This document shows, piece after piece, positions 1 through 64,000 of a stretch of DNA of 64,000 nucleotides (positions are counted from its first letter, which is position 1; the number at the start of each line of letters is the position of its first letter). This DNA comes from Calditrichia bacterium (GTDB lineage: Bacteria; Calditrichota; Calditrichia; RBG-13-44-9; J075). The notes under the pieces are model-generated. The model was not told where the DNA came from. It did not search any database and saw nothing but the letters and a program-made list of their open reading frames with translations. The translations under genes were made by a program, and so were the position numbers. The stretch lies in contig JBOEGD010000011.1 of the NCBI GenBank assembly GCA_050633245.1, forward strand, positions 364,985-428,984. The letters run 5' to 3'.

Positions 1-36
1 TGAAGTGGGGGCTTTTTTATTTCTTCTTTAGCTATT

Positions 37-930
37 TTACTGGCTCGATCGCTTGCGCCAGTAACGCATTAAGCCCGCCACGCTCATCCATGCCGGGTTC
101 GCAGCATCGTATTGACGAATGGTTGATTCAGATAGGCCCGCATCACGCAGTTGCTGATCGGCATAGGCCTGAAATACAGGCGCCACTGCTGCAGGATCAG
201 CATTTTTTTCATAGTATGGTTTTATCCAATTTGCCCAATCCCACAGCATTTCCTCCAGGGTCTGCAGATGCTCCGGAATCTCGTTACCCTTTACTTCACC
301 GTAATGAGTGAGATACATGCTCCGCAGATCTAATGTTCGTATTCTATTGATTGAAGCAATCCAGTATTCCAGGTAAATATCCGGTGGGGGACAGGGCGGT
401 ACTGCCGGGCCATCGGCAATTTTTACTCCGGCCACATCGCCGGCAAATAACACGTCATCTATTTGCCAGGCAATATGATGCACTGCATGACCGGGTGTAT
501 GAAGTGCAGTAACCCGGGTATTGCCAACAGACACAACCTCATTGTCTTCAGCTGTTAACAGCTGTTTCTCGGGAATAGCACGCATCTCTCCCCATAGTGT
601 GTCCATTCTGTCTTGATATATGCGACGGGCAGATACCATTAACTTTGAAGGATCTGCCATGTGTCGTGAGCCGAACGGGTGAAGGTGAATCATTGCTCCT
701 GCTTCAGCAAATGCCCACGCTGCACCCGCATGATCGAGGTGAATATGAGTGAGGAAGACATGGCTAATATCTTCCTTCTTTACACCGGCCTTTTCAAGCT
801 CTGACTCCAGTTGTGGCAAGCAGGAATGTGGGCCGGTTTCGATGAGGATTGGCCCCGCACTCGTGTCTATCAGAAATGCTGCTATAGATTTGTCTAAGCC
901 CTGAAACTTCAGATCCAGCACCTTTATCAT
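37..930 (-). CDS. MBL-fold metallo-hydrolase
   Basis: THIHLDHAG (HxHxDH), TPGHAVHH, FAGD and THYG motifs of the metallo-beta-lactamase fold. Confidence 0.9.
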   Translation of the reverse strand: MIKVLDLKFQGLDKSIAAFLIDTSAGPILIETGPHSCLPQLESELEKAGVKKEDISHVFLTHIHLDHAGAAWAFAEAGAMIHLHPFGSRHMADPSKLMVSARRIYQDRMDTLWGEMRAIPEKQLLTAEDNEVVSVGNTRVTALHTPGHAVHHIAWQIDDVLFAGDVAGVKIADGPAVPPCPPPDIYLEYWIASINRIRTLDLRSMYLTHYGEVKGNEIPEHLQTLEEMLWDWANWIKPYYEKNADPAAVAPVFQAYADQQLRDAGLSESTIRQYDAANPAWMSVAGLMRYWRKRSSQ

Positions 931-938
931 TCCGTCTC

Positions 939-2468
939 CTATTTGTTCTTGAGCGGCTTGCGTGGCATTCTGTCATCGCGCATGGCCGTATGATAAACGA
1001 TTGAGGCTACGATAACAGCCGAGCTCATTAAATCGTTCGCTTGAAGATGATCATAGGTGTCCATGTTGGTATGCCAGGTGCGAGTAAAATATGACACCGG
1101 ATCCTGGATGAATTGGAATCCGGGAAGACCCAAGGCGTTGAATGTCAGGTGATCGGTGCCTGATGTATTTCGAATAGTAAGTGTTGATGCGCCTAAATCA
1201 TGGAATGGTTTAAAATACGCTTCGAAAATTGGTCGCATGGCATCGTGCTCCTGTAAATAGATGCCGCGAATTTTGCCGGTTCCATTATCTAAATTATAGT
1301 AAGCGGATAAATTCTTATGATCCGACTTTAACTTCATTGTTTCAGCATCACCAAAGTGCTTTTTTGCATATCCCTTAGAACCCAGCAAGCCCTGTTCTTC
1401 GCCTGTCCATAGTGCAAGGCGAATAGTACGTTTCGGCTGCACGTCGATGGCTTTCAGAATACGGATGGCCTCCATCATTACAGCGCTTCCGGCGGCATTG
1501 TCGGTTGCTCCGGTTCCTGCGTGCCAAGAATCCAGATGGGCTCCCAGCATAACAATTTCATTCTTTAGCTTGCCTTTGCCCGGGATTTCGGCAATTACAT
1601 TAAAGCCGATCGAATCTGCAAGGTGAAATGAGTTTTGCACATTTCCTTTAATCTGCACATCCATATTTTTGTCCAGAAGACGCACCATTCGATTGTATTG
1701 TTCTGGTGCAACAACCAGCGCTGGAACGGCTGGTGTTGCACTTGCCTTTGGACTTCCACCACGTGTAACTCGCAGCGTTCCGTGTTTAATGCGGCTCGGT
1801 TCGATAGTGAGGGCAGCTTTTTCCTCTGTCATCAACTGGCTGCGTTTACGAAACATTGCTCTGCGTTGAATGAAACTCTGCCTGCGACTACGAGCGCTAC
1901 TTCGTCCCGGATCCTGCGCCATCATCAACTCGGACAATTCCTCGTCGGTACGACGCGTGGCTTCCGCCTCAAATCCTTGCTCAATTTCAAATTCCTTGCC
2001 AAGTAAAACGATCTTTCCGGCAAGCTTCCCGCGATATTGTTCTAAATCTTCTTCCTTTTCAATCACAACGTGAACCGGAGTGCCTTGCACGGTAGTGTCC
2101 GTTCCAGGTGTCCATGCCTTGGGGTGGGCTATTAAATTCATGTATTGCGGGGAGGTCATCTCCAGAGAATATCCTTCGGTGGTCCAGCCTCGCCCAAAAT
2201 ATCCCCACTCTTCCAGATGCGAATTTGCTAGTCCCCACTCTGTCATGGTGTCGCGCGCCCATTCTGCTGCACTACGCAAGTTTGGAGAACCTGTTAATCT
2301 TGGACCGTGCACATCAGTAAGATAAAAAGCAATATCCATAACCTGAGAGTTTTTTAGTCCTTCATAGCGAATTTTATTTACCACCTCTAAATCGACCTTC
2401 TCTTCGGCGATAATACTAGAAGTGAAGGTAAAGAATAAACACATAAAAGCGGTGAAAATGGTCCTCAT
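939..2468 (-). CDS. Secreted M28-family peptidase (carboxypeptidase Q-like)
   Basis: GAHLDSWH, GATDNAAG, GEEQGLLGS, TDH and WHT Zn-ligand motifs; ATG at 2468 has a GGAGG RBS and starts a signal peptide (ORF track starts at 2531). Confidence 0.88.
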   Translation of the reverse strand: MRTIFTAFMCLFFTFTSSIIAEEKVDLEVVNKIRYEGLKNSQVMDIAFYLTDVHGPRLTGSPNLRSAAEWARDTMTEWGLANSHLEEWGYFGRGWTTEGYSLEMTSPQYMNLIAHPKAWTPGTDTTVQGTPVHVVIEKEEDLEQYRGKLAGKIVLLGKEFEIEQGFEAEATRRTDEELSELMMAQDPGRSSARSRRQSFIQRRAMFRKRSQLMTEEKAALTIEPSRIKHGTLRVTRGGSPKASATPAVPALVVAPEQYNRMVRLLDKNMDVQIKGNVQNSFHLADSIGFNVIAEIPGKGKLKNEIVMLGAHLDSWHAGTGATDNAAGSAVMMEAIRILKAIDVQPKRTIRLALWTGEEQGLLGSKGYAKKHFGDAETMKLKSDHKNLSAYYNLDNGTGKIRGIYLQEHDAMRPIFEAYFKPFHDLGASTLTIRNTSGTDHLTFNALGLPGFQFIQDPVSYFTRTWHTNMDTYDHLQANDLMSSAVIVASIVYHTAMRDDRMPRKPLKNK

Positions 2469-2706
2469 AAGGTCCTCCAAAAAATATTCATCAATGAAAT
2501 CGAGTTTGTATATGTCAAATAAAGTGAACAAATATTGTGTAGCAGTTCAAACTTCTCAAATCTTCTGCAACAAACTTACCATCAAAATATGCGTCCATGA
2601 AACCAATATTCTTTGAATTCACACTCACAAGGCGCTATCTGAGTAGTCTGTGTTGAAATTACAATACGGAGATAGCGCGATCTTTCAAAATAGATTATAA
2701 ATCCTG

Positions 2707-2735
2707 TTGAAGAAGTTTCCTCAATACGCTAAATT
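2707..2735 (+). promoter_or_regulatory. Putative sigma70-type promoter for ubiE-menF-menD
   Basis: TTGAAG-17 bp-TAAATT, about 50 nt upstream of the ATG. Confidence 0.4.
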
Positions 2736-2786
2736 AGAAAATGAGTTAATGAAATTAGTCACAAGCATAAAAAGAATAGAGAAATA

Positions 2787-3530
2787 ATGACAGAAAATAG
2801 AGTAGCTGCTCCCGTTTCGCAAAGCGAGGAGCCTTCCCGAAGGGAAGTGTGGAAAATGTTCGATCGTATTGCCGGTCGCTATGATCTGCTAAATAGATTG
2901 CTTTCGTTTGGCCAGGATGTTGTCTGGCGCAAACGCGTGTCGCGACATTTGTCGTCTCGTTCCGATCAGCGTGTTTTGGATTTGGCCACTGGAACCGGTG
3001 ATTTACTTATTTCCATTTTCAAGCACAGCAAAAATGTGAAGAGTGGTGTCGGAATTGACATGGCCGAGAAAATGTTGGAAGTGGGCCGTGAGAAGTTAAC
3101 GAAACGAAATTTGAATGATCGCCTGACGTTGCAAACAGGTAATGCGGTAAAAATTCCCTTCTCCGATAAGTCTTTCGATGCAGTGACGATATCATTTGGT
3201 ATCCGTAATGTAAGCAATGTCTCCACATCACTTGAAGAGATGCATCGCGTTTTGCGTCAGGATGGGCGAGCTATTATCCTCGAATTTTCTCTTCCTGGAA
3301 ATGCCATTGTTCGTCATGGCTATTTATTTTATTTCCGTCATATACTGCCCCGTCTGGGCTCTTTGATTTCTGGTGACGGCTATGCGTATCGCTACTTAAA
3401 CCAGACTGTAGAAACGTTTCCCTATGGACGTGAGTTTTGCAAGTTAATGACAGATGCAGGCTTTGATAATGTTGTTGCCACGCCGCTAACCTTTGGTATT
3501 GCTACTATTTATCAGGGAGATCGTCGATAG
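2787..3530 (+). CDS. ubiE: Demethylmenaquinone methyltransferase UbiE/MenG
   Basis: MFDRIAGRYDLLNRLLSFG, VLDLATGTGD (SAM-binding), ISFGIRNV, YRYLNQTVETFP; adjacent to menF and menD. Confidence 0.93.
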   Translation: MTENRVAAPVSQSEEPSRREVWKMFDRIAGRYDLLNRLLSFGQDVVWRKRVSRHLSSRSDQRVLDLATGTGDLLISIFKHSKNVKSGVGIDMAEKMLEVGREKLTKRNLNDRLTLQTGNAVKIPFSDKSFDAVTISFGIRNVSNVSTSLEEMHRVLRQDGRAIILEFSLPGNAIVRHGYLFYFRHILPRLGSLISGDGYAYRYLNQTVETFPYGREFCKLMTDAGFDNVVATPLTFGIATIYQGDRR

Positions 3531-3566
3531 GACGTTGACATATATTCCAAACGCAGGGATTGAGAT

Positions 3567-4976
3567 ATGAAATCAATAGACCGAGCTGACATAACGCATG
3601 ATATGCGTGAAAAGCTGCATGCTTTCTTTGCTATTGAAAGCAGTAAGCTAAAAGATCGCGACGAGCAATTTGTTCGTCTCGAACTGCAAATTCCATGGCT
3701 GGATCCATTCGCATGGTTGAGCAATCAGCGCTTTCCGGTAAAGTTTTACTGGCGAGATCGTAAGCAGACATTTGAAACCGCCGGTATCGGCGAAGCACAT
3801 ACAATTATCGGGGATGCCAAACCAGATGCCTCGCGTTTGTTCGAACGGATGATGGCCTACTTGCCTGATACTCGGATCGCTCCGCGACTGCGCTACTATG
3901 GCGGCATGCGTTTCGCTAAGAGATCTTCCGAAGATGAAGAATGGAAGGCTTTTGGCTGCTATCGATTTACCGTTCCGCAGTTTGAACTGAGTATCGAAGA
4001 TGGCAAAACGCTCCTGGCTTGCAACTTTCTTTATTCAACTAAGCATCACGAGCTACTTTTTCAGCAGCTTCTTGCTGCGCTTGAAAAATTATCCTTTCGC
4101 CCCAGCAGTCGTTTGCCTAAGCTCAAGAAACTGCTCAGCCGTCGGGATTTTCCTGACTTCAGCGGGTGGCGAGAGAATGTCGTTACCTCGTTAAAGCTAT
4201 TCTCGACAAAGCAGTTGAAGAAAATTGTAATGGCACGTAAAACGACTCTCGAATACGATTCGCCGTTAAATCCGTTGTCGGTGTTTAATAAGCTGCGAAG
4301 CGATGGCCCGGGGGCGTTTCAGTTTTATTTCCAACCCACTGATAACCTCGCATTCCTCGGGCGTACGCCTGAACTGCTGTACCGACGACAAAACGGAGCC
4401 GTATTTAGTGATGCCATTGCGGGAACTCGTAAAAGAGGCGAGACGAATCTGGAAGATAAACAGCTCGCCTCTGAGTTGCTCAATAGTGATAAAGATGTAA
4501 GAGAACATCGCATTGTGCTTGAAGATATCGCTAAGCGTATGAAGAGACTTTGTTCTGAAACGGAAGTCGATGAACGCATCCGCGTGCTAAAGTTGGCAAG
4601 GTTACAACACCTTTACGCGACTGTCAAGGGGCAGCTGAAAACGGAGATTAATGATGGCCATATCATTGATGATTTGCATCCGACGCCTGCTGTTGGTGGA
4701 TTGCCCAAGAAAGCTGCTCTTGAAAAGATTGTAGAGCTCGAACCTTTCGATCGCGGTTGGTATGCAGGCCCGGTTGGCTGGGTTGGCAGACAGTGGTCTG
4801 AGTTTGCCGTTGCCATTCGTTCGGGATTAGTAGACCTAAACAAGCTCCACCTTTATGCCGGCGCTGGCATTGTTCCCGGATCAGAGCCGAATCTTGAGTG
4901 GGATGAGATTGAAAACAAGCTCGGCAACTTCATGTCTTTTATAGAGGAGCCGGCAGAAGTAAGCGCCGGAGCCTAG
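3567..4976 (+). CDS. menF: Isochorismate synthase MenF
   Basis: Chorismate-binding motifs TPELL, AIAGT, KDVREH, LHPTPAVGG, RGWYAGPVGW, AGAGIV; directly upstream of menD. Confidence 0.9.
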   Translation: MKSIDRADITHDMREKLHAFFAIESSKLKDRDEQFVRLELQIPWLDPFAWLSNQRFPVKFYWRDRKQTFETAGIGEAHTIIGDAKPDASRLFERMMAYLPDTRIAPRLRYYGGMRFAKRSSEDEEWKAFGCYRFTVPQFELSIEDGKTLLACNFLYSTKHHELLFQQLLAALEKLSFRPSSRLPKLKKLLSRRDFPDFSGWRENVVTSLKLFSTKQLKKIVMARKTTLEYDSPLNPLSVFNKLRSDGPGAFQFYFQPTDNLAFLGRTPELLYRRQNGAVFSDAIAGTRKRGETNLEDKQLASELLNSDKDVREHRIVLEDIAKRMKRLCSETEVDERIRVLKLARLQHLYATVKGQLKTEINDGHIIDDLHPTPAVGGLPKKAALEKIVELEPFDRGWYAGPVGWVGRQWSEFAVAIRSGLVDLNKLHLYAGAGIVPGSEPNLEWDEIENKLGNFMSFIEEPAEVSAGA

Positions 4977-4980
4977 TTGC

Positions 4981-6708
4981 ATGGTCGCGCATACGGGAGA
5001 CCTAAATGCTGTATGGGGCCGCCTTCTTGTTGAAGAATTAATCCGACATAAGGCTTGCCGATTTTTTATCTCCCCGGGATCACGCTCAACACCATTGACC
5101 AGCGCTGTTGCCATTTCCAAAGCGGCAACAGCAACGCTTTGTCTGGATGAGCGGGCAGCTGCGTTCCAGGCTTTGGGTTTTGCCAGAGCCAGCGGTAAAC
5201 CTGTAGTTCTTATTTGCTCTTCCGGGACCGCCGGAGCAAATTATTTCCCCGCATTAATTGAGGCCTCTGTCGATCAAATCCCAATGATCGTTTTAACGGC
5301 TGATCGTCCACCGGAATTACGCGAAACCTCTGCCAACCAAACCATCCAACAAATGCCACTGTACGGCAACTATACGCGCTGGCAATTCGACTTACCCTGT
5401 CCAAGCTTAGCAATATCAAACGAATTTGTTTTGACAACAGTCGCACAGCTGGTGGCAAAGTCCCAATTCCCAACTCCGGGACCGGTGCATTTAAACTGCA
5501 TGTTTCGCGAGCCATTTACAGTTTCCGATAATGGAGCAGTCGCAAATGAATTAAAGTGCTATCTGGCACGCACATCTCCGTATACGAAGATTTATACTCC
5601 GATTACAAAACCTGCAAAAACGCAGCTGAGAGAATTCTCTGAGTTAATAAGCTCTAAAAATGGTGTGCTGTCAGTTGGCCGATTGAAATCTGCTCATGAG
5701 CAGGCTGCAGTAGAAGAACTGGCCGAGGCCTTAAACTGGCCGATTGTTCCAGACATTTGTAGTGGTCTGCGCTTGGGAACTGCGTCGAGGGCAAAGATGT
5801 TGCCGTATTTCGACCAAATGCTGTTGAGTAAGCGGATTGCGGAAATGAAAGTTGATGTTATTTTGCAAATTGGCGCTCCTCCGGTCTCTAAGCGCTGGCA
5901 CGCCTTTGCCAAGACTTCCAACGCGACAAAGATTTGCGTCCAGTCTTCATTCGACCGTCAAGACCCTGACCATCAAACCGCTCATCGTTTTATGGGAAGC
6001 ATTATCGAAACGTGCAAGAGTCTGGCACGTGCTGTAAACCGAAGAGCAGAGCATCTGGAGTTTGATGAGTTGACGCGACAAATTGACAGTGAGATTTCCA
6101 GTGTTGCTGCAGATGATGAGCCTATTAATGAGATAGCAGTCGCGCGAATTGTTTCTGAAGAAATTCAGGAAGAGCATGCGCTTTTTCTGGCAGCGAGCAT
6201 GCCGATTCGAGATATGAATATGTACGCCGCTTTTGCCAATAAACACATTCCTTGTAGCGCTAACCGTGGTGCCAGTGGCATTGACGGTACGATTGCATCA
6301 GCCTGTGGATATGCAGAAGGAATGAATAGACAAACAACATTGGTGATTGGTGATCTGGCAAGCCTTCACGATTTAAACTCACTGCATCTCCTGAACGATA
6401 ATATTCCGCCAATAACAATAGTTGTAGTTAATAATGGTGGAGGTGGAATATTCTCGTTTCTGCCTATTGCCAGCGATAAGGAAGTCTTTAATCCCTGGTT
6501 CTCAACGCCACATGAGATTGAATTTAAAAAGGCAGCCGAGCTGTTTGATATTCCTTATTTCAGCCCCACAGCTTGTGGAGATTTTCGCAGGATTTACCGC
6601 CAGGCGCTGGATCTGAATAAACACGTCCTCATTGAAATAAAAACCGATCAGCAAGAGAACGTTGAACTTCACCAGTCTTTGCAGGATCGAATAAAGAACA
6701 TAATTTAA
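4981..6708 (+). CDS. menD: SEPHCHC synthase MenD
   Basis: SPGSRSTPL, DERAAAF, TADRPPEL, NRGASGIDG, GDLASLHDLNSL and NNGGGGIF ThDP-enzyme motifs. Confidence 0.95.
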   Translation: MVAHTGDLNAVWGRLLVEELIRHKACRFFISPGSRSTPLTSAVAISKAATATLCLDERAAAFQALGFARASGKPVVLICSSGTAGANYFPALIEASVDQIPMIVLTADRPPELRETSANQTIQQMPLYGNYTRWQFDLPCPSLAISNEFVLTTVAQLVAKSQFPTPGPVHLNCMFREPFTVSDNGAVANELKCYLARTSPYTKIYTPITKPAKTQLREFSELISSKNGVLSVGRLKSAHEQAAVEELAEALNWPIVPDICSGLRLGTASRAKMLPYFDQMLLSKRIAEMKVDVILQIGAPPVSKRWHAFAKTSNATKICVQSSFDRQDPDHQTAHRFMGSIIETCKSLARAVNRRAEHLEFDELTRQIDSEISSVAADDEPINEIAVARIVSEEIQEEHALFLAASMPIRDMNMYAAFANKHIPCSANRGASGIDGTIASACGYAEGMNRQTTLVIGDLASLHDLNSLHLLNDNIPPITIVVVNNGGGGIFSFLPIASDKEVFNPWFSTPHEIEFKKAAELFDIPYFSPTACGDFRRIYRQALDLNKHVLIEIKTDQQENVELHQSLQDRIKNII

Positions 6709-6889
6709 GAGCAGAACACCGAATACAGACAGAGATTGCTCGGGTGAGCAGGAAACAAGAAGAAAATTGCCTTTTCACCTTTCAACTTTTACTTATACTT
6801 ATAGAACTCAAGTATAACGAAGCGTATATCTCGCGAAGTGTGAAACACAGAATCCGGATCCCTGAACCTGGAACTCTATCGGAAAACGT

Positions 6890-7639
6890 ATGGAACTTTG
6901 GCAAGTCGCTTTACTGTTTGGTGTCGGCTCAATGGCCGGCATGATCAACGTTTTGGCTGGCGGTGGGTCTTCGCTGACGCTCCCAGCCCTGATTTTCTTA
7001 GGGCTGGATAGTGCCTTGGCAAATGGCACGAACCGAGTAGCCATAATAATGCAGAACATCTTCGCTACTGCATCATTCCGCAAGCAGCAGGTCAGCAACT
7101 TCAACCTTAGCGTTAAGCTTGCTCTTTGGACTTTGCCTGGTGCGATTATTGGTGCCATTATGGCCGTTCGAATCAGTGACGAGTGGTTCCAGACAATTCT
7201 GGCCATCGTTCTGATAGGCGTAATAATATCGATGTTCTTCTCACCAGCGGGTAAGCAAAACCTTACTGCCAACCTGGATGGGAAACCGAATTGGTTAATT
7301 TACCCGGCCATGTTTGGTATAGGCTTCTACGGTGGATTCATTCAAGTGGGAGTTGGATTTTTGTTAATGGCCAGTCTGTTCCATTTACTTCGCACCTCAC
7401 TGGTATATGTGAACATGCATAAAGTGCTTATCGTACTGATTTATACTATTCCTGCGCTGGCAATCTTTATTTATAGCGACAAAGTTGATTGGGGATTTGG
7501 TTTAAGTTTAGCTGCCGGAAATGCTTTTGGTGCTTGGTGGGCTGCGAAGTTTGCGGTAAAAATTGGCGACAAGGTGGTTCGATATGTATTAATTCTCGCG
7601 ATCGTTATTATGATTCTGAAGCTGTTGAAGGTTTTCTAA
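6890..7639 (+). CDS. TauE/SafE (TSUP) family membrane transporter
   Basis: About 8 hydrophobic segments; GGGSSL, ANGTN and GFYGGFIQVGVG motifs. Confidence 0.85.
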   Translation: MELWQVALLFGVGSMAGMINVLAGGGSSLTLPALIFLGLDSALANGTNRVAIIMQNIFATASFRKQQVSNFNLSVKLALWTLPGAIIGAIMAVRISDEWFQTILAIVLIGVIISMFFSPAGKQNLTANLDGKPNWLIYPAMFGIGFYGGFIQVGVGFLLMASLFHLLRTSLVYVNMHKVLIVLIYTIPALAIFIYSDKVDWGFGLSLAAGNAFGAWWAAKFAVKIGDKVVRYVLILAIVIMILKLLKVF

Positions 7640-7833
7640 TCGAGAAAAAAATGTCCAAAGAACTCTTCTATTTTAAGAATAACATAGTGGTGGTACTAAA
7701 TTCAGACTGCTCCATTATGAGAATGCTCCATTCTGGCCGCAAAAACAGAATTTTCGCAGGCACGTAAGATCGCTCACACTAATCTTAATTGAAAATCACA
7801 ATTTTGCATGCCAAGAACCAAAGCGAGGGATGC

Positions 7834-10761
7834 ATGGCTGGAAAATTGATCAAAAAAACAATCTACTGTTTTTTGATTGTTCTGTTTTCTTCGTTTTCGC
7901 TTGCTCAAGAACCTCTACAGGCTGATGGTAGCATGCGGCTTCCCGGCGGTATATCCACTTATATAAACTCTGCAAAACAGATCGCGCTCAACCGAACTAG
8001 CGCAGGACGTTCCTTTCAAAAACGCCATCCGAGCTGGAGCATTCAGTGGAATGAAGCCACCGGCACACCACATCGCGCATTTGGCCGCGGTATTCCACTA
8101 ACCGGGTTTGCTGCAATTACTCAAGATAATATTGAAGATGCAGCTCGGCTTTTTATTGAAGATGAGCTGCGTGTTTTTGGGGTACAATTAGAACATCTAA
8201 AACTCATTCGAGCAGTAAAGCGCGGAAACTATTGGTATGTCGGCTATCGTCAGGAATATGCCGGTATCGAGGTGTTGTTATCAGAGGTTGAACTTCGCAT
8301 ACACGATAGTGGCAACGTGAGCGCATTTGGCATATCAGTCTATTCAATTGAGAATATTTCCACAACTCCGACATTATCCTCCGGGCAGATTGAGCAAGCG
8401 TCTGTATTCGGATTGAAATTTGACCATCAAAAAGACTCTGTTGAAGACTCTAAACAGCTGTATATCCTTCCAATACGACAGGACAACTCAATCTCTTATC
8501 ATTTGGTGTATGAAACAGTTGTTAAACTCAGCGACCTGTCCGGCAACTATTTTGCCTATGTAAATGCTCACAATGGTGAATTGCTATGGCGGAAAAATTT
8601 AGTTCTGACAATTGATACGGATATTACCGTACAGAGCGCAATTCGAGAAGAAACCCCGACAGAACCATATCAATTAAGAGGTAATGGCCAACAATATGTA
8701 ACTGTCAACGGAGTACAGCTTACAACGGATAGCCTGGGGCAGTTGACAACCGATGTGGTTTTTAATGCGCCCGTTACCGCTACGCTGCGCGGAAGCTATG
8801 CGCGAGTTTTTCGCCAGGATGCTCCAAATGCCCGAGTAGATTCGCTGATTGTTCAAGGCGATTCAATGATTATCATTTGGAATGATTTCAATTCTCACCC
8901 TGCAGAACGCAACGTGTTTTACCATACGAACCGCGCACATGGCTATTTAAAAATGCTTGACCCTCAGTTTGTCGCGCTGGATTATGAAATGCCCTGCCAG
9001 GTAAATAATGATGGTAATTGCAATGCGGTTTGGAATGGCAATGGAATGTCTTTTCTTTCCGCCGGGGGAGGCTGCGCGAATACCGGGCAGATGCCGTCGG
9101 TAGTTTATCATGAGTATGGGCATGGCGTGAATCAATATCTCTATCAGGAAAATGGCTCCAGTCGCGGTATGATAAACGATGCTGCAAACGAAGGAACTGC
9201 TGATGTAAATTCTGCGATGATAGAAGATGAAAATCGCGTCGGTCGTGGTTTTACCGGGCCGAATACACTACTTCGCGATCTCGCGAATTTTAGGAGCTAC
9301 CCCAACGATGTAACTGGAGCAATTCACAGTGACGGGCTAATACTTGGTGGTGCATTTTGGGATTTGCGTCTTCTGGTTGGTCTGGAGAAAGCACGAGAAT
9401 TGGCACATTTTAGCAAATACGGTCTACCCGACGATGTTAACCTGGGAGTCTGTTACAGTGAATGGTTTGTAGAAGTGCTTATCGCTGATGACGATGATGG
9501 TGATCTTGCAAACGGCACTCCTAATTCCGATGCAATTATTCAGGCTTTTAACAAACATGGAATCGGGACGCAGCTCTTTATTACGCTGAATCTTCGACAT
9601 GAACCTCTCGCGAACACCCTGGATACTCTAAATGCTTATCGCGCAGAGGTGTCACTGCCAAATTCGGCCTTTATCGAAATTGACTCGTTATTGCTGATCT
9701 ACTCGGTTGATAATTTTTTGTCTGAACAAGAGGTCTTAATGCAGCATGACGGCGTTGCAGGATTTGAGGTTGATTTACCTGCCCAGACCTCCGGTTCTAT
9801 TGTTCACTATTATTTATCTGCGAAAGATGGGGCGTCCAACATAAAATTACGTTTCCCGTCAGACAATGGCAGCTATGCCTTTCTTGTAGGTTATGAAGAA
9901 AAAGTTTTCGATAACATGGAGGAGGGGAGTGGTTGGTTGACCGGAATCGCCAGCGACAATGCAACTACCGGATTATGGGAGCTTGCAGATCCGGAAGGCA
10001 CATCGATCGGCAGTCAGCCAGAAGATGATCATTCTGAAAACGGAGAGCTTTGTTTCATTACGGGTGCAGCATCCGGAACCGTAAGTGGTCAGTTTGATGT
10101 TGATGGTGGAGCAACAACACTTCAGTCGCCTGTATTTGATATCAGTAAGATGACCGATCCGATCGTTACTTATTACAAGTGGTATTCTAATGATCTTGGT
10201 GCAACACCGGGGAGCGAATCCTGGGTCGTGCGCGCGAGCGTTGATGGTGTTGCCTGGGTTGATGTGGAAAATACGTCTTTCTCGTCGAGCGGCTGGGAAA
10301 AGGTCACGCTGCGCATAAGTGACTTTTTGGATGTGCAGGATAGCCTGCAATTTCGTTTTATTGCCAGCGATGAGGGCGCCGGGACATTGGTTGAAGCAGG
10401 TCTGGACGACTTTTCTCTGTTGTCTCAAAACACCATTCAAAGTCCCGAGCCGAAGCCGCTGTTGCCAGTTCTTTTTGCATTAGATCAAAATTTTCCTAAT
10501 CCATTTAATCCTACCACAACCATACCTTTTGCGTTGCCTGAGGCCTCAAACGTTACCATAACTGTCTATGACCTGCTTGGGCGGCGTTTGCGTCATGTAA
10601 TACGTCGAAGCTACGACAGTGGATTTCATTCGGCCGAATGGAATGGTGAGACGGACGCCGGTAATCAGGTGTCCAGCGGAATTTACGTTTATAGAATCCA
10701 ATGTATGCGCAATGGGAACGTTGTTTTTACCGATACCCGGAAATTGCTTTTGCTGCGTTAA
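7834..10761 (+). CDS. Secreted thermolysin/fungalysin-like (M4/M36) metallopeptidase with propeptide, accessory beta domains and C-terminal T9SS-type/FlgD-Ig domain
   Basis: Signal peptide; FTP/PepSY-like segment (YVNAHNGELLW); HEYGH then NEGTAD and IHSDG; C-terminal LDQNFPNPFNPTT...WNG...SGIYVYRI; ATG 7834 has a GAGGGA RBS. Confidence 0.82.
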   Translation: MAGKLIKKTIYCFLIVLFSSFSLAQEPLQADGSMRLPGGISTYINSAKQIALNRTSAGRSFQKRHPSWSIQWNEATGTPHRAFGRGIPLTGFAAITQDNIEDAARLFIEDELRVFGVQLEHLKLIRAVKRGNYWYVGYRQEYAGIEVLLSEVELRIHDSGNVSAFGISVYSIENISTTPTLSSGQIEQASVFGLKFDHQKDSVEDSKQLYILPIRQDNSISYHLVYETVVKLSDLSGNYFAYVNAHNGELLWRKNLVLTIDTDITVQSAIREETPTEPYQLRGNGQQYVTVNGVQLTTDSLGQLTTDVVFNAPVTATLRGSYARVFRQDAPNARVDSLIVQGDSMIIIWNDFNSHPAERNVFYHTNRAHGYLKMLDPQFVALDYEMPCQVNNDGNCNAVWNGNGMSFLSAGGGCANTGQMPSVVYHEYGHGVNQYLYQENGSSRGMINDAANEGTADVNSAMIEDENRVGRGFTGPNTLLRDLANFRSYPNDVTGAIHSDGLILGGAFWDLRLLVGLEKARELAHFSKYGLPDDVNLGVCYSEWFVEVLIADDDDGDLANGTPNSDAIIQAFNKHGIGTQLFITLNLRHEPLANTLDTLNAYRAEVSLPNSAFIEIDSLLLIYSVDNFLSEQEVLMQHDGVAGFEVDLPAQTSGSIVHYYLSAKDGASNIKLRFPSDNGSYAFLVGYEEKVFDNMEEGSGWLTGIASDNATTGLWELADPEGTSIGSQPEDDHSENGELCFITGAASGTVSGQFDVDGGATTLQSPVFDISKMTDPIVTYYKWYSNDLGATPGSESWVVRASVDGVAWVDVENTSFSSSGWEKVTLRISDFLDVQDSLQFRFIASDEGAGTLVEAGLDDFSLLSQNTIQSPEPKPLLPVLFALDQNFPNPFNPTTTIPFALPEASNVTITVYDLLGRRLRHVIRRSYDSGFHSAEWNGETDAGNQVSSGIYVYRIQCMRNGNVVFTDTRKLLLLR

Positions 10762-10920
10762 GGTATTAGAAACACGTATAAAAAAGCTTCGCTAAGTTCC
10801 GAATCCCTTCTGTCTCATAACCACTCAATATTTTCAAGAAAATGCCGATTATTTCTACACAACAAACGGGTTAAATAGATCCGTTATACATTCACCTTCG
10901 CTTATTGAGCGGCTGCACTT

Positions 10921-13900
10921 ATGAGATCTTCTAAATTGAATCACAAAGTTTGCACTTTAATCTCCACTTTTTTCCTGTTTCTTACGATGAGTATGCATGG
11001 ACAACCGGATAATTTAAGATTTACTACAATTTCGCTGGACCAGGGGTTGTCCCAGACATCTATTACCGGAATGGCTCAGGATTCTCAAGGGTTCCTTTGG
11101 ATTGCCACTGAAGATGGGTTAAACAAATATGATGGTAATAAAATTACAATCTATCGCCATAATCCGGACGATTCAACGAGCCTGAGCGACAACTATATAT
11201 TAGACTTGTTTTTAGATTCAAATGAAAACTTGTGGTTGGGAACGTTTAATGGTGATTTGAGCAAATTCGACTTTGAAACAGAAACCTTTACTTCATACAC
11301 GCCTGACTTAAGAGAAGTTGCGATTCATAGCAATCCACCGGTTCAGTCAATAGACGAAGATCGAAATGGACACTTATGGCTTGGGAGTGAAAACGGACTA
11401 TGTCGGTTCGATACCAAGCAGAAAAGTTTTACGCGCTACTTGCATCAACCGAATATTAAGAATTCAATCAGCGCCAACAGCATAACCTCTTTCGAAGAAG
11501 ATAAACATGGTCATATTTGGATTGGAACAAATGATGGGCTTAATAAGTTTGATCCGGAAAATGACTCGTTTATTCATTATTTGCATCAGGGAGACAATCC
11601 CGGCTCAATAAGTAATAATTACATTACTTCGATACTTGATGACCCTGAGACCGGACTATGGATCGGCTCGGAAGGTGGATTGAATAAATACGATCCGGAA
11701 AATGACTCTTTTGTCCATTACTTGCATCAATCCGGCAACTCCAAATCGATTAGTAATGACTCCGTCCTTTCAATTATTAAAGACGAAAAGAATCGCCTAT
11801 GGATTGGGACAAGGGATGGTCTGAATAAATTTGACCTAAGTAACGCTACTTTTAGCCATTACCGGCATGCCCCGGATCAGTCCGAGACTGCATCAAATAG
11901 CTTCTACTATATGTTCGAAGATAAAGAGGGCATTTTATGGCATGCTACGGAGACTGGTTTTAGCAGATTTGATCCTGAAACAGCAAACTTTACTCATCTT
12001 CAAAATCAAACACACAACCCTTACAGCCTGAGCCACAATGAAGTAAGGCTGGTCTTTGAAGATATAGAAGGCAACTTGTGGATCGGCACGGAATCCGGTG
12101 GTTTAAATCTGTTAAATCGCATGGCAGAAAACTTCCATCATTATCATGACAGGAATGACGCACGCAAGTCTCTCAGCAACAGCGCCGTATGGTGTGTTTA
12201 TCGAGACTCAAAAGACAACCTGTGGATTGGCACGGAACGCGGACTAAACAAGTATGATAAGGTCTCAAAAGAGTTTACGACCTATCTGCACCAGCCGGGG
12301 AATTTGCAAAGCATTAGCGGGAACACAATATATTCAATTATTGAAGACCGAGAAGGCATGCTCTGGATTGGAGTTCGTGAAGGTGGCATAAGCGTATTTA
12401 ATCCTTCAACGGGACTGTTTAAACGCTATGCTCATCGTCCGAATGCCCCCTCCAGCTTGAGCCAGGATTCACCCTTAAAGATAATTGAAAACAGCATGGG
12501 TGAAATTTGGATTGGGACATTTAGCGGATTAAATAAATTTCAGCGTGATACCGGTACCTTCAAGGTATACAAGCACGACCCGGAAGATGTAGGTAGCATC
12601 AGTAGTGATGCAATCGTTTCGATTGCAGAAGATAAACAAGGGCAAATGTGGATAGGAACCAGCAGTGGCTTAAATAAATACAATCGAGATACCGACACTT
12701 TTGTAGCCTATCGGCATCGGCAGGATGATCCATCATCACTAAGCCATAATTACATCTTAGCTATTCACGCTTCCTCGAGCAACACATTGTGGATCGGCAC
12801 CGACGGTGGTATTAATAAGTTTAACACAAAGAGAAACACTGCAAGCCATTATAGGGTAAAGGATGGATTGCCAAATTCCGTCGTCTACGGCATTTTGGAA
12901 GATGATAACGGGAACTTGTGGATGAGTACAAACAATGGAATTAGTCAATTCGATCCCATTTTAGAGACGTTCAACAACTTCGACAAACGTGATGGACTGC
13001 AGGACAATGAGTTTAATTCCGGAGCCTCTTATAAGGATGACTCAGGAAGACTGTATTTTGGTGGAATTAATGGATTGACAGAATTCCACCCTGCAGATGT
13101 CGAAGTGAACTCTTTTTTACCACCGGTCGTAATAACTGATTTTCTTCTATTCAACAAGCCGGTAAGTATTGCACGAGATGGGTTGTCTGTGGAAGGGTTT
13201 CAGCTTCAGCACCACATAAGCAGAACTCAGGAAGTCGTTTTAAATTATACCGACTTCATCTTTTCCTTCGAGTTCGCTGCATTAAATTACCGCCAGCCAG
13301 AAAAGAATCGTTACGCCTATATGATGGAAGGGTTTAATGAGGAATGGATTGAAACCGATAATTCGAACCCACGTGCCACATTTACAAACTTGTCTCATGG
13401 TAACTATGTTTTTAGAGTAAAAGCTTCAAACGACGACGGGCTCTGGAACAATGATGGAACAAGTCTCTCAATAACAATTCTTCCTCCATTTTGGCAGACC
13501 TGGTGGTTTAGAGGCCTGACCGCATTTTTTACCATCGTCACATTACTGGGAATTCTTCAACTAAGAACTCGGTCGATGAGTCGCAAGAACAGGCTTTTAG
13601 AAGAGGGCGTTGAAAAACGAACTGCACTTTTAAAACGCAGGGCGGCCCAGGCCGCGCTTGTTTATCAGGTAGGGCAACGAATTAGCAGCAAGCTGGACTT
13701 GCAGTCTGTTCTGAATGAAATAGTCCATGCCGTTCGAGATGCCTTCGATTATTATGGGGTACTTCTTCTGATAAGCGACGAAAATGAAACGACACTAACT
13801 CTTGAAGCAATTACCGGGGTAGATTCTGAAGGAATGGAAACGGGGCTTTCTATTAACTTTGGAGAGGGGCTTGTTGGTCGAGCTGCAGCAACAGGACTTA

Positions 13901-15735
13901 CCCAACGAAGTTCAGATGTTAGCACTGATGCGCATTTTGTTCGTTTATCCGGAGAAATTACAAAATCTGAGCTTGCTGTGCCGATCAAAAGCGGCGAAAG
14001 AGTTCTTGGTATTCTCGATATTCAAAGTGATGAATTGGCGACGTTTGATGAGTCCGATATAACAGCAATGGAAATATTAAGTTCTCATATTGCAGTTGCC
14101 ATAGAAAATGCTCACCTATACAAGGGGATACGGCAGGCTAAAGAAGTTGCTGATTCTGCCAATCGATCTAAAAGTGAATTCCTGGCCAATATGAGTCATG
14201 AAATACGCACGCCGATGAATGGGATCATCGGAATGACGGATCTCTTGCTGGAATCGCCATTAAACCTTGAGCAAAAGGATTTTGCAAACACTGTAAAGCA
14301 AAGTGCGGATTCACTGCTAAAGATTATAAATGACATTCTGGATTTTAGCAAGATCGAAGCGGGTAAAATCGAGTTGGAAAACATCAACTTTGACCTGCGA
14401 AACATGCTTGAAGATGCTTCTGATATTCTTTCGCCGCGGGTATTCGAAAAAGATTTGGAGTTCTGCCTCGACATATCGCCGACATTAATTACTCATTTTG
14501 TTGGCGACCCGATAAGGTTAAGACAAATTGTAATCAATCTTATTAACAATGCAGTTAAATTCACTCGCCACGGTAGTGTTACGTTGTCAGTCAGCAAAGA
14601 TGCGGAATCAAATGATTCTGTTACGCTGCGCTTTTCAGTAAAAGATACCGGTATTGGAATCCCTCCGTCCCGGATGAATCGCCTCTTTCAAAGTTTCTCT
14701 CAGGTAGATGCCTCAACCACCCGCAAGTTTGGCGGAACCGGATTGGGCCTGGCCATTTCAAAACAGCTGTCCGAATTAATGGGTGGAGAAATCGGTGTAA
14801 ATAGTTCAGTAGGGGAGGGATCTGAATTTTGGTTCACTGCAAAATTGAAAAAGCAGAAGGCTCCGGCAGTAGAGATGTCTCATTCACTATCTATGCTTGC
14901 CGGGCAACGCATTCTTATTGCCGATGACCATCCTGTCAGCTTGAAAATTCTTCGTGAACAGCTGTCACAATTAGAGTGTGAGATCCAGACGGCTAGTGAC
15001 GGTTTTGAAGCGATCGAGAAAATTAAAGATGCGCACGCTAACGATAGTCCCTTCACCATTGGAATAATTGATTATTATATGCCGGGAATGAATGGTGAGG
15101 CTGTTGCCAGAAAAATAAAACGGCATCCGGAGTTAAGTGCCTTAAAGTTGATCCTGGTGACCGCTTCGATCAATATTGCCGAGGTAAAAGAAGTTCTTCT
15201 GAGTGGCTATGATTCCTACTTGCTAAAGCCGATTAAGCAGAAGCGACTCTTTGAAACGCTACTGAACGTTACCGGTAAGCAATCCACAATGCCAATTTCC
15301 TCAGAAGTGAGTAGCACAACTCAAAACGCCTTTGAAGAGACAGGTAAAACGTTCAAAATACTGTTGGCTGAAGATAATAAAGTGAATCAAAAAGTTGCTA
15401 TACGCGTCCTCGAAAAGCTGGGTTTGCATGTAGATCTTGCTCAGGACGGTCAGCAAGCCATCACTGCCTTACGTCAGAACCATTACGATCTGGTGCTCAT
15501 GGACGTGCAGATGCCGGTAATGGATGGCATAACGGCTACGCAACAAATTCGCGACCCTGAAAGTGGCGTGCAGAACTCAAGCATCCCGGTTATTGCCCTA
15601 ACCGCCAATGCGATGAAAGGCGATCGGGAAAAATGTATCGCGGCCGGAATGAATGACTTCATTAGCAAGCCGTTCAAGAAGACTCAGCTGCTGGAAGTGC
15701 TTGAGAAGTTTTTGTCGGTGCCTAAACTTAACTAA
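10921..15735 (+). CDS. Hybrid sensor histidine kinase (periplasmic Reg_prop beta-propellers, Y_Y_Y, TM, GAF, HisKA, HATPase, two receiver domains)
   Basis: Repeated LWIGT.GL.K blades; [18 protein letters not shown]-box; [16 protein letters not shown] and GGTGLGL; two REC domains (ADD..D..MP, AEDN..MDVQMP). Confidence 0.93.
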
Positions 15736-15835
15736 ACACGGAGAAAAGGAACAAAAGAATTGAAGATTGAATGGATTGAAAAAGGATAAAAGAAATAGGG
15801 GTAAAAAAAGAAAATCGAAATGAATAAGAAATAGA

Positions 15836-16200
15836 TGAACCGCCCCCGATTTTGCAGACACGATAGTTAAGCGTTATATTTACTCAAATGCTTAAGAGAG
15901 GTGTCTAATGAGAGAGAAGAATACCCAACAGAAATTCACCAAAGAATTCAAAGAATAAGTCGTTTTGCAAATCCTTGCAGAATTACGCAGCCAAGCGAAA
16001 GTCTCCCGTGAAATAGGTGTCCATCCAATACAATTACCAACTGGATTTTTCAGTATGATACCAACAGCTGTCAAGGAGGATCGCGAACTACGAAAAAAGC
16101 TCTGGCCTTCTTTACGAAAAACAGCAAATGAATATCGCCGCGCATTTACAGTGAGAAGAATGTACCGCAATCTGTCTGTATCACGAACAGACACTGCGAA
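15836..16200 (+). mobile_element. Decayed IS3-family insertion sequence remnant (IRL, broken orfA, start of orfB)
   Basis: TGAACCGCCCCCGATTTTGCAGACAC terminal IR at 15836; orfA from ATG 15908 reads KFTKEFKE*VVLQIL..VSREIGVHP with TAA at 15956; frameshifted KKALAFFTK tail; orfB-like FTVRRMYRNLSVSR; right end not found. Confidence 0.8.
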
Positions 16201-16385
16201 CGCATGTGAAAAAGCCATTTAAGCAATACAAAAAGCGCTACGGCAGTCGATGCCTTAATAACCCTAAGTTTTGCTGCTACTAACTTCTGAAAACAATGGG
16301 TGATTTGTTATAATCGCTCTGGAAGAAAGTGAATTGGTTCCAGGGAAAATGCGGGAAATTGAAAAAATCATGAGATGGGTATTGA

Positions 16386-17255
16386 ATGGAAGACATAAAG
16401 TTTTATGAACTAAGTAACAAACGAGGCGGGTTGCCCTTTGGCATTTTCTCAAGCATAGAAGAGGGTTTTCGTGCTGATGACCTATATCGGCCATCTTTGC
16501 GGGATTTTCACGTAATTCTCTGGTTCAAAAAAGGAATTGGGAAATACTTTATTGATTTCAAGGAATATCAATTCAAGCCCAACACCATCACATTGATTTC
16601 TAAAGACCAATACCATTATTTGGAGCCACCTGCCGGCAATTGGGAAATTCAATCAATCATCTTTAAAAACGATTTCATTTACCGTAGTGATAATGATCTT
16701 CAACACTTGTTCAACTTCAACATTTCCAGCCAAATTGAAGGTCATCAGATATTAAAACTAAAACAACCTGAGGCCGATTTTCTTAAGAGTCTTTCCAGCG
16801 ATATGAACATGGTTTACCATGAGTGGTCCGGGTCAGTGAGGGAAAATGCTTTTTATCATTGGCTCTGCATTTTCCTGATTTATTGCGAAACTTTACAGGA
16901 AAAACAGACCAATACGCAACCGGCTGCTATCGATGGAGACACAAAAATCGTAATTCAGTTTAATAAGTTGTTGGAAAAGAATTTCAGAAAAGAGTTCAAG
17001 GTAAATTATTACGTCGAGCAGCTCAATTTGACCACGAGAGTCCTCTATCGTATTACAAAAGAGCGTTATAAACTTTCACCCAAGGCCGTTATTGATGAAA
17101 GGCGGATTCTTGAAATAAAGCGACTATTGCGAGCAAGTGACAAACCCGTTAAAGAAATCGCTTACGACCTGGGTTTTGATGAACCTACTAATCTTGTAAA
17201 ATATTTCAAAAAGCATACTGGATACACGCCCCTCTCTTTTAAAACTGGCGGTTAA
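16386..17255 (+). CDS. AraC-family transcriptional regulator
   Basis: N-terminal cupin-like region; C-terminal VKEIAYDLGFDEPTNLVKYFKKHTGYTP HTH. Confidence 0.92.
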   Translation: MEDIKFYELSNKRGGLPFGIFSSIEEGFRADDLYRPSLRDFHVILWFKKGIGKYFIDFKEYQFKPNTITLISKDQYHYLEPPAGNWEIQSIIFKNDFIYRSDNDLQHLFNFNISSQIEGHQILKLKQPEADFLKSLSSDMNMVYHEWSGSVRENAFYHWLCIFLIYCETLQEKQTNTQPAAIDGDTKIVIQFNKLLEKNFRKEFKVNYYVEQLNLTTRVLYRITKERYKLSPKAVIDERRILEIKRLLRASDKPVKEIAYDLGFDEPTNLVKYFKKHTGYTPLSFKTGG

Positions 17256-17408
17256 TTTTTACCATCAGGCTACCAGTTCTAACCTTTTCATTCATCGCCG
17301 ACACCACTATTTTAGTCATACTTAAGAATGTAGCTGTTTAAGAACAGATGTCAAGTTTCTGTAAACAGACAACCACATGTGTAATTATTGTGTTGGTGAT
17401 AATCAGAT

Positions 17409-17690
17409 ATGAAACAACAAACGATAAAAAGCATCGAGGGTTATTCAAATATCGACGGTCTAATTCCAGGTGTACGCGGTCAAAGATTGTTTCCAATGCC
17501 TGAATTCAAAAGATCAGATCCTTTTTTACTGCTCATTCATAGTTGCCCGCCAGGCGTCAATTGGCACCTGGTGGGCAAACCACTTACTGAGCCGGTAGTC
17601 CTTGGCGGACCCTTTGTAATGAACACTGTAGAAAAAATACAGCAAGCAAAAAACGATTTTCAGAATGGATTATTCGGTGAGGTCCGTTAA
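17409..17690 (+). pseudogene. Pirin-family gene with large in-frame internal deletion
   Basis: Pirin N-terminal DPFLLL joined almost directly to the C-terminal GKPLTEPVVLGGPFVMNT..IQQAKNDFQNG; the HPH..ET metal-binding cupin core is absent; only 93 aa. Confidence 0.75.
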
Positions 17691-18431
17691 TTGAAAAAGA
17701 ATCAGATTATTCTCCAGGTAGCACTTGCCAGTCTTCTTCTGACACCAAATGCTTATTCGCAGCCTGACAGCTTAAGTATAGCCGTCGAGATTGGCCTGAA
17801 AGGCCGTTGGCAAACAGGCAACTTAAATCAATTGGCTATTAATCCCGACGCCAGTCTCGTACTCTCGAAAGCTGCTTTTAGTTCTGAGGTTCAGGCCAGT
17901 TATCAATATCTGCGAGTTAATGGGTTTGTTGCCATAAGTGACTTCTGGACAATGGGAATCCTCAGGCATCGTCCTAATCGGACTCTATTTCCCATGTTGG
18001 CTACCAACTATGGTTTTGCTAAATCTTATAAAATAGATCACTCGTTTTTGATTGGTCCAGGAGTTGGGATCAATTTGTACAATAATTCGCCCGGAGATTT
18101 TCTCCGTGTACAAGTATTTGCCGGATACATGAACATTAAGTTTGAGAGTAAAGATCCACATTCCACAGCCGCTATAGGAACAATTTCTCAGTCCGCTTTT
18201 TCAATTAGCAAGCGTATGAATATAGCGTGGGATTTTCAGACCTATAATCCGGGCTTGGATGCTGAATATTGGGGGTTTAATAACCGGATAATAATTCACT
18301 ACATGGTCATCAAGAACATGTCACTTAACCTTGGTCATACAGTGATTTTTAACAACAAAACGGTTGCAAGCATCAAAAAGACCAATGGCCTTATGCTGTT
18401 TGGCATCCAATACATTTACAAGAATCCATAA
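17691..18431 (+). CDS. Outer-membrane beta-barrel protein, DUF481-like
   Basis: Signal peptide, GRWQTGN near the N-terminus, alternating amphipathic strands, terminal FGIQYIY. Confidence 0.6.
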   Translation: MKKNQIILQVALASLLLTPNAYSQPDSLSIAVEIGLKGRWQTGNLNQLAINPDASLVLSKAAFSSEVQASYQYLRVNGFVAISDFWTMGILRHRPNRTLFPMLATNYGFAKSYKIDHSFLIGPGVGINLYNNSPGDFLRVQVFAGYMNIKFESKDPHSTAAIGTISQSAFSISKRMNIAWDFQTYNPGLDAEYWGFNNRIIIHYMVIKNMSLNLGHTVIFNNKTVASIKKTNGLMLFGIQYIYKNP

Positions 18432-18450
18432 TCATTTAGGAGATGAGACA

Positions 18451-19179
18451 ATGAAAACAACAAGAATGATGAAATTGTTTTTTACGGCGCTATTCACAAT
18501 AGTATTTACAGTAAGCGCCTTTGCGCAAAATCCAGACGCTAACTTTGTTCCTAAGAATTCAAAGACAGACAATCTATTAACCGGTGACAATACTGTCTTA
18601 TTGGTTATTGATTGGCAGCAGGACTTGATAAACGTAGTACAAAATATAGACCAGGATGTAATGATGAATAACATTCAGGCTATGGTTAAAACGGCTAATT
18701 TATTCAATGTTCCTGTCATCGAAACTACAATCGGTGTAAAAATGGCTGGTAGCACACCAACTGTTGAATCTGTGAAAACTCTTATCAATAGAGATGTTGA
18801 AAATATTGACAGGGTTTCTTTAAATGCGTGGCAAAATAAGGCACTTGTAGCAGCAGTAAGGAAAACAGGAAGAACGAAAATTTTAATTACCGGGCTTTGG
18901 ACTTCAGGGTGCCCTACATATACGACATTAGATGCGCTAAAGGATGAATATGAAGTTTATATCCTGGTAGATTTAATGGGAGATGCTACGACAATGGCTC
19001 ACAATACAGCTATTGATAGAATGATACAAGCAGGAGCAATTCCATTTACTTGGGAAGGGGCTGGAGCTGAAATGTTACGTTCTTATACAAATCCAAAGGC
19101 CTTTACTGATGAAGATATTAAAGGTGGATTTGTTGAAATTATGAAACAACATTTTTACCCATTTGCCGGGAAGTACTAA
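18451..19179 (+). CDS. Isochorismatase-family cysteine hydrolase (YcaC-like) with signal peptide
   Basis: VIDWQ (Asp), DRVSLNAW and GLWTSGC (Cys) catalytic elements; AFA-Q cleavage site; AGGAGA RBS before ATG 18451. Confidence 0.82.
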   Translation: MKTTRMMKLFFTALFTIVFTVSAFAQNPDANFVPKNSKTDNLLTGDNTVLLVIDWQQDLINVVQNIDQDVMMNNIQAMVKTANLFNVPVIETTIGVKMAGSTPTVESVKTLINRDVENIDRVSLNAWQNKALVAAVRKTGRTKILITGLWTSGCPTYTTLDALKDEYEVYILVDLMGDATTMAHNTAIDRMIQAGAIPFTWEGAGAEMLRSYTNPKAFTDEDIKGGFVEIMKQHFYPFAGKY

Positions 19180-19263
19180 AATAGACTTAATCAGGTATTG
19201 TGCATTTTCTCGACGATTAGTTGATGCATACTTACAATCAAAACACAAAAAGCATGTAACACA

Positions 19264-20676
19264 ATGGCACAGAATTTCCTGAACGGGTCAACCAATAAGG
19301 CACTTTTATCGATGTCGGTGCCGATTAGTATCGGCATGCTCTCTACCTTTCTCTTCCAGGTAATTGACACATATTTTGTCGGCCAGCTTGGTGCGAATCA
19401 ATTAGCAGCACTGAGTTTTGCTTCAACGGTCTATTTTTTGTTGGTTGGCTTGTTCATTGGTTTAACGACTGCCGTTGCCATCATCATTGGTAACGCTTTT
19501 GGCGCAAACAATATGGACAAGGTTAAAAGTACTACAGCTCTATCACTTTTGCTAACTCTAGTACTATCATCTTTGCTTTCAGTAAGCGGTATCTTCACAA
19601 TAGAATCATTTTTTAGACTTCTCGGCGCCGATGAAAACATACTGCCCTTTATCAGAGAATACATGTTTACACTGTATTGTGGAATGCCACTACTGATGAT
19701 CAGTCTGATGGGTGGTGGTGCATTAAGGGCCACCGGTGTTGTGAAACCTCCTGAAATTTTTATGGGGATTGGCGGAGTAATCAACCTGATCCTGGATTAT
19801 CTATTGATTTTCGGCAAAGGCCCCTTTCCTGCGATGGGAATTAAAGGAGCAGCGCTTGCGACTGTTCTTTCCTGGTCTTTTGTTATTGTCGCTATTCTGT
19901 TCATGACATTCAAAAGCCGCTTACTAAATCTCTCATTTTTAAAAGAACGTATTCAAAACGTGGAGATTCTCAAGGATATCTATATACTGGGGCCTCCCTC
20001 TATGCTAACTCAATTAATTGGACCGGCTACTCTCATGTATATTACTTACTTGCTGGCACAACAGGCTGCAACGGCTGTCGCAGCATACGGCGTGGCCGGC
20101 CGGATAGAAACCCTGCTTCTTATTGGCATTCTCGGTGTAAGCATAGCTGCGACTCCTTTTATCGCCCAAAACTTAGGCGCAGAGAAACATCTGAGGATCG
20201 ACGAGGCAATTGTGTTTGGTGGTAAGGCATCCTTCTATTTGGGAATATTGTTATTTATTTTACTGATGCTCTTCATTAAACCGACAGCCTCAATTTTTAG
20301 CGATAGTCAACAAGTAATTGACTATACATCACTGTATTTCTATGCTGTTAGTATCTCATACGTGTTTTACGGTTTGTATATCATTACCTCCTCAATTTTC
20401 AACGGTCTTCAATTACCAGTCAATTCATTGAAAATTGTGCTGGTCAAATGCCTTGTTTTTACTGTGCCACTGACCCTTTTTGGCTCCATGTTCGGAGTTT
20501 TGGATATCTTTGTCGGGCTTTCTGCAAGTAACATCATCGGTGGGATTTACGCCGCCAAAGAAATGAGAAATCAATTAAGAAAGGTAAATTCATCTTTGGC
20601 AAAGCAGAACCCAATAAGCGGATACAAAGAAGATCTTTGGGCATTGAAACACATGTTGACTTCAATCTTTAAGTAA
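19264..20676 (+). CDS. MATE-family efflux transporter
   Basis: IDTYFVGQLG..LAA, NLILDYLLIFG, MGIKGAALAT, AAYGVAGRIE; about 12 TM segments. Confidence 0.93.
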   Translation: MAQNFLNGSTNKALLSMSVPISIGMLSTFLFQVIDTYFVGQLGANQLAALSFASTVYFLLVGLFIGLTTAVAIIIGNAFGANNMDKVKSTTALSLLLTLVLSSLLSVSGIFTIESFFRLLGADENILPFIREYMFTLYCGMPLLMISLMGGGALRATGVVKPPEIFMGIGGVINLILDYLLIFGKGPFPAMGIKGAALATVLSWSFVIVAILFMTFKSRLLNLSFLKERIQNVEILKDIYILGPPSMLTQLIGPATLMYITYLLAQQAATAVAAYGVAGRIETLLLIGILGVSIAATPFIAQNLGAEKHLRIDEAIVFGGKASFYLGILLFILLMLFIKPTASIFSDSQQVIDYTSLYFYAVSISYVFYGLYIITSSIFNGLQLPVNSLKIVLVKCLVFTVPLTLFGSMFGVLDIFVGLSASNIIGGIYAAKEMRNQLRKVNSSLAKQNPISGYKEDLWALKHMLTSIFK

Positions 20677-20740
20677 AGAATTCATTCTCTAATCTGTTGC
20701 AATGAATCAACCCTGAAAAGCTTACGGAGACAAACATTTT

Positions 20741-21148
20741 ATGAATAAAACTAATCATGAGTATATAGGTTCAGCAGACAATACCAGAAAGAGCATACTT
20801 GCTCGCGGATGCGATCCATTTGCTTCTTTAGAGGCTTCAAAAACCATACCTCCACTTGTTGGAAATCCGGAATACGTTCCTACCACCAACGATGCTGACT
20901 TCATCGAGAAGTTAAAATCACGGGATTGGTCAGTAATATTTTTTGCTCCTGGTGCTTGCCGATTCAGTTCGGCAAAGCAATCCATACCGGGTAGCAATTC
21001 CCAAACCCAGGATTGGACTCTGGAGCAGTACCGAGAATTGGTCCGGAAACATCAGGGCGAAACGATACAAATTGTTGAGGCGCTGGAAGAGAGAAAGACT
21101 GTCAGTCTACTCAAAAGCGCATTAGAAAAAGCTCGAGAAACAAACTAA
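20741..21148 (+). CDS. Hypothetical protein
   Basis: 135-aa ORF with GGAGA RBS; contains ARGCDP and FAPGACR motifs; family not recognised. Confidence 0.6.
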   Translation: MNKTNHEYIGSADNTRKSILARGCDPFASLEASKTIPPLVGNPEYVPTTNDADFIEKLKSRDWSVIFFAPGACRFSSAKQSIPGSNSQTQDWTLEQYRELVRKHQGETIQIVEALEERKTVSLLKSALEKARETN

Positions 21149-21333
21149 ATTTGTGGTTCAAATACGCCCGCAAATCCAACTGCTGTATTTTAGGGCACTC
21201 TTGGTTTGATGTACCTTCGAGTGCTTTCTTGCGTATATATTCGCACGAACTTTCGTGACTCCTTACTTGTGTTATTCTTGTGTCATCTTTTTTCACTTCC
21301 TCGCAAATATGCGCAAAAAAGTAGAAAAATGAG

Positions 21334-21362
21334 TTGATTTCGAAGACTTATTAAACTATCAT
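21334..21362 (+). promoter_or_regulatory. Putative sigma70 promoter of the tRNA gene
   Basis: TTGATT-17 bp-TATCAT followed by a GC-rich stretch, about 35 nt before the tRNA. Confidence 0.5.
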
Positions 21363-21395
21363 TGAGTCCGCGTTTTTACGCTATTACGAGCACAT

Positions 21396-21469
21396 GCACC
21401 TGTAGCTCAACCGGATAGAGCACCAGGCTTCGAACCTGGGGGTTGGGGGTTCGAGTCCCTCCGGGTGCG
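21396..21469 (+). tRNA. tRNA-Arg (anticodon UCG); CCA not encoded
   Basis: Acceptor GCACCTG/CGGGTGC, D arm GCTC..GAGC, anticodon arm CCAGG-CTTCGAA-CCTGG, T loop GTTCGAGTC; followed by CAA. Confidence 0.95.
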
Positions 21470-21556
21470 CAAGTTTTTTTCCCTTCCTTCTATTACCACA
21501 CATGTTGAATAAATAGGGTCAGGATCCTTGATTTAGCCCTTAAAAACAGAGTGCCT

Positions 21557-22094
21557 ATGAAACAGCTACCAGACCATATTCGCTCCGACGTGCGCTTTTT
21601 TTGCCCTTTTTGTTGGCAATGGCACAGCGTTAATCGATGACGACTTACCTGACTATCGCAAAGAGCTGATTGCGAAATCTGATCTGCTGGTGACACTTTT
21701 TACATTGTTTCTACAAGACTTTGATTTGCCAGACAAAGAATTGCGCGTTAAACGTTGGCTGCGGTCACTGGTTGATATTACTTATTCATTGGAGCTGGAC
21801 CTGGGAGAGAAGGAGCTTAAGACCGAAGACCTTGCAGACTGGAAGCTTGCCGTTATCGAATTTTCCGGATTGATCGCCGAGTCCAGTTGTTCCCTGGAGC
21901 CGGTGCTGGAATACGGCAGTGACCTCGAAATAATCTATTTGGTTTTGATGAACAATTTGAAGGTGGATAACAATAATAACCTGGTAAATAAATCTCATGC
22001 TCTACAACGAGCGCTGGAGATGTTTAAGCAGATGACCCTTGCAGACTATAACGCTGATCCGCCAATGGAGGAGTGGGAGACTGTTCTTGTTTGA
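21557..22094 (+). pseudogene. Hypothetical protein split by a frameshift in a T7 run (or assembly homopolymer error)
   Basis: ATG 21557 reads MKQLPDHIRSDVRFF; removing one T from 21596-21602 joins it to the open frame ALFVGNGT...PPMEEWETVLV (track ORF 21690-22094), giving 178 aa. Confidence 0.65.
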
Positions 22095-22168
22095 TAAGCT
22101 GTCAAAAGCTAAAAGCAGGCAACATTTTAATCGTTTTGCTGCTCACTTTAAATATAACCGACGTTTAC

Positions 22169-23920
22169 TCAGACTACCACATGTGATCTCTCAACTAAAA
22201 ATTCTGATAGCGCATTAAAATTAAGCGGTTTTGCAAAGTAATAGCCTTGGGCTTTATTGCAACCAAGGGATTTCAAAAATTCAAGCTGACCACTTGTTTC
22301 AACACCCTCTGCAACCACTTCAAGCTTCAGCCGGTGCGCCATAGCTATTATTGCGGATGTAATGGATTTGTCATCACCGTTCGATGGCAGCCCCGTAATA
22401 AATGACCGATCGATCTTTAAGGCATTGGCCGGCAGCTGTTTAAGATAACTCAAGGACGAGTAGCCTGTTCCAAAGTCATCCACGGCTACTTTAACACCAA
22501 TATCCTTCAGCAGACCCAACATTTTAATAGCATAGTCCACATCGTTCATCGCATTACTTTCGGTGATTTCCACACTTAACAACTCCGCATCCAAATGATG
22601 GCTGTCCAGGCTGTTAATAATTTTGCGATGCAGACCCTTGTCGTTAAACTGCCGCGGTGAAAGGTTGACTGCCACCGAGAAGGGCGAATGGCCAAAATCC
22701 TGTAGTGCTTTAATATCTGCACAGGCACGATCCATTATCCATTCACCGAGAGGGACCATTAGATTAGACCTTTCGGCAATATCAATAAACTGGTCGGGGT
22801 AAATCATTGTAGAAGACTCGGAGTCTTCCCAGCGAACCAGTGCCTCAACAGAGGTCATCTCACCCGTGGCAATATCAATCAATGGCTGATAGTGAAGCGT
22901 CAATTCGTCTTCTTGAATTGCCCGCAATAAATTTTTCTCAATTTGTAGCGTATCGTAGGCCTGTTCATCCATAGAAATATTGTAGCGGCGGAACGTATTT
23001 TTACCAGAGTTCTTGGCGTGATACATTGCGGTATCGGCATTTTTTATCAATTCTTCGGACTCGGCCCCGTCAAATGGATAAATACTGATTCCAATACTCG
23101 CTGAGACTGAACAGGTATGTCCATCGAGCTCAACCGGCCTGGCCAGCTTGGCCTGCAGTTGCTCAATGATGCGATTCAGAAACTTTTCTTCACATAGCTG
23201 ATTGACGATTATTATGAATTCATCTCCACCAAAACGCGCGACCGTATCGCTTGCGCGCACAGTGGAGGTCAGCTGCTGGGTAACGTGCTTTAGCATTAAG
23301 TCGCCAACATCATGGCCAAGCGTATCGTTAATTTCTTTGAAGCCGTCAAGATCCACGAATATCACTCCGAGAACTCTTTTATAGCGTAGTCCTTGCTGTA
23401 TTGCGTTATCGAGGCGATCCATAAAAAGTTTTCGGTTCGGCAATCCGGTAAGATGGTCATGATAGGCGTCATGCTCAACTTCAAGGCGGGACTTTTCCAG
23501 CTCGCTTACCGCCCGATGTCGCTCAATAGCATAGCGGATGGAGCGCACAAGCCTCTTTTCATTAAAGCTTCCCTTCACAAGGTAATCCTGCACACCCTCC
23601 TTAACCATTTCGATGGCCATCATTTCATCATCTAATCCGGTAAGAATAATTATGGGGGTACTCGCGCAAACCGATCTTACTTTTACAATGTTTTCCATGC
23701 CACTTCCGTCGGGAAGGTGCACATCAAGAAGAATAAGATCTACCTGTTGATGCCTGGCAAGATAGTCTATCCCGGCACTTAAGCGATCGACATGTACGAT
23801 TTGAAACAGTCCTCGGTCTCTAAATATCTCCTGAAGCAACAGTGCGTCGCCGGGATTATCCTCAATAAGCAAAATATTATAGTGTTCAGTAACTTCCGGT
23901 GTGTTTGTTATGGCATCCAT
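22169..23920 (-). CDS. Response-regulator diguanylate cyclase/phosphodiesterase (REC-GGDEF-EAL)
   Basis: IEDNPGD..LLD.HLPD receiver; DLDGFK, RFGGDEF; EALVRW, DDFGTGYSSL, AEGVET; ATG 23920 has a GAGGGA RBS (alternative start 23986). Confidence 0.93.
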   Translation of the reverse strand: MDAITNTPEVTEHYNILLIEDNPGDALLLQEIFRDRGLFQIVHVDRLSAGIDYLARHQQVDLILLDVHLPDGSGMENIVKVRSVCASTPIIILTGLDDEMMAIEMVKEGVQDYLVKGSFNEKRLVRSIRYAIERHRAVSELEKSRLEVEHDAYHDHLTGLPNRKLFMDRLDNAIQQGLRYKRVLGVIFVDLDGFKEINDTLGHDVGDLMLKHVTQQLTSTVRASDTVARFGGDEFIIIVNQLCEEKFLNRIIEQLQAKLARPVELDGHTCSVSASIGISIYPFDGAESEELIKNADTAMYHAKNSGKNTFRRYNISMDEQAYDTLQIEKNLLRAIQEDELTLHYQPLIDIATGEMTSVEALVRWEDSESSTMIYPDQFIDIAERSNLMVPLGEWIMDRACADIKALQDFGHSPFSVAVNLSPRQFNDKGLHRKIINSLDSHHLDAELLSVEITESNAMNDVDYAIKMLGLLKDIGVKVAVDDFGTGYSSLSYLKQLPANALKIDRSFITGLPSNGDDKSITSAIIAMAHRLKLEVVAEGVETSGQLEFLKSLGCNKAQGYYFAKPLNFNALSEFLVERSHVVV

Positions 23921-24175
23921 GCTTGTTCCCTCATCCTTGAGTTCGTTATCTTTATTCATCGACGCACGAGCTGGGGAACTTAGCATCTAAACTTAGAAAT
24001 ATGTTTTAAGGCTGTGCTTTCTCAACAACAATCTATGTGTTGCATACCTATTTGTTTCCTGCTTAATTAAAAAACTCCCTATCTAAACTATGTTTGTCAA
24101 GATTTCTCAGAATCTGTTTTTGAGTTGATGCCTTTCTGAGGTAACCGAGTCTCTAAGCATCGGAGGGTAGAAGAA

Positions 24176-24424
24176 ATGAATATTGTTGAATATCTAATTG
24201 TCGGCTGGGATAGCGCAGCAGAACTTTCTACTGAGGTGACAAAAATGATTTCCCTGGGTTGGCAACCGTTTGGCGTACTATCTGTTCAGCAACTAATTGT
24301 TGAACCCGGATACCGTGGTGAGGGCTATAATTTTTACTTTAATCAGGTTATGGTGAAATACCATACAGGCAGTGGAGAAGAGCAATTAGGTCGTCTCGAT
24401 CCTAAGAGGAATATTGTTGAATAG
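24176..24424 (+). CDS. Small DUF1737-like protein
   Basis: EYLIV..ELSTEVTKMISLGWQPFG....QVMVK pattern; GGAGG RBS. Confidence 0.6.
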   Translation: MNIVEYLIVGWDSAAELSTEVTKMISLGWQPFGVLSVQQLIVEPGYRGEGYNFYFNQVMVKYHTGSGEEQLGRLDPKRNIVE

Positions 24425-25349
24425 TAATGCTGACTTACTTCAATCTGCAATTCTCGGCCTCTGTATAGGAGATGCTCTTGGTGTCCCGGTGGAGTTTCAG
24501 AACAGACGTCTTTTGGATAGGAATCCTGTAACCGATATGATCGGATATGGCACTTACAATCAGCCTTCGGGAACCTGGTCTGATGATACATCCCTCACGC
24601 TTTGCCTAATCGACAGTTTAATCCGAGGTTATGACCTGCGCGATATTGGCAATACCTTTGTACGCTGGCATCGCGAGAACTTGTGGACACCGCATGGTGT
24701 GGTATTTGACATCGGAACTACCACAAGACAGGCGATGTATGAGCTGTACAAGCAAGAGAAAGCGCCCCAAGATTGTGGTCGAAAAGATGATCAGGGGAAT
24801 GGCAACGGATCGCTGATGCGCATCCTGCCGCTGGCTTTTTATACGCAAAAAATGACGATGCAAGAACGCATTCAAGTGGTGTCGGATGTAGCGTCTTTAA
24901 CGCATGGGCACATCCGGGGAATTGGCGCCTGCGCTGGCTACAATGAATTTGCAATTGCATTGCTGGAGAAAAAGAATCTGCGAGAGGCGCATAGACGCAT
25001 GATCGCTGGTATAAAGGAGACGGTAACGGATTTTGATGAACTGCTACTCTTTTACAATTTGACTGAACTGGACATCTCAACGTTCCCGAGGCACAAAGTT
25101 CGTTCCACAGGCTATGTAATGCATACTTTGGAAGCAGCGATCTGGTGTTTGCTTACCAGCTCATCTTACAAAGAATGTGTGCTTAAGGCGGTCAATCTTG
25201 GTGAAGACACTGATACTACCGCTGCGGTTGCCGGTGGCTTGGCGGGCATCTATTTTGGCCTCGATGATGTTCCAAAACACTGGATTGACCAGCTGGCAAG
25301 GAAAGATGATATTGTTTTGCTGCTTCATGAGTTCGCAGAAACACTGTAG
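24414..25349 (+). CDS. ADP-ribosylglycohydrolase (DraG/ARH family)
   Basis: GDALGVPVEF, WSDDT, DIGTTT, GNGSLMR, LTH, AVNLGEDTDTTAAVAGGLAG. Confidence 0.93.
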   Translation: MLNSNADLLQSAILGLCIGDALGVPVEFQNRRLLDRNPVTDMIGYGTYNQPSGTWSDDTSLTLCLIDSLIRGYDLRDIGNTFVRWHRENLWTPHGVVFDIGTTTRQAMYELYKQEKAPQDCGRKDDQGNGNGSLMRILPLAFYTQKMTMQERIQVVSDVASLTHGHIRGIGACAGYNEFAIALLEKKNLREAHRRMIAGIKETVTDFDELLLFYNLTELDISTFPRHKVRSTGYVMHTLEAAIWCLLTSSSYKECVLKAVNLGEDTDTTAAVAGGLAGIYFGLDDVPKHWIDQLARKDDIVLLLHEFAETL

Positions 25350-25467
25350 TAGCTGGTTGTGTTTTCTACTTTCTTATAGGAAAAAGCTCGTTCAAGAACT
25401 ATTTTATTCGCTGAAATTTAAAACATATCAGATCCACTATACCAACCGGCCCATCTGGAAAATCACT

Positions 25468-26118
25468 ATGAAAACGAATCATTCACATCACACGTCCTTT
25501 GTGTTTCCATTGATGCGCCGCGAAGCATCGCGACGCTACAGTTCACGGTCGCCGATTCACGACTGCCGATTCACGACTGCCGATTCACGTCTTGCATCTT
25601 GCTTCTCGCGTCTTACTTCTTGCGTCTTACTTCTCGCCTTATTCCTAATCATCGCTTCCTGCAGCAGTGCCCGGCAGTTTACGATTTCCGAGCGGACCGA
25701 CGACTTTGGTGTAAAGGTTCTTGAAGGTAGTCCACTGGCATTAAGACAGGGTGGCTATGATGTCGGGGTAACACTGGTTCCGGAAATGCGTGATAATGAG
25801 ATAGACCAGTTAATCGTTCTCTATTTTGATCATAAAGGTAAGAAACCTCATAAGTTCAACAGCGTTTCTATAGTGGTTGAAGAACTACCGCTTTATTACT
25901 CCGATTTACAGAACTATGCTTCCGAGACAACCAGCGATGCTGTCTATGAAAGCTTTAATATTACCGTTAAGCTCGACGACTTACGCATGTTTATCGATTC
26001 ACGATTTATTCGCATGAAGGGCGATTTAGAAACCAAAGGTTTTCGGCTTGACGGCGGTACAAAACGCCATCTCGAGTCATTTTATCAGGCCTGCTTAACG
26101 CACGTGCAGAATCGTTAA
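25468..26118 (+). CDS. Hypothetical lipoprotein with repeat-derived extended leader
   Basis: LLLALFLIIAS-C lipobox followed by a globular domain; start uncertain (ATG 25468 or 25513). Confidence 0.6.
   Translation: MKTNHSHHTSFVFPLMRREASRRYSSRSPIHDCRFTTADSRLASCFSRLTSCVLLLALFLIIASCSSARQFTISERTDDFGVKVLEGSPLALRQGGYDVGVTLVPEMRDNEIDQLIVLYFDHKGKKPHKFNSVSIVVEELPLYYSDLQNYASETTSDAVYESFNITVKLDDLRMFIDSRFIRMKGDLETKGFRLDGGTKRHLESFYQACLTHVQNR
25511..25540 (-). repeat. GTAG-type REP-like palindrome
   Basis: Minus strand reads TGTAGCGTCGCGA-TGCT-TCGCGGCGCATCA, an imperfect hairpin starting with GTAG. Confidence 0.5.
25543..25640 (+). repeat. Tandem array of 14 degenerate heptamers
   Basis: TCACGGT CGCCGAT TCACGAC TGCCGAT TCACGAC TGCCGAT TCACGTC TTGCATC TTGCTTC TCGCGTC TTACTTC TTGCGTC TTACTTC TCGCCTT. 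Confidence 0.85.
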
Positions 26119-26128
26119 GCCTTGAAGC

Positions 26129-26157
26129 TTGTAAAAGCCGGATAATTTCTATATATT
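26129..26157 (+). promoter_or_regulatory. Putative sigma70 promoter of the FKBP gene
   Basis: TTGTAA-17 bp-TATATT. Confidence 0.45.
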
Positions 26158-26231
26158 TGGCGCGATTTGAAAATGAACTGACTACCGATCAGAATACACA
26201 CTAAGGGACAAATGTCCCGGGAAAGGAAACA

Positions 26232-26924
26232 ATGAAATTTTTAGCCGTACTCTTTGCAGGGCTACTTGCTTTTGCCGGATGCCAGAATGGGGCATCGCCC
26301 AAGAACACGCCGATTTCCACTGCAAAAGACAGCCTGAGCTATGCTCTTGGCGTCCGCATGGGCGAAACCATCAAGTCAACGAAAGACGATATTAACCTGT
26401 CTGCGCTTATGCGTGGTCTTCATGATGGTGTAGATGAAGATCCGATTGCATTGACAGACAAGCAGCTTGCTGACCATACGAATCGCTTTCAGCGTACCAT
26501 GCAGGAGCGTCAGAACAACGAAATGAAGGTGCAGATGGACAAGAACCTCACCGAAGGTACTGCATATCTCGCGGCCAATAAGGAAAAAGAGGGTGTTGTT
26601 GCTCTGCCGTCCGGGTTACAGTATAAGGTTATCACCAAGGGCACAGGAAAATCACCGAAGGCAACTGACAAAGTGCTAGCACATTACAAGGGAACGCTTT
26701 TGGACGGCACTCAGTTCGATAGCTCCTATGATCGTGGACAGCCGAGCGAATTTCCGGTTAACCGCGTAATCAAAGGTTGGACTGAAGCACTGCAGCTGAT
26801 GAAAGAAGGCAGCAAGTGGGAATTGTATATCCCGCAAGATCTGGCTTATGGCTCACAGAGTCGCGGAAAGATCCCTTCTGGTGCAACGCTGCTATTTACC
26901 GTTGAGCTGATTGAAGTTCGCTAG
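26232..26924 (+). CDS. FKBP-type peptidyl-prolyl isomerase lipoprotein (Mip/FklB-like)
   Basis: LAFAG-C lipobox; SYALG N-domain; SGLQYKV, HYKGTLLDGTQFDSS, VIKGWTEAL, LAYG. Confidence 0.95.
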   Translation: MKFLAVLFAGLLAFAGCQNGASPKNTPISTAKDSLSYALGVRMGETIKSTKDDINLSALMRGLHDGVDEDPIALTDKQLADHTNRFQRTMQERQNNEMKVQMDKNLTEGTAYLAANKEKEGVVALPSGLQYKVITKGTGKSPKATDKVLAHYKGTLLDGTQFDSSYDRGQPSEFPVNRVIKGWTEALQLMKEGSKWELYIPQDLAYGSQSRGKIPSGATLLFTVELIEVR

Positions 26925-26958
26925 GATAGAGCATTTAGACATAATTTTTAGCTTTTAT

Positions 26959-26998
26959 ACAGGTCGCTTCGAATTTTCGAAAGCGGCCTGTTGTTTTT
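26959..26998 (+). terminator. Intrinsic terminator between convergent genes
   Basis: ACAGGTCGCTTCGAA/TTCGAAAGCGGCCTGT hairpin followed by TGTTTTT. Confidence 0.75.
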
Positions 26999-27626
26999 AG
27001 GCATGTTCGACGGATCTAAGAAAATCCCGATTCAGATCTGCGAGCACAACGTGCTCGACACCATTAGCCAGCCACTCGCGGGAGAGGGATAGCAAACGAT
27101 TCTCGCGTTCCAATGTGCGAACGGCATCCACAAACAATAGCGCCTTTTTTGCAGGCACTACTGAAAGCGTTTTCACTAAGCTTGGGATATTTTCGCTTGC
27201 AAAATCAGACCGGAAGCGATCTGCATCCAGACATATACAGTACTGTTCAAAAAGGGGAGTCTCAAAAATGGCATCTCCTGCGTCAACCAGAAAATAACTG
27301 TCCGGCAGCAGCTCAACAAGATTGTGAATGTCGGCCGGCGCAAATCCTTTTGCATGAGAACCAAATAGGGAAGAGGCTGCATACACCAGATTGTTTTTTA
27401 CAAATGCTCGCTGGATTTGATCGGATATAACATGCGATGTGCTGCCAACAACCAGTTGGCCACTCGGCGGTAGTAAGCTATCAGCACAGGATAACAAAAC
27501 AACCTTGCTGGAGTTCTTCTCAAGGTCGAGCGCCAATCGGCGAATTAAACGCAGGCGCGTTTTATCTCCGAAAAAAAGTATCGTTTTGGTGTTTGGTTGT
27601 AACAGTATCTGCCGGGCAATTCCCAT
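26997..27626 (-). CDS. Hypothetical protein, degenerate YqeC-like
   Basis: N-terminal ILFFGDKT..IRRLA.DL...KVVLLS and GFAPADIHNLVE....FLVDAG resemble the YqeC pattern (GxGGKT..LA..L; G..PE.I..L....LVEADG), but key residues are altered. Confidence 0.45.
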   Translation of the reverse strand: MGIARQILLQPNTKTILFFGDKTRLRLIRRLALDLEKNSSKVVLLSCADSLLPPSGQLVVGSTSHVISDQIQRAFVKNNLVYAASSLFGSHAKGFAPADIHNLVELLPDSYFLVDAGDAIFETPLFEQYCICLDADRFRSDFASENIPSLVKTLSVVPAKKALLFVDAVRTLERENRLLSLSREWLANGVEHVVLADLNRDFLRSVEHA

Positions 27627-27637
27627 AACTACGTTCC

Positions 27638-28069
27638 TTATTCAATGTCATCCTGTTCCGGCAGCACCTTCAAACCGAGTTTCTCGAAATCCCGGCGGGT
27701 AGTTAGAATTGTGTGTATTCTTCGTCTTGAAATAATGGCATAGCTTGCAAAATCAAAAACGGACAACGACACATCAGCATGCTTTTTAAACAGACGCAAT
27801 GCCTCGCGCTGAGTCCGACGTCCAATCCAGCTCACGCTCAGATGAGCTCCGGCATGTGCTTCTTCAATAATTTCGGTAAAGCGATTCGCTTCAATGGTTC
27901 CGACCTCTCGGCGGACTGCACTAATCGCATTGGCTATAGCAATGTTGTGCGTTAGCATGCGTGTATTCTGATTCAGAGTCTCCTCAAACACCTGCTTCAT
28001 TGCACTATGCTCTGGTGATTTGCTAACGGCAAGAGCATACCAGGCTGTTTCGTCTACAAATAGCCTCAT
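27638..28069 (-). CDS. PIN-domain (VapC-like) protein, active site degenerate
   Basis: LFVDETAWYAL, SLSVFDFASYA, ILTTRRDFEKLG; ATGA overlap with the upstream AbrB-like gene. Confidence 0.8.
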   Translation of the reverse strand: MRLFVDETAWYALAVSKSPEHSAMKQVFEETLNQNTRMLTHNIAIANAISAVRREVGTIEANRFTEIIEEAHAGAHLSVSWIGRRTQREALRLFKKHADVSLSVFDFASYAIISRRRIHTILTTRRDFEKLGLKVLPEQDDIE

Positions 28070-28266
28070 TTCTCTTCCAATCCGTCGCTAATGAGCCTGT
28101 ATAGTGGATTCTCTGCCAGAAAGATATCTATTTTCCGCGACTTAATGCGCTTAACCGAAATCTCAATTCGATCACCCGGCTGTAGCTTTAAGCGCTCGCA
28201 GACCTCTCTCGGGATTTGTGCAGAATAGTCTTCTTTTAACTCAGCTATAAACGTTGCGAACTTCAT
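28066..28266 (-). CDS. AbrB/MazE/SpoVT-family DNA-binding protein (antitoxin-like)
   Basis: QIPREVCERLKLQPGDRIEI swapped-hairpin motif; GAGGGG RBS before ATG 28266. Confidence 0.85.
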   Translation of the reverse strand: MKFATFIAELKEDYSAQIPREVCERLKLQPGDRIEISVKRIKSRKIDIFLAENPLYRLISDGLEEK

Positions 28267-28488
28267 TTTCCCCTCACACTTTTTCAAAAATTAGTAATCT
28301 TTTCCATGAGTTCCAAACTGTTTAACAGCGTTGCTGTCCGTTCGTGATCTGAGTTGATCATCAATTGAAAAATACCGACAATAAGATTACCTTTATCGTG
28401 CAGCAATGATAATTTTTGTTTTTTTTCGCGATTTAACATGTATCTTAACTCTGTACGAGATGTTCACCGGATGCTGACAGGAGAAATT

Positions 28489-29331
28489 ATGATAACGCCC
28501 GCTAAAAAGGATATAAAGCTAGCCATAATAGATTTATATGATAATGAGCCCAATGAAGGAATGCGCTGTATTCAAGAGATTGTTGAGAATTGCAGCGATT
28601 CGCTACCGGATCAGAAGATTGACTACAGCGTGTATGAAACTCGCTATAAAGATGACATCCCCACATTAAACAATGATATCTATATCTCTTCAGGCGGTCC
28701 GGGAAGCCCTTTCGACGGTGAAGGGAAACGCTGGGAGTCTCATTATTTTAATTTGATTGATCATATCTGGAACCACAATCAGACGCATGAGAATAAAAAA
28801 CACGTGTTTTTTATCTGCCATTCCTTCCAGATGATGTGTCGTTTTTTCGAGCTTGCCGATATTCAGGAGCGTCAATTCCGTTCGTTCGGAATTATCCCCG
28901 TAGCGAAAACAGATAAGGGAATGAATGATCCGCTTCTAACGACCTTGCCCGAGCCGTATTTTGCCGCAGACTTTCGTCAATACGAAGTAGTTGACCCGCG
29001 CGAAGCCCAATTTAAGCAGCTCGATGCCTCATTGTTGTCAAAAGAGTTTGAGCGGATTGATCCAACTCAGCCGAAGGCAATGATGACGATTCGCCTCTCT
29101 GATACCATGTTTGCCACACAATACCATCCTGAGGCAGATCCCGATAGTATGAACCACCATTTTCGCAAGGCCGAGCGACGGCAGCAGGTTGTTGAAGAAT
29201 ATGGCGAAGAACGCTATAACAAGATGATTGCGCTGTTAGACAGGCCAGACACCATTCGCAAAACACGCAGCTCTATTTTACCTCAATTTATCAATAGTGC
29301 CGTAGCAGCAGTCAATGAGTGGCAAAACTAG
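28489..29331 (+). CDS. Class I glutamine amidotransferase-like protein
   Basis: SSGGPGSP oxyanion strand, FICHSFQ nucleophile Cys, QYHPE; GGAGA RBS before ATG 28489. Confidence 0.85.
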   Translation: MITPAKKDIKLAIIDLYDNEPNEGMRCIQEIVENCSDSLPDQKIDYSVYETRYKDDIPTLNNDIYISSGGPGSPFDGEGKRWESHYFNLIDHIWNHNQTHENKKHVFFICHSFQMMCRFFELADIQERQFRSFGIIPVAKTDKGMNDPLLTTLPEPYFAADFRQYEVVDPREAQFKQLDASLLSKEFERIDPTQPKAMMTIRLSDTMFATQYHPEADPDSMNHHFRKAERRQQVVEEYGEERYNKMIALLDRPDTIRKTRSSILPQFINSAVAAVNEWQN

Positions 29332-29419
29332 TTTTTTAGACGCTAATTTTGTTTCGCTCGAAGGATAAATTTCCTATATTTTCTCAACTTTACTACACCT
29401 GTAACGTCACAGAGGAAAT

Positions 29420-30079
29420 ATGGAACAAAATTGGCATTTTACAGATAATGAAATCCGCGTTTTGGGCGCGCTGATGGAAAAGCAGATGACCACGCCTGAA
29501 TATTATCCGATGACGCCAAACGCTCTGCGTAACGCCTGTAATCAAAAATCCAATCGTGATCCCGTTGTAGCCTTCGATGATGCAACGGTAATTGCCACCC
29601 TGGACAAATTGCGTGGCAGACAGCTTATTTATATAGTAAGCACGCACGGCAGCCGCACGCGCAAATATGAACACCGCCTTAAAGATGCACTGCACCTCAG
29701 CCGCAAAGAACTGGCGTTAATGAGTGTTTTAATGCTGCGCGGATTCCAAACTGTTGGAGAACTGCGCGGTAGAACAGAACGCATGGTACAATTTGAAAGC
29801 CTGGAAGAGGTTGAAGAAACACTGCACGATCTAATGCGACTGGACAGACAACCTCTACAGCTTGTACGTCGTCTTGAGCGTATGCCCGGGCAAAAAGATC
29901 ATCGTTACGCGCAGCTGCTGGCCGGAGAGATTACCCAGGAACAAATTGATCAGTCGGCACAGTCCGTTACTGTGAGAGTGTCTAACAGCGCGAAGCTGGA
30001 GGCGCGGATTGAAATATTGGAAGAGCAGGTTAAGAAATTAACTGAAACGCTGGAGCAATTTAAAAAGCAGTTTGAGTAG
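29420..30079 (+). CDS. YceH/DUF480-family protein
   Basis: RVLGALMEKQMTTPEYYPMT.NAL..ACNQKSNRDPV, LMLRGFQTVGELR; C-terminal coiled coil. Confidence 0.92.
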   Translation: MEQNWHFTDNEIRVLGALMEKQMTTPEYYPMTPNALRNACNQKSNRDPVVAFDDATVIATLDKLRGRQLIYIVSTHGSRTRKYEHRLKDALHLSRKELALMSVLMLRGFQTVGELRGRTERMVQFESLEEVEETLHDLMRLDRQPLQLVRRLERMPGQKDHRYAQLLAGEITQEQIDQSAQSVTVRVSNSAKLEARIEILEEQVKKLTETLEQFKKQFE

Positions 30080-30199
30080 ATATGTTACAAAGTGAGTAAA
30101 TTCAGGTCTATAAAATAGCAAAAGAAAAAGTTCGTCTTCAGTAGAAGCCCCCTCGACTGCAGATACAACAAACGGGAAACCGAAATTTTGGAGGCAAAA

Positions 30200-31648
30200 A
30201 TGAATACCCCCCTTATTACTAAATGGTTCAGAAATATTGCACTGGGAATATCCTTTCTCTGGATCCTCGCCTGTGCGGTCAATCCGGTTACCGGCAAACG
30301 CGAGTTCATGCTGCTAAGCGAAGCGGACGAAATCGCGATGGGTGCTCAATCTGATCCGCAAATTGTTCAGATGTATGGCGTTCATGAAAACCCCCGCATC
30401 GAGAATTTTATTACTACGGTAGGCAACGATATGGTTGCGGTTTCTCATCGCAGCAATATAAAGTTCGACTTTAAGCTAATGGATACTCCCGTTATTAACG
30501 CATTTGCCGTTCCCGGTGGATATGTGTATATCACGCGTGGAATTATGGCCTATCTAAATAGCGATGCCGAGTTTGCCGGCGTGATGGGACATGAAATTGG
30601 TCATGTAACCGCACGTCACTCAGCAAAGTCCTATAGCCGTTCACAGGTGGCGCAACTCGGGCTCGGGCTCGGCTCGGTGCTTTCTCAAACCTTTGCTCAG
30701 TTTGCCGGTCTTGCCTCACAGGGAATGCAGCTTTTGTTCCTGAAAAACGGTCGCGATGCCGAACGTGAGTCTGATCAGCTTGGTGTTGAATACTCAACCA
30801 AGGTTGGATACGATGCTCGAGAGATGGCAAACTTTTTTAATACGCTGAATAGAATGCGCCCTGCCGATGGTGGCGGACTTCCAGACTTTCTTTCAACACA
30901 TCCGAACCCCGCTGAGCGTGTCGGAAATATTCAGAAATTGGCTGCTGAATGGCAGAGCAGGGTGCCAAATAGCAATCTGAAAATTGGTCGTAATGACTTT
31001 TTGAATCGCCTTGAAGGGTTGGTTTACGGCGATGATCCGCAGCAAGGTTACGTAGCAGATAATATGTTTTTTCATCCAACTCTGAAGTTCCAATTTCCAA
31101 TACCAGGTGGCTGGAAGCATATGAATACGCCTTCTGCCGTGCAAATGCAGAACGAAGCCGGCGATGCCGCAATGATTATGCAGCTTGGAAAGGGTACGCC
31201 TGCCGCCGCTGCAAATACTTTTTTGACAGAATCTCAGGCTACAGTAGAATCGCAGGGCGCTACAACTGTGAATGGACTCAACGCTTATCGCACCGTTGCA
31301 ACACTGAATACTCAGAATGGCGCGTTGAAAATCCTTTCCTATTTTATCACGTATGGTAGCAATACCTACGTATTTCACGGATACACTTCTGCACAGGCAT
31401 TTGGTCAGCAGGCATCTACATTCGAGTCTACAATGAAGGGCTTCCGCAAATTGACTGACACCGCCCGCATGAATGTAAAGCCGGATCGTATTCGCATTAA
31501 GCGTATTACACGTTCTACACCACTTAAAGCAGCGCTTAAGACTCACGGCACTCCGGATGATAAGCTGGACGAATTGGCTCTTATTAACGGCATGCAGCTT
31601 ACTGATGTACTTGCTCCAAATACGCTGATTAAAACGATTGGTAAGTGA
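30200..31648 (+). CDS. M48-family Zn metalloprotease lipoprotein (BepA-like) with C-terminal extension
   Basis: ILA-C lipobox, AVNPVTG, NAFAVPGG, GHEIGHV, ERESD, STHP; LysM-like tail LALING. Confidence 0.9.
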   Translation: MNTPLITKWFRNIALGISFLWILACAVNPVTGKREFMLLSEADEIAMGAQSDPQIVQMYGVHENPRIENFITTVGNDMVAVSHRSNIKFDFKLMDTPVINAFAVPGGYVYITRGIMAYLNSDAEFAGVMGHEIGHVTARHSAKSYSRSQVAQLGLGLGSVLSQTFAQFAGLASQGMQLLFLKNGRDAERESDQLGVEYSTKVGYDAREMANFFNTLNRMRPADGGGLPDFLSTHPNPAERVGNIQKLAAEWQSRVPNSNLKIGRNDFLNRLEGLVYGDDPQQGYVADNMFFHPTLKFQFPIPGGWKHMNTPSAVQMQNEAGDAAMIMQLGKGTPAAAANTFLTESQATVESQGATTVNGLNAYRTVATLNTQNGALKILSYFITYGSNTYVFHGYTSAQAFGQQASTFESTMKGFRKLTDTARMNVKPDRIRIKRITRSTPLKAALKTHGTPDDKLDELALINGMQLTDVLAPNTLIKTIGK

Positions 31649-31686
31649 TAGATTCTTCCTTGAATAGATGTAGTGAAAAAGTATTT

Positions 31687-31724
31687 AAAAAAAGGCCGTC
31701 CCGAATATCGGGACGGCCTTTTTT
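31687..31724. terminator. Bidirectional intrinsic terminator
   Basis: AAAAAAAGGCCGTCCCGA-ATA-TCGGGACGGCCTTTTTT perfect stem with A and T tails between convergent genes. Confidence 0.92.
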
Positions 31725-31743
31725 GATAAAAATATGATATTGT

Positions 31744-33750
31744 TTACAGCTGCTTCTTCGCTGCCGCAACTACCGCTTCCGCTGTCAGTCCAAAATGATC
31801 GTACAGCTCTTTGTGGGGGGCAGAAGCACCGAAGCCAGACAAGCCAACGAACTCTCCGCCTGTAAGATACTTATGCCATGTCGCGTCGACGCCCGCCTCG
31901 ATAGCAACTCGCACTTTAATGGCCGATGGTAGAACGCTCTCCTTATAAGAATCACTTTGCTTCTCGAATAGCTCCATACTCGGCACAGAAACAACGCGTG
32001 CTGAAATACCGTCCTTTGCAAGCAGTTCTGCCGCCTCAACTGCAATATGCACTTCCGAGCCGCTTCCCATCAATATCACTTGCGCATCGGGATTGTCTAC
32101 TATTACGTAGGCACCTTTAAGCGTTCCTGCCGTTACCGAAGAATTTTCAAAAATCGGCAGCCCCTGTCTTGTAAAGAGTAAGGCCGTTGGACCCGTGCGA
32201 TTCTCAATCGCTGCCTTCCAGGCATAGGCTGTTTCATTGGCATCTGCCGGACGAAGAACAGTTAAATTTGGAATCAGGCGCAGGCTGCTAAGCTGCTCAA
32301 TTGGCTGGTGCGTTGGACCATCTTCACCCAAACCAATGGAGTCATGCGTAAACACATAAATTGACTGTTGATTCATTAGGGCAGCCAGACGAATGCTTGG
32401 TCTCATATAGTCAGAGAAAATAAGAAAGGTGCCGGAATAGGGAATCAGTCCGGGAGTATGAAGCGTCATGCCATTCATGACAGCGCCCATACCGTGCTCG
32501 CGAACACCATAATGAATGTAGGTGCCGCTAAAATCCTCAGAGCTTACTTCTTTTGCGCCCTTGGCGAAAGTGTTATTGGATGGCGTAAGATCCGCTGAAC
32601 CACCAATTAGATTATTTAAACCCGGTGCGATTGCATTCAGAACAGCTCCGGATGCTTTGCGTGTAGCAAGAGACTTGTCAACTGGAAAGCTCGGCAGGTC
32701 AGCATCCCAATTTTGTGGTAAGTCACCTGACTGATACATCTTGAATGATGCAGCTTTGTCCGGATGGGCCTCGCCATAGGAGCTGAACATCCTCTCCCAC
32801 TCCGCCTGAGAAGCTTTTCCATCATCAACGATGCCGCGCATAAATGAGAGTGTATCATCATCAATAAAAAATGTCTTGTCTGTCGGAAGTCCGAGACTGG
32901 TTTTGCTCAGTGCACGCTCTTCATCTCCAAGCGGTTCACCGTGTGCCTTTGATGTTCCGGCACGATTCGGGCTGCCAAAACCAATAGTTGTTTTGCAGGA
33001 AATTAATGTCGGTTTACCTGTTTCCGACTGAGCCTGCTTAATAGCGTCTGCAACAGCTGAAATATCATGTCCATCAACAGTAATTGTGTGCCACCCATAG
33101 GAACCAAAACGAGTGGGCACATCTTCAGAGAAGGATAATTCGGTTGAACCATCGATACTGATACTGTTGTCATCGTAAAGTACGATCAGCTTACCGAGTC
33201 CGAGATGACCGGCGAAAGAGGCTGCTTCATGCGAGACGCCTTCCATCAGGTCGCCGTCGCTGGCAATTGCATAAGTAAAATGATCGACGATTGCAAAATC
33301 GTTTGTATTAAAACGACCTGCCATCAATCGCTCGCCTAAGGCCATTCCAACAGCATTGGATATTCCTTGTCCCAGAGGACCGGTGGTTGTCTCCACGCCA
33401 TCAGTATGACCAAATTCCGGGTGTCCGGGTGTTTTGCTGTGTAGCTGTCGGAAAGCCTTCAACTCGTTCAGTGGTAAGTCGTAGCCGGAAAGGTGCAGTA
33501 AGCTATAGATCAACATACTTCCATGACCGGCTGAAAGAACGAAACGATCGCGATTTGCCCACTGAGGATCGCTTGGATTATGCCGCATAATGTATTTCCA
33601 TAATAGCGTGGCGCAATCTGCCATTCCCATCGGCATCCCGGGGTGTCCGGAATTTGCCTGCTGCACACCGTCCATTGAAAGTCCACGGACAATATTGGCT
33701 GCACGCTGTAATTTTTTCTGATTCATTTCACGAACCTCGTAATTTTGCAT
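31744..33750 (-). CDS. tkt: Transketolase
   Basis: [55 protein letters not shown]; start 33750 or 33726. Confidence 0.97.
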
Positions 33751-33891
33751 GAGTTCTTCCAACGCTTCGGCTGGCTGTCAGTTAATCGCGTAAAATCTAC
33801 GCTCGTTAATTCACTTCAAGCAAGCCATTTTGATTATTTCTTTCATCGGATTAAACTGATTACAGACTGAATTCACACGAAGGGAAGACAT

Positions 33892-34365
33892 ATGCGTTTA
33901 CCATTACTCATAGTATTTATTCTATTCATTGTCGGCTGCGGCGAAGAACATTTGAATCGCGTGGCACAAACACCGGCAACAGAACAAATTGCCCAGGTTC
34001 TAAAGCAACAGGAAGAGAACTGGAATCTTGGAGACATTGACGGCTATATGGCGGGCTATATGGCATCTGATTCACTACGCTTTGCTTCCGGTGGCACTAT
34101 TAACTATGGACACCGTGCAGTTACCGAGCGCTATAAAAAACGCTATGGGAGCAAAGCTTCGATGGGCGAACTGTCGTTTGACAAGCTGGATATTCGTCCT
34201 GTAAGTGATGAAGTAGCCATTGTGTTTGGCCGCTGGCAGCTAAAACGCGCAAATGATCATCCATGGGGACTGTTTACACTGCTTTTTGAAAAGGGCACTG
34301 ATGGTTGGAAGGTCGTGCATGATCACACTTCTTCGGGGGAAGGCAACCTAACGGATAATCAGTAA
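33892..34365 (+). CDS. NTF2/SnoaL-like (DUF4440) lipoprotein
   Basis: IVG-C lipobox; WNLGDIDGYM..Y, MGELSF, WKVVHDHTS. Confidence 0.85.
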   Translation: MRLPLLIVFILFIVGCGEEHLNRVAQTPATEQIAQVLKQQEENWNLGDIDGYMAGYMASDSLRFASGGTINYGHRAVTERYKKRYGSKASMGELSFDKLDIRPVSDEVAIVFGRWQLKRANDHPWGLFTLLFEKGTDGWKVVHDHTSSGEGNLTDNQ

Positions 34366-34459
34366 TTTTTAGATCATAAAGATTTCTATTGAACAAGTGC
34401 TGCAAGTTTGCTAAGTATTAATAGAACCTGAACAGCGTTCAATGCTATAAGGAGTTTTA

Positions 34460-36463
34460 ATGCAGCTTTCACCAAAAGAGATCAAAGTATTGTCTGCAGC
34501 ATGTGATGCGATAATCCCTTCTATCGATATACCGGGAGAGAATGAAGCATTTTTGAAACGTAAGGCGTCCGATTTGCCCGTCGCCACCGAAATTGCGCGA
34601 ACCATTTCCGGACTCAAACCGGAAGATCAAAAAGAATTTAAACAGCTGCTCTTCCTGCTGGGATCTCCGCTTTTAGGAGCAACCTGGTTTGGGCCTCCAA
34701 AGGGAATTCTTGCTTTATCAAATGAGCAACGCGAGAAGCTGATGCAAAGTTGGTGCAATAGCAAACTATCTGATTTGCGTAAAGCCTTTCAAACACTTAA
34801 AAAACTCAGCTGCTTTATTTTTTACGGGTATAGTGACAATCAGGATAATCCAAACTGGCAAGCCATAGGTTATCCCGGTCCACTTTCCGAACCTCCGACA
34901 CAATCCGATACACGTATTGCAACAACCGCAATTCCCACTGACGGACGATTTAATTGCGAAGTTCTAGTCATTGGTAGCGGAGCAGGTGGGGGAGTGGCAG
35001 CTGGAGAATTAGCCGAGGCAGGTCAGGACGTTATCGTTGTTGAAAAAGGCGGCAATTATTCCGAGACAGATTTTACGCAGCGTGAACAGGAGATGGTTCT
35101 TAAACTTTACGACTCAAACGGTGCGCTGGTAACCAGCGATGGAGGTGTAACGGTGTTTGCCGGAAGCTGTCTTGGTGGGGGCACCACTGTAAATTGGGCA
35201 GGTGCCTTCAGAACGCCTGATTATATTTTGCAATCCTGGGCAGACAATCATCAGGCGCCACATTTTTTGTCAGAAGAATATAAGCAAAGTTTCGAAGCTA
35301 TTGAGAAAGCCACATCGATTAACTTGAATGAGTCTCCACACAACCCACAAAATCAGGCGTTATGGGATGGCTGCGAGAAGCTCGGCTACGACAAAAAGCT
35401 GATTGCTCGAAACTCCGACGGCTGTAGCAAAGATGACTGTCAGAGCTGCGGCTATTGTGGTTTCGGTTGTCAGCGTGGCGCAAAAAAGGGCACCTTAAAA
35501 ACATTCCTGCAGCGCGCCTCCGATGCAGGTGCTCGCTTTATCACCGGATGTGAGATCGATCGCATTCTCATTCGCGATTGCGCAGCTATCGGTGCTGAAG
35601 GCGTTGTCATTAATGGCGAAGGACATCGCCAGCGAATTACCATTCACGCCGAAAAGGTTGTCTTGGCTGCCGGATCGATTCACACGCCTGCTGTACTGAT
35701 GCGCAGCGGTCTGGAACACCCGCATTTAGGTAAACATTTGTATTTCCATCCTACGGTAGCTGTGAGCGCGACGTATAAGCATGTCGTCAATTCCTGGTGG
35801 GGACAAATGATGTCAGCCGTATCCGATGAATTTACACAGCTCAACGGCAACTATGGATTCAAGTTGGAAACGCCTCCCGTTCATAGCGGCACGATTGGAC
35901 TCGCCATGCCATGGACAAGCGGACGTGAGCACAAAGAAGGCATGTTGAAGGCCCAAAGACGAGCTAATTTTATTGTTCTTACCCGAGACCGGGATGGTGG
36001 AAGCGTCTCATTAAGTAAATCGCGTAAGCCGGTGCTGCACTATAAGTTGAGTGCGTTCGACAAAAAGCATGTTCTTCGTGGCATTGAAGAATCGGTGCGT
36101 ATTCACCTTGCTGCAGGTGCGGAGGAAGTATTGGTTCCGCATAACAAGCGGCCGATATTTAAAGCCGATCAGGGCGTAGACAAGTTGGAACAGTTTCTTG
36201 CTACTATTCCAAACCTCAGCTGGAAGGCAAATCAATTTCCACTCTTTACTGCACATCAAATGGGTACGTGTCGAATGGGTGGGAATGAGCGAACTCACCC
36301 TGTGGCTCCTGATGGTAGCTTTAGAGGCGTTCGAAATTTGTACATTGGAGATGCCAGTGCATTTCCGGAATGCAGTGGTGCGAACCCAATGGTGTCCATA
36401 CAAGCCATGACGCACTACACCACCATGCAAATAAAATCATCACTCAACGTAACTGCGGTTTAA
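34460..36463 (+). CDS. GMC oxidoreductase, long-chain fatty alcohol oxidase-like
   Basis: VIGSGAGGG FAD motif, GSCLGGGTTVNW, CGYCGFGC, TAHQMGTCRMG, DASAFP..SGANPM. Confidence 0.88.
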   Translation: MQLSPKEIKVLSAACDAIIPSIDIPGENEAFLKRKASDLPVATEIARTISGLKPEDQKEFKQLLFLLGSPLLGATWFGPPKGILALSNEQREKLMQSWCNSKLSDLRKAFQTLKKLSCFIFYGYSDNQDNPNWQAIGYPGPLSEPPTQSDTRIATTAIPTDGRFNCEVLVIGSGAGGGVAAGELAEAGQDVIVVEKGGNYSETDFTQREQEMVLKLYDSNGALVTSDGGVTVFAGSCLGGGTTVNWAGAFRTPDYILQSWADNHQAPHFLSEEYKQSFEAIEKATSINLNESPHNPQNQALWDGCEKLGYDKKLIARNSDGCSKDDCQSCGYCGFGCQRGAKKGTLKTFLQRASDAGARFITGCEIDRILIRDCAAIGAEGVVINGEGHRQRITIHAEKVVLAAGSIHTPAVLMRSGLEHPHLGKHLYFHPTVAVSATYKHVVNSWWGQMMSAVSDEFTQLNGNYGFKLETPPVHSGTIGLAMPWTSGREHKEGMLKAQRRANFIVLTRDRDGGSVSLSKSRKPVLHYKLSAFDKKHVLRGIEESVRIHLAAGAEEVLVPHNKRPIFKADQGVDKLEQFLATIPNLSWKANQFPLFTAHQMGTCRMGGNERTHPVAPDGSFRGVRNLYIGDASAFPECSGANPMVSIQAMTHYTTMQIKSSLNVTAV

Positions 36464-36482
36464 TTCGATGGGAGACATAACA

Positions 36483-36968
36483 ATGTTCTCATGTGCAGAT
36501 ATATCTGACGAACACGAACAACACCTTCAGTATGCCGAGCCGCTGTTTAAGCATTACGGCGGCAAAGCGCAGTTTTACGGTCCGATAAAAACAGTAAAAG
36601 TATTTGAAGATAATGTGCTGGTGAAGAATTACCTGTCTCAATCCGGAGACGGGCATGTTTTGGTGGTTGACGGCGGTGCTTCTTTGCGCTATGCATTAGT
36701 TGGAGATCGCCTGGCTTCAATGGCGGTGGAGAATGGTTGGGCAGGTATTGTTATAAATGGCTGTATTCGCGATTCATTGGAGATCTATGATATTGCGATT
36801 GGCATTCGAGCATTAAATACACACCCAAGGCGCAGCATAAAGAAAGGGGAGGGCAGTATTGACATACCTGTCCGCTTTGCTGGTGTTGACTTTTCGCCCG
36901 GCATGTCTCTTTACGCCGATGAAGATGGAATGATCGTTGCGTCTACGCCATTACTCGGTGAGCGGTGA
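36483..36968 (+). CDS. rraA: RraA-family protein (RNase E regulator / HMG aldolase-like)
   Basis: TVKVFEDN.LV, VLVVDGGAS...ALVGD, NGWAGIVINGCIRD, YADEDG; start 36483 (GGAGA RBS) or 36468. Confidence 0.9.
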   Translation: MFSCADISDEHEQHLQYAEPLFKHYGGKAQFYGPIKTVKVFEDNVLVKNYLSQSGDGHVLVVDGGASLRYALVGDRLASMAVENGWAGIVINGCIRDSLEIYDIAIGIRALNTHPRRSIKKGEGSIDIPVRFAGVDFSPGMSLYADEDGMIVASTPLLGER

Positions 36969-37018
36969 AGAATATATCTTGCATGTAGAACACAAGAATT
37001 ATTTCCTGACACCTGATT

Positions 37019-37300
37019 TTATTCAACCTCAACGCCCCGCCAAAAAGCTACGTGATCTTTGATCTCGCTTGCCGCTTCTTTTGGTGCCGGATAATACCAT
37101 GCTGCACCGGCATTCGTGGCTTCGCCAACGACAATATCATAATAACTCGCCGTGCCTTTCCAGGGACAAACACTGGTATTCTCGTTCGACTTAAAATAGT
37201 CCATGTTGAGTGATTCTTTCGGGAAGTAATAATTTCCTTCGACGACGACGCCATCTTCTGATTGTGCTAATACCACACCGTTCCAAGTTGCCTTTGGCAT
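37019..37300 (-). CDS. DUF427-family protein
   Basis: ATWNGVVLA.S, VEGNYYFP, CPWKG.ASYY, AAWYYP.PK, HVAFW. Confidence 0.92.
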   Translation of the reverse strand: MPKATWNGVVLAQSEDGVVVEGNYYFPKESLNMDYFKSNENTSVCPWKGTASYYDIVVGEATNAGAAWYYPAPKEAASEIKDHVAFWRGVEVE

Positions 37301-37380
37301 ATGATCTCCATTGATGAATTATGGTTCATGAATTATGATTTAACAACAGGTGTCAAGGGTCAGTTGTCAATTCCTTCTCG

Positions 37381-37467
37381 CTATTTCTGACTGTTTCTCA
37401 CTTACTCCCTCAGACACGCGAAGCAGCTCGCAATCAACTACCTGTTTCTGACTGTTTCTCACTTACT
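37381..37467 (+). repeat. Two-copy 26-bp direct repeat
   Basis: CT(A/G)TTTCTGACTGTTTCTCACTTACT at 37381-37406 and 37442-37467, separated by 35 bp. Confidence 0.8.
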
Positions 37468-37628
37468 TATCAAGATCGCTCTGACTTCGACTCCGCTCAG
37501 TCTGCCGCGATAGCAATTGCCTTATTGCCCAATCTACCATTTCAACTCTATCAAAATCAACTATCTGAAGAAATCATTTACAAAATCATTGAACACAAAA
37601 AAATATAGGCTTAATTTATAGCAAATGA

Positions 37629-38579
<951 letters not shown>

Positions 38580-38592
38580 AGTATTTTCAACC

Positions 38593-38630
38593 AAAGTTAA
38601 GGTCGTTGGTGAAACGACCTTAACTTTTTT
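38593..38630 (+). terminator. Intrinsic terminator after mdh
   Basis: AAAGTTAAGGTCGTT-GGTGA-AACGACCTTAACTTTTTT. Confidence 0.88.
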
Positions 38631-38764
38631 CCTGCCACCGATTCTCCTTCATTAGTTTTTTTCCTGTATTGCCTTCCAATCTTTCATAATGTATTTTTCA
38701 GCGCTTTAATTGAATTCTGCACAGCTTTATCACGTAACATTAACACGATCAATGAGGTGGTGAA

Positions 38765-39988
38765 ATGAAAAACTCGCAGTATTACATGGATCTGGAAGAT
38801 AAGTATGGAGCTCACAATTACCACCCGTTGGGTGTTGTTATTTCAAGAGGCGAAGGCATTTGGGTTTGGGATGCCGAAGGTAAAAAGTATATGGACTTTT
38901 TGTCTGCCTATTCTGCAGTAAACCAAGGCCATTGTCACCCGAAAATTGTTGGAGCACTCAAAGAACAAGCCGACGTGTTAACACTAACCTCAAGAGCATT
39001 CTACAATGACGTTCTTGGTGAGTACGAAAAATACATCACGACGCTTTTTGGCTACGACAAAGTTCTTCCGATGAACACCGGCGTCGAAGGCGGAGAAACG
39101 GCAGTGAAGCTGGCTCGAAAATGGGGCTATACCGTTAAAGGAATTCCGGCAAATAAAGCAAAGCTTGTTTTTGCAGCTGGCAATTTCTGGGGCAGAACGC
39201 TCGGAGCAATCTCTTCTTCAACCGACCCCGATTGTTATGAAGGTTTTGGGCCGTATATGCCGGGTTATGAAGTTGTGCCTTACAATGATCTTGATGCACT
39301 GGAAAAAGCGTTTGAAGATCCAAACGTTGCCGGCTTTATGGTCGAGCCGATTCAAGGTGAGGCAGGCGTTGTTGTGCCACAAGAGGGCTACCTCAAAAAA
39401 GCTTACGAAATGTGCCGTGCTAAAAATGTCTTGCTGATCTGCGATGAAGTTCAAACGGGTCTGGCAAGAACCGGTAAGCGCCTTGCTTCCGATTACGATA
39501 ATATTAAACCCGATATCGTTATTCTCGGTAAGGCTCTTTCTGGCGGTGTGTTGCCTGTTTCTGCTGTTTTAGCAAACGACGAAATTATGCTATCGATAAA
39601 GCCGGGTGAGCACGGTTCTACCTATGGTGGAAATCCGCTAGCCTGTAAGGTTGCGATTGCAGCACTGGAAGTTCTGGAAGAAGAGAATCTTGCAGACAAT
39701 GCACTAAAACTCGGTGAACTGTTCCGCAAGGAAATGACCGCGATTGCCAAAAACAATGATTTGGTAACGACTGTCCGTGGTAAAGGTCTGTTAAACGCGA
39801 TAGTTATTCGCCCGACCGAAAGTGGCAAAACGGCTTGGGACGTCTGTGAGGCACTCGCTAAGGAAGGCCTTCTGGCAAAGCCGACACATGGCGATATCAT
39901 TCGTTTTGCACCTCCATTGGTAATTGATGAAGCTGGTATTCACTGGGCGCTTGAGCGCATTGAAAGCGTTCTCAAGACGATCAATTAA
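38765..39988 (+). CDS. rocD: Ornithine--oxo-acid aminotransferase
   Basis: [63 protein letters not shown]. Confidence 0.96.
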
Positions 39989-40006
39989 GTCAATGGAGTT
40001 CACCGC

Positions 40007-40948
40007 ATGAAAATATTAATATCAGATAAATCGTCCGCAATTTGTGGCGAAATACTGGAGCAGGGCGGACATTCAGTGGATGTTCGAACTGGTCTGTCAC
40101 CAGAGGAGCTGAAATCTATAATCGGCGATTATCATGGACTTGTGGTGCGAAGTGCTACCACAGTTACTGCCGATCTGTTAGAGGCAGCTAATAACCTGCG
40201 CGTCATTGGGCGTGCTGGCACCGGAGTCGACAATATCGATTTGGAAGCAGCACGTTCAAGAGATATTCTGGTAATGAATACACCGGGAGGAAACTCGAAC
40301 GCAGTGGCCGAGATTGTGCTGGCGCAAATGCTGGGGTTAACCCGTTCGCTTTACCAGGCCTGTAGTTCTTTGAAGAGTGAGCGGTGGGAGAAAAAGTCAT
40401 TCTCCGGCGGTGAAATAATGGGAAAGACAGTGGGAATCCTTGGGTATGGACGAGTTAGCAGATTGCTTGCTAAAAAATGTATGGCTCTGGGGATGGTTGT
40501 TCTATGCAACGATCCAAAAATCAGCAAAGATATTCTGGATAGCGACGGCATTTCAATTCGAGGAAACCTTGATGATGTATTAGGCCAATCTGATTTCCTC
40601 TCGGTGCATCTTAGCAAGCGGGATAATACGCTTAACTTTCTGGCCGATGCCGAATTTGCTAAAATAAAGAAAGGCTGTTTTTTACTCAATTATGCTCGTG
40701 GCGGGATTGTCAATGAAAGTGCATTGATCTCCGCGCTTGACAATAACACTTTGGCAGGTGCAGCTCTTGATGTGTTCTCAACCGAACCGCCTGTAGACTT
40801 CACGTTGATTCAACATGAAAAAGTTATTGCTACGCCCCATATTGGAGCAGCATCAAAAGAGTCTCAGGAAAACGTCGCGGCCATGGTTGCCGAGCAGTTC
40901 GTTGAGTTTTTTGCTGGTAAACAGGCCAGGAATGTGGTAAACAAGTAG
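40007..40948 (+). CDS. D-3-phosphoglycerate dehydrogenase-like D-2-hydroxyacid dehydrogenase (no ACT/ASB domain)
   Basis: VVRSAT.V, GRAGTGVDNID, NTPGGNS.AVAE, NYARG, DVF..EPP, TPHIGA; 313 aa. Confidence 0.85.
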   Translation: MKILISDKSSAICGEILEQGGHSVDVRTGLSPEELKSIIGDYHGLVVRSATTVTADLLEAANNLRVIGRAGTGVDNIDLEAARSRDILVMNTPGGNSNAVAEIVLAQMLGLTRSLYQACSSLKSERWEKKSFSGGEIMGKTVGILGYGRVSRLLAKKCMALGMVVLCNDPKISKDILDSDGISIRGNLDDVLGQSDFLSVHLSKRDNTLNFLADAEFAKIKKGCFLLNYARGGIVNESALISALDNNTLAGAALDVFSTEPPVDFTLIQHEKVIATPHIGAASKESQENVAAMVAEQFVEFFAGKQARNVVNK

Positions 40949-40991
40949 AGAGATTGCTCTCTTATACAGCTATCAATAGAGGAGAAGTAAT

Positions 40992-41876
40992 ATGATAAAT
41001 GACAAACAATATAAGATAAAAGTGGGATTGGCTGAGATGCTCAAGGGTGGCGTTATTATGGATGTTACCAATGTTGAGCAAGCAAAGATTGCTGAAGATG
41101 CGGGCGCCGTTGCAGTGATGGCCCTTGAGCGCATTCCTGCTGATATTCGTGCACATGGTGGCGTTGCTCGCATGAGTGATCCCAAGCTTGTTCGTGAAAT
41201 CCAGGATGCGGTATCCATACCGGTAATGGCAAAGTGCCGAATTGGCCATATAGCTGAAGCACAGATTCTGGAAAGTCTGAAAGTAGACTTTATCGATGAA
41301 AGCGAAGTGCTTACTCCGGCTGATGAAGAGTTTCATATTGATAAGCACCCGTACAAAGTGCCGTTTGTATGCGGTTGCCGCAATCTTGGTGAGGCGTTAC
41401 GACGTATTTCCGAGGGGGCTGCCTTAATTCGTACCAAAGGGGAGCCGGGAACCGGAAATATTGTCGAGGCTGTCCGTCACATGCGCTCCGTGCAAAAGGA
41501 GATTCGCGAAGTAACGGTTATGGGGCAGGAAGAGTTGGTAACGTTCGCCAAGACAATCGGCGCACCGGTCGAGATTGTTCGTTACATCAATGAGCATGGA
41601 AAACTGCCGGTTCCAAACTTTGCAGCTGGCGGTATTGCAACTCCGGCCGACGCGTCACTAATGATGCAGCTTGGTGCTGAAACCGTATTTGTTGGAAGTG
41701 GAATCTATAAGTCTGAGGATCCACCGGCACGCGCACGCGCCATCGTTTCCGCAACGACCCACTACACAGATTTTGATTTGATCGCCAAGGTTTCTGAAGG
41801 ATTAAAAGATGCCATGCCCGGTCTGGAAATATCTTCTATTCCCGACAATGAAATTATGCAGGACCGCGGCTGGTAA
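40992..41876 (+). CDS. pdxS: Pyridoxal 5'-phosphate synthase lyase subunit PdxS
   Basis: [43 protein letters not shown]. Confidence 0.97.
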
Positions 41877-41938
41877 TTAGTTTCGTAGTGGGAGAGTTCC
41901 TCCCACTGCTTTTTATTGATATTGACTTGGTACAATTG

Positions 41939-42520
41939 ATGAAAATTGGTGTTTTAGCTCTTCAGGGCAACTTCTCGCTTCATGCGGACCGGCTTGAAGA
42001 GCTGGATGTTCAGGCTGTTTATATAAAGAAACCTGAGCAGCTGCGCGAATGTGATGGCTTAATCCTTCCCGGCGGCGAGTCTACAACCCTTGTTAAGCTA
42101 CTCGATGAAGTAAGCCTCGGTGAGGCGATTGTTGAGTTCAATAAAGAACGACCCGTTTTTGGCACCTGTGCGGGGGCAATTCTGGTGAGCAGGGAAGTTC
42201 AAAATCACCCGGTTAAACCATTAAACTTACTGAATACAGTTATCTCGCGTAATGCCTATGGACGCCAGGTCGACTCGTTCGATCAGATAGTTGAACTCAA
42301 GCTCGGGGAAAAAACCGTGCAGTCCTCTGCGGTATTTATCCGTGCACCGAAGTTTATTTCCACCGGTCCTGATGTTGCCGTCCTTGGCACGCATAATGGT
42401 GATATTATTATGGTCGAGAATGAGCGCGTGCTCGCTGCAACGTTTCACCCTGAGCTGACAGATGATCCTACCGTGCACCGCTATTTCTTAAAGAAAGTGC
42501 GCTCATTTTCCCAGCACTGA
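41939..42520 (+). CDS. pdxT: PLP synthase glutaminase subunit PdxT
   Basis: MKIGVLALQG, LPGGESTT, GTCAG, RNAYGRQ, FIRAP, FHPEL. Confidence 0.96.
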   Translation: MKIGVLALQGNFSLHADRLEELDVQAVYIKKPEQLRECDGLILPGGESTTLVKLLDEVSLGEAIVEFNKERPVFGTCAGAILVSREVQNHPVKPLNLLNTVISRNAYGRQVDSFDQIVELKLGEKTVQSSAVFIRAPKFISTGPDVAVLGTHNGDIIMVENERVLAATFHPELTDDPTVHRYFLKKVRSFSQH

Positions 42521-42560
42521 TGAAGGTTCCATCCCACTTTGACTAAACCTTTTTATCGTC

Positions 42561-42589
42561 TTGACTCTTCCCGCGCATCCGCCTAAATT
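42561..42589 (+). promoter_or_regulatory. Putative sigma70 promoter of the rib operon
   Basis: TTGACT-17 bp-TAAATT places the start site at about 42596, immediately before the riboswitch. Confidence 0.65.
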
Positions 42590-42596
42590 CATGGCA

Positions 42597-42728
42597 GATC
42601 TTCGGGGCATGGTGATCCTGAAAGGGAAATTCCTGACCGGCGGTAAAAGTCCGCGACTCCACATAAAACCTGTGGATTGAATCGGTGCAATTCCGATACC
42701 GACGGTATAGTCCGGATGGGAGAAGATC
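42597..42728 (+). promoter_or_regulatory. FMN riboswitch (RFN element)
   Basis: P1 GATCTTC/GAAGATC; TCGGGGC..GGTG..AATTCC.GACCGGCGGT; AGTCCGCGA; GGTGCAATTCC..ACCGACGGTATAGTCCGGATGGGAGAAG; upstream of ribD. Confidence 0.96.
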
Positions 42729-42741
42729 ATTTTCATCCAAA

Positions 42742-42786
42742 GCGATAAAGGCATATTACGTGCTTTTTTTCGCCCTATCTTTTTTT
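42742..42786 (+). terminator. Candidate riboswitch-controlled attenuator terminator
   Basis: GCGATAAAGGCA-TATTACG-TGCTTTTTTCGC imperfect stem followed by a T-run, between aptamer and ribD. Confidence 0.5.
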
Positions 42787-42831
42787 GTACCCGCCTCGAC
42801 GATCCGAAAAAAAATCCGTTAAAAAACTTGG

Positions 42832-43989
42832 ATGTTATTTATGGATCAAGATCGCAAATTTATGCAGCGTGCTCTGGAGCTGGCGGTAAAAGGCTCGGGA
42901 CACACTTCACCGAACCCCATGGTCGGCGCCATTATTGTGAAGGATGGCCGGGTAATCGGAGAGGGGTTTCATGAGCGCTATGGTGAGGCTCATGCTGAAA
43001 TTATGGCGATTAACAGCGCAAGCGAACCAATTGTCGGCGCAACAATGTATTGCACTCTCGAGCCTTGTTGTCATTCCATTTCAGATAAAATAACACCGCC
43101 GTGCACGAAGCGATTGTTGGAAGAAAAGTTCTCTCGTATCGTAATTGCCATGCCTGATCCCAATCCACATGTCAGCGGCAAAGGTATTGATATTTTGCGT
43201 GATTCCGGGATAAGGGTCGACGTTGGATTATTACGGCATGAGGCAGAGCAACTCAACGAAGCCTATTGCCATTACATCCAATTCCAGGTTCCGTTCGTTC
43301 ATTTAAAGATGGCAATGTCTCTCGATGGTCGGATCGCCACATCAACGCAACACTCAAAGTGGATTACTGATCTCAGCGCGCGAAGACATGTACATCAGAT
43401 GCGCCATGAACACGCCGCCGTTCTAGTTGGACGCCACACCGTAGAGACAGATGACCCAAAACTGACCGTTAGGGAGGTTACTGGTAAAAACCCTAAACGA
43501 ATTATTCTGGATAGCGGGTTGCGACTTGATGAAAGCAACAATGTGTTTTCCGATGAGCATCGGGATAAGACGATCCTTTTTATCGGCAAACATGCAGATC
43601 CTGGTAAAGTAGCTCGATTGCGCAAACGGGGAGTCCAAATCGAAGTTGCGCCGTTAACAATAGGAAAAATCAGCCTGTCTTTTCTTTTAGAGAGACTGGG
43701 ACAAATGAAATTAAGTTCATTGTTGGTAGAAGGTGGCAGCGAGATTCACACCAGTTTCCTACGCGAGAATTTGTTCGACAAGCTAAGCTGCTTTGTGGCT
43801 CCTCTAATCATCGGAAAAGGGATTGAGGCCGTAGGTGAATTGGGAATTACCGATGTATCTGAGGCATTGCGTTTGTCCAACGTCAACTATCAGCAAATCA
43901 ATGAACAAATCCTGCTAACCGCTTACCGCAATAAAGAAGTTGTCTGGAAGATTCCTTCCAGGGAGGCGACATGTTTACAGGAATTGTAG
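42832..43989 (+). CDS. ribD: Bifunctional riboflavin deaminase/reductase RibD
   Basis: SPNPMVGA, HAE, TLEPCCH...TPPC, SLDGRIAT..SKWIT, DDPKLTVR, LVEGG. Confidence 0.96.
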   Translation: MLFMDQDRKFMQRALELAVKGSGHTSPNPMVGAIIVKDGRVIGEGFHERYGEAHAEIMAINSASEPIVGATMYCTLEPCCHSISDKITPPCTKRLLEEKFSRIVIAMPDPNPHVSGKGIDILRDSGIRVDVGLLRHEAEQLNEAYCHYIQFQVPFVHLKMAMSLDGRIATSTQHSKWITDLSARRHVHQMRHEHAAVLVGRHTVETDDPKLTVREVTGKNPKRIILDSGLRLDESNNVFSDEHRDKTILFIGKHADPGKVARLRKRGVQIEVAPLTIGKISLSFLLERLGQMKLSSLLVEGGSEIHTSFLRENLFDKLSCFVAPLIIGKGIEAVGELGITDVSEALRLSNVNYQQINEQILLTAYRNKEVVWKIPSREATCLQEL

Positions 43990-44591
43990 AAGAAGTTGGA
44001 AAAGTAACCGGTATCACCGCTATCGATGGTGGAATTCGTATTACGATTGAAGCCTCGGCAGTATTGGAAGATACCAAACAGGGTGATTCAATAAATGTAA
44101 ATGGCGCCTGCCAAACGGTTATCTCTCAAACCGACACATCTTTTACCGTTGAAGCAGTGGGGGAGACGCTTACAAAGACGAACCTGGGGCAATTGACTGT
44201 AGAACAAACGGTGAACCTGGAACGGCCATTAACCATGTCATCAAGGCTCGGCGGGCACTTCGTGCAGGGGCATGTCAACTGCACCGGAACCATCACTCAA
44301 TGGTTTGCCAGAGGTGACAATTGGTTTCTGCAGGTTGAGTTACCTGTAGAGCTACGGCCCTATACCATTCCCGAAGGATCAATAACAATAGATGGAATTA
44401 GCCTGACAATTGCCGATCTTCAGCAAAACCTGGTCGGTGTGAATATTATACCGCATACGGCTCAACATACGAATCTTGCAAAACGGAACATCGGCGAAAC
44501 GGTAAACATCGAAGTCGATATGATAGCAAAATACATCGAAAACATGATCAAGTATTCAAATAATCTAACCGAGAGCGGGAGTAAACACTAA
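43971..44591 (+). CDS. ribE: Riboflavin synthase (alpha chain)
   Basis: MFTGIVEE, GDSINVNGACQTV, LGGHFVQGHV, DGISLTI, IIPHT. Confidence 0.96.
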   Translation: MFTGIVEEVGKVTGITAIDGGIRITIEASAVLEDTKQGDSINVNGACQTVISQTDTSFTVEAVGETLTKTNLGQLTVEQTVNLERPLTMSSRLGGHFVQGHVNCTGTITQWFARGDNWFLQVELPVELRPYTIPEGSITIDGISLTIADLQQNLVGVNIIPHTAQHTNLAKRNIGETVNIEVDMIAKYIENMIKYSNNLTESGSKH

Positions 44592-44593
44592 CG

Positions 44594-45850
44594 ATGGTAT
44601 CGAACACCCATACGCCGCAATACGATGAATTCTCGTCTGTGGCTGAGCTGATTGAAGCATATAAAAGAGGAGAAGTTCTTATCCTCGTTGACGATGAAGA
44701 TCGAGAAAATGAAGGCGATTTTATTGTTGCTTCGGAACATGCGACACCGGAAGCGATAAATTTTATGGCAAAAGAGGGCAGAGGGCTAATCTGTGTCAGT
44801 ATCACTGAAAAACGTGCAGCAGCGCTGGATCTTAGCCCAATGTCGCAGGAAAATACGGCCTTGCTGGGAACGCCTTTTACAATGAGCGTCGATGCTATTG
44901 AAAATACGACTACCGGAATTTCTGCATTTGATCGCGCGATAACAATTTCAAAAATGATTGCTGCGGACACCTCGCCAACTGAGTTGGCCCGGCCCGGACA
45001 TGTATTTCCGCTGGTGGCAGATTCGAATGGGGTTTTGGCTCGGCCCGGACATACCGAGGCTGTTGTCGATCTTGCCAAGCTCTCCAACCTGAATCCATCA
45101 GGCGTTTTGTGCGAGATTTTGTCTGAGGATGGTACGATGGCGAGATTGCCCGAACTGCATCGCATTGCCCAAAAGCACGGTCTCAAGATCGGACATATTA
45201 AAGACATAATCAGCTATCGTCAGTCAAATGAAAAGTTGATTGAGCTGGAATCACGTGTTGATCTTCCAACAAAGCACGGGAATTTCGAGCTGCTCTTATT
45301 CCGCAGCCTGGTCGATCCGGACGAAACACATTTGGCCTTACTAAAGGATGGATGGAAGGAAAGTGACAGTGTTCTAACGCGAATTCATTCCGAATGCCTT
45401 ACCGGTGATGTTTTTGGCTCCGGGAGGTGCGACTGTGGTCAGCAGCTGGAAACGGCAATGAAGGCCATCCATGACAATGGCTCCGGCATTATTCTCTACA
45501 TGCACCAGGAAGGCCGTGGAATTGGTCTTGCCGAGAAGCTCAAGGCCTATGCACTACAGGAGCAGGGCATCGATACAGTCGATGCGAATTTAAAATTGGG
45601 TTTTGCCGCTGATGCTCGCGAATACTGGTTTGCTGTACAAATCCTGCGTCATTTGGGAGTTCGATCGGTCGATCTGATCACAAATAATCCCGAAAAAATT
45701 AATCAGCTTGAAAAGCAGCACATTCACGTTGCTTCGCGTGTTCCAAGTCTTGTTGAAGCAGGTATGAACAACGTCGAGTATTTGCGAACGAAACAATCGC
45801 GTATGGGACATCTATTAAATGGGTTGGCAACAAAAACTCGTTCGAGCTAG
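44594..45850 (+). CDS. ribBA: Bifunctional DHBP synthase / GTP cyclohydrolase II
   Basis: [23 protein letters not shown]; [34 protein letters not shown]. Confidence 0.96.
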
Positions 45851-45921
45851 CATGTTCATGCTACCAAATTAGTAGCTGGAATTGTATATCAAATAAAACT
45901 ATACTGCTGTCAGGAGGAAGA

Positions 45922-46386
45922 ATGACTACCTTGCTTCAGGGGAACTTGCAAGCGGAAGGAATAAAGAGCGCAATTATTGTTGGCCGATTTAATCAATTTG
46001 TCTGCAAAAGCCTGCTTGAAGGGGCACTGGATTGTCTGGAAAGACATGGTGCCAACCGAAGTGAACAGCTGGTGACTTGGGTGCCCGGCGCATTCGAAAT
46101 TCCTCTTGCAGCAAAAGTGATTGCGCAAAGACGAAAACCGGATGCGATCATTTGTCTTGGAGCGGTAATTCGTGGTTCTACGCCTCACTTTGACTACGTT
46201 GCCGGAACCTCTGCAAGTGGTGTCGCTAATATTTCTTTGGATTTGTCAATTCCGGTTGCAAATGGTATTATTACAACCGACACCATTGAACAAGCAATTG
46301 AGCGCTCCGGTACAAAAGCAGGGAACAAGGGATGGGATGCAGCGTTAAGTGCAATAGAGATGGTGAATCTAATAAAACAGCTGTAA
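45922..46386 (+). CDS. ribH: 6,7-dimethyl-8-ribityllumazine synthase
   Basis: [41 protein letters not shown]. Confidence 0.97.
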
Positions 46387-46438
46387 ACGCATTAATAAAC
46401 TGCTGTTTACAGGATGTGAAACAAAATCAGGAACACAC

Positions 46439-48829
46439 ATGAATCGCTTTGTTGTTGCTATTTTATCCGGCATGCTTTTATTAAGCAGTTTGCAAGCTCA
46501 GGATATCCGCTTTCAAATAGATGTAATTACCCATATGAATACCGCAAATGAGTTGCTGGTTAAAGACAATACGTTCTATGCCGCCACAAGCGGAGGACTT
46601 CTAATTCGCAATGCCGATGGCAGTGAAGAGATATACAACGTGACGAACGATCTCTACGACCATCGTTTGGCAGCCATTGATATTAGTGAACGGAATATTG
46701 TTGCGGTGGGGTCGCCATTCGGCAATATATCCTTTATAGATCGCAATGATGGTTCAGTCTTCAACGACCAGAACCTTCTCGACAATGAAATCGTTGATTT
46801 CGAGATGGTTCAGGACACGCTTTGGGTTTTGACAACCCAGTTTGTGTCAGTTTATCTGTTTAGCGAGTCGCTTCAACGTTTCCAGTTTCGCGAATCTTAC
46901 CAGCAATTTAACACAACAATAGGCCGGTTTAGCAGCCTGGAATACCAGAACAACCGCATTTGGCTGGGCAGCGATGTCGGGTTAATTAGTGCATCGGCAA
47001 ATTTTCTTGAAGTGAACCTGTATTCCGGCGGTAACTGGCAAGTGTTGACACAGGTCGATGGTCTGCCCTCGAACCAGGTTTATGACATCAATATATATAA
47101 CAATAATCTTATTCTGGCAACACCAGGTGGATTAGTGTTGTTCGATGGAAATGGATTTCAAACGGTTGTTGCCGGAGACTATCGCCATATCACACAGTCT
47201 TCCTCAGGCACCTATGTTACAACGAGACGTGAAGTTTTTGAATTCGATGGCTCGCAGTTAACCAGAAGAAATTCTATAGGCTGGGCAGATATCTCGGATA
47301 TCGTAATCGACGGAGACAATAATGTTTGGATTGGCACACAAAAAAGAGGTATTCGCAATCTTACCTCCGGTGAAAAGATATACATTGATGGCCCCCTTGA
47401 TAATTATATAGGTGAAATATTAATCGACTCTTCCGAGCGTATTTGGTGTACAACCGGTCTACCAAAGGACGAGCGTCGACAGGGAATATTTGTGAATACC
47501 GGGGAAGAATGGAAAAACTTTGTATTCAGCGGTGGAACGGATAATCGCTACATACATTTAAATTCTTCCTTAGCATTGATGGAAGATGCCGGCGGAAATG
47601 TCTGGAGTGGGGCATGGGGCGGCGGCATTGTTGTCTTCGGCGAAAATGAAGACTTCACCATTCTAAATACTCTTATCGATCCGGGAATAGTTTGGATTCG
47701 CTCTGCAACAGGCGATGATTCGGTTGCTGTTTCTACGCCGACTGAATTACGTTCGCTATTATCACCGGTCTCTGTTAACCCGTACTATACGGTTGTTACT
47801 GATATTCTACTCGATTCCAACACAGAGTCTGTCTGGATCATGAATTCTGCGGCCGGAAGTAACCGTTCGCTGGTGAGATATCGCGGCACTGAGTTTAGTC
47901 AGGATGCTTTTAATGCTGCCAACTGGGAATCTTATTCTAATCCATTTGGCATTCGCGAGTGGTTTGAAATGACTGTCGATGTTTTTGGTGACTTCTGGAT
48001 TGCCTCTTCCTACGATGATGGGAGTATCGGCGTAGCTCAAGCCAGGCTGGGCGAGAACAATCTGTTCCAAACAGCATCATACACCGAAAGCGCAGATAAC
48101 CTGAAAAGCAATGCAACATCTTCAATTGCCTCTGATGGAGATGGTTATGTTTGGGTAGGTACACGATCTGGATTAAGCGCAATTCTTGGTGGCAATGTCT
48201 TCGACTTTCGAGACACCTATCAGCCTCTCGGGTTTCAAATCAATGATGTCTTTGTTGATACCGAGAACAACAAGTGGTTTGCAACAGATCGTGGTATTAG
48301 CATACTTAAAGGTTCGGGCTCGCCATTCTCTGAGGATAGTTGGATTCATATAATTCCCAAGAACAGTAGTGTTGACGCGGATATTATTTCCAGTCGCAAG
48401 AATTTGTTTATAGAAAACCTGCCGTCAGAAAATGTTCACAGCGTAACGCTTAATGAAAAAACGGGTGATATCTATATAGGTACAGACGCCGGAATTGCAA
48501 TCCTTCGCAGTAACCCATTTTCTTCACCTTTCGAAAATTTTGACCTTACTCGAGTAGGACCAAATCCATTCCTGATCGATGGAGCTGAAAACCGAGCCCT
48601 TAGCTTTTATAATCTGGCTCCGGGCAGCGAAGTGCGCATTCTATCGGTAAACGGACAGCTTATTCGCACGTTAGATAGAACTGATTTTAGCGAAATTCAG
48701 GGAAATTCGGCGATCTGGAACGGTCGGAATGAAGAAGGCAGAGTCGTTGCATCGGGTGTCTATCTTTATTTAATTACCACCGATGGCGGGCAACAAACCT
48801 CAGGCAAAATTATGGTTGTGCAGGAATAG
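46439..48829 (+). CDS. PorZ-like secreted beta-propeller protein with C-terminal sorting domain
   Basis: Signal peptide; repeated W.GT.GL blades; VD..NNKWFAT.RG, LPSENV, GDIYIGTDAG; tail PNPF...WNGRN..G..VASGVY. Confidence 0.7.
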   Translation: MNRFVVAILSGMLLLSSLQAQDIRFQIDVITHMNTANELLVKDNTFYAATSGGLLIRNADGSEEIYNVTNDLYDHRLAAIDISERNIVAVGSPFGNISFIDRNDGSVFNDQNLLDNEIVDFEMVQDTLWVLTTQFVSVYLFSESLQRFQFRESYQQFNTTIGRFSSLEYQNNRIWLGSDVGLISASANFLEVNLYSGGNWQVLTQVDGLPSNQVYDINIYNNNLILATPGGLVLFDGNGFQTVVAGDYRHITQSSSGTYVTTRREVFEFDGSQLTRRNSIGWADISDIVIDGDNNVWIGTQKRGIRNLTSGEKIYIDGPLDNYIGEILIDSSERIWCTTGLPKDERRQGIFVNTGEEWKNFVFSGGTDNRYIHLNSSLALMEDAGGNVWSGAWGGGIVVFGENEDFTILNTLIDPGIVWIRSATGDDSVAVSTPTELRSLLSPVSVNPYYTVVTDILLDSNTESVWIMNSAAGSNRSLVRYRGTEFSQDAFNAANWESYSNPFGIREWFEMTVDVFGDFWIASSYDDGSIGVAQARLGENNLFQTASYTESADNLKSNATSSIASDGDGYVWVGTRSGLSAILGGNVFDFRDTYQPLGFQINDVFVDTENNKWFATDRGISILKGSGSPFSEDSWIHIIPKNSSVDADIISSRKNLFIENLPSENVHSVTLNEKTGDIYIGTDAGIAILRSNPFSSPFENFDLTRVGPNPFLIDGAENRALSFYNLAPGSEVRILSVNGQLIRTLDRTDFSEIQGNSAIWNGRNEEGRVVASGVYLYLITTDGGQQTSGKIMVVQE

Positions 48830-48916
48830 CACAGAGGCTATCTTATAGCAGTTCAATTGTAGTGAATAAGGCTTGCAGCCATAACTTGGCTGCACGAGAC
48901 AATCCAGGACGGGTTT

Positions 48917-49882
48917 ATGCGCTTCAGACCATCACTTCTGCTAATCGTGATTATTTTTGTTGGCTATCTATGTGCACTCGGGTACATCTACCTTTCCAGT
49001 ACTCAAAGCAATAGCGTCTCCGAGTCGGTGAATGCACGTGAAATGCTAAAGCCGGACACAACACTCCATGCAATGGTTATCGAAGCATACGAACGGCGCG
49101 ACTATAAAGAAGTCAAGCGTCTTACCAGAATGCTCAGCGAAAGCTACCCGGACTCGGATGCAGCCAGAGATGCCAAGCGTCTTGTCGCTGATATTGAGAG
49201 TCGTCAATCCGGCAATTTTCGAAACAATGAGGGAAGTGCTCAAGCCTCGAACTCACTAAAAAGCAAACAATCTTCCACCAGCACCAAGCCTGCGCAAAAG
49301 CGACGAGTCGCTAACACTTCGACTAGAACGAGAAGCAGCAAACCTCCGCAGTCGGAAGCTCTTAAGGATGCCCAGCGACTATTGGCACTTAAGAAAATGC
49401 GGATTGTTCGTGATGAGGATCAGGGAATAACCTGGTATTACAATAAACACATCTCACATTTCGTTTATAAAAACAGTCTCGAGAGCTATATCGGTCAGAG
49501 TGATAATGGCAATGTCTGGCTAAGAATGCGTATTTACTATTCCGGCGAGAAACCATTGAATATACAAGGTTATGAGATCTATGCTGATGACCGAATTTAT
49601 CCCATAAAAACGAAGTATGGAACGCTTGAGAAAGGGAGTGGGCCAGGTGGTGCATGGGAGTGGTTCGACATGCAGGTTCACACTAAAGACCTTGAGGTTC
49701 TCAAAGCAGCCATGACAGCAAACCGAGCTGCCGTTCGTTATATTGGCGGGGAAGAAAGTTCCGATCGAGTTTTGCCTGAAGGCGAAAAGTCGCGTCTTCT
49801 CAACATTATTAAGGCACTTGAAGTTCTCTCCTCTGGTACGGGGCAGCGCTACTTTGCTGGCAATGCACCTCGCCCGCAGTAA
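48917..49882 (+). CDS. Hypothetical membrane-anchored protein
   Basis: N-terminal TM helix, TPR-like YPDS..A helix pair, Ser/Thr/Lys-rich linker, C-terminal globular domain. Confidence 0.7.
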   Translation: MRFRPSLLLIVIIFVGYLCALGYIYLSSTQSNSVSESVNAREMLKPDTTLHAMVIEAYERRDYKEVKRLTRMLSESYPDSDAARDAKRLVADIESRQSGNFRNNEGSAQASNSLKSKQSSTSTKPAQKRRVANTSTRTRSSKPPQSEALKDAQRLLALKKMRIVRDEDQGITWYYNKHISHFVYKNSLESYIGQSDNGNVWLRMRIYYSGEKPLNIQGYEIYADDRIYPIKTKYGTLEKGSGPGGAWEWFDMQVHTKDLEVLKAAMTANRAAVRYIGGEESSDRVLPEGEKSRLLNIIKALEVLSSGTGQRYFAGNAPRPQ

Positions 49883-49886
49883 ACCA

Positions 49887-51080
49887 TTACCCCAACTTTA
49901 GGTCTACAACAATCGGATCATGGTCAGAAAGCCGCTTGTTGTTCCACATTGGCTTTTCAATGCCTATCGGTTTTACCACTCGACCTGCCGTTGACGACGA
50001 AAATCCCCGGCCTGCCAACCAATCCAATCTAAAAGGTACCTCGCCGCCATAAGGTTCCAGAATTTCGCGAAGCCAATTATGGATAAAACTCGGAGCCCAC
50101 TTCCGCGTTTTAATGCTTGCTGCAGCCTCACCAAGATTGTAATACAACGTGCCAAAGCGACGATCGTTAAAATCTGCGACGTTAAAGCCATATTGACGAA
50201 ACACCTCGAAAACCGGTCGTTCAAAATATCGATCCGGTTGCATATACTGTACAATTGTTTCCGGAACGCCAACATAAAGTAACTTGTAAAGAAAGCTCAT
50301 TAGCAGCCAGAATTTATTGTGCAAGTTATAGGTGTGCGTGTTCAGATCGCCACCGAAAACCTGAGCAGAGGAACCGGATGCAAGCATTGGCCGAAGCATC
50401 GCCGCCAGTTGCTGCGCACGTTGCAGTGGGGATGTTTTAAGCTCAAGATGAGCAGTTGCAAAATCAATCAGTTTACCTCCGATTTCAACACTACAAATCA
50501 AACCGCGTCTTTGGCCAAGTCGCTGTTCAGAGCTTCGCATGTAATCGCGCAAGCTTGGCAATATCGGCGTTTCGACGCTGCGAATCGGATAACGCGTTAG
50601 AATTGCGGAGCCGTGCAGTGCCAGAGTGTTGTCTTCATCATGGTCCTGCTCCCCTTCGTCTCCTTTGGCGAGCACCAGAAATGAATTGCCATAGCAATAG
50701 TTGTAGCCCAGTGCTTCCGCCATTTCTTTGGGAACATTTCTATTACCACTTCGACCCATTCCAATATCAGCTTCTGTAATCAACAGGACATCGGCATCTT
50801 GTAAAATGAGGTCATTCGCAAGAAAAGAAATGATGCCATCAAGCTCACGACCACGTTCAATATTCCATGCCGCTATGCGTAGCTCACCATCATTTTTCTT
50901 GTTTACATAAGTATTCGAAAACTCTATTCCTGATGTAACGCGCTTAATTTCGTCACCATGTTCTTTAAATACTTCAGACTTGCCGAAAGCTTTACTGCTT
51001 TTGTGCTGTTTTACATCTTTGAATATTGAGTTTAGTTCATGTCTGAGTTCAGATGATGGGGCTTCCAGACTGCGTCTCAT
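49887..51080 (-). CDS. Endonuclease/exonuclease/phosphatase (EEP) family protein
   Basis: AWNIERG, ITEAD.GMGRS, AHL, GGDLNT, RLDW, SDHDPI. Confidence 0.9.
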   Translation of the reverse strand: MRRSLEAPSSELRHELNSIFKDVKQHKSSKAFGKSEVFKEHGDEIKRVTSGIEFSNTYVNKKNDGELRIAAWNIERGRELDGIISFLANDLILQDADVLLITEADIGMGRSGNRNVPKEMAEALGYNYCYGNSFLVLAKGDEGEQDHDEDNTLALHGSAILTRYPIRSVETPILPSLRDYMRSSEQRLGQRRGLICSVEIGGKLIDFATAHLELKTSPLQRAQQLAAMLRPMLASGSSAQVFGGDLNTHTYNLHNKFWLLMSFLYKLLYVGVPETIVQYMQPDRYFERPVFEVFRQYGFNVADFNDRRFGTLYYNLGEAAASIKTRKWAPSFIHNWLREILEPYGGEVPFRLDWLAGRGFSSSTAGRVVKPIGIEKPMWNNKRLSDHDPIVVDLKLG

Positions 51081-51339
51081 GTAAGAAATTCTCCTGTAAC
51101 AATCTTAATACGTGATGCAAATTCAGAGCATTAAAATAATTATGAAGGCTGCTGTTTGCAACCATTAGTACTGGGTTATTTTACCTGAACAACTTATGTT
51201 TAAATATTCTGGAAATGTAGCAGGAATCACCTCCAACGCCTACTTTACTTTCCATTATATAGGACAGTTTTAACAAAATTTTCGGTGTGACCTATAGATA
51301 TTATGCTAAAAAAACACTACGCGTCGCAATCACATAAAG

Positions 51340-51765
51340 ATGCAAAAAATCATGTCATTTTCAAGACGGAGTCCACAACGTATGCTGCTAAAGGTTTCCA
51401 AACAAAAGTTAGGTTTTTTACAAAAGGCCAAGTTGAGTAATTCGTTGCTATTGGGAGAGAATACCTCACATTATACCAAGGGGCTTTCTGCGGTAGAAAT
51501 GCAGCAACTGAGAGACTATTTTGAACAACAAATCTTATATTATTCTTCCAAACAAGACAGGAAAAAACTTGTTATACAAGACTTGAAAGAGGCGATTGGC
51601 CCGGTCCCGAATTACTATCACAAACAAGATTGTCGTGAACCGATCGAGGCCTGTTTAAACGAAACATGTATCGCATCTTATCCGCCATGCTTTTCCAGAA
51701 AGATGGAGGGGCAGATTAATGCATTAGCCAAAATCCTGCGACCATATATCGCAAAAAATGATTAA
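51340..51765 (+). CDS. Hypothetical protein with C-terminal His/Cys cluster
   Basis: 141-aa ORF containing H-x3-C-x6-C-x4-C-x6-C; start uncertain. Confidence 0.55.
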   Translation: MQKIMSFSRRSPQRMLLKVSKQKLGFLQKAKLSNSLLLGENTSHYTKGLSAVEMQQLRDYFEQQILYYSSKQDRKKLVIQDLKEAIGPVPNYYHKQDCREPIEACLNETCIASYPPCFSRKMEGQINALAKILRPYIAKND

Positions 51766-51805
51766 GCAAACACCGTTACCGGCACTGAGACAAAGGATAT
51801 AGTAA

Positions 51806-52249
51806 ATGTCGCTATTCAAAAAAAAGAAAAAAGAAGAGCCCGTATCAAATCGGCCTGTAAAAAGAGAGCATCCAATTGGAGCTTCGCACAAGGTGATTCT
51901 CAATTCAAAACGCCTTATCCCCATCGTGATTCAAAACTTTCTCTCACGCGAGGTATTACAATTAGCCTATATGGATCGCTGGGCATTAGATGTAAGCATG
52001 GCTGAAAATAGACTCCACGTTTTTAGCCGTTCGCGCCAAAAACAAACTCTTTTTGGCGAGGACAAAGGTCTTGAATATGAAATTAAATCCGTTAAATTAG
52101 ACAATACAAAACGCTCGCTCCTCTTCGAAGTTCTGCCCTCTGAGCAGCCCCATCCGGAGAGTCGATTTTCATTTACCGTATTTCCGTCAGTAAACAGCAA
52201 TGGTGAGACCGATGAAGATTTCCAAAATTCTGATAGCGAATCGTGGTGA
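51806..52249 (+). CDS. HisI (PRA-CH) homologue lacking catalytic Cys/Asp ligands
   Basis: LIPIVIQ...EVLQLAYMD..AL, FSRSRQ...GE..G match HisI, but DCDxD is replaced by DNTKR and the CH..SCF motif is absent; AAGGA RBS. Confidence 0.72.
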   Translation: MSLFKKKKKEEPVSNRPVKREHPIGASHKVILNSKRLIPIVIQNFLSREVLQLAYMDRWALDVSMAENRLHVFSRSRQKQTLFGEDKGLEYEIKSVKLDNTKRSLLFEVLPSEQPHPESRFSFTVFPSVNSNGETDEDFQNSDSESW

Positions 52250-53720
52250 GATAGCGCTTAGAATCATGCGCACATGCCGTGAAATGGGAATTGCTACAGT
52301 TGCAGTGTTTTCAGAACCCGATCGCCTTTCCCCGCATGTTCTTTTTGCTGACGAGGCCTATTGTATAGGACCTGCCGCTGCTTCGGAAAGTTATTTAAGA
52401 ATGGATAAGCTAATCGACTGTGCCAAATTATGTGGCGCAGATGCGATTCATCCCGGTTATGGCTTTCTTTCAGAAAACGCAGCGTTCTCAAAGGCCGTAA
52501 GCGACGCGAATCTTATATTTGTCGGCCCACGCCCCCATACGATTTCGGCGATGGGGAGCAAAACAGAATCCCGCAAAATGATGATTGCTGCCGGTGTTCC
52601 TGTTGTTCCCGGTGCAAAGGGAGCCGTCGATTCACTGGATGAGGCAAAAGAGGTTGTCGCCTCAATTGGTGGATATCCGGCACTTATTAAAGCTGCTGCC
52701 GGAGGTGGTGGTAAGGGAATGCGCATTGTACATGCCGAGGAAGAGCTCGAAAGAGCACTTCAGGCTGCACGCGGGGAAGCTGCGAAAGCTTTTGGCGATG
52801 ATACCGTTTACGTCGAGAAATATCTTCAAGCTCCAAAACATATCGAAATACAAGTTATAGCAGACACCCATGGCAATGTCGTTCATCTGTGGGAACGCGA
52901 TTGCTCTATTCAACGTAGACATCAGAAGGTCATTGAAGAATGTCCTTCCCCGACCCTTAGTGATAGCCAACGACAACACCTTGGAAACATAGCAGTGCAA
53001 GCTGCAAAAGCCTGTGATTATATAAATGCCGGTACCGTTGAGTTTATTTATGACGGTAAAGAAAATTTCTATTTCCTTGAAATGAATACGCGCCTGCAGG
53101 TAGAGCATCCGGTAACTGAAATGGTGATGGGTGTAGATCTTGTCAGACTACAGTTGGAGGTTGCCGCAGGAGGCGTGTTACCTTTTAAACAGGATGAGCT
53201 CTCTCCGCGCGGTCATGCTATTGAGTGTCGAATAAACGCTGAAAATGTTTTTCAAAATTTTGTCCCGTCTACCGGAAAGATTTCGCATCTATCCTTGCCA
53301 AACGGTCCGGGAATACGTGTGGATAGCGGTGTAGATCAGCACTCTGAAGTGACCCCCTTCTACGATCCAATGATCGCAAAAATGATCGTTTATGCAGGCA
53401 ATCGCGATGATGCAATTGCCAGAATGCTTCGTGCTCTCCAGGAGTTCAGCATTTCCGGCATCGAGACGACCGTGCCATTTTGCCTGCGCACCCTTGCACA
53501 TCCAGAGTTCGTCGGTGGAAATTTTACTACAAAATTTATTGAGACCTATTGGGAAGATATGCAGCAGCAGGCACCTTCCAGTAACGATGAAATTGCTATT
53601 GCCACTGTGTTGACCCAGAAAAAGTCCGATTCCTCTACACAGTTTACATCTAGTAAAACCAGCGGTGCACAAGCATCCCGGTGGCAAATGCGAGCAACTC
53701 CAGGTTGGAGAAACCAATGA
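52212..53720 (+). CDS. accC: Biotin carboxylase subunit of an acyl-CoA carboxylase
   Basis: KILIANRGEIA, IHPGYGFLSEN, GGGGKGMR, ERDCSIQRRHQK, EMNTRLQVEHPVTE, YDPMIAK. Confidence 0.93.
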   Translation: MKISKILIANRGEIALRIMRTCREMGIATVAVFSEPDRLSPHVLFADEAYCIGPAAASESYLRMDKLIDCAKLCGADAIHPGYGFLSENAAFSKAVSDANLIFVGPRPHTISAMGSKTESRKMMIAAGVPVVPGAKGAVDSLDEAKEVVASIGGYPALIKAAAGGGGKGMRIVHAEEELERALQAARGEAAKAFGDDTVYVEKYLQAPKHIEIQVIADTHGNVVHLWERDCSIQRRHQKVIEECPSPTLSDSQRQHLGNIAVQAAKACDYINAGTVEFIYDGKENFYFLEMNTRLQVEHPVTEMVMGVDLVRLQLEVAAGGVLPFKQDELSPRGHAIECRINAENVFQNFVPSTGKISHLSLPNGPGIRVDSGVDQHSEVTPFYDPMIAKMIVYAGNRDDAIARMLRALQEFSISGIETTVPFCLRTLAHPEFVGGNFTTKFIETYWEDMQQQAPSSNDEIAIATVLTQKKSDSSTQFTSSKTSGAQASRWQMRATPGWRNQ

Positions 53721-54232
53721 GATACTACCTGCGCCGAGAAGAAGAATTTCTTCCAATAGAGCTTAGCGAAAATGGTAACGGCTATACCGTTATTATCGAC
53801 AATCAGAAGATGGATGTCGATGTTCGCCACATATCAGGTAATCGATACTCTGCGCTGGTTAACGGAAAATCCCATGTTTTATATTCCGAGCTGCATACCC
53901 AACAGAAAGCGCTGATTACGAATCATATTCGAACAGAATTAAGGCTTTTAAACGAACGCCAGAAGCTTGAAGCAGAACTATTTGGCGATTCAAACGAAAA
54001 CGTCGGCAGGGGAGAGGTAAGAGCTCCGATGCCTGGCATGATTCTTCGCGTCGAGGTTCTTGAAGGTGATAAAGTTGAGGCGGGACAACCGATATTGGTA
54101 ATGGAAGCAATGAAGATGGAGAACGAGATAAAAGCGGAAACTATGGGAGTCGTTACCGCGATTAAAATTGAAGCCGGTCAGGCAGTAGAGAAAGACGATT
54201 TGCTACTGTCCATCGGCGAAGATGAAGGCTAG
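53717..54232 (+). CDS. Biotin carboxyl carrier protein with N-terminal BT-like domain
   Basis: APMPG, EAMKMEN biotinylation motif; ATGA overlap with accC. Confidence 0.92.
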   Translation: MRYYLRREEEFLPIELSENGNGYTVIIDNQKMDVDVRHISGNRYSALVNGKSHVLYSELHTQQKALITNHIRTELRLLNERQKLEAELFGDSNENVGRGEVRAPMPGMILRVEVLEGDKVEAGQPILVMEAMKMENEIKAETMGVVTAIKIEAGQAVEKDDLLLSIGEDEG

Positions 54233-54252
54233 TTTGTGAGAGAAAGCTGCGA

Positions 54253-55422
54253 ATGAGGGGAAATCAATTGTTGTGTTGTAGCGGCTGGTTCGTAAGAGGC
54301 AGCCTATTGCTCGTGCTGAGTGCGATATTATTTCTATCTTGTGGAAGTGGCGTTAACGCCCAACGAGAAAACGCAATAAAATCTGCACAGAAGGCGGTGC
54401 TTGCCAACCCCGGCAATACCAACGCTGTTCGCGAGTTGGGCATATTGTATTATGAGGCTGGTGAATTTCAAAAATCTCGGGCCCTGCTACAGAAGGTATT
54501 GACAAACACATCGGACGATCTCCGCTGTCGTTCGTATCTGGGATTAACCTACGAAGCACTGAATATGACTGACAAAGCACTGGATTTGTATACCGCTCCC
54601 GTTCTACAGAGTTCACCCTATGGGAATTGGTTGTTGGGAAGACAGAAAATCCTGAAAAGACAGCAGGCTCACGGAATCCTACGGTCTCGCATAGAAGAAG
54701 TAAAGATTGAAGAAACATCACTTAGCAACCAGAGTATCGTTGTGGCGCCGGTAACGTATCATGGCAAAAAGAGCAAATATGAGAGTCTTTCAACTGGAAT
54801 AACTGCATTGTTCACACATGCACTTGGCAAATTGAATGCAGTAACTGTCGCCGATCATTTTGAGGTTGAACTCACTTCTTCCATTATCCAGGCACAATCC
54901 GATTCGGATTTAAGAGAAAAACCGCTCTCTATTATGGGAGAGGTCTTTTCAAGCGCCACGCTGGTAAAATGTAATTACAATATCGTAGACGATCGCCAGA
55001 TCGTTCTGGATGTTGCCTATTGGAATCTCAATAAGGAAGGATTACCAACAGCAAAAACCTACCTGGCTCCGCTGGATGGTGGGCTTGCTGTAATCAGGCA
55101 GGATGTGGTTGCCGATCTTCGCACTTTTATTGCTCATTCAGAAGGTGAGCCGTTCTTTCAGGCTCGTATAGACAAGGATGCCTTTACTTACTTTTGCAGT
55201 GGAATTATAAACAATCTCGACAGCAATTTTGAAAAGAGTCAAAACGCTTTCGACAAAGCTCTTGAGAACAATCCACAATTTGAACTCTGTGCATTTTTTC
55301 GCGACCAGAATCAGCTTATGCTCGATGCGAGTAAAACACCACGAGAATTGGGACTTCTGCCTGAAGCAGCCTCAGCTTCCCTGAATGGTATTCAAGACCA
55401 TACGTTTAATCTGCGGCAGTGA
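54253..55422 (+). CDS. TPR lipoprotein with CsgG/TolB_N-like domain
   Basis: FLS-C lipobox; TPR helices (LGILYYEAGEF, LGLTYEA); IVVAP....YESLSTGITALFTHALGKL..VTVAD. Confidence 0.65.
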   Translation: MRGNQLLCCSGWFVRGSLLLVLSAILFLSCGSGVNAQRENAIKSAQKAVLANPGNTNAVRELGILYYEAGEFQKSRALLQKVLTNTSDDLRCRSYLGLTYEALNMTDKALDLYTAPVLQSSPYGNWLLGRQKILKRQQAHGILRSRIEEVKIEETSLSNQSIVVAPVTYHGKKSKYESLSTGITALFTHALGKLNAVTVADHFEVELTSSIIQAQSDSDLREKPLSIMGEVFSSATLVKCNYNIVDDRQIVLDVAYWNLNKEGLPTAKTYLAPLDGGLAVIRQDVVADLRTFIAHSEGEPFFQARIDKDAFTYFCSGIINNLDSNFEKSQNAFDKALENNPQFELCAFFRDQNQLMLDASKTPRELGLLPEAASASLNGIQDHTFNLRQ

Positions 55423-58400
55423 TTTCCAAAGCCCTTTTTGCCACATTCCGGACAACAGGAAATATCTGTTGGTGCTAGGTTTTCCCGACGAATTATTATT
55501 GTTGCCGGCATTCCCATCTCCGAACCCGTCCAGTCGGGCTCTTCATTACCACTGTGCTCAATGCCATTACCGTCTTGCCAAAACAACGCATAATCATTGT
55601 GCATCTTATTCTTTAAAAAGGCGCTCAGCAGTTTCGAATAACTCCACCAATGTTTAATAGATTCTAAGCCTCCTATTGGTAAAAAGCGTATCAGCTTAAC
55701 CGGGAATTCATGCTGCTCCAAATCCTGAGATTCTTCCATCACTCCAAAAATTCTATTCATGCTGAACATGGTATTTTGACAGGAAATCCCCTTGAAATAA
55801 TGAATATTAATTGCCCAATCCAGATTTTCACTGTTGTCCGATTTCTGAAAGTCCTTACGGAGTAGTAAGCTATTCAAGATTATCGCCAGTTGTCCCGGCC
55901 CATTGCCTCCCTGTGAACAGCAGAAAATGCGCGCTAATGGCTGTTTGTCAACAGACAGTGTATTGGAAGAGCTTACCGGCACACTAGAGCAACATTGATA
56001 GTTACGCGCATGTCGAAGCGGCGTGGTTCTATCTGTATCAACAGGAGCTTCGCCATTCTTTAAGACATCGGAGTTGTTCGCGATAATATAGTCCTGATAA
56101 GAGGCGATACGGCATAGATTCATTCCGGGACAGGCGAGCTTTCCTTTACCGCCATCCTCTGCTTCATTTATCACTTTGTCGAATAACATTCCCTTGAACT
56201 CTGCAACGGTATTGGCCTTTCCCGCTTCGCGAACGGTCAGGCGATCTATCACTTCATTCACACCAATGCCTACAGGATCGTTTATTGCTTCCAAATGACC
56301 TTGGATGTGTCTACCCAGCGGATTGTCTGACAGGGGTGTTTCTAAAGGCGCAGGATCTACGTAATTCTTGCCATCGTTAACATATAATCGAGAAACCGCT
56401 GCCTGACCATTCTCGGACGTCTTTGATATTATTGCCTTGTCAACAGTAGAAAGAGTCGCATAGCCGGTTAGATAGAAATTACTGCTGTCCAGATCATCGA
56501 TGATATTTCGCAGATATTGAAAAGAGGGCAGCATAAAGGCTGGCTCTCCGGCAACATTTTCCGGGATTTTTGTTTTTCCAAAACGCAAATTAGCCAGCTT
56601 GGCCAGGTAATCCGCCAATGCACCGGGTCTGTTTGGCAAACAACTATTAAGTTCAAGAAATCGACCGTATTCCGGAGCAGCATCCTCATCATATTTCGAA
56701 AGCAGGCTTCGTCTCGCACTGCCGACAATTTCCTCCGTATCGGCCATAGAGTCTACAATAGAGCCGCCTTTTAACTCTCCAGTAAAATGTGAATATCTGG
56801 CATGTGTTGGATAGAACGGCGACATAGCAAGCGGTTCGCTATATAAACCCGATAATGAATCATAGTAGCGTGAATAATCGCCCAAACGATGTTTTTCATG
56901 CTTGTCGCCTTCAGTCGTCGCCAGCAAAAGAAGAGGCAGTGGTAAATTCTCCGAACTCTTCAACCTTTCCAGGCTTCGTATGCAGCGGGAAAGAATCATC
57001 GGGGCTGCGTTGTCTTCATGATTGATTATTAAGATATCAGGTTTTTGATCTAATATGCATGCTTCAATCGCAGCATTGTCACCATCATTTAGAATGCGCG
57101 TCTTTAGTTGCGGATAACTATTTTCCCGGGTTTTATCTATGGAAGCAGAGAAGCGGCCACCGGTTACGAATCCTTCCGCCCATACATGTGTAAAGGCCCC
57201 ATTGGCCTTTTCTCTTAAAGTTGGATATACAGAAACACCTGTATCCAGCAGAATGAAAGCGAAGTTGCGCTCGATTGTCTGAGACTTTGTCAGGTGATCT
57301 CCGGGGAAGTAGGCATAAATGGTTTCAAGCATGTAGTGGTTACTCTTGTTATTGCCAACAACCAATACCTTGGGCCACTTGTCTAAACGTTTAACAGCAC
57401 GCACTTTTTGCATGGCAGCCCAGAGGCGATAGCCAAGCGTATTACCCTGGCTATGCTTCGGATATACCAATACAATTTGACGATGTCTGGCCCGATAGGT
57501 TAGATACGAAATTTGGTCGCTGCGGCTAACGCAGATTATCGCACGAACATTTGCTCTGCTGGCACGATCAAAAATTTCCTGTACGCTTGCTTCATCCGGC
57601 ACCGTGCAAATGGCCAGCTTTGCTCGCTCAAAATTTACGCGGCTGCTTATTACCGGTTTGCTGGCTTCACCAAGGATGAACGGTACTAAAATTCGCTTCT
57701 CAGGGTGAATAAGTGCTCCAGTAGGATCCTTACTGATATACATTTCTTCAAGTGTGCTTACAACGCCAAACTGGCCGAGTAATTCGGAGTCGGCAGAATA
57801 GATCATATCATTGGGATTACGTTCTACAACAACGAGCTGGCTACATAATTGTTCAAGTCGGACGTCTGGTGTAACCACTTCCATCAGATGCTTCTCGGCG
57901 TCTGTGTTGAGTAATTGTCTTGCTTCTCGGCGCAGAATACGACGACCAAGACTCCCCAAACCGACAACAACCGTATGCCCTTGAATTAGTAGAAGCAAAT
58001 TTTCTACTCGCCTGTGGAAGTATTCCCCAAACGTCGAATCTGGTAACACTGCTGCCTTTGTGAGTGGACTGAACCATGCAAAGAAAACCCCCAGCGCCAG
58101 TACAACCTGATCGGCCTGAACAATAACGTTGAGCAACTCGTATTGTTTTGCCGCCACAAAAAATATGGGTGTCATAAAGAACACAGATGAAAGAATTAAC
58201 CCGCCGGGTAGCAGCACCGGGTTGCGCAAAAGCATGGCAATAGCAAAGTGCCATAAATAACGATGCGATCGAAAGATCACGCCGTGAACATCTCTTTCAT
58301 GAAAGGTGACCGAGATTAAAACGCTGCTCATCAAACGATGGCCCAGGCAAGCCCAAAGGAAAAACAGCAACGCAGAGAACAGGGAACAGCAAAACCAGGT

Positions 58401-59102
58401 AAGCATCTCCATTTGGAGCTGAAGAGGTTTATCTGCCTGACTAAACATCCGCGAGGGTTGCATGGAAAACATATCCTGACCGGCGGAGGCTAACACCCAG
58501 AGCTCTATAACCAGAACGCCGAGTAATACCATAAATAGTGAGAGTGAATCGAACCAAAGCCAACGCTCAGAATATTTGCGCGCCTGGGGGGAGGTCCCGG
58601 CTCGTATATCACGTGATGCGGTCCGCTTAAGATTAAATCCGGCAAGTACCAAATAGATAATCGAAACCGAGATTAACAGCCCCCAATAGAATTGCGATAA
58701 ATCCATAACAGGCGAATGTTCACTCAAGAACGTTGTTGCGAGATGATGCGGGAAAAACAAAAAGACCATTCCAATAAGAAGGATATTCCGAACATACATA
58801 ATGCCATTTTCAATGCGTTCAGATTCGTAAATAATCGCCAAAAAGTTGGGAACCCATAGAAGGATCTGAAAAGACAATAAGAGTAAGGCGTGTAGCAATG
58901 CAACAGAAAGCTGATGCTGCGGAAGTCCGTAGGTGAACAGAAAACGACTGAAGCTATAGCTCAACAGCGTTGTGAGAAGCACCGGCAATATGAACATAAA
59001 AAGAACAAACCGGCGCTTATCTCCACGATTTCTAAGGGGAAATTCAATACCCTTATTAAGAATCTTGCGTTTGTCTGGGACCAGATTTACTGTTTGAGGC
59101 AT
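55392..59102 (-). CDS. Large uncharacterised membrane protein: multi-TM N-terminus, RCK/TrkA-N-like and ACT-like motifs, Cys-rich C-terminus
   Basis: AAGGAG RBS before ATG 59102 (1236 aa); about 8 hydrophobic segments; GHTVVVGLGSLGRRI; KVLVVGNNK; LPNRPGALA; GNGPGQLA; terminal CCPECG. Confidence 0.75.
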   Translation of the reverse strand: MPQTVNLVPDKRKILNKGIEFPLRNRGDKRRFVLFMFILPVLLTTLLSYSFSRFLFTYGLPQHQLSVALLHALLLLSFQILLWVPNFLAIIYESERIENGIMYVRNILLIGMVFLFFPHHLATTFLSEHSPVMDLSQFYWGLLISVSIIYLVLAGFNLKRTASRDIRAGTSPQARKYSERWLWFDSLSLFMVLLGVLVIELWVLASAGQDMFSMQPSRMFSQADKPLQLQMEMLTWFCCSLFSALLFFLWACLGHRLMSSVLISVTFHERDVHGVIFRSHRYLWHFAIAMLLRNPVLLPGGLILSSVFFMTPIFFVAAKQYELLNVIVQADQVVLALGVFFAWFSPLTKAAVLPDSTFGEYFHRRVENLLLLIQGHTVVVGLGSLGRRILRREARQLLNTDAEKHLMEVVTPDVRLEQLCSQLVVVERNPNDMIYSADSELLGQFGVVSTLEEMYISKDPTGALIHPEKRILVPFILGEASKPVISSRVNFERAKLAICTVPDEASVQEIFDRASRANVRAIICVSRSDQISYLTYRARHRQIVLVYPKHSQGNTLGYRLWAAMQKVRAVKRLDKWPKVLVVGNNKSNHYMLETIYAYFPGDHLTKSQTIERNFAFILLDTGVSVYPTLREKANGAFTHVWAEGFVTGGRFSASIDKTRENSYPQLKTRILNDGDNAAIEACILDQKPDILIINHEDNAAPMILSRCIRSLERLKSSENLPLPLLLLATTEGDKHEKHRLGDYSRYYDSLSGLYSEPLAMSPFYPTHARYSHFTGELKGGSIVDSMADTEEIVGSARRSLLSKYDEDAAPEYGRFLELNSCLPNRPGALADYLAKLANLRFGKTKIPENVAGEPAFMLPSFQYLRNIIDDLDSSNFYLTGYATLSTVDKAIISKTSENGQAAVSRLYVNDGKNYVDPAPLETPLSDNPLGRHIQGHLEAINDPVGIGVNEVIDRLTVREAGKANTVAEFKGMLFDKVINEAEDGGKGKLACPGMNLCRIASYQDYIIANNSDVLKNGEAPVDTDRTTPLRHARNYQCCSSVPVSSSNTLSVDKQPLARIFCCSQGGNGPGQLAIILNSLLLRKDFQKSDNSENLDWAINIHYFKGISCQNTMFSMNRIFGVMEESQDLEQHEFPVKLIRFLPIGGLESIKHWWSYSKLLSAFLKNKMHNDYALFWQDGNGIEHSGNEEPDWTGSEMGMPATIIIRRENLAPTDISCCPECGKKGFGNHCRRLNVWS

Positions 59103-59128
59103 ACATCTCCTTTGGGAGGTCAAACAGA

Positions 59129-60106
59129 TCAGGTAGCCAGGAGGTCCTCCAAAAAAACAGCCGCCCTGGTTTCCGACCAATATTCATTTTCCGAATTCAG
59201 CTGAACAAAGCCGACGTGTCCACCATGCTCCGGTATCTCAAGAGACACATGTGGATTTGCTTCAGCTTCAACAATGGGATAGCAAGCTTGGGGGAGAAAG
59301 GGATCGTTTTGGGCATTTACGATCAGTGTTGGCACAGCAATATCGGGGATAAATTGTTTACTGCTGCATTTAGAATAATAGTCCTCTGCATCTTTGTAGC
59401 CATGCAGCGGTGCAGTATATCGATCATCGAAATCGGCTAAAGATTTAATGCTGGCGTAGTGGTAATCATTTATTTGTCCGGGCATCAGCTTCATCTTAAT
59501 ACGAACTTTTTCACGAAGTTTTAGCAAGAATCGTTTACGATAGATGTAGTTTGTGGGAAGCTGAAGCTGTTTACAGGATGCACTAAGGTCGCAGGGAACT
59601 GAAAAAACTGCACCGCCACGAACTTGAGCAGGAAGAGTTGTTCCTTGTTCACCAAGGTACTTAAGTGTGATGTTGCCACCCATACTAAAACCAGCCAGGA
59701 CAATAGAGCGATAAGAGCAGGTTTTTACAATGTGTTGAATAACGGTATGCAGATCGTCGCTGGAACCACTGTTGTAATAGCGCAACAGGCGATTGGGTTC
59801 GCCACTGCATCCTCGGCAATTCAGACCGGCGGCATCAATGCCACGTTTGTTAAAAGCCTTGGCAATTCCAAGGACATACTCACGTTCGGCGTTTCCTTCA
59901 AGGCCATGCGAAACCAGCAGCAATGAGTCACTGCCGACTCGCGACCAATCCAAGTCGACGAAATCGCCATCAGGTGTATCAATACGCTCACGTCGATAAG
60001 CGATACCATCTACCCGACGTCTAAGATTCGGGTAGATCGTTTGCATGTGTCCATTCCACAGAAAACGTGGTGGCCGATAGGTTTCAAAGACAGCAGTTAC
60101 ACTCAT
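59129..60106 (-). CDS. YheT-family alpha/beta hydrolase
   Basis: NGHMQTI, PDGDFVDLDW, HGLEG, RGCSGEPN, GFSMGGN, NAQNDPF, GGHVGF. Confidence 0.92.
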   Translation of the reverse strand: MSVTAVFETYRPPRFLWNGHMQTIYPNLRRRVDGIAYRRERIDTPDGDFVDLDWSRVGSDSLLLVSHGLEGNAEREYVLGIAKAFNKRGIDAAGLNCRGCSGEPNRLLRYYNSGSSDDLHTVIQHIVKTCSYRSIVLAGFSMGGNITLKYLGEQGTTLPAQVRGGAVFSVPCDLSASCKQLQLPTNYIYRKRFLLKLREKVRIKMKLMPGQINDYHYASIKSLADFDDRYTAPLHGYKDAEDYYSKCSSKQFIPDIAVPTLIVNAQNDPFLPQACYPIVEAEANPHVSLEIPEHGGHVGFVQLNSENEYWSETRAAVFLEDLLAT

Positions 60107-60120
60107 TATCGCACTGTTTT

Positions 60121-61689
60121 TTAGACTTCAAGCAGCATTCTTGCCGGATCTTCCAGTAGCTCCTTCACGCGCACTAAAAAGCTGACGGATTCTTTACCGT
60201 CAACTATTCTGTGATCATAGGAGAGGGCCAGATACATCATGGGCCTGGCAACGATTTCACCATTCACAACAACCGGTCGTTGTTCAATCTTGTGCATTCC
60301 GAGAATGGCGGATTGAGGAGCATTAATGATCGGTGTAGACATTAGCGAACCAAATATACCACCATTCGTAATGGTAAACGTTCCACCGGTCATTTCCTCG
60401 ATACTTAGCTTGCCATCACGCGCTTTTATTGCCAAATCCATAATGGTCTTTTCGATGTCGGCAAGAGAAAGTTTGTCTGCATTTCTTACAACCGGCACTA
60501 CAAGACCTCGCGGACTGGATACAGCAATCGAAACATCGCAGTAATTGTGATAAATAATATGGTTATCTTCGATGCGTCCATTAACGCTTGGCCACTCGCT
60601 GGCAGCGATACAAACGGCCCGCGTAAATAAAGACATGAAGCCGAGTTTTATACCATACTTCTCTTTAAACATCTCTTTATACTTTGCGCGGGTCTCCATA
60701 ATTCCGGTCATATCTATTTCATTGAACGTGGTAAGCATAGCAGTTTGGTTCTTCACTTCGACCAGTCGTCGCGCAATCGTTTTACGCAATGAAGACATCC
60801 GCTCTCGTTTTTCAGATCGCTCACCGACAATTTCAGCAGCAGGCGCTACCGGCGGAGTAGGGGAGGAGCTCTGTGCAGCTGGGGGAGCAGCCGGAGCACT
60901 GGATTTGGAGTCACGTGCCTTGATGGCGTCTTCCTTTAGAATTTTACCACCCGGGCCAGAGCCGGCAACCTTATCAGGATCTATCCCGGCTTCGGCAAGA
61001 ATGTTTGCCGCAACCGGTGTGACCTTTGCATGTCCTGCATCAGCCGCAGTGCCATTTGATGCAGGTGCATTCACGACAGGTTGTGTTGCCAGTGGAGCAG
61101 ATGTCGAGACACTGCCACCCGGAGTGATTTCCGCTATAGTATCGCCGATTTCCACCACATCACCCTCGGCGGCTTGCTGTTTAAGAACGCCGGCTACTTC
61201 AGCAGGGAGTTCAAAAGACGCTTTATCTGATTCAATCTCGCAGATCAGATCACCTTCGGCCACAGCTTCACCGTCTTTTTTCAGCCATTGAGCGATCGTT
61301 ACTTCAGTAATAGATTCCCCAACGGTTGGCACCGTGATAGCCAGCGGAGCTCCAACGGATTGAGTTGTTTTTGCTTTTGATTGCGGAGGCGGATCAGCTG
61401 ACTTGGCTACAGCTGGAGCAGCAATTTTCTCTTCCTTTTTAGGTGCAGGCTTGCTGCCGCCTTCTTCAATGCTACCAACGCTGGCACCTATGGCCAGAAC
61501 GTCGCCTTCTGCAGCATTTACGCGTAGAATACCGGTTGCTTCAGCAGGTAATTCAAAGGAAGCTTTGTCAGATTCAATTTCACAAATCAGATCACCTTCG
61601 TTTACGAAGTCACCGTCGTTCTTCAACCACTGGGCAATTGTTACTTCAGTTATCGATTCACCGACAGTCGGGATCTTGATATCGTACAT
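60121..61689 (-). CDS. sucB: 2-oxoglutarate dehydrogenase E2 (dihydrolipoamide succinyltransferase) with two lipoyl domains
   Basis: Two PTVGESITE...IESDKAS lipoyl domains, E3-binding [35 protein letters not shown]. Confidence 0.96.
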
Positions 61690-61728
61690 TCTCAGGTCCT
61701 TTCAATTCCACTTGTTGCGGAATTCGAA

Positions 61729-64000
61729 TTATAGCGTCACGTTGATTACTTTTCTGTTGTTCTTGCATTTATCACCGAATGCCAACTGCACAAGAGCTTC
61801 CTGTTCAGCCTTGTGATGCTTAGAGACTCCCGTTGCCGGGCTGGCACTGCCAAGACGAGAAACGAGCGTCATATTGTTTAAGCGCAGCTTGCGATGTAAG
61901 AATCCCCACGCTCCCATGTTCTCCGGTTCTTCCTGAATCCAGCAGGTCGCTTTTGCGTTCGGATAACGTTTCATTGTTGTTGCAATCGGATCATATGCAA
62001 TAGGATAGATTTGCTCGAGACGAGCAATGGCAACATCCTCACGTCCTTCTCTTGTCTGCTTCTCCAGTAAGTCGTAATAAACTTTACCCGTGCAAAACAG
62101 AACGCGCTTTACTTTTTTCGGGTCGGCAATCGGATCATCTATGACCTGCTCAAACTTTGAGTTTCCGATAAAATCACTTACCGGGCTAACGCATAGCGGA
62201 TGCCTTAACAAGCTCTTTGGCGTGAAGATTACCATAGGAATTCGGAATGGATAAACGATTTGTCTGCGCATAGCATGATACAAGCTGGCTGGCGTAGTGC
62301 AGTTTAGAACCTGCATGTTTTTATAGGCGCATAAGTTAAGAAAGCGCTCCATGCGAGCCGACGAGTGTTCCGGTCCCTGACCTTCATAACCATGAGGGAG
62401 CAACATAACCAGGCCATTGTATCGACGCCATTTCGCATCTGAAGATGAAATGAACTGATCAATTATGATCTGAGCGCCGTTGGCAAAGTCGCCAAACTGC
62501 GCTTCCCAAATCGTTAGTCCATTTGGATAAGCAGAAGCGTAGCCGTATTCGAAGCCCAGCACGCCGTATTCAGAAAGCAGCGAGTTATAGGCGCGAAATT
62601 GAGCCTGCTTGTCCGAAATATTATTTAATGGAATGTATTCGTCTTCGGTTTCTTCATTTATCAATACGGCATGGCGGTGTGAAAATGTCCCGCGTTCAAC
62701 ATCCTGGCCAGATAGGCGTACTGGTGTGCCTGAATCCAGCAGCGAAGCATAGGCGAGTGTTTCGCCCATTGCCCAATCGAACTGCTCCTTCTCAACCAAT
62801 CGCTTCATGCGATCTTCGTATACCTTGCGAATTTTTCTGAAGGCCTTTATATCGTCTGGAACAGTAAAGATTTTCTCGCTGATTCGCATCAGGTCTTTCT
62901 TGGTTATCCCTGTTTTCGGGGATTCGAGAAAGTCGTCGTCCTTTGCTTTGCGGATTCCCTTCCAGTCACTTTTAAAGGTAGAAATTTCGCTCACAACCAT
63001 ATTCTTCTTTGCGCGTTCCTGAGACTTCTGCAGAGTCGCGCGGTATTGATCTTCCATTCCCTGAACCACAGCAGAGCTGATTTGGCCTTCTTTCTCAAGC
63101 TGAGCCATATATATCTTTAATGAATCTTTATGTGCTGCGATTGCTTTATAGAGCTTGGGTTGCGTAAAACGTGGTTCATCAGATTCATTATGACCGTATT
63201 TGCGGTAGCCTAATAAATCAATAAATACATCGCCATTGAACTCATTGCGATATTCCATCGCCATTAGAATGGTAAACATAACAGCTTCAACGTCGTCCGC
63301 ATTCACGTGAAAAACCGGAGAGCGCGTTACCTTGGCAACATCGGTACAATATGTTGATGATCGGGCGTCAAGATAGTTGGTTGTAAAGCCTATTTGGTTG
63401 TTGACGACCAAGTGGATTGAGCCGCCGTTTTTGTAGCCATCGAGGTGCGCCATCTGAACGACTTCATACGCAATTCCCTGTCCGGCAATAGCGGCATCCC
63501 CGTGAATAATAATCGGAACGCACTTATCATAATCCCCGTCGTAGCGTTTATCCACCTTCGCACGGACCACGCCGTTCACGACCGGAGCCACCGCTTCCAA
63601 GTGAGATGGGTTTGGTACGAGATTCAGGTGAACTTCTTTATTGTTTGCTGTAATAACATTGCTTGAATATCCAAGATGGTATTTCACGTCCGCTTCAAAT
63701 TCTGTATCCAGATATTCGCCACCTTCAAATTCCACAAAAATATCGTCCAGGGATTTTCCCATGATATTAGCCAGAACATTTAAACGACCGCGGTGCGCCA
63801 TCCCAATCACAAATTCTTTAACGCCAAGATTTGCGCCCTTAGTAATAATTGCGTCAAGAGCGGGAATGAGCGTCTCACCACCGGAAAGAGCAAAGCGTTT
63901 TTGGCCGACGTACTTGGAATGCAGGTAATTCTCAAAGACCACAGAAGACATCAGCTTTTCGAGAATATGTTTTTTTTCTTCTATATTGAAGTTCGGTGTA
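61729..64000 (-). CDS. sucA: 2-oxoglutarate dehydrogenase E1; 5' part lies outside the window
   Basis: YVGQKRF, GMAHRGRLN, DVKYHLG, NPSHLE, HGDAAIAGQG, WEAQFGDF, GQGPEHSS; the frame stays open to the window edge. Confidence 0.97.
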   Translation of the reverse strand, partial: TPNFNIEEKKHILEKLMSSVVFENYLHSKYVGQKRFALSGGETLIPALDAIITKGANLGVKEFVIGMAHRGRLNVLANIMGKSLDDIFVEFEGGEYLDTEFEADVKYHLGYSSNVITANNKEVHLNLVPNPSHLEAVAPVVNGVVRAKVDKRYDGDYDKCVPIIIHGDAAIAGQGIAYEVVQMAHLDGYKNGGSIHLVVNNQIGFTTNYLDARSSTYCTDVAKVTRSPVFHVNADDVEAVMFTILMAMEYRNEFNGDVFIDLLGYRKYGHNESDEPRFTQPKLYKAIAAHKDSLKIYMAQLEKEGQISSAVVQGMEDQYRATLQKSQERAKKNMVVSEISTFKSDWKGIRKAKDDDFLESPKTGITKKDLMRISEKIFTVPDDIKAFRKIRKVYEDRMKRLVEKEQFDWAMGETLAYASLLDSGTPVRLSGQDVERGTFSHRHAVLINEETEDEYIPLNNISDKQAQFRAYNSLLSEYGVLGFEYGYASAYPNGLTIWEAQFGDFANGAQIIIDQFISSSDAKWRRYNGLVMLLPHGYEGQGPEHSSARMERFLNLCAYKNMQVLNCTTPASLYHAMRRQIVYPFRIPMVIFTPKSLLRHPLCVSPVSDFIGNSKFEQVIDDPIADPKKVKRVLFCTGKVYYDLLEKQTREGREDVAIARLEQIYPIAYDPIATTMKRYPNAKATCWIQEEPENMGAWGFLHRKLRLNNMTLVSRLGSASPATGVSKHHKAEQEALVQLAFGDKCKNNRKVINVTL

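Follow-up and report, generated by a model that had tools for sequence, protein, structure and literature searches.

Downstream of sucA and sucB, the genes of the 2-oxoglutarate dehydrogenase, a Calditrichia bacterium carries a long reading frame, which raises the question of what kind of membrane protein it encodes and whether its place behind these genes tells anything about its function. In the window, the whole stretch of 64,000 nucleotides analysed here, an earlier note made from the sequence alone had regarded this frame as a candidate ligand-gated membrane sensor or channel, composed of hydrophobic helices, tandem RCK-like segments, ACT-like segments and clusters of cysteines, and had suggested that it may couple a metabolite or redox state related to 2-oxoglutarate dehydrogenase to membrane transport. 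The analysis of the family, its anatomy and its neighbourhoods presented here supports the greater part of the anatomy and detaches the protein from the operon.

According to the ORF list and its translation, the open frame spans 55392..59180 on the minus strand, with the ATG at 59102 giving rise to 1236 amino acids, and every amino acid string cited in the earlier note recurs in this translation. As the nearest homologue likewise begins with MPQTVNL, this ATG is the likely start codon; the Shine-Dalgarno-like AAAGGAGA is located 3 nt ahead. Upstream on the same strand, a gap of 26 bp separates the stop codon of a yheT-like hydrolase gene (59129) from the ATG, and equally a gap of 14 bp lies between sucB (60121) and the start of the yheT-like gene (60106), so that the close spacing, the common strand and the ribosome binding site of its own, as previously noted, are confirmed from the coordinates and the Shine-Dalgarno-like sequence. 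Within the 26-bp gap, a terminator scan listed no terminator-like site. At the other end, the 3' ends of a convergent TPR protein gene and of the 1236-aa gene overlap by 31 nt. The gene is present as a single copy in its own genome. Coordinates are collected in Table 1.

Table 1. Genes around the 1236-aa protein and the segments of the protein itself, in positions of the window
Feature	Position	Strand	Basis
Convergent TPR protein gene	54253..55422	+	ORF list; Pfam TPR families
CDS of the 1236-aa protein (P0002)	55392..59102, stop codon included	-	ORF list and translation
Residues 801-1236: Cys-rich C-terminal domain	55395..56702	-	AlphaFold model of residues 736-1236, Cys counts
Residues 573-800: Rossmann-like segment lacking GxGxxG, conserved helical linker	56703..57386	-	Conservation in alignments
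Residues 376-572: divergent TrkA_N/RCK (KTN) Rossmann domain	57387..57977	-	Pfam, motif conservation, profile matches
Residues 1-375: N-terminal tail, 8 TM helices, linker helix	57978..59102	-	AlphaFold, hydropathy scan, positive-inside counts
Shine-Dalgarno-like AAAGGAGA	59106..59113	-	3 nt ahead of ATG 59102; read from sequence
YheT-like alpha/beta hydrolase gene	59129..60106	-	Pfam Abhydrolase_1 E 8.9e-15; NCBIfam PRK10985 225 bits, below its 267-bit cut-off
sucB (2-oxoacid dehydrogenase E2)	60121..61689	-	Pfam 2-oxoacid_dh E 7.6e-86 and lipoyl domains
sucA, upstream of sucB	61729 to past 63999	-	Identified by reading the translation

A conserved membrane protein of an undescribed family

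The 1236-aa protein is a real and conserved membrane protein of an undescribed family. That the frame is no chance ORF follows from 40 close homologues (30-64% identity, E <= 1e-121) and a wider superfamily of 108 cluster representatives at E <= 1e-3. The family occurs in 13 of the 15 genomes of the source's own taxonomic family and, in addition, in KSB1-type MAGs; its named members derive from Calditrichaceae, KSB1 and Brocadiales MAGs, lineages which we take to be largely anaerobic. Conservation is given below for a core alignment of 51 rows, from which sequences shorter than 1100 aa had been dropped, and for a distant set of 54 rows, from which those shorter than 850 aa had been dropped.

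As presumed in the earlier note, no named family covers the whole architecture, be it in Pfam, NCBIfam, a PDB sequence profile or structure searches of two models. The NCBIfam search of the 1236-aa protein gave nothing under E 0.1, PADLOC reported 0 families for four family members, and in the ESM Atlas the whole protein scored 0.80-0.81, which is the chance range, with the C-terminal part being without a usable match. Equally, a known output or interaction domain is not among the Pfam and NCBIfam results of the protein and its scanned relatives, and the portion of the literature accessible to a full-text search contained no paper on such a family.

Anatomy of the protein

The N-terminal tail is short and basic, has (E/Q)YPLR as a conserved motif and leads into TM helices at about residues 28-55, 61-88, 95-129, 136-160, 182-207, 227-266, 297-317 and 330-352, and a linker helix of ~20 residues (354-374) joins the last of them to the Rossmann domain, as placed by AlphaFold. 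The model of residues 1-375 (pLDDT 89.9, pTM 0.89) displays eight long membrane helices and the hydropathy scan eight hydrophobic segments, in support of the approximately eight helices counted previously. K and R together number 6, 5 and 5 in the segments predicted to be cytoplasmic versus 0, 0, 2 and 1 in the outer loops, which by the positive-inside rule corresponds to a predicted N-in/C-in topology. Charged residues occur within the membrane in the core family, namely E98 in 37, R105 in 40, E200 in 45 and D331 in all of the 51 sequences, and W343 is kept in 51/51 core and 43/52 distant sequences. Conservation of the membrane part throughout the superfamily is limited to the last TM helix (W343) and the linker; TM1-6 is not conserved in distant members, 36-45 of 54 being unaligned at those positions, and the count of TM helices varies between about 1-3 and 13. 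Hydrophobic helices are nevertheless found ahead of the Rossmann domain in 54/54 distant members, and none after it as a domain.

Comparison of this membrane model with solved folds gave no match, the best Foldseek E-value (0.66) and the best VIA Z score (5.6) both lying below helical-bundle noise. An internal repeat of TM1-4 versus TM5-8 was considered and is not significant (E 0.16). A match of the TM profile in the own genome, C34:22043-23827 (E 3.5e-5), is read as compositional because it involves a single TM helix and the juxtamembrane stretch of a HAMP histidine kinase. A canonical K+ channel pore (Ion_trans_2, TVGYG filter) is not recognizable in the sequence: ahead of GxGxxG, the filter motif [TS][VIL]G[YFL]G or G[YF]GD occurs in 0/51 core sequences, [TS]xG[YF]G is present in none of the stored family proteins, and Pfam detects no Ion_trans pore family in the protein or the scanned relatives. 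The lack of a TVGYG filter remarked upon from the initial reading is thereby borne out for the family.

The first Rossmann domain is, as judged from TrkA_N matches, motif conservation and reciprocal profile matches, a divergent TrkA_N/RCK domain homologous to bona fide TrkA_N domains, and its proposed position directly after the last TM helix is equally supported. With GHTVVVGLGSLGRRI at residues 375-389, it displays H376, G381-x-G383-x-x-G386, G478 and, where beta2 ends, E427, and it carries two family-specific insertions at about 393-421 and 432-469. The dinucleotide-binding signature (H-x4-GxGxxG and an acidic end of beta2) is kept at the sequence level, with G381 found in 54, G383 in 53, G386 in 47, H376 in 50 and G478 in 51 of the 54 distant members; position 427 is D or E in 51/54 of these, and E in 39 and D in 12 of the 51 core sequences.

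TrkA_N is also the sole recurrent Pfam family among the relatives, reaching E <= 0.01 in 27 of 75 scanned (18/38 distant and 9/37 core members), of which five of the 75 (P0042, P0044, P0075, P0077 and P0107) exceed the curated cut-off. The 1236-aa protein itself scores 14.1 bits (E 0.059, residues 468-530), below this cut-off of 23.8 bits, and is absent from the 7 matches of a PF02254 search of its own genome. When the family profile of the domain was run against 32,312 six-frame ORFs of the same genome, with Z set to 6000, the only non-self matches were a Kch-like (E 4.3e-5) and a KefC-like protein (E 0.003), which are the two best-scoring TrkA_N proteins of this genome. Searched with the mid-region profile, the PDB sequences yielded a single match, to the KTN domain of YbaL, an antiporter (E 0.11), and hhalign of the mid-region alignment versus three canonical RCK proteins encoded in the same genome gave probabilities of 6%, 0.6% and 2%, with short alignments at GxGxxG and the GDA block that are not significant.

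The second Rossmann-like segment, likewise postulated in the earlier note, is present and conserved in the alignments, where G583 is retained in 51/54 and P723 in 48/50 distant sequences. It contains WPKVLVVGNNK and includes KVLVVGNNKSNHYML at residues 578-592; the helical linker that follows has LGDxSRYYD, YP, D784 and D788 as conserved elements. Residues 573-800 are without a Pfam or PDB sequence match, and an internal repeat of the first versus the second Rossmann segment is not significant (E 0.22).

Seen against the RCK/KTN systems (MthK, Kch, GsuK and BK/Slo; KefC and YbaL of CPA2; TrkA/KtrA rings), the protein shares the TrkA_N-type Rossmann with H-x4-GxGxxG and the acidic beta2 residue as well as its placement directly after the last TM helix via a linker helix, and, like tandem-RCK proteins, it has a second Rossmann-like lobe later in the same chain. 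It differs, however, in that the K+ pore (TVGYG-type motif, Ion_trans_2) is missing, in the two insertions inside the Rossmann with no TrkA_C lobe detected, in its own Pfam score below cut-off and in the addition of a 430-residue Cys-rich domain; the membrane domains of CPA2 and TrkH are absent, and its 8-TM domain has no fold match.

This C-terminal domain consists, in the AlphaFold model of residues 736-1236 (501 aa, pLDDT 83.3, pTM 0.87), of two alpha+beta units that each open with a strand-loop(PG)-helix element, and the model found no match among solved folds. The domain includes ELNSCLPNRPGALADYLAKL at residues 817-836 and IFCCSQGGNGPGQLAIILNSL at residues 1059-1079. Both segments previously called ACT-like open units with beta-alpha-beta-beta-alpha-beta order in the model, an order that fits ACT domains; an ACT fold itself, on the other hand, did not emerge. 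In the structure search, for which a 501-residue query is too large to be a sensitive single-domain search, ACT-type chains (AHAS/IlvN, PAH/TPH and plant ACT-like domains) reached only Z 2.3-3.2, below noise, and as their alignments comprise ~57-110 residues scattered across more than 300, no single contiguous unit is matched. Pfam ACT is found neither in the protein nor in the scanned relatives. With ACT domains, the two units share in the model the strand-loop(Pro-Gly)-helix start, while they are set apart by additional strands and by a conserved cysteine that each unit has in its first strand. An internal repeat of unit 1 versus unit 2 reached E 0.011 over only 14 columns (PG-helix) and is not significant.

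The cysteines are located in CPGMNLC (991-997), in CC at 1037/1038 and 1061/1062, at C1108 and in the terminal CCPEC...C (1216-1229). Their conservation had been singled out beforehand as a point of refutation, and nine are invariant or nearly so in the 51 core sequences: C821, C991, C997, C1037 and C1062 in 51/51, C1108 in 50/51 and, at the C-terminal end, C1217 and C1220 in 47/47 and C1229 in 48/48. Distant members retain C821 (43/46), C991 (33/34), C997 (34/34) and C1108 (32/35). These four superfamily-wide cysteines suggest a putative metal site, and the cysteine-rich end of the protein probably holds a metal.

Neighbourhoods and competing readings

The place after sucAB-yheT is a local, lineage-specific arrangement that lies outside the mechanism of the protein. 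Linkage to sucA-sucB-yheT is found at one of the 32 homologue loci having at least 1 kb of upstream sequence, L040 of the nearest relative, and the remaining 31 contain no sucA, sucB or hydrolase gene. L040 is not independent evidence because all 10 neighbouring genes that were tested are collinear between this locus and the window. Neighbourhoods vary even within the same family. In L007, the gene of a trkH K+ transporter lies on the same strand as the homologue and stops 49 bp ahead of it, and in L001 an ATP-citrate-lyase/succinyl-CoA-ligase-like pair is located divergently upstream. The suggestion that the protein couples the metabolite or redox state of the 2-oxoglutarate dehydrogenase operon to membrane transport can draw on the common strand, the two short gaps, the terminator scan, the identical gene order in L040 and the gene pair in L001; in view of the collinearity of L040, the 31 loci lacking these genes and the variable neighbourhoods it is, however, very improbable, and the functional tie proposed in the earlier note is not upheld.

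The commonest recurring neighbours are signalling genes and not transport genes. GAF-SpoIIE phosphatase genes are found within 4 kb at 6/37 homologue loci, with an immediately upstream position in the L016-L018 clade, and PAS(-GAF) histidine kinases nearby at 5/37. Such neighbours would fit a membrane-anchored sensor without a conduit, in which the Rossmann and Cys/metal modules would sense the energy or redox state, the helices would provide an anchor or a sensing surface and the output would be directed to partners such as PP2C phosphatases or histidine kinases; the conserved core being the cytoplasmic module, with most of the membrane domain varying in sequence and helix number, fits as well. 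However, the loci are less independent than the counts suggest, L016-L018 being kin and L004 and L041 apparently stemming from one organism; at least 26/37 loci carry neither signalling neighbour, and genes of this kind may be frequent in these genomes anyway. Considering further that Pfam and NCBIfam found no known output or interaction domain and that channels and transporters are the known setting of RCK domains fused behind a last TM helix, a pure sensor appears unlikely, if still worth keeping in mind. Equally, NAD(P)H could bind to the Rossmann domain and electrons pass via Cys-held Fe-S centres to a membrane acceptor such as quinone. The intact dinucleotide-binding signature, the nine invariant cysteines, the origin of the named members from presumably largely anaerobic lineages (Calditrichaceae, KSB1, Brocadiales), the label 'succinate dehydrogenase cytochrome b subunit' given to one homologue by its source and cytochrome b561 among the structure matches of the TM model (Z 5.5) would agree with a membrane-bound oxidoreductase. 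Yet the b561 match has an rmsd of 7.1, within the noise range, Pfam/NCBIfam searches of the protein and scanned relatives brought up no flavin, Fe-S or haem family, and the spacing of the cysteines (Cx5C, isolated Cys, terminal CxxCx8C) is by reading unlike classical ferredoxin or radical-SAM. As the nearest sequence relatives of the Rossmann domain moreover are KTN/RCK domains and not dehydrogenases, we hold an oxidoreductase to be improbable. Haem binding was rejected as the candidate ligands H119 (32/51), H268 (36/51) and H285 (37/51) are not invariant in the 51 core sequences.

A membrane domain of the TMEM175 type, thus a filter-less K+ channel fused to RCK, is brought up by the only three PDB sequence matches of the full-length family profile, 5vre (E 0.098) and 6hdc/6hd8 (E 3.9), over TM1-TM4. 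The 1236-aa protein and TMEM175 alike lack a classical filter, but this profile similarity is weak and not significant, the helix number differs, with 8 helices here versus 6 per TMEM175 repeat, and structural support is absent, the Foldseek match to human TMEM175 (6wc9) having E 2.4, a TM-score of 0.17 and an rmsd of 22.6. FSD, which we take to be a mark of TMEM175, occurs within the first 120 residues in only 4/51 core sequences, and this reading is hardly credible. Among the 50 matches listed for the TM model by VIA-wide (lowest listed Z 4.0) and by pdb_via (lowest listed Z 3.3), TMEM175 is absent.

A candidate RCK-regulated channel or transporter

The reading to which we lean, tentatively and with not quite half of our confidence, is that of a new RCK-regulated ion channel or transporter, as argued from the architecture. 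Cation channels and transporters, among them MthK, Kch, BK, KefC, Trk and Ktr, are regulated by TrkA_N/RCK/KTN domains joined to membrane domains, and it is from the RCK domain that we infer channel or transport activity. The gene encodes an inner-membrane protein in which the eight-helix domain is followed by the linker helix, the divergent RCK/KTN domain, the second lobe and the Cys domain. By analogy with known RCK/KTN proteins, a nucleotide, for example NAD(H) or ATP/ADP, is the probable ligand of the cytoplasmic module. A metal centre (Zn or Fe-S) probably resides in the Cys domain, and C821, C991, C997 and C1108 would be its most widely conserved ligands. A conformational change would travel via the linker helix to the membrane domain and open or close an ion path, resulting in a channel or transporter without a classical K+ selectivity filter. 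The charged residues kept within the TM helices of the core family and the trkH gene in L007 speak for this reading as well. Against it stand the lack of conservation of TM1-6 in distant members and a TM number of about 1-3 to 13, which would be unusual for a conserved pore, and furthermore the membrane domain without a match among known channel or transporter folds, the protein's own TrkA_N score below the cut-off, the low hhalign probabilities and the signalling genes, instead of transport genes, as the commonest recurring neighbours.

Extending this reading, the family might represent a new ion-conducting class, with a previously unseen eight-helix fold whose last helix is pulled by the RCK domain and which would be under joint control of a nucleotide and a redox-active metal centre (Fe-S or Zn-thiolate) in a new double alpha+beta domain. 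Gating would respond to the energy or redox state, and the RCK-Cys4 module would be a portable gating unit on very different membrane domains across several phyla. We consider this wider proposal doubtful.

The sucAB neighbourhood, being local, is unsuited to annotate the family, which corrects a tempting operon-based reading. The protein also offers a clean target for structure determination, being a single chain whose domains are well predicted and whose conserved residues are clear choices for mutation. In prokaryotic cation channels and transporters, RCK/KTN domains are the standard gates on the cytoplasmic side, and here a domain of this type is joined to a membrane domain and a Cys-rich domain that are both confidently modelled and neither of which resembles solved structures. 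Should ion conduction or transport by the protein be borne out, the RCK-gated repertoire would gain a new membrane fold and, furthermore, a new kind of input in the form of a metal or redox centre.

A gene of an unnamed family

The gene under study is a real member of an unnamed family. Its ATG start is preferred over the TTG start of the longest frame because AAAGGAGA lies 3 nt upstream and because the nearest homologue begins MPQTVNL, identical to the N-terminus from this ATG. All sequence strings quoted in the earlier note were found in place in the translation, and its observation as a whole is upheld, with its interpretation borne out only in part.

A word-seeded search retrieved 40 other proteins at E <= 2e-121 (30-64% identity, 783-1451 aa), the few named ones of which belong to Calditrichaceae/Calditrichaeota and candidate division KSB1, while exhaustive searching with HMMER, for which residues 37-1236 were the query, returned 108 cluster representatives at E <= 1e-3, 41 of these at E <= 1e-30. 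The gene occurs once in its own genome of 6.35 Mb; within the phylum it is present in 13 of 15 other same-family genomes and in none of 70 from other families (E <= 1e-10), with further matches in KSB1-type MAGs and one distant member from a Brocadiales MAG. Pfam, NCBIfam and PADLOC gave no significant family for the 1236-aa protein itself, and no paper on such a family was found in the portion of the literature that was available. At the homologue locus L008, a TGA lies seven codons ahead of the conserved QYPLR motif, so that the annotated product P0016 (1175 aa) starts much later and is devoid of the first helices; this TGA could be a sequencing error, another start or a broken 5' end.

Coordinates of the gene, its protein segments and neighbouring features (window positions unless a homologue locus or residues are named)
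Feature	Position	Strand	Remark
Gene under study	55392-59102	-	1236 codons; ORF list and translation
Preferred ATG start	59102	-	
Alternative TTG start	59180	-	
Membrane domain	residues 1-375		
Rossmann 1	residues 376-572		
Second Rossmann-like segment	residues 573-800		
Modelled C-terminal part	residues 736-1236		
Hairpin inside sucB 3' end	60180-60205	-	terminator-like
PRA-CH to carrier-like ORF region	51806-54232	+	
Biotin carboxylase-like gene	52200-53720		
Lipoyl/biotinyl carrier-like ORF	53681-54232		
pdxS/pdxT/riboflavin region	40007-46386	+	
SpoIIE-type PP2C phosphatase genes	L016:4009-5193, L017:6749-7237, L018:3932-5059		next to/near homologue
SpoIIE-type PP2C phosphatase genes	L009:1059-2351, L008:11760-14231, L004:13638-14993		GAF-SpoIIE in L009, L004
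TrkH-family gene	L007:6465-7916	+	Calditrichaeota MAG
ATP-grasp/CoA-ligase pair	L001:4802-7374	-	Calditrichaceae MAG
TGA in homologue	L008:7941-8180		G068:C58 place

Domain architecture

The RCK/TrkA-N assignment of the first Rossmann domain in the earlier note is supported as homology by the TrkA_N matches of relatives, by signature conservation and by a reciprocal profile test. The protein itself scores sub-threshold against Pfam TrkA_N (14.1 bits, E 0.059); this is the sole Pfam family recurring among relatives, with E <= 0.01 in 18 of 38 distant (wider-superfamily) and 9 of 37 core (close-family) sequences, five of which exceed the curated cut-off. Among the 54 distant members aligned to the family HMM, H376 is kept in 50, G381 in 54, G383 in 53, G386 in 47 and G478 in 51, and position 427 at the end of beta2 is D or E in 51. 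When the family profile of this domain was run against the 32,312 six-frame ORFs from its own genome, the only non-self matches were a Kch-like (E 4.3e-5) and a KefC-like protein (E 0.003), both within the top four PF02254 matches of that genome. A mid-region profile had a single PDB sequence match, the KTN domain of YbaL (E 0.11), and hhalign against single canonical proteins gave no significance. Homology to RCK/KTN domains is supported, the fold being putative; the domain is taken as a divergent one that carries two insertions specific to the family. The second Rossmann-like segment is well conserved (among distant members, 51 of 54 keep G583 and 48 of 50 keep P723; D742, Y747, P765, D784 and D788 mostly retained); it has no GxGxxG and no match in Pfam or PDB-sequence searches, and the strand/helix pattern of the alignment suggests its Rossmann-like fold.

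Hydropathy of the membrane domain indicates eight hydrophobic segments, and the AlphaFold model (pLDDT 89.9, pTM 0.89; 55 aligned sequences) predicts eight long helices followed by a 20-residue linker helix (354-374) into the Rossmann domain. Both termini are probably cytoplasmic because basic residues number 6, 5 and 5 on the N-terminal tail, loop 4-5 and loop 6-7, and 0, 0, 2 and 1 on the opposite side. D331 and W343 are invariant in all 51 core sequences, and charged residues occur within TM helices (E98 37/51, R105 40/51, E200 45/51). A K+ filter motif, already reported as not visible, is found in 0 of 51 core sequences and in none of the stored relatives. Foldseek returned 0 matches at E <= 1e-3 (best E 0.66); the highest Z in a VIA-align comparison with 48,161 chains was 5.6, under the stated helical-bundle noise level, and that in a second structure search was 4.8.

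For the C-terminal part, the model (pLDDT 83.3, pTM 0.87; 59 aligned sequences) predicts two alpha+beta units, each opening with a strand, a Pro-Gly loop and a helix, in the overall order beta-alpha-beta-beta-alpha-beta plus extra strands. The two segments previously called ACT-like form the starts of these units, and the order fits a possible ACT fold. ACT-type chains (PAH, TPH2, AHAS/IlvN, plant ACT-like) reached Z 2.3-3.2 only, in alignments spanning both units, and no fold match came from Foldseek (best E 7e-3 with TM-score 0.07), VIA-wide (best Z 4.7) or the second structure search (best Z 3.4). The Cys clusters pointed out before are conserved in the core (C821, C991, C997, C1037 and C1062 each 51/51, C1108 50/51; among those aligned, C1217 and C1220 47/47, C1229 48/48), and four persist in distant members (C821 43/46, C991 33/34, C997 34/34, C1108 32/35), where C1062 (22/35) and C1037 (12/33) are less constant. 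These four universally kept Cys in the cytoplasmic domain point to a candidate metal site, Zn or Fe-S.

Hydrophobic helices, from about 1-3 to 13 in number, precede the Rossmann start in all 54 distant members. As only the last helix (W343 43/52) and the linker are conserved among the membrane parts, TM1-6 being unaligned in 36-45 of the 54, the constant unit in the alignments is the last TM helix, the linker, the putative RCK domain, the second lobe and the Cys domain, set on variable membrane parts.

Genomic neighbourhood

In the window, sucB (2-oxoacid_dh, E 7.6e-86) ends 14 bp before an alpha/beta hydrolase gene (Pfam Abhydrolase_1, E 8.9e-15; 225 bits against the YheT-type NCBIfam model, below its 267-bit cut-off), which lies 26 bp upstream of the gene under study; a consensus scan listed no terminator-like site within the 26-bp gap. 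A convergent TPR gene overlaps the gene by 31 nt at the 3' end. The hairpin inside sucB (9 pairs, 5 G-C, then a T run), ~60-85 nt ahead of the stop codon, may be fortuitous or may be an attenuator within the gene. Elsewhere in the window, a 147-aa ORF that partially matches PRA-CH (phosphoribosyl-AMP cyclohydrolase; E 3e-8) overlaps the start of the biotin carboxylase-like gene, which in turn overlaps the lipoyl/biotinyl carrier-like ORF by 40 nt, the latter two identified by translation reading. Equally from translation reading, a D-3-phosphoglycerate dehydrogenase-like gene, pdxS, pdxT and a riboflavin cluster (ribD, riboflavin synthase, ribBA, lumazine synthase) stand in this order at 40007-46386 and are ordinary housekeeping genes.

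Across homologue loci, tblastn with the window neighbours found none at 20 genome loci. After addition of 17 metagenome loci (37 in total, 32 with at least 1 kb upstream), sucA-sucB-yheT was upstream only in L040, the locus of the nearest relative (64% identical), which is collinear with the window over all ten neighbouring genes tested. The sucAB link emphasized in the earlier note is therefore lineage-local, being seen in 1 of 32 loci. Genes that recur near the homologue in the 37 loci are those for GAF-SpoIIE PP2C phosphatases (6) and PAS(-GAF) histidine kinases (5), B12-radical-SAM genes (3) and an rRNA-methyltransferase-like gene (3), several of these loci being kin. At L007 the homologue (start 7965) is preceded on the same strand, at a distance of 49 bp, by the gene for a K+ transporter of the TrkH family (Pfam TrkH, E 1e-61), with no trkA-like gene among the flanking ORFs scanned. 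Overall, the neighbour evidence is not strong. At L001, an ATP-grasp/citrate-binding and CoA-ligase pair divergent upstream of the homologue, a second TCA-related neighbour, resembles ATP-citrate lyase or succinyl-CoA ligase and is absent from the closely related L003.

Proposed function

Regulated cation channels and transporters such as MthK, Kch, BK, KefC and YbaL are characterised by an RCK/KTN domain that follows the last TM helix. Because a seemingly nucleotide-competent RCK/KTN domain is attached to the last TM helix end as in these proteins, we tentatively favour, as the most likely mechanism, an ion channel or transporter that is regulated by its RCK domain, has a new membrane fold and receives a metal or redox input in addition. 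The constant unit fits a gating or transducing module; on variable membrane parts, it fits equally well a sensor of energy or redox state for which the membrane part serves only as an anchor, a reading that we regard as less likely. An NAD(P)H/Fe-S oxidoreductase seems improbable. A protein coupled to sucAB is very improbable given the lineage-local linkage, and a TMEM175-like channel is more doubtful still.

With two domains that have no solved-fold match in the searches made here, the protein is an RCK-coupled membrane protein.
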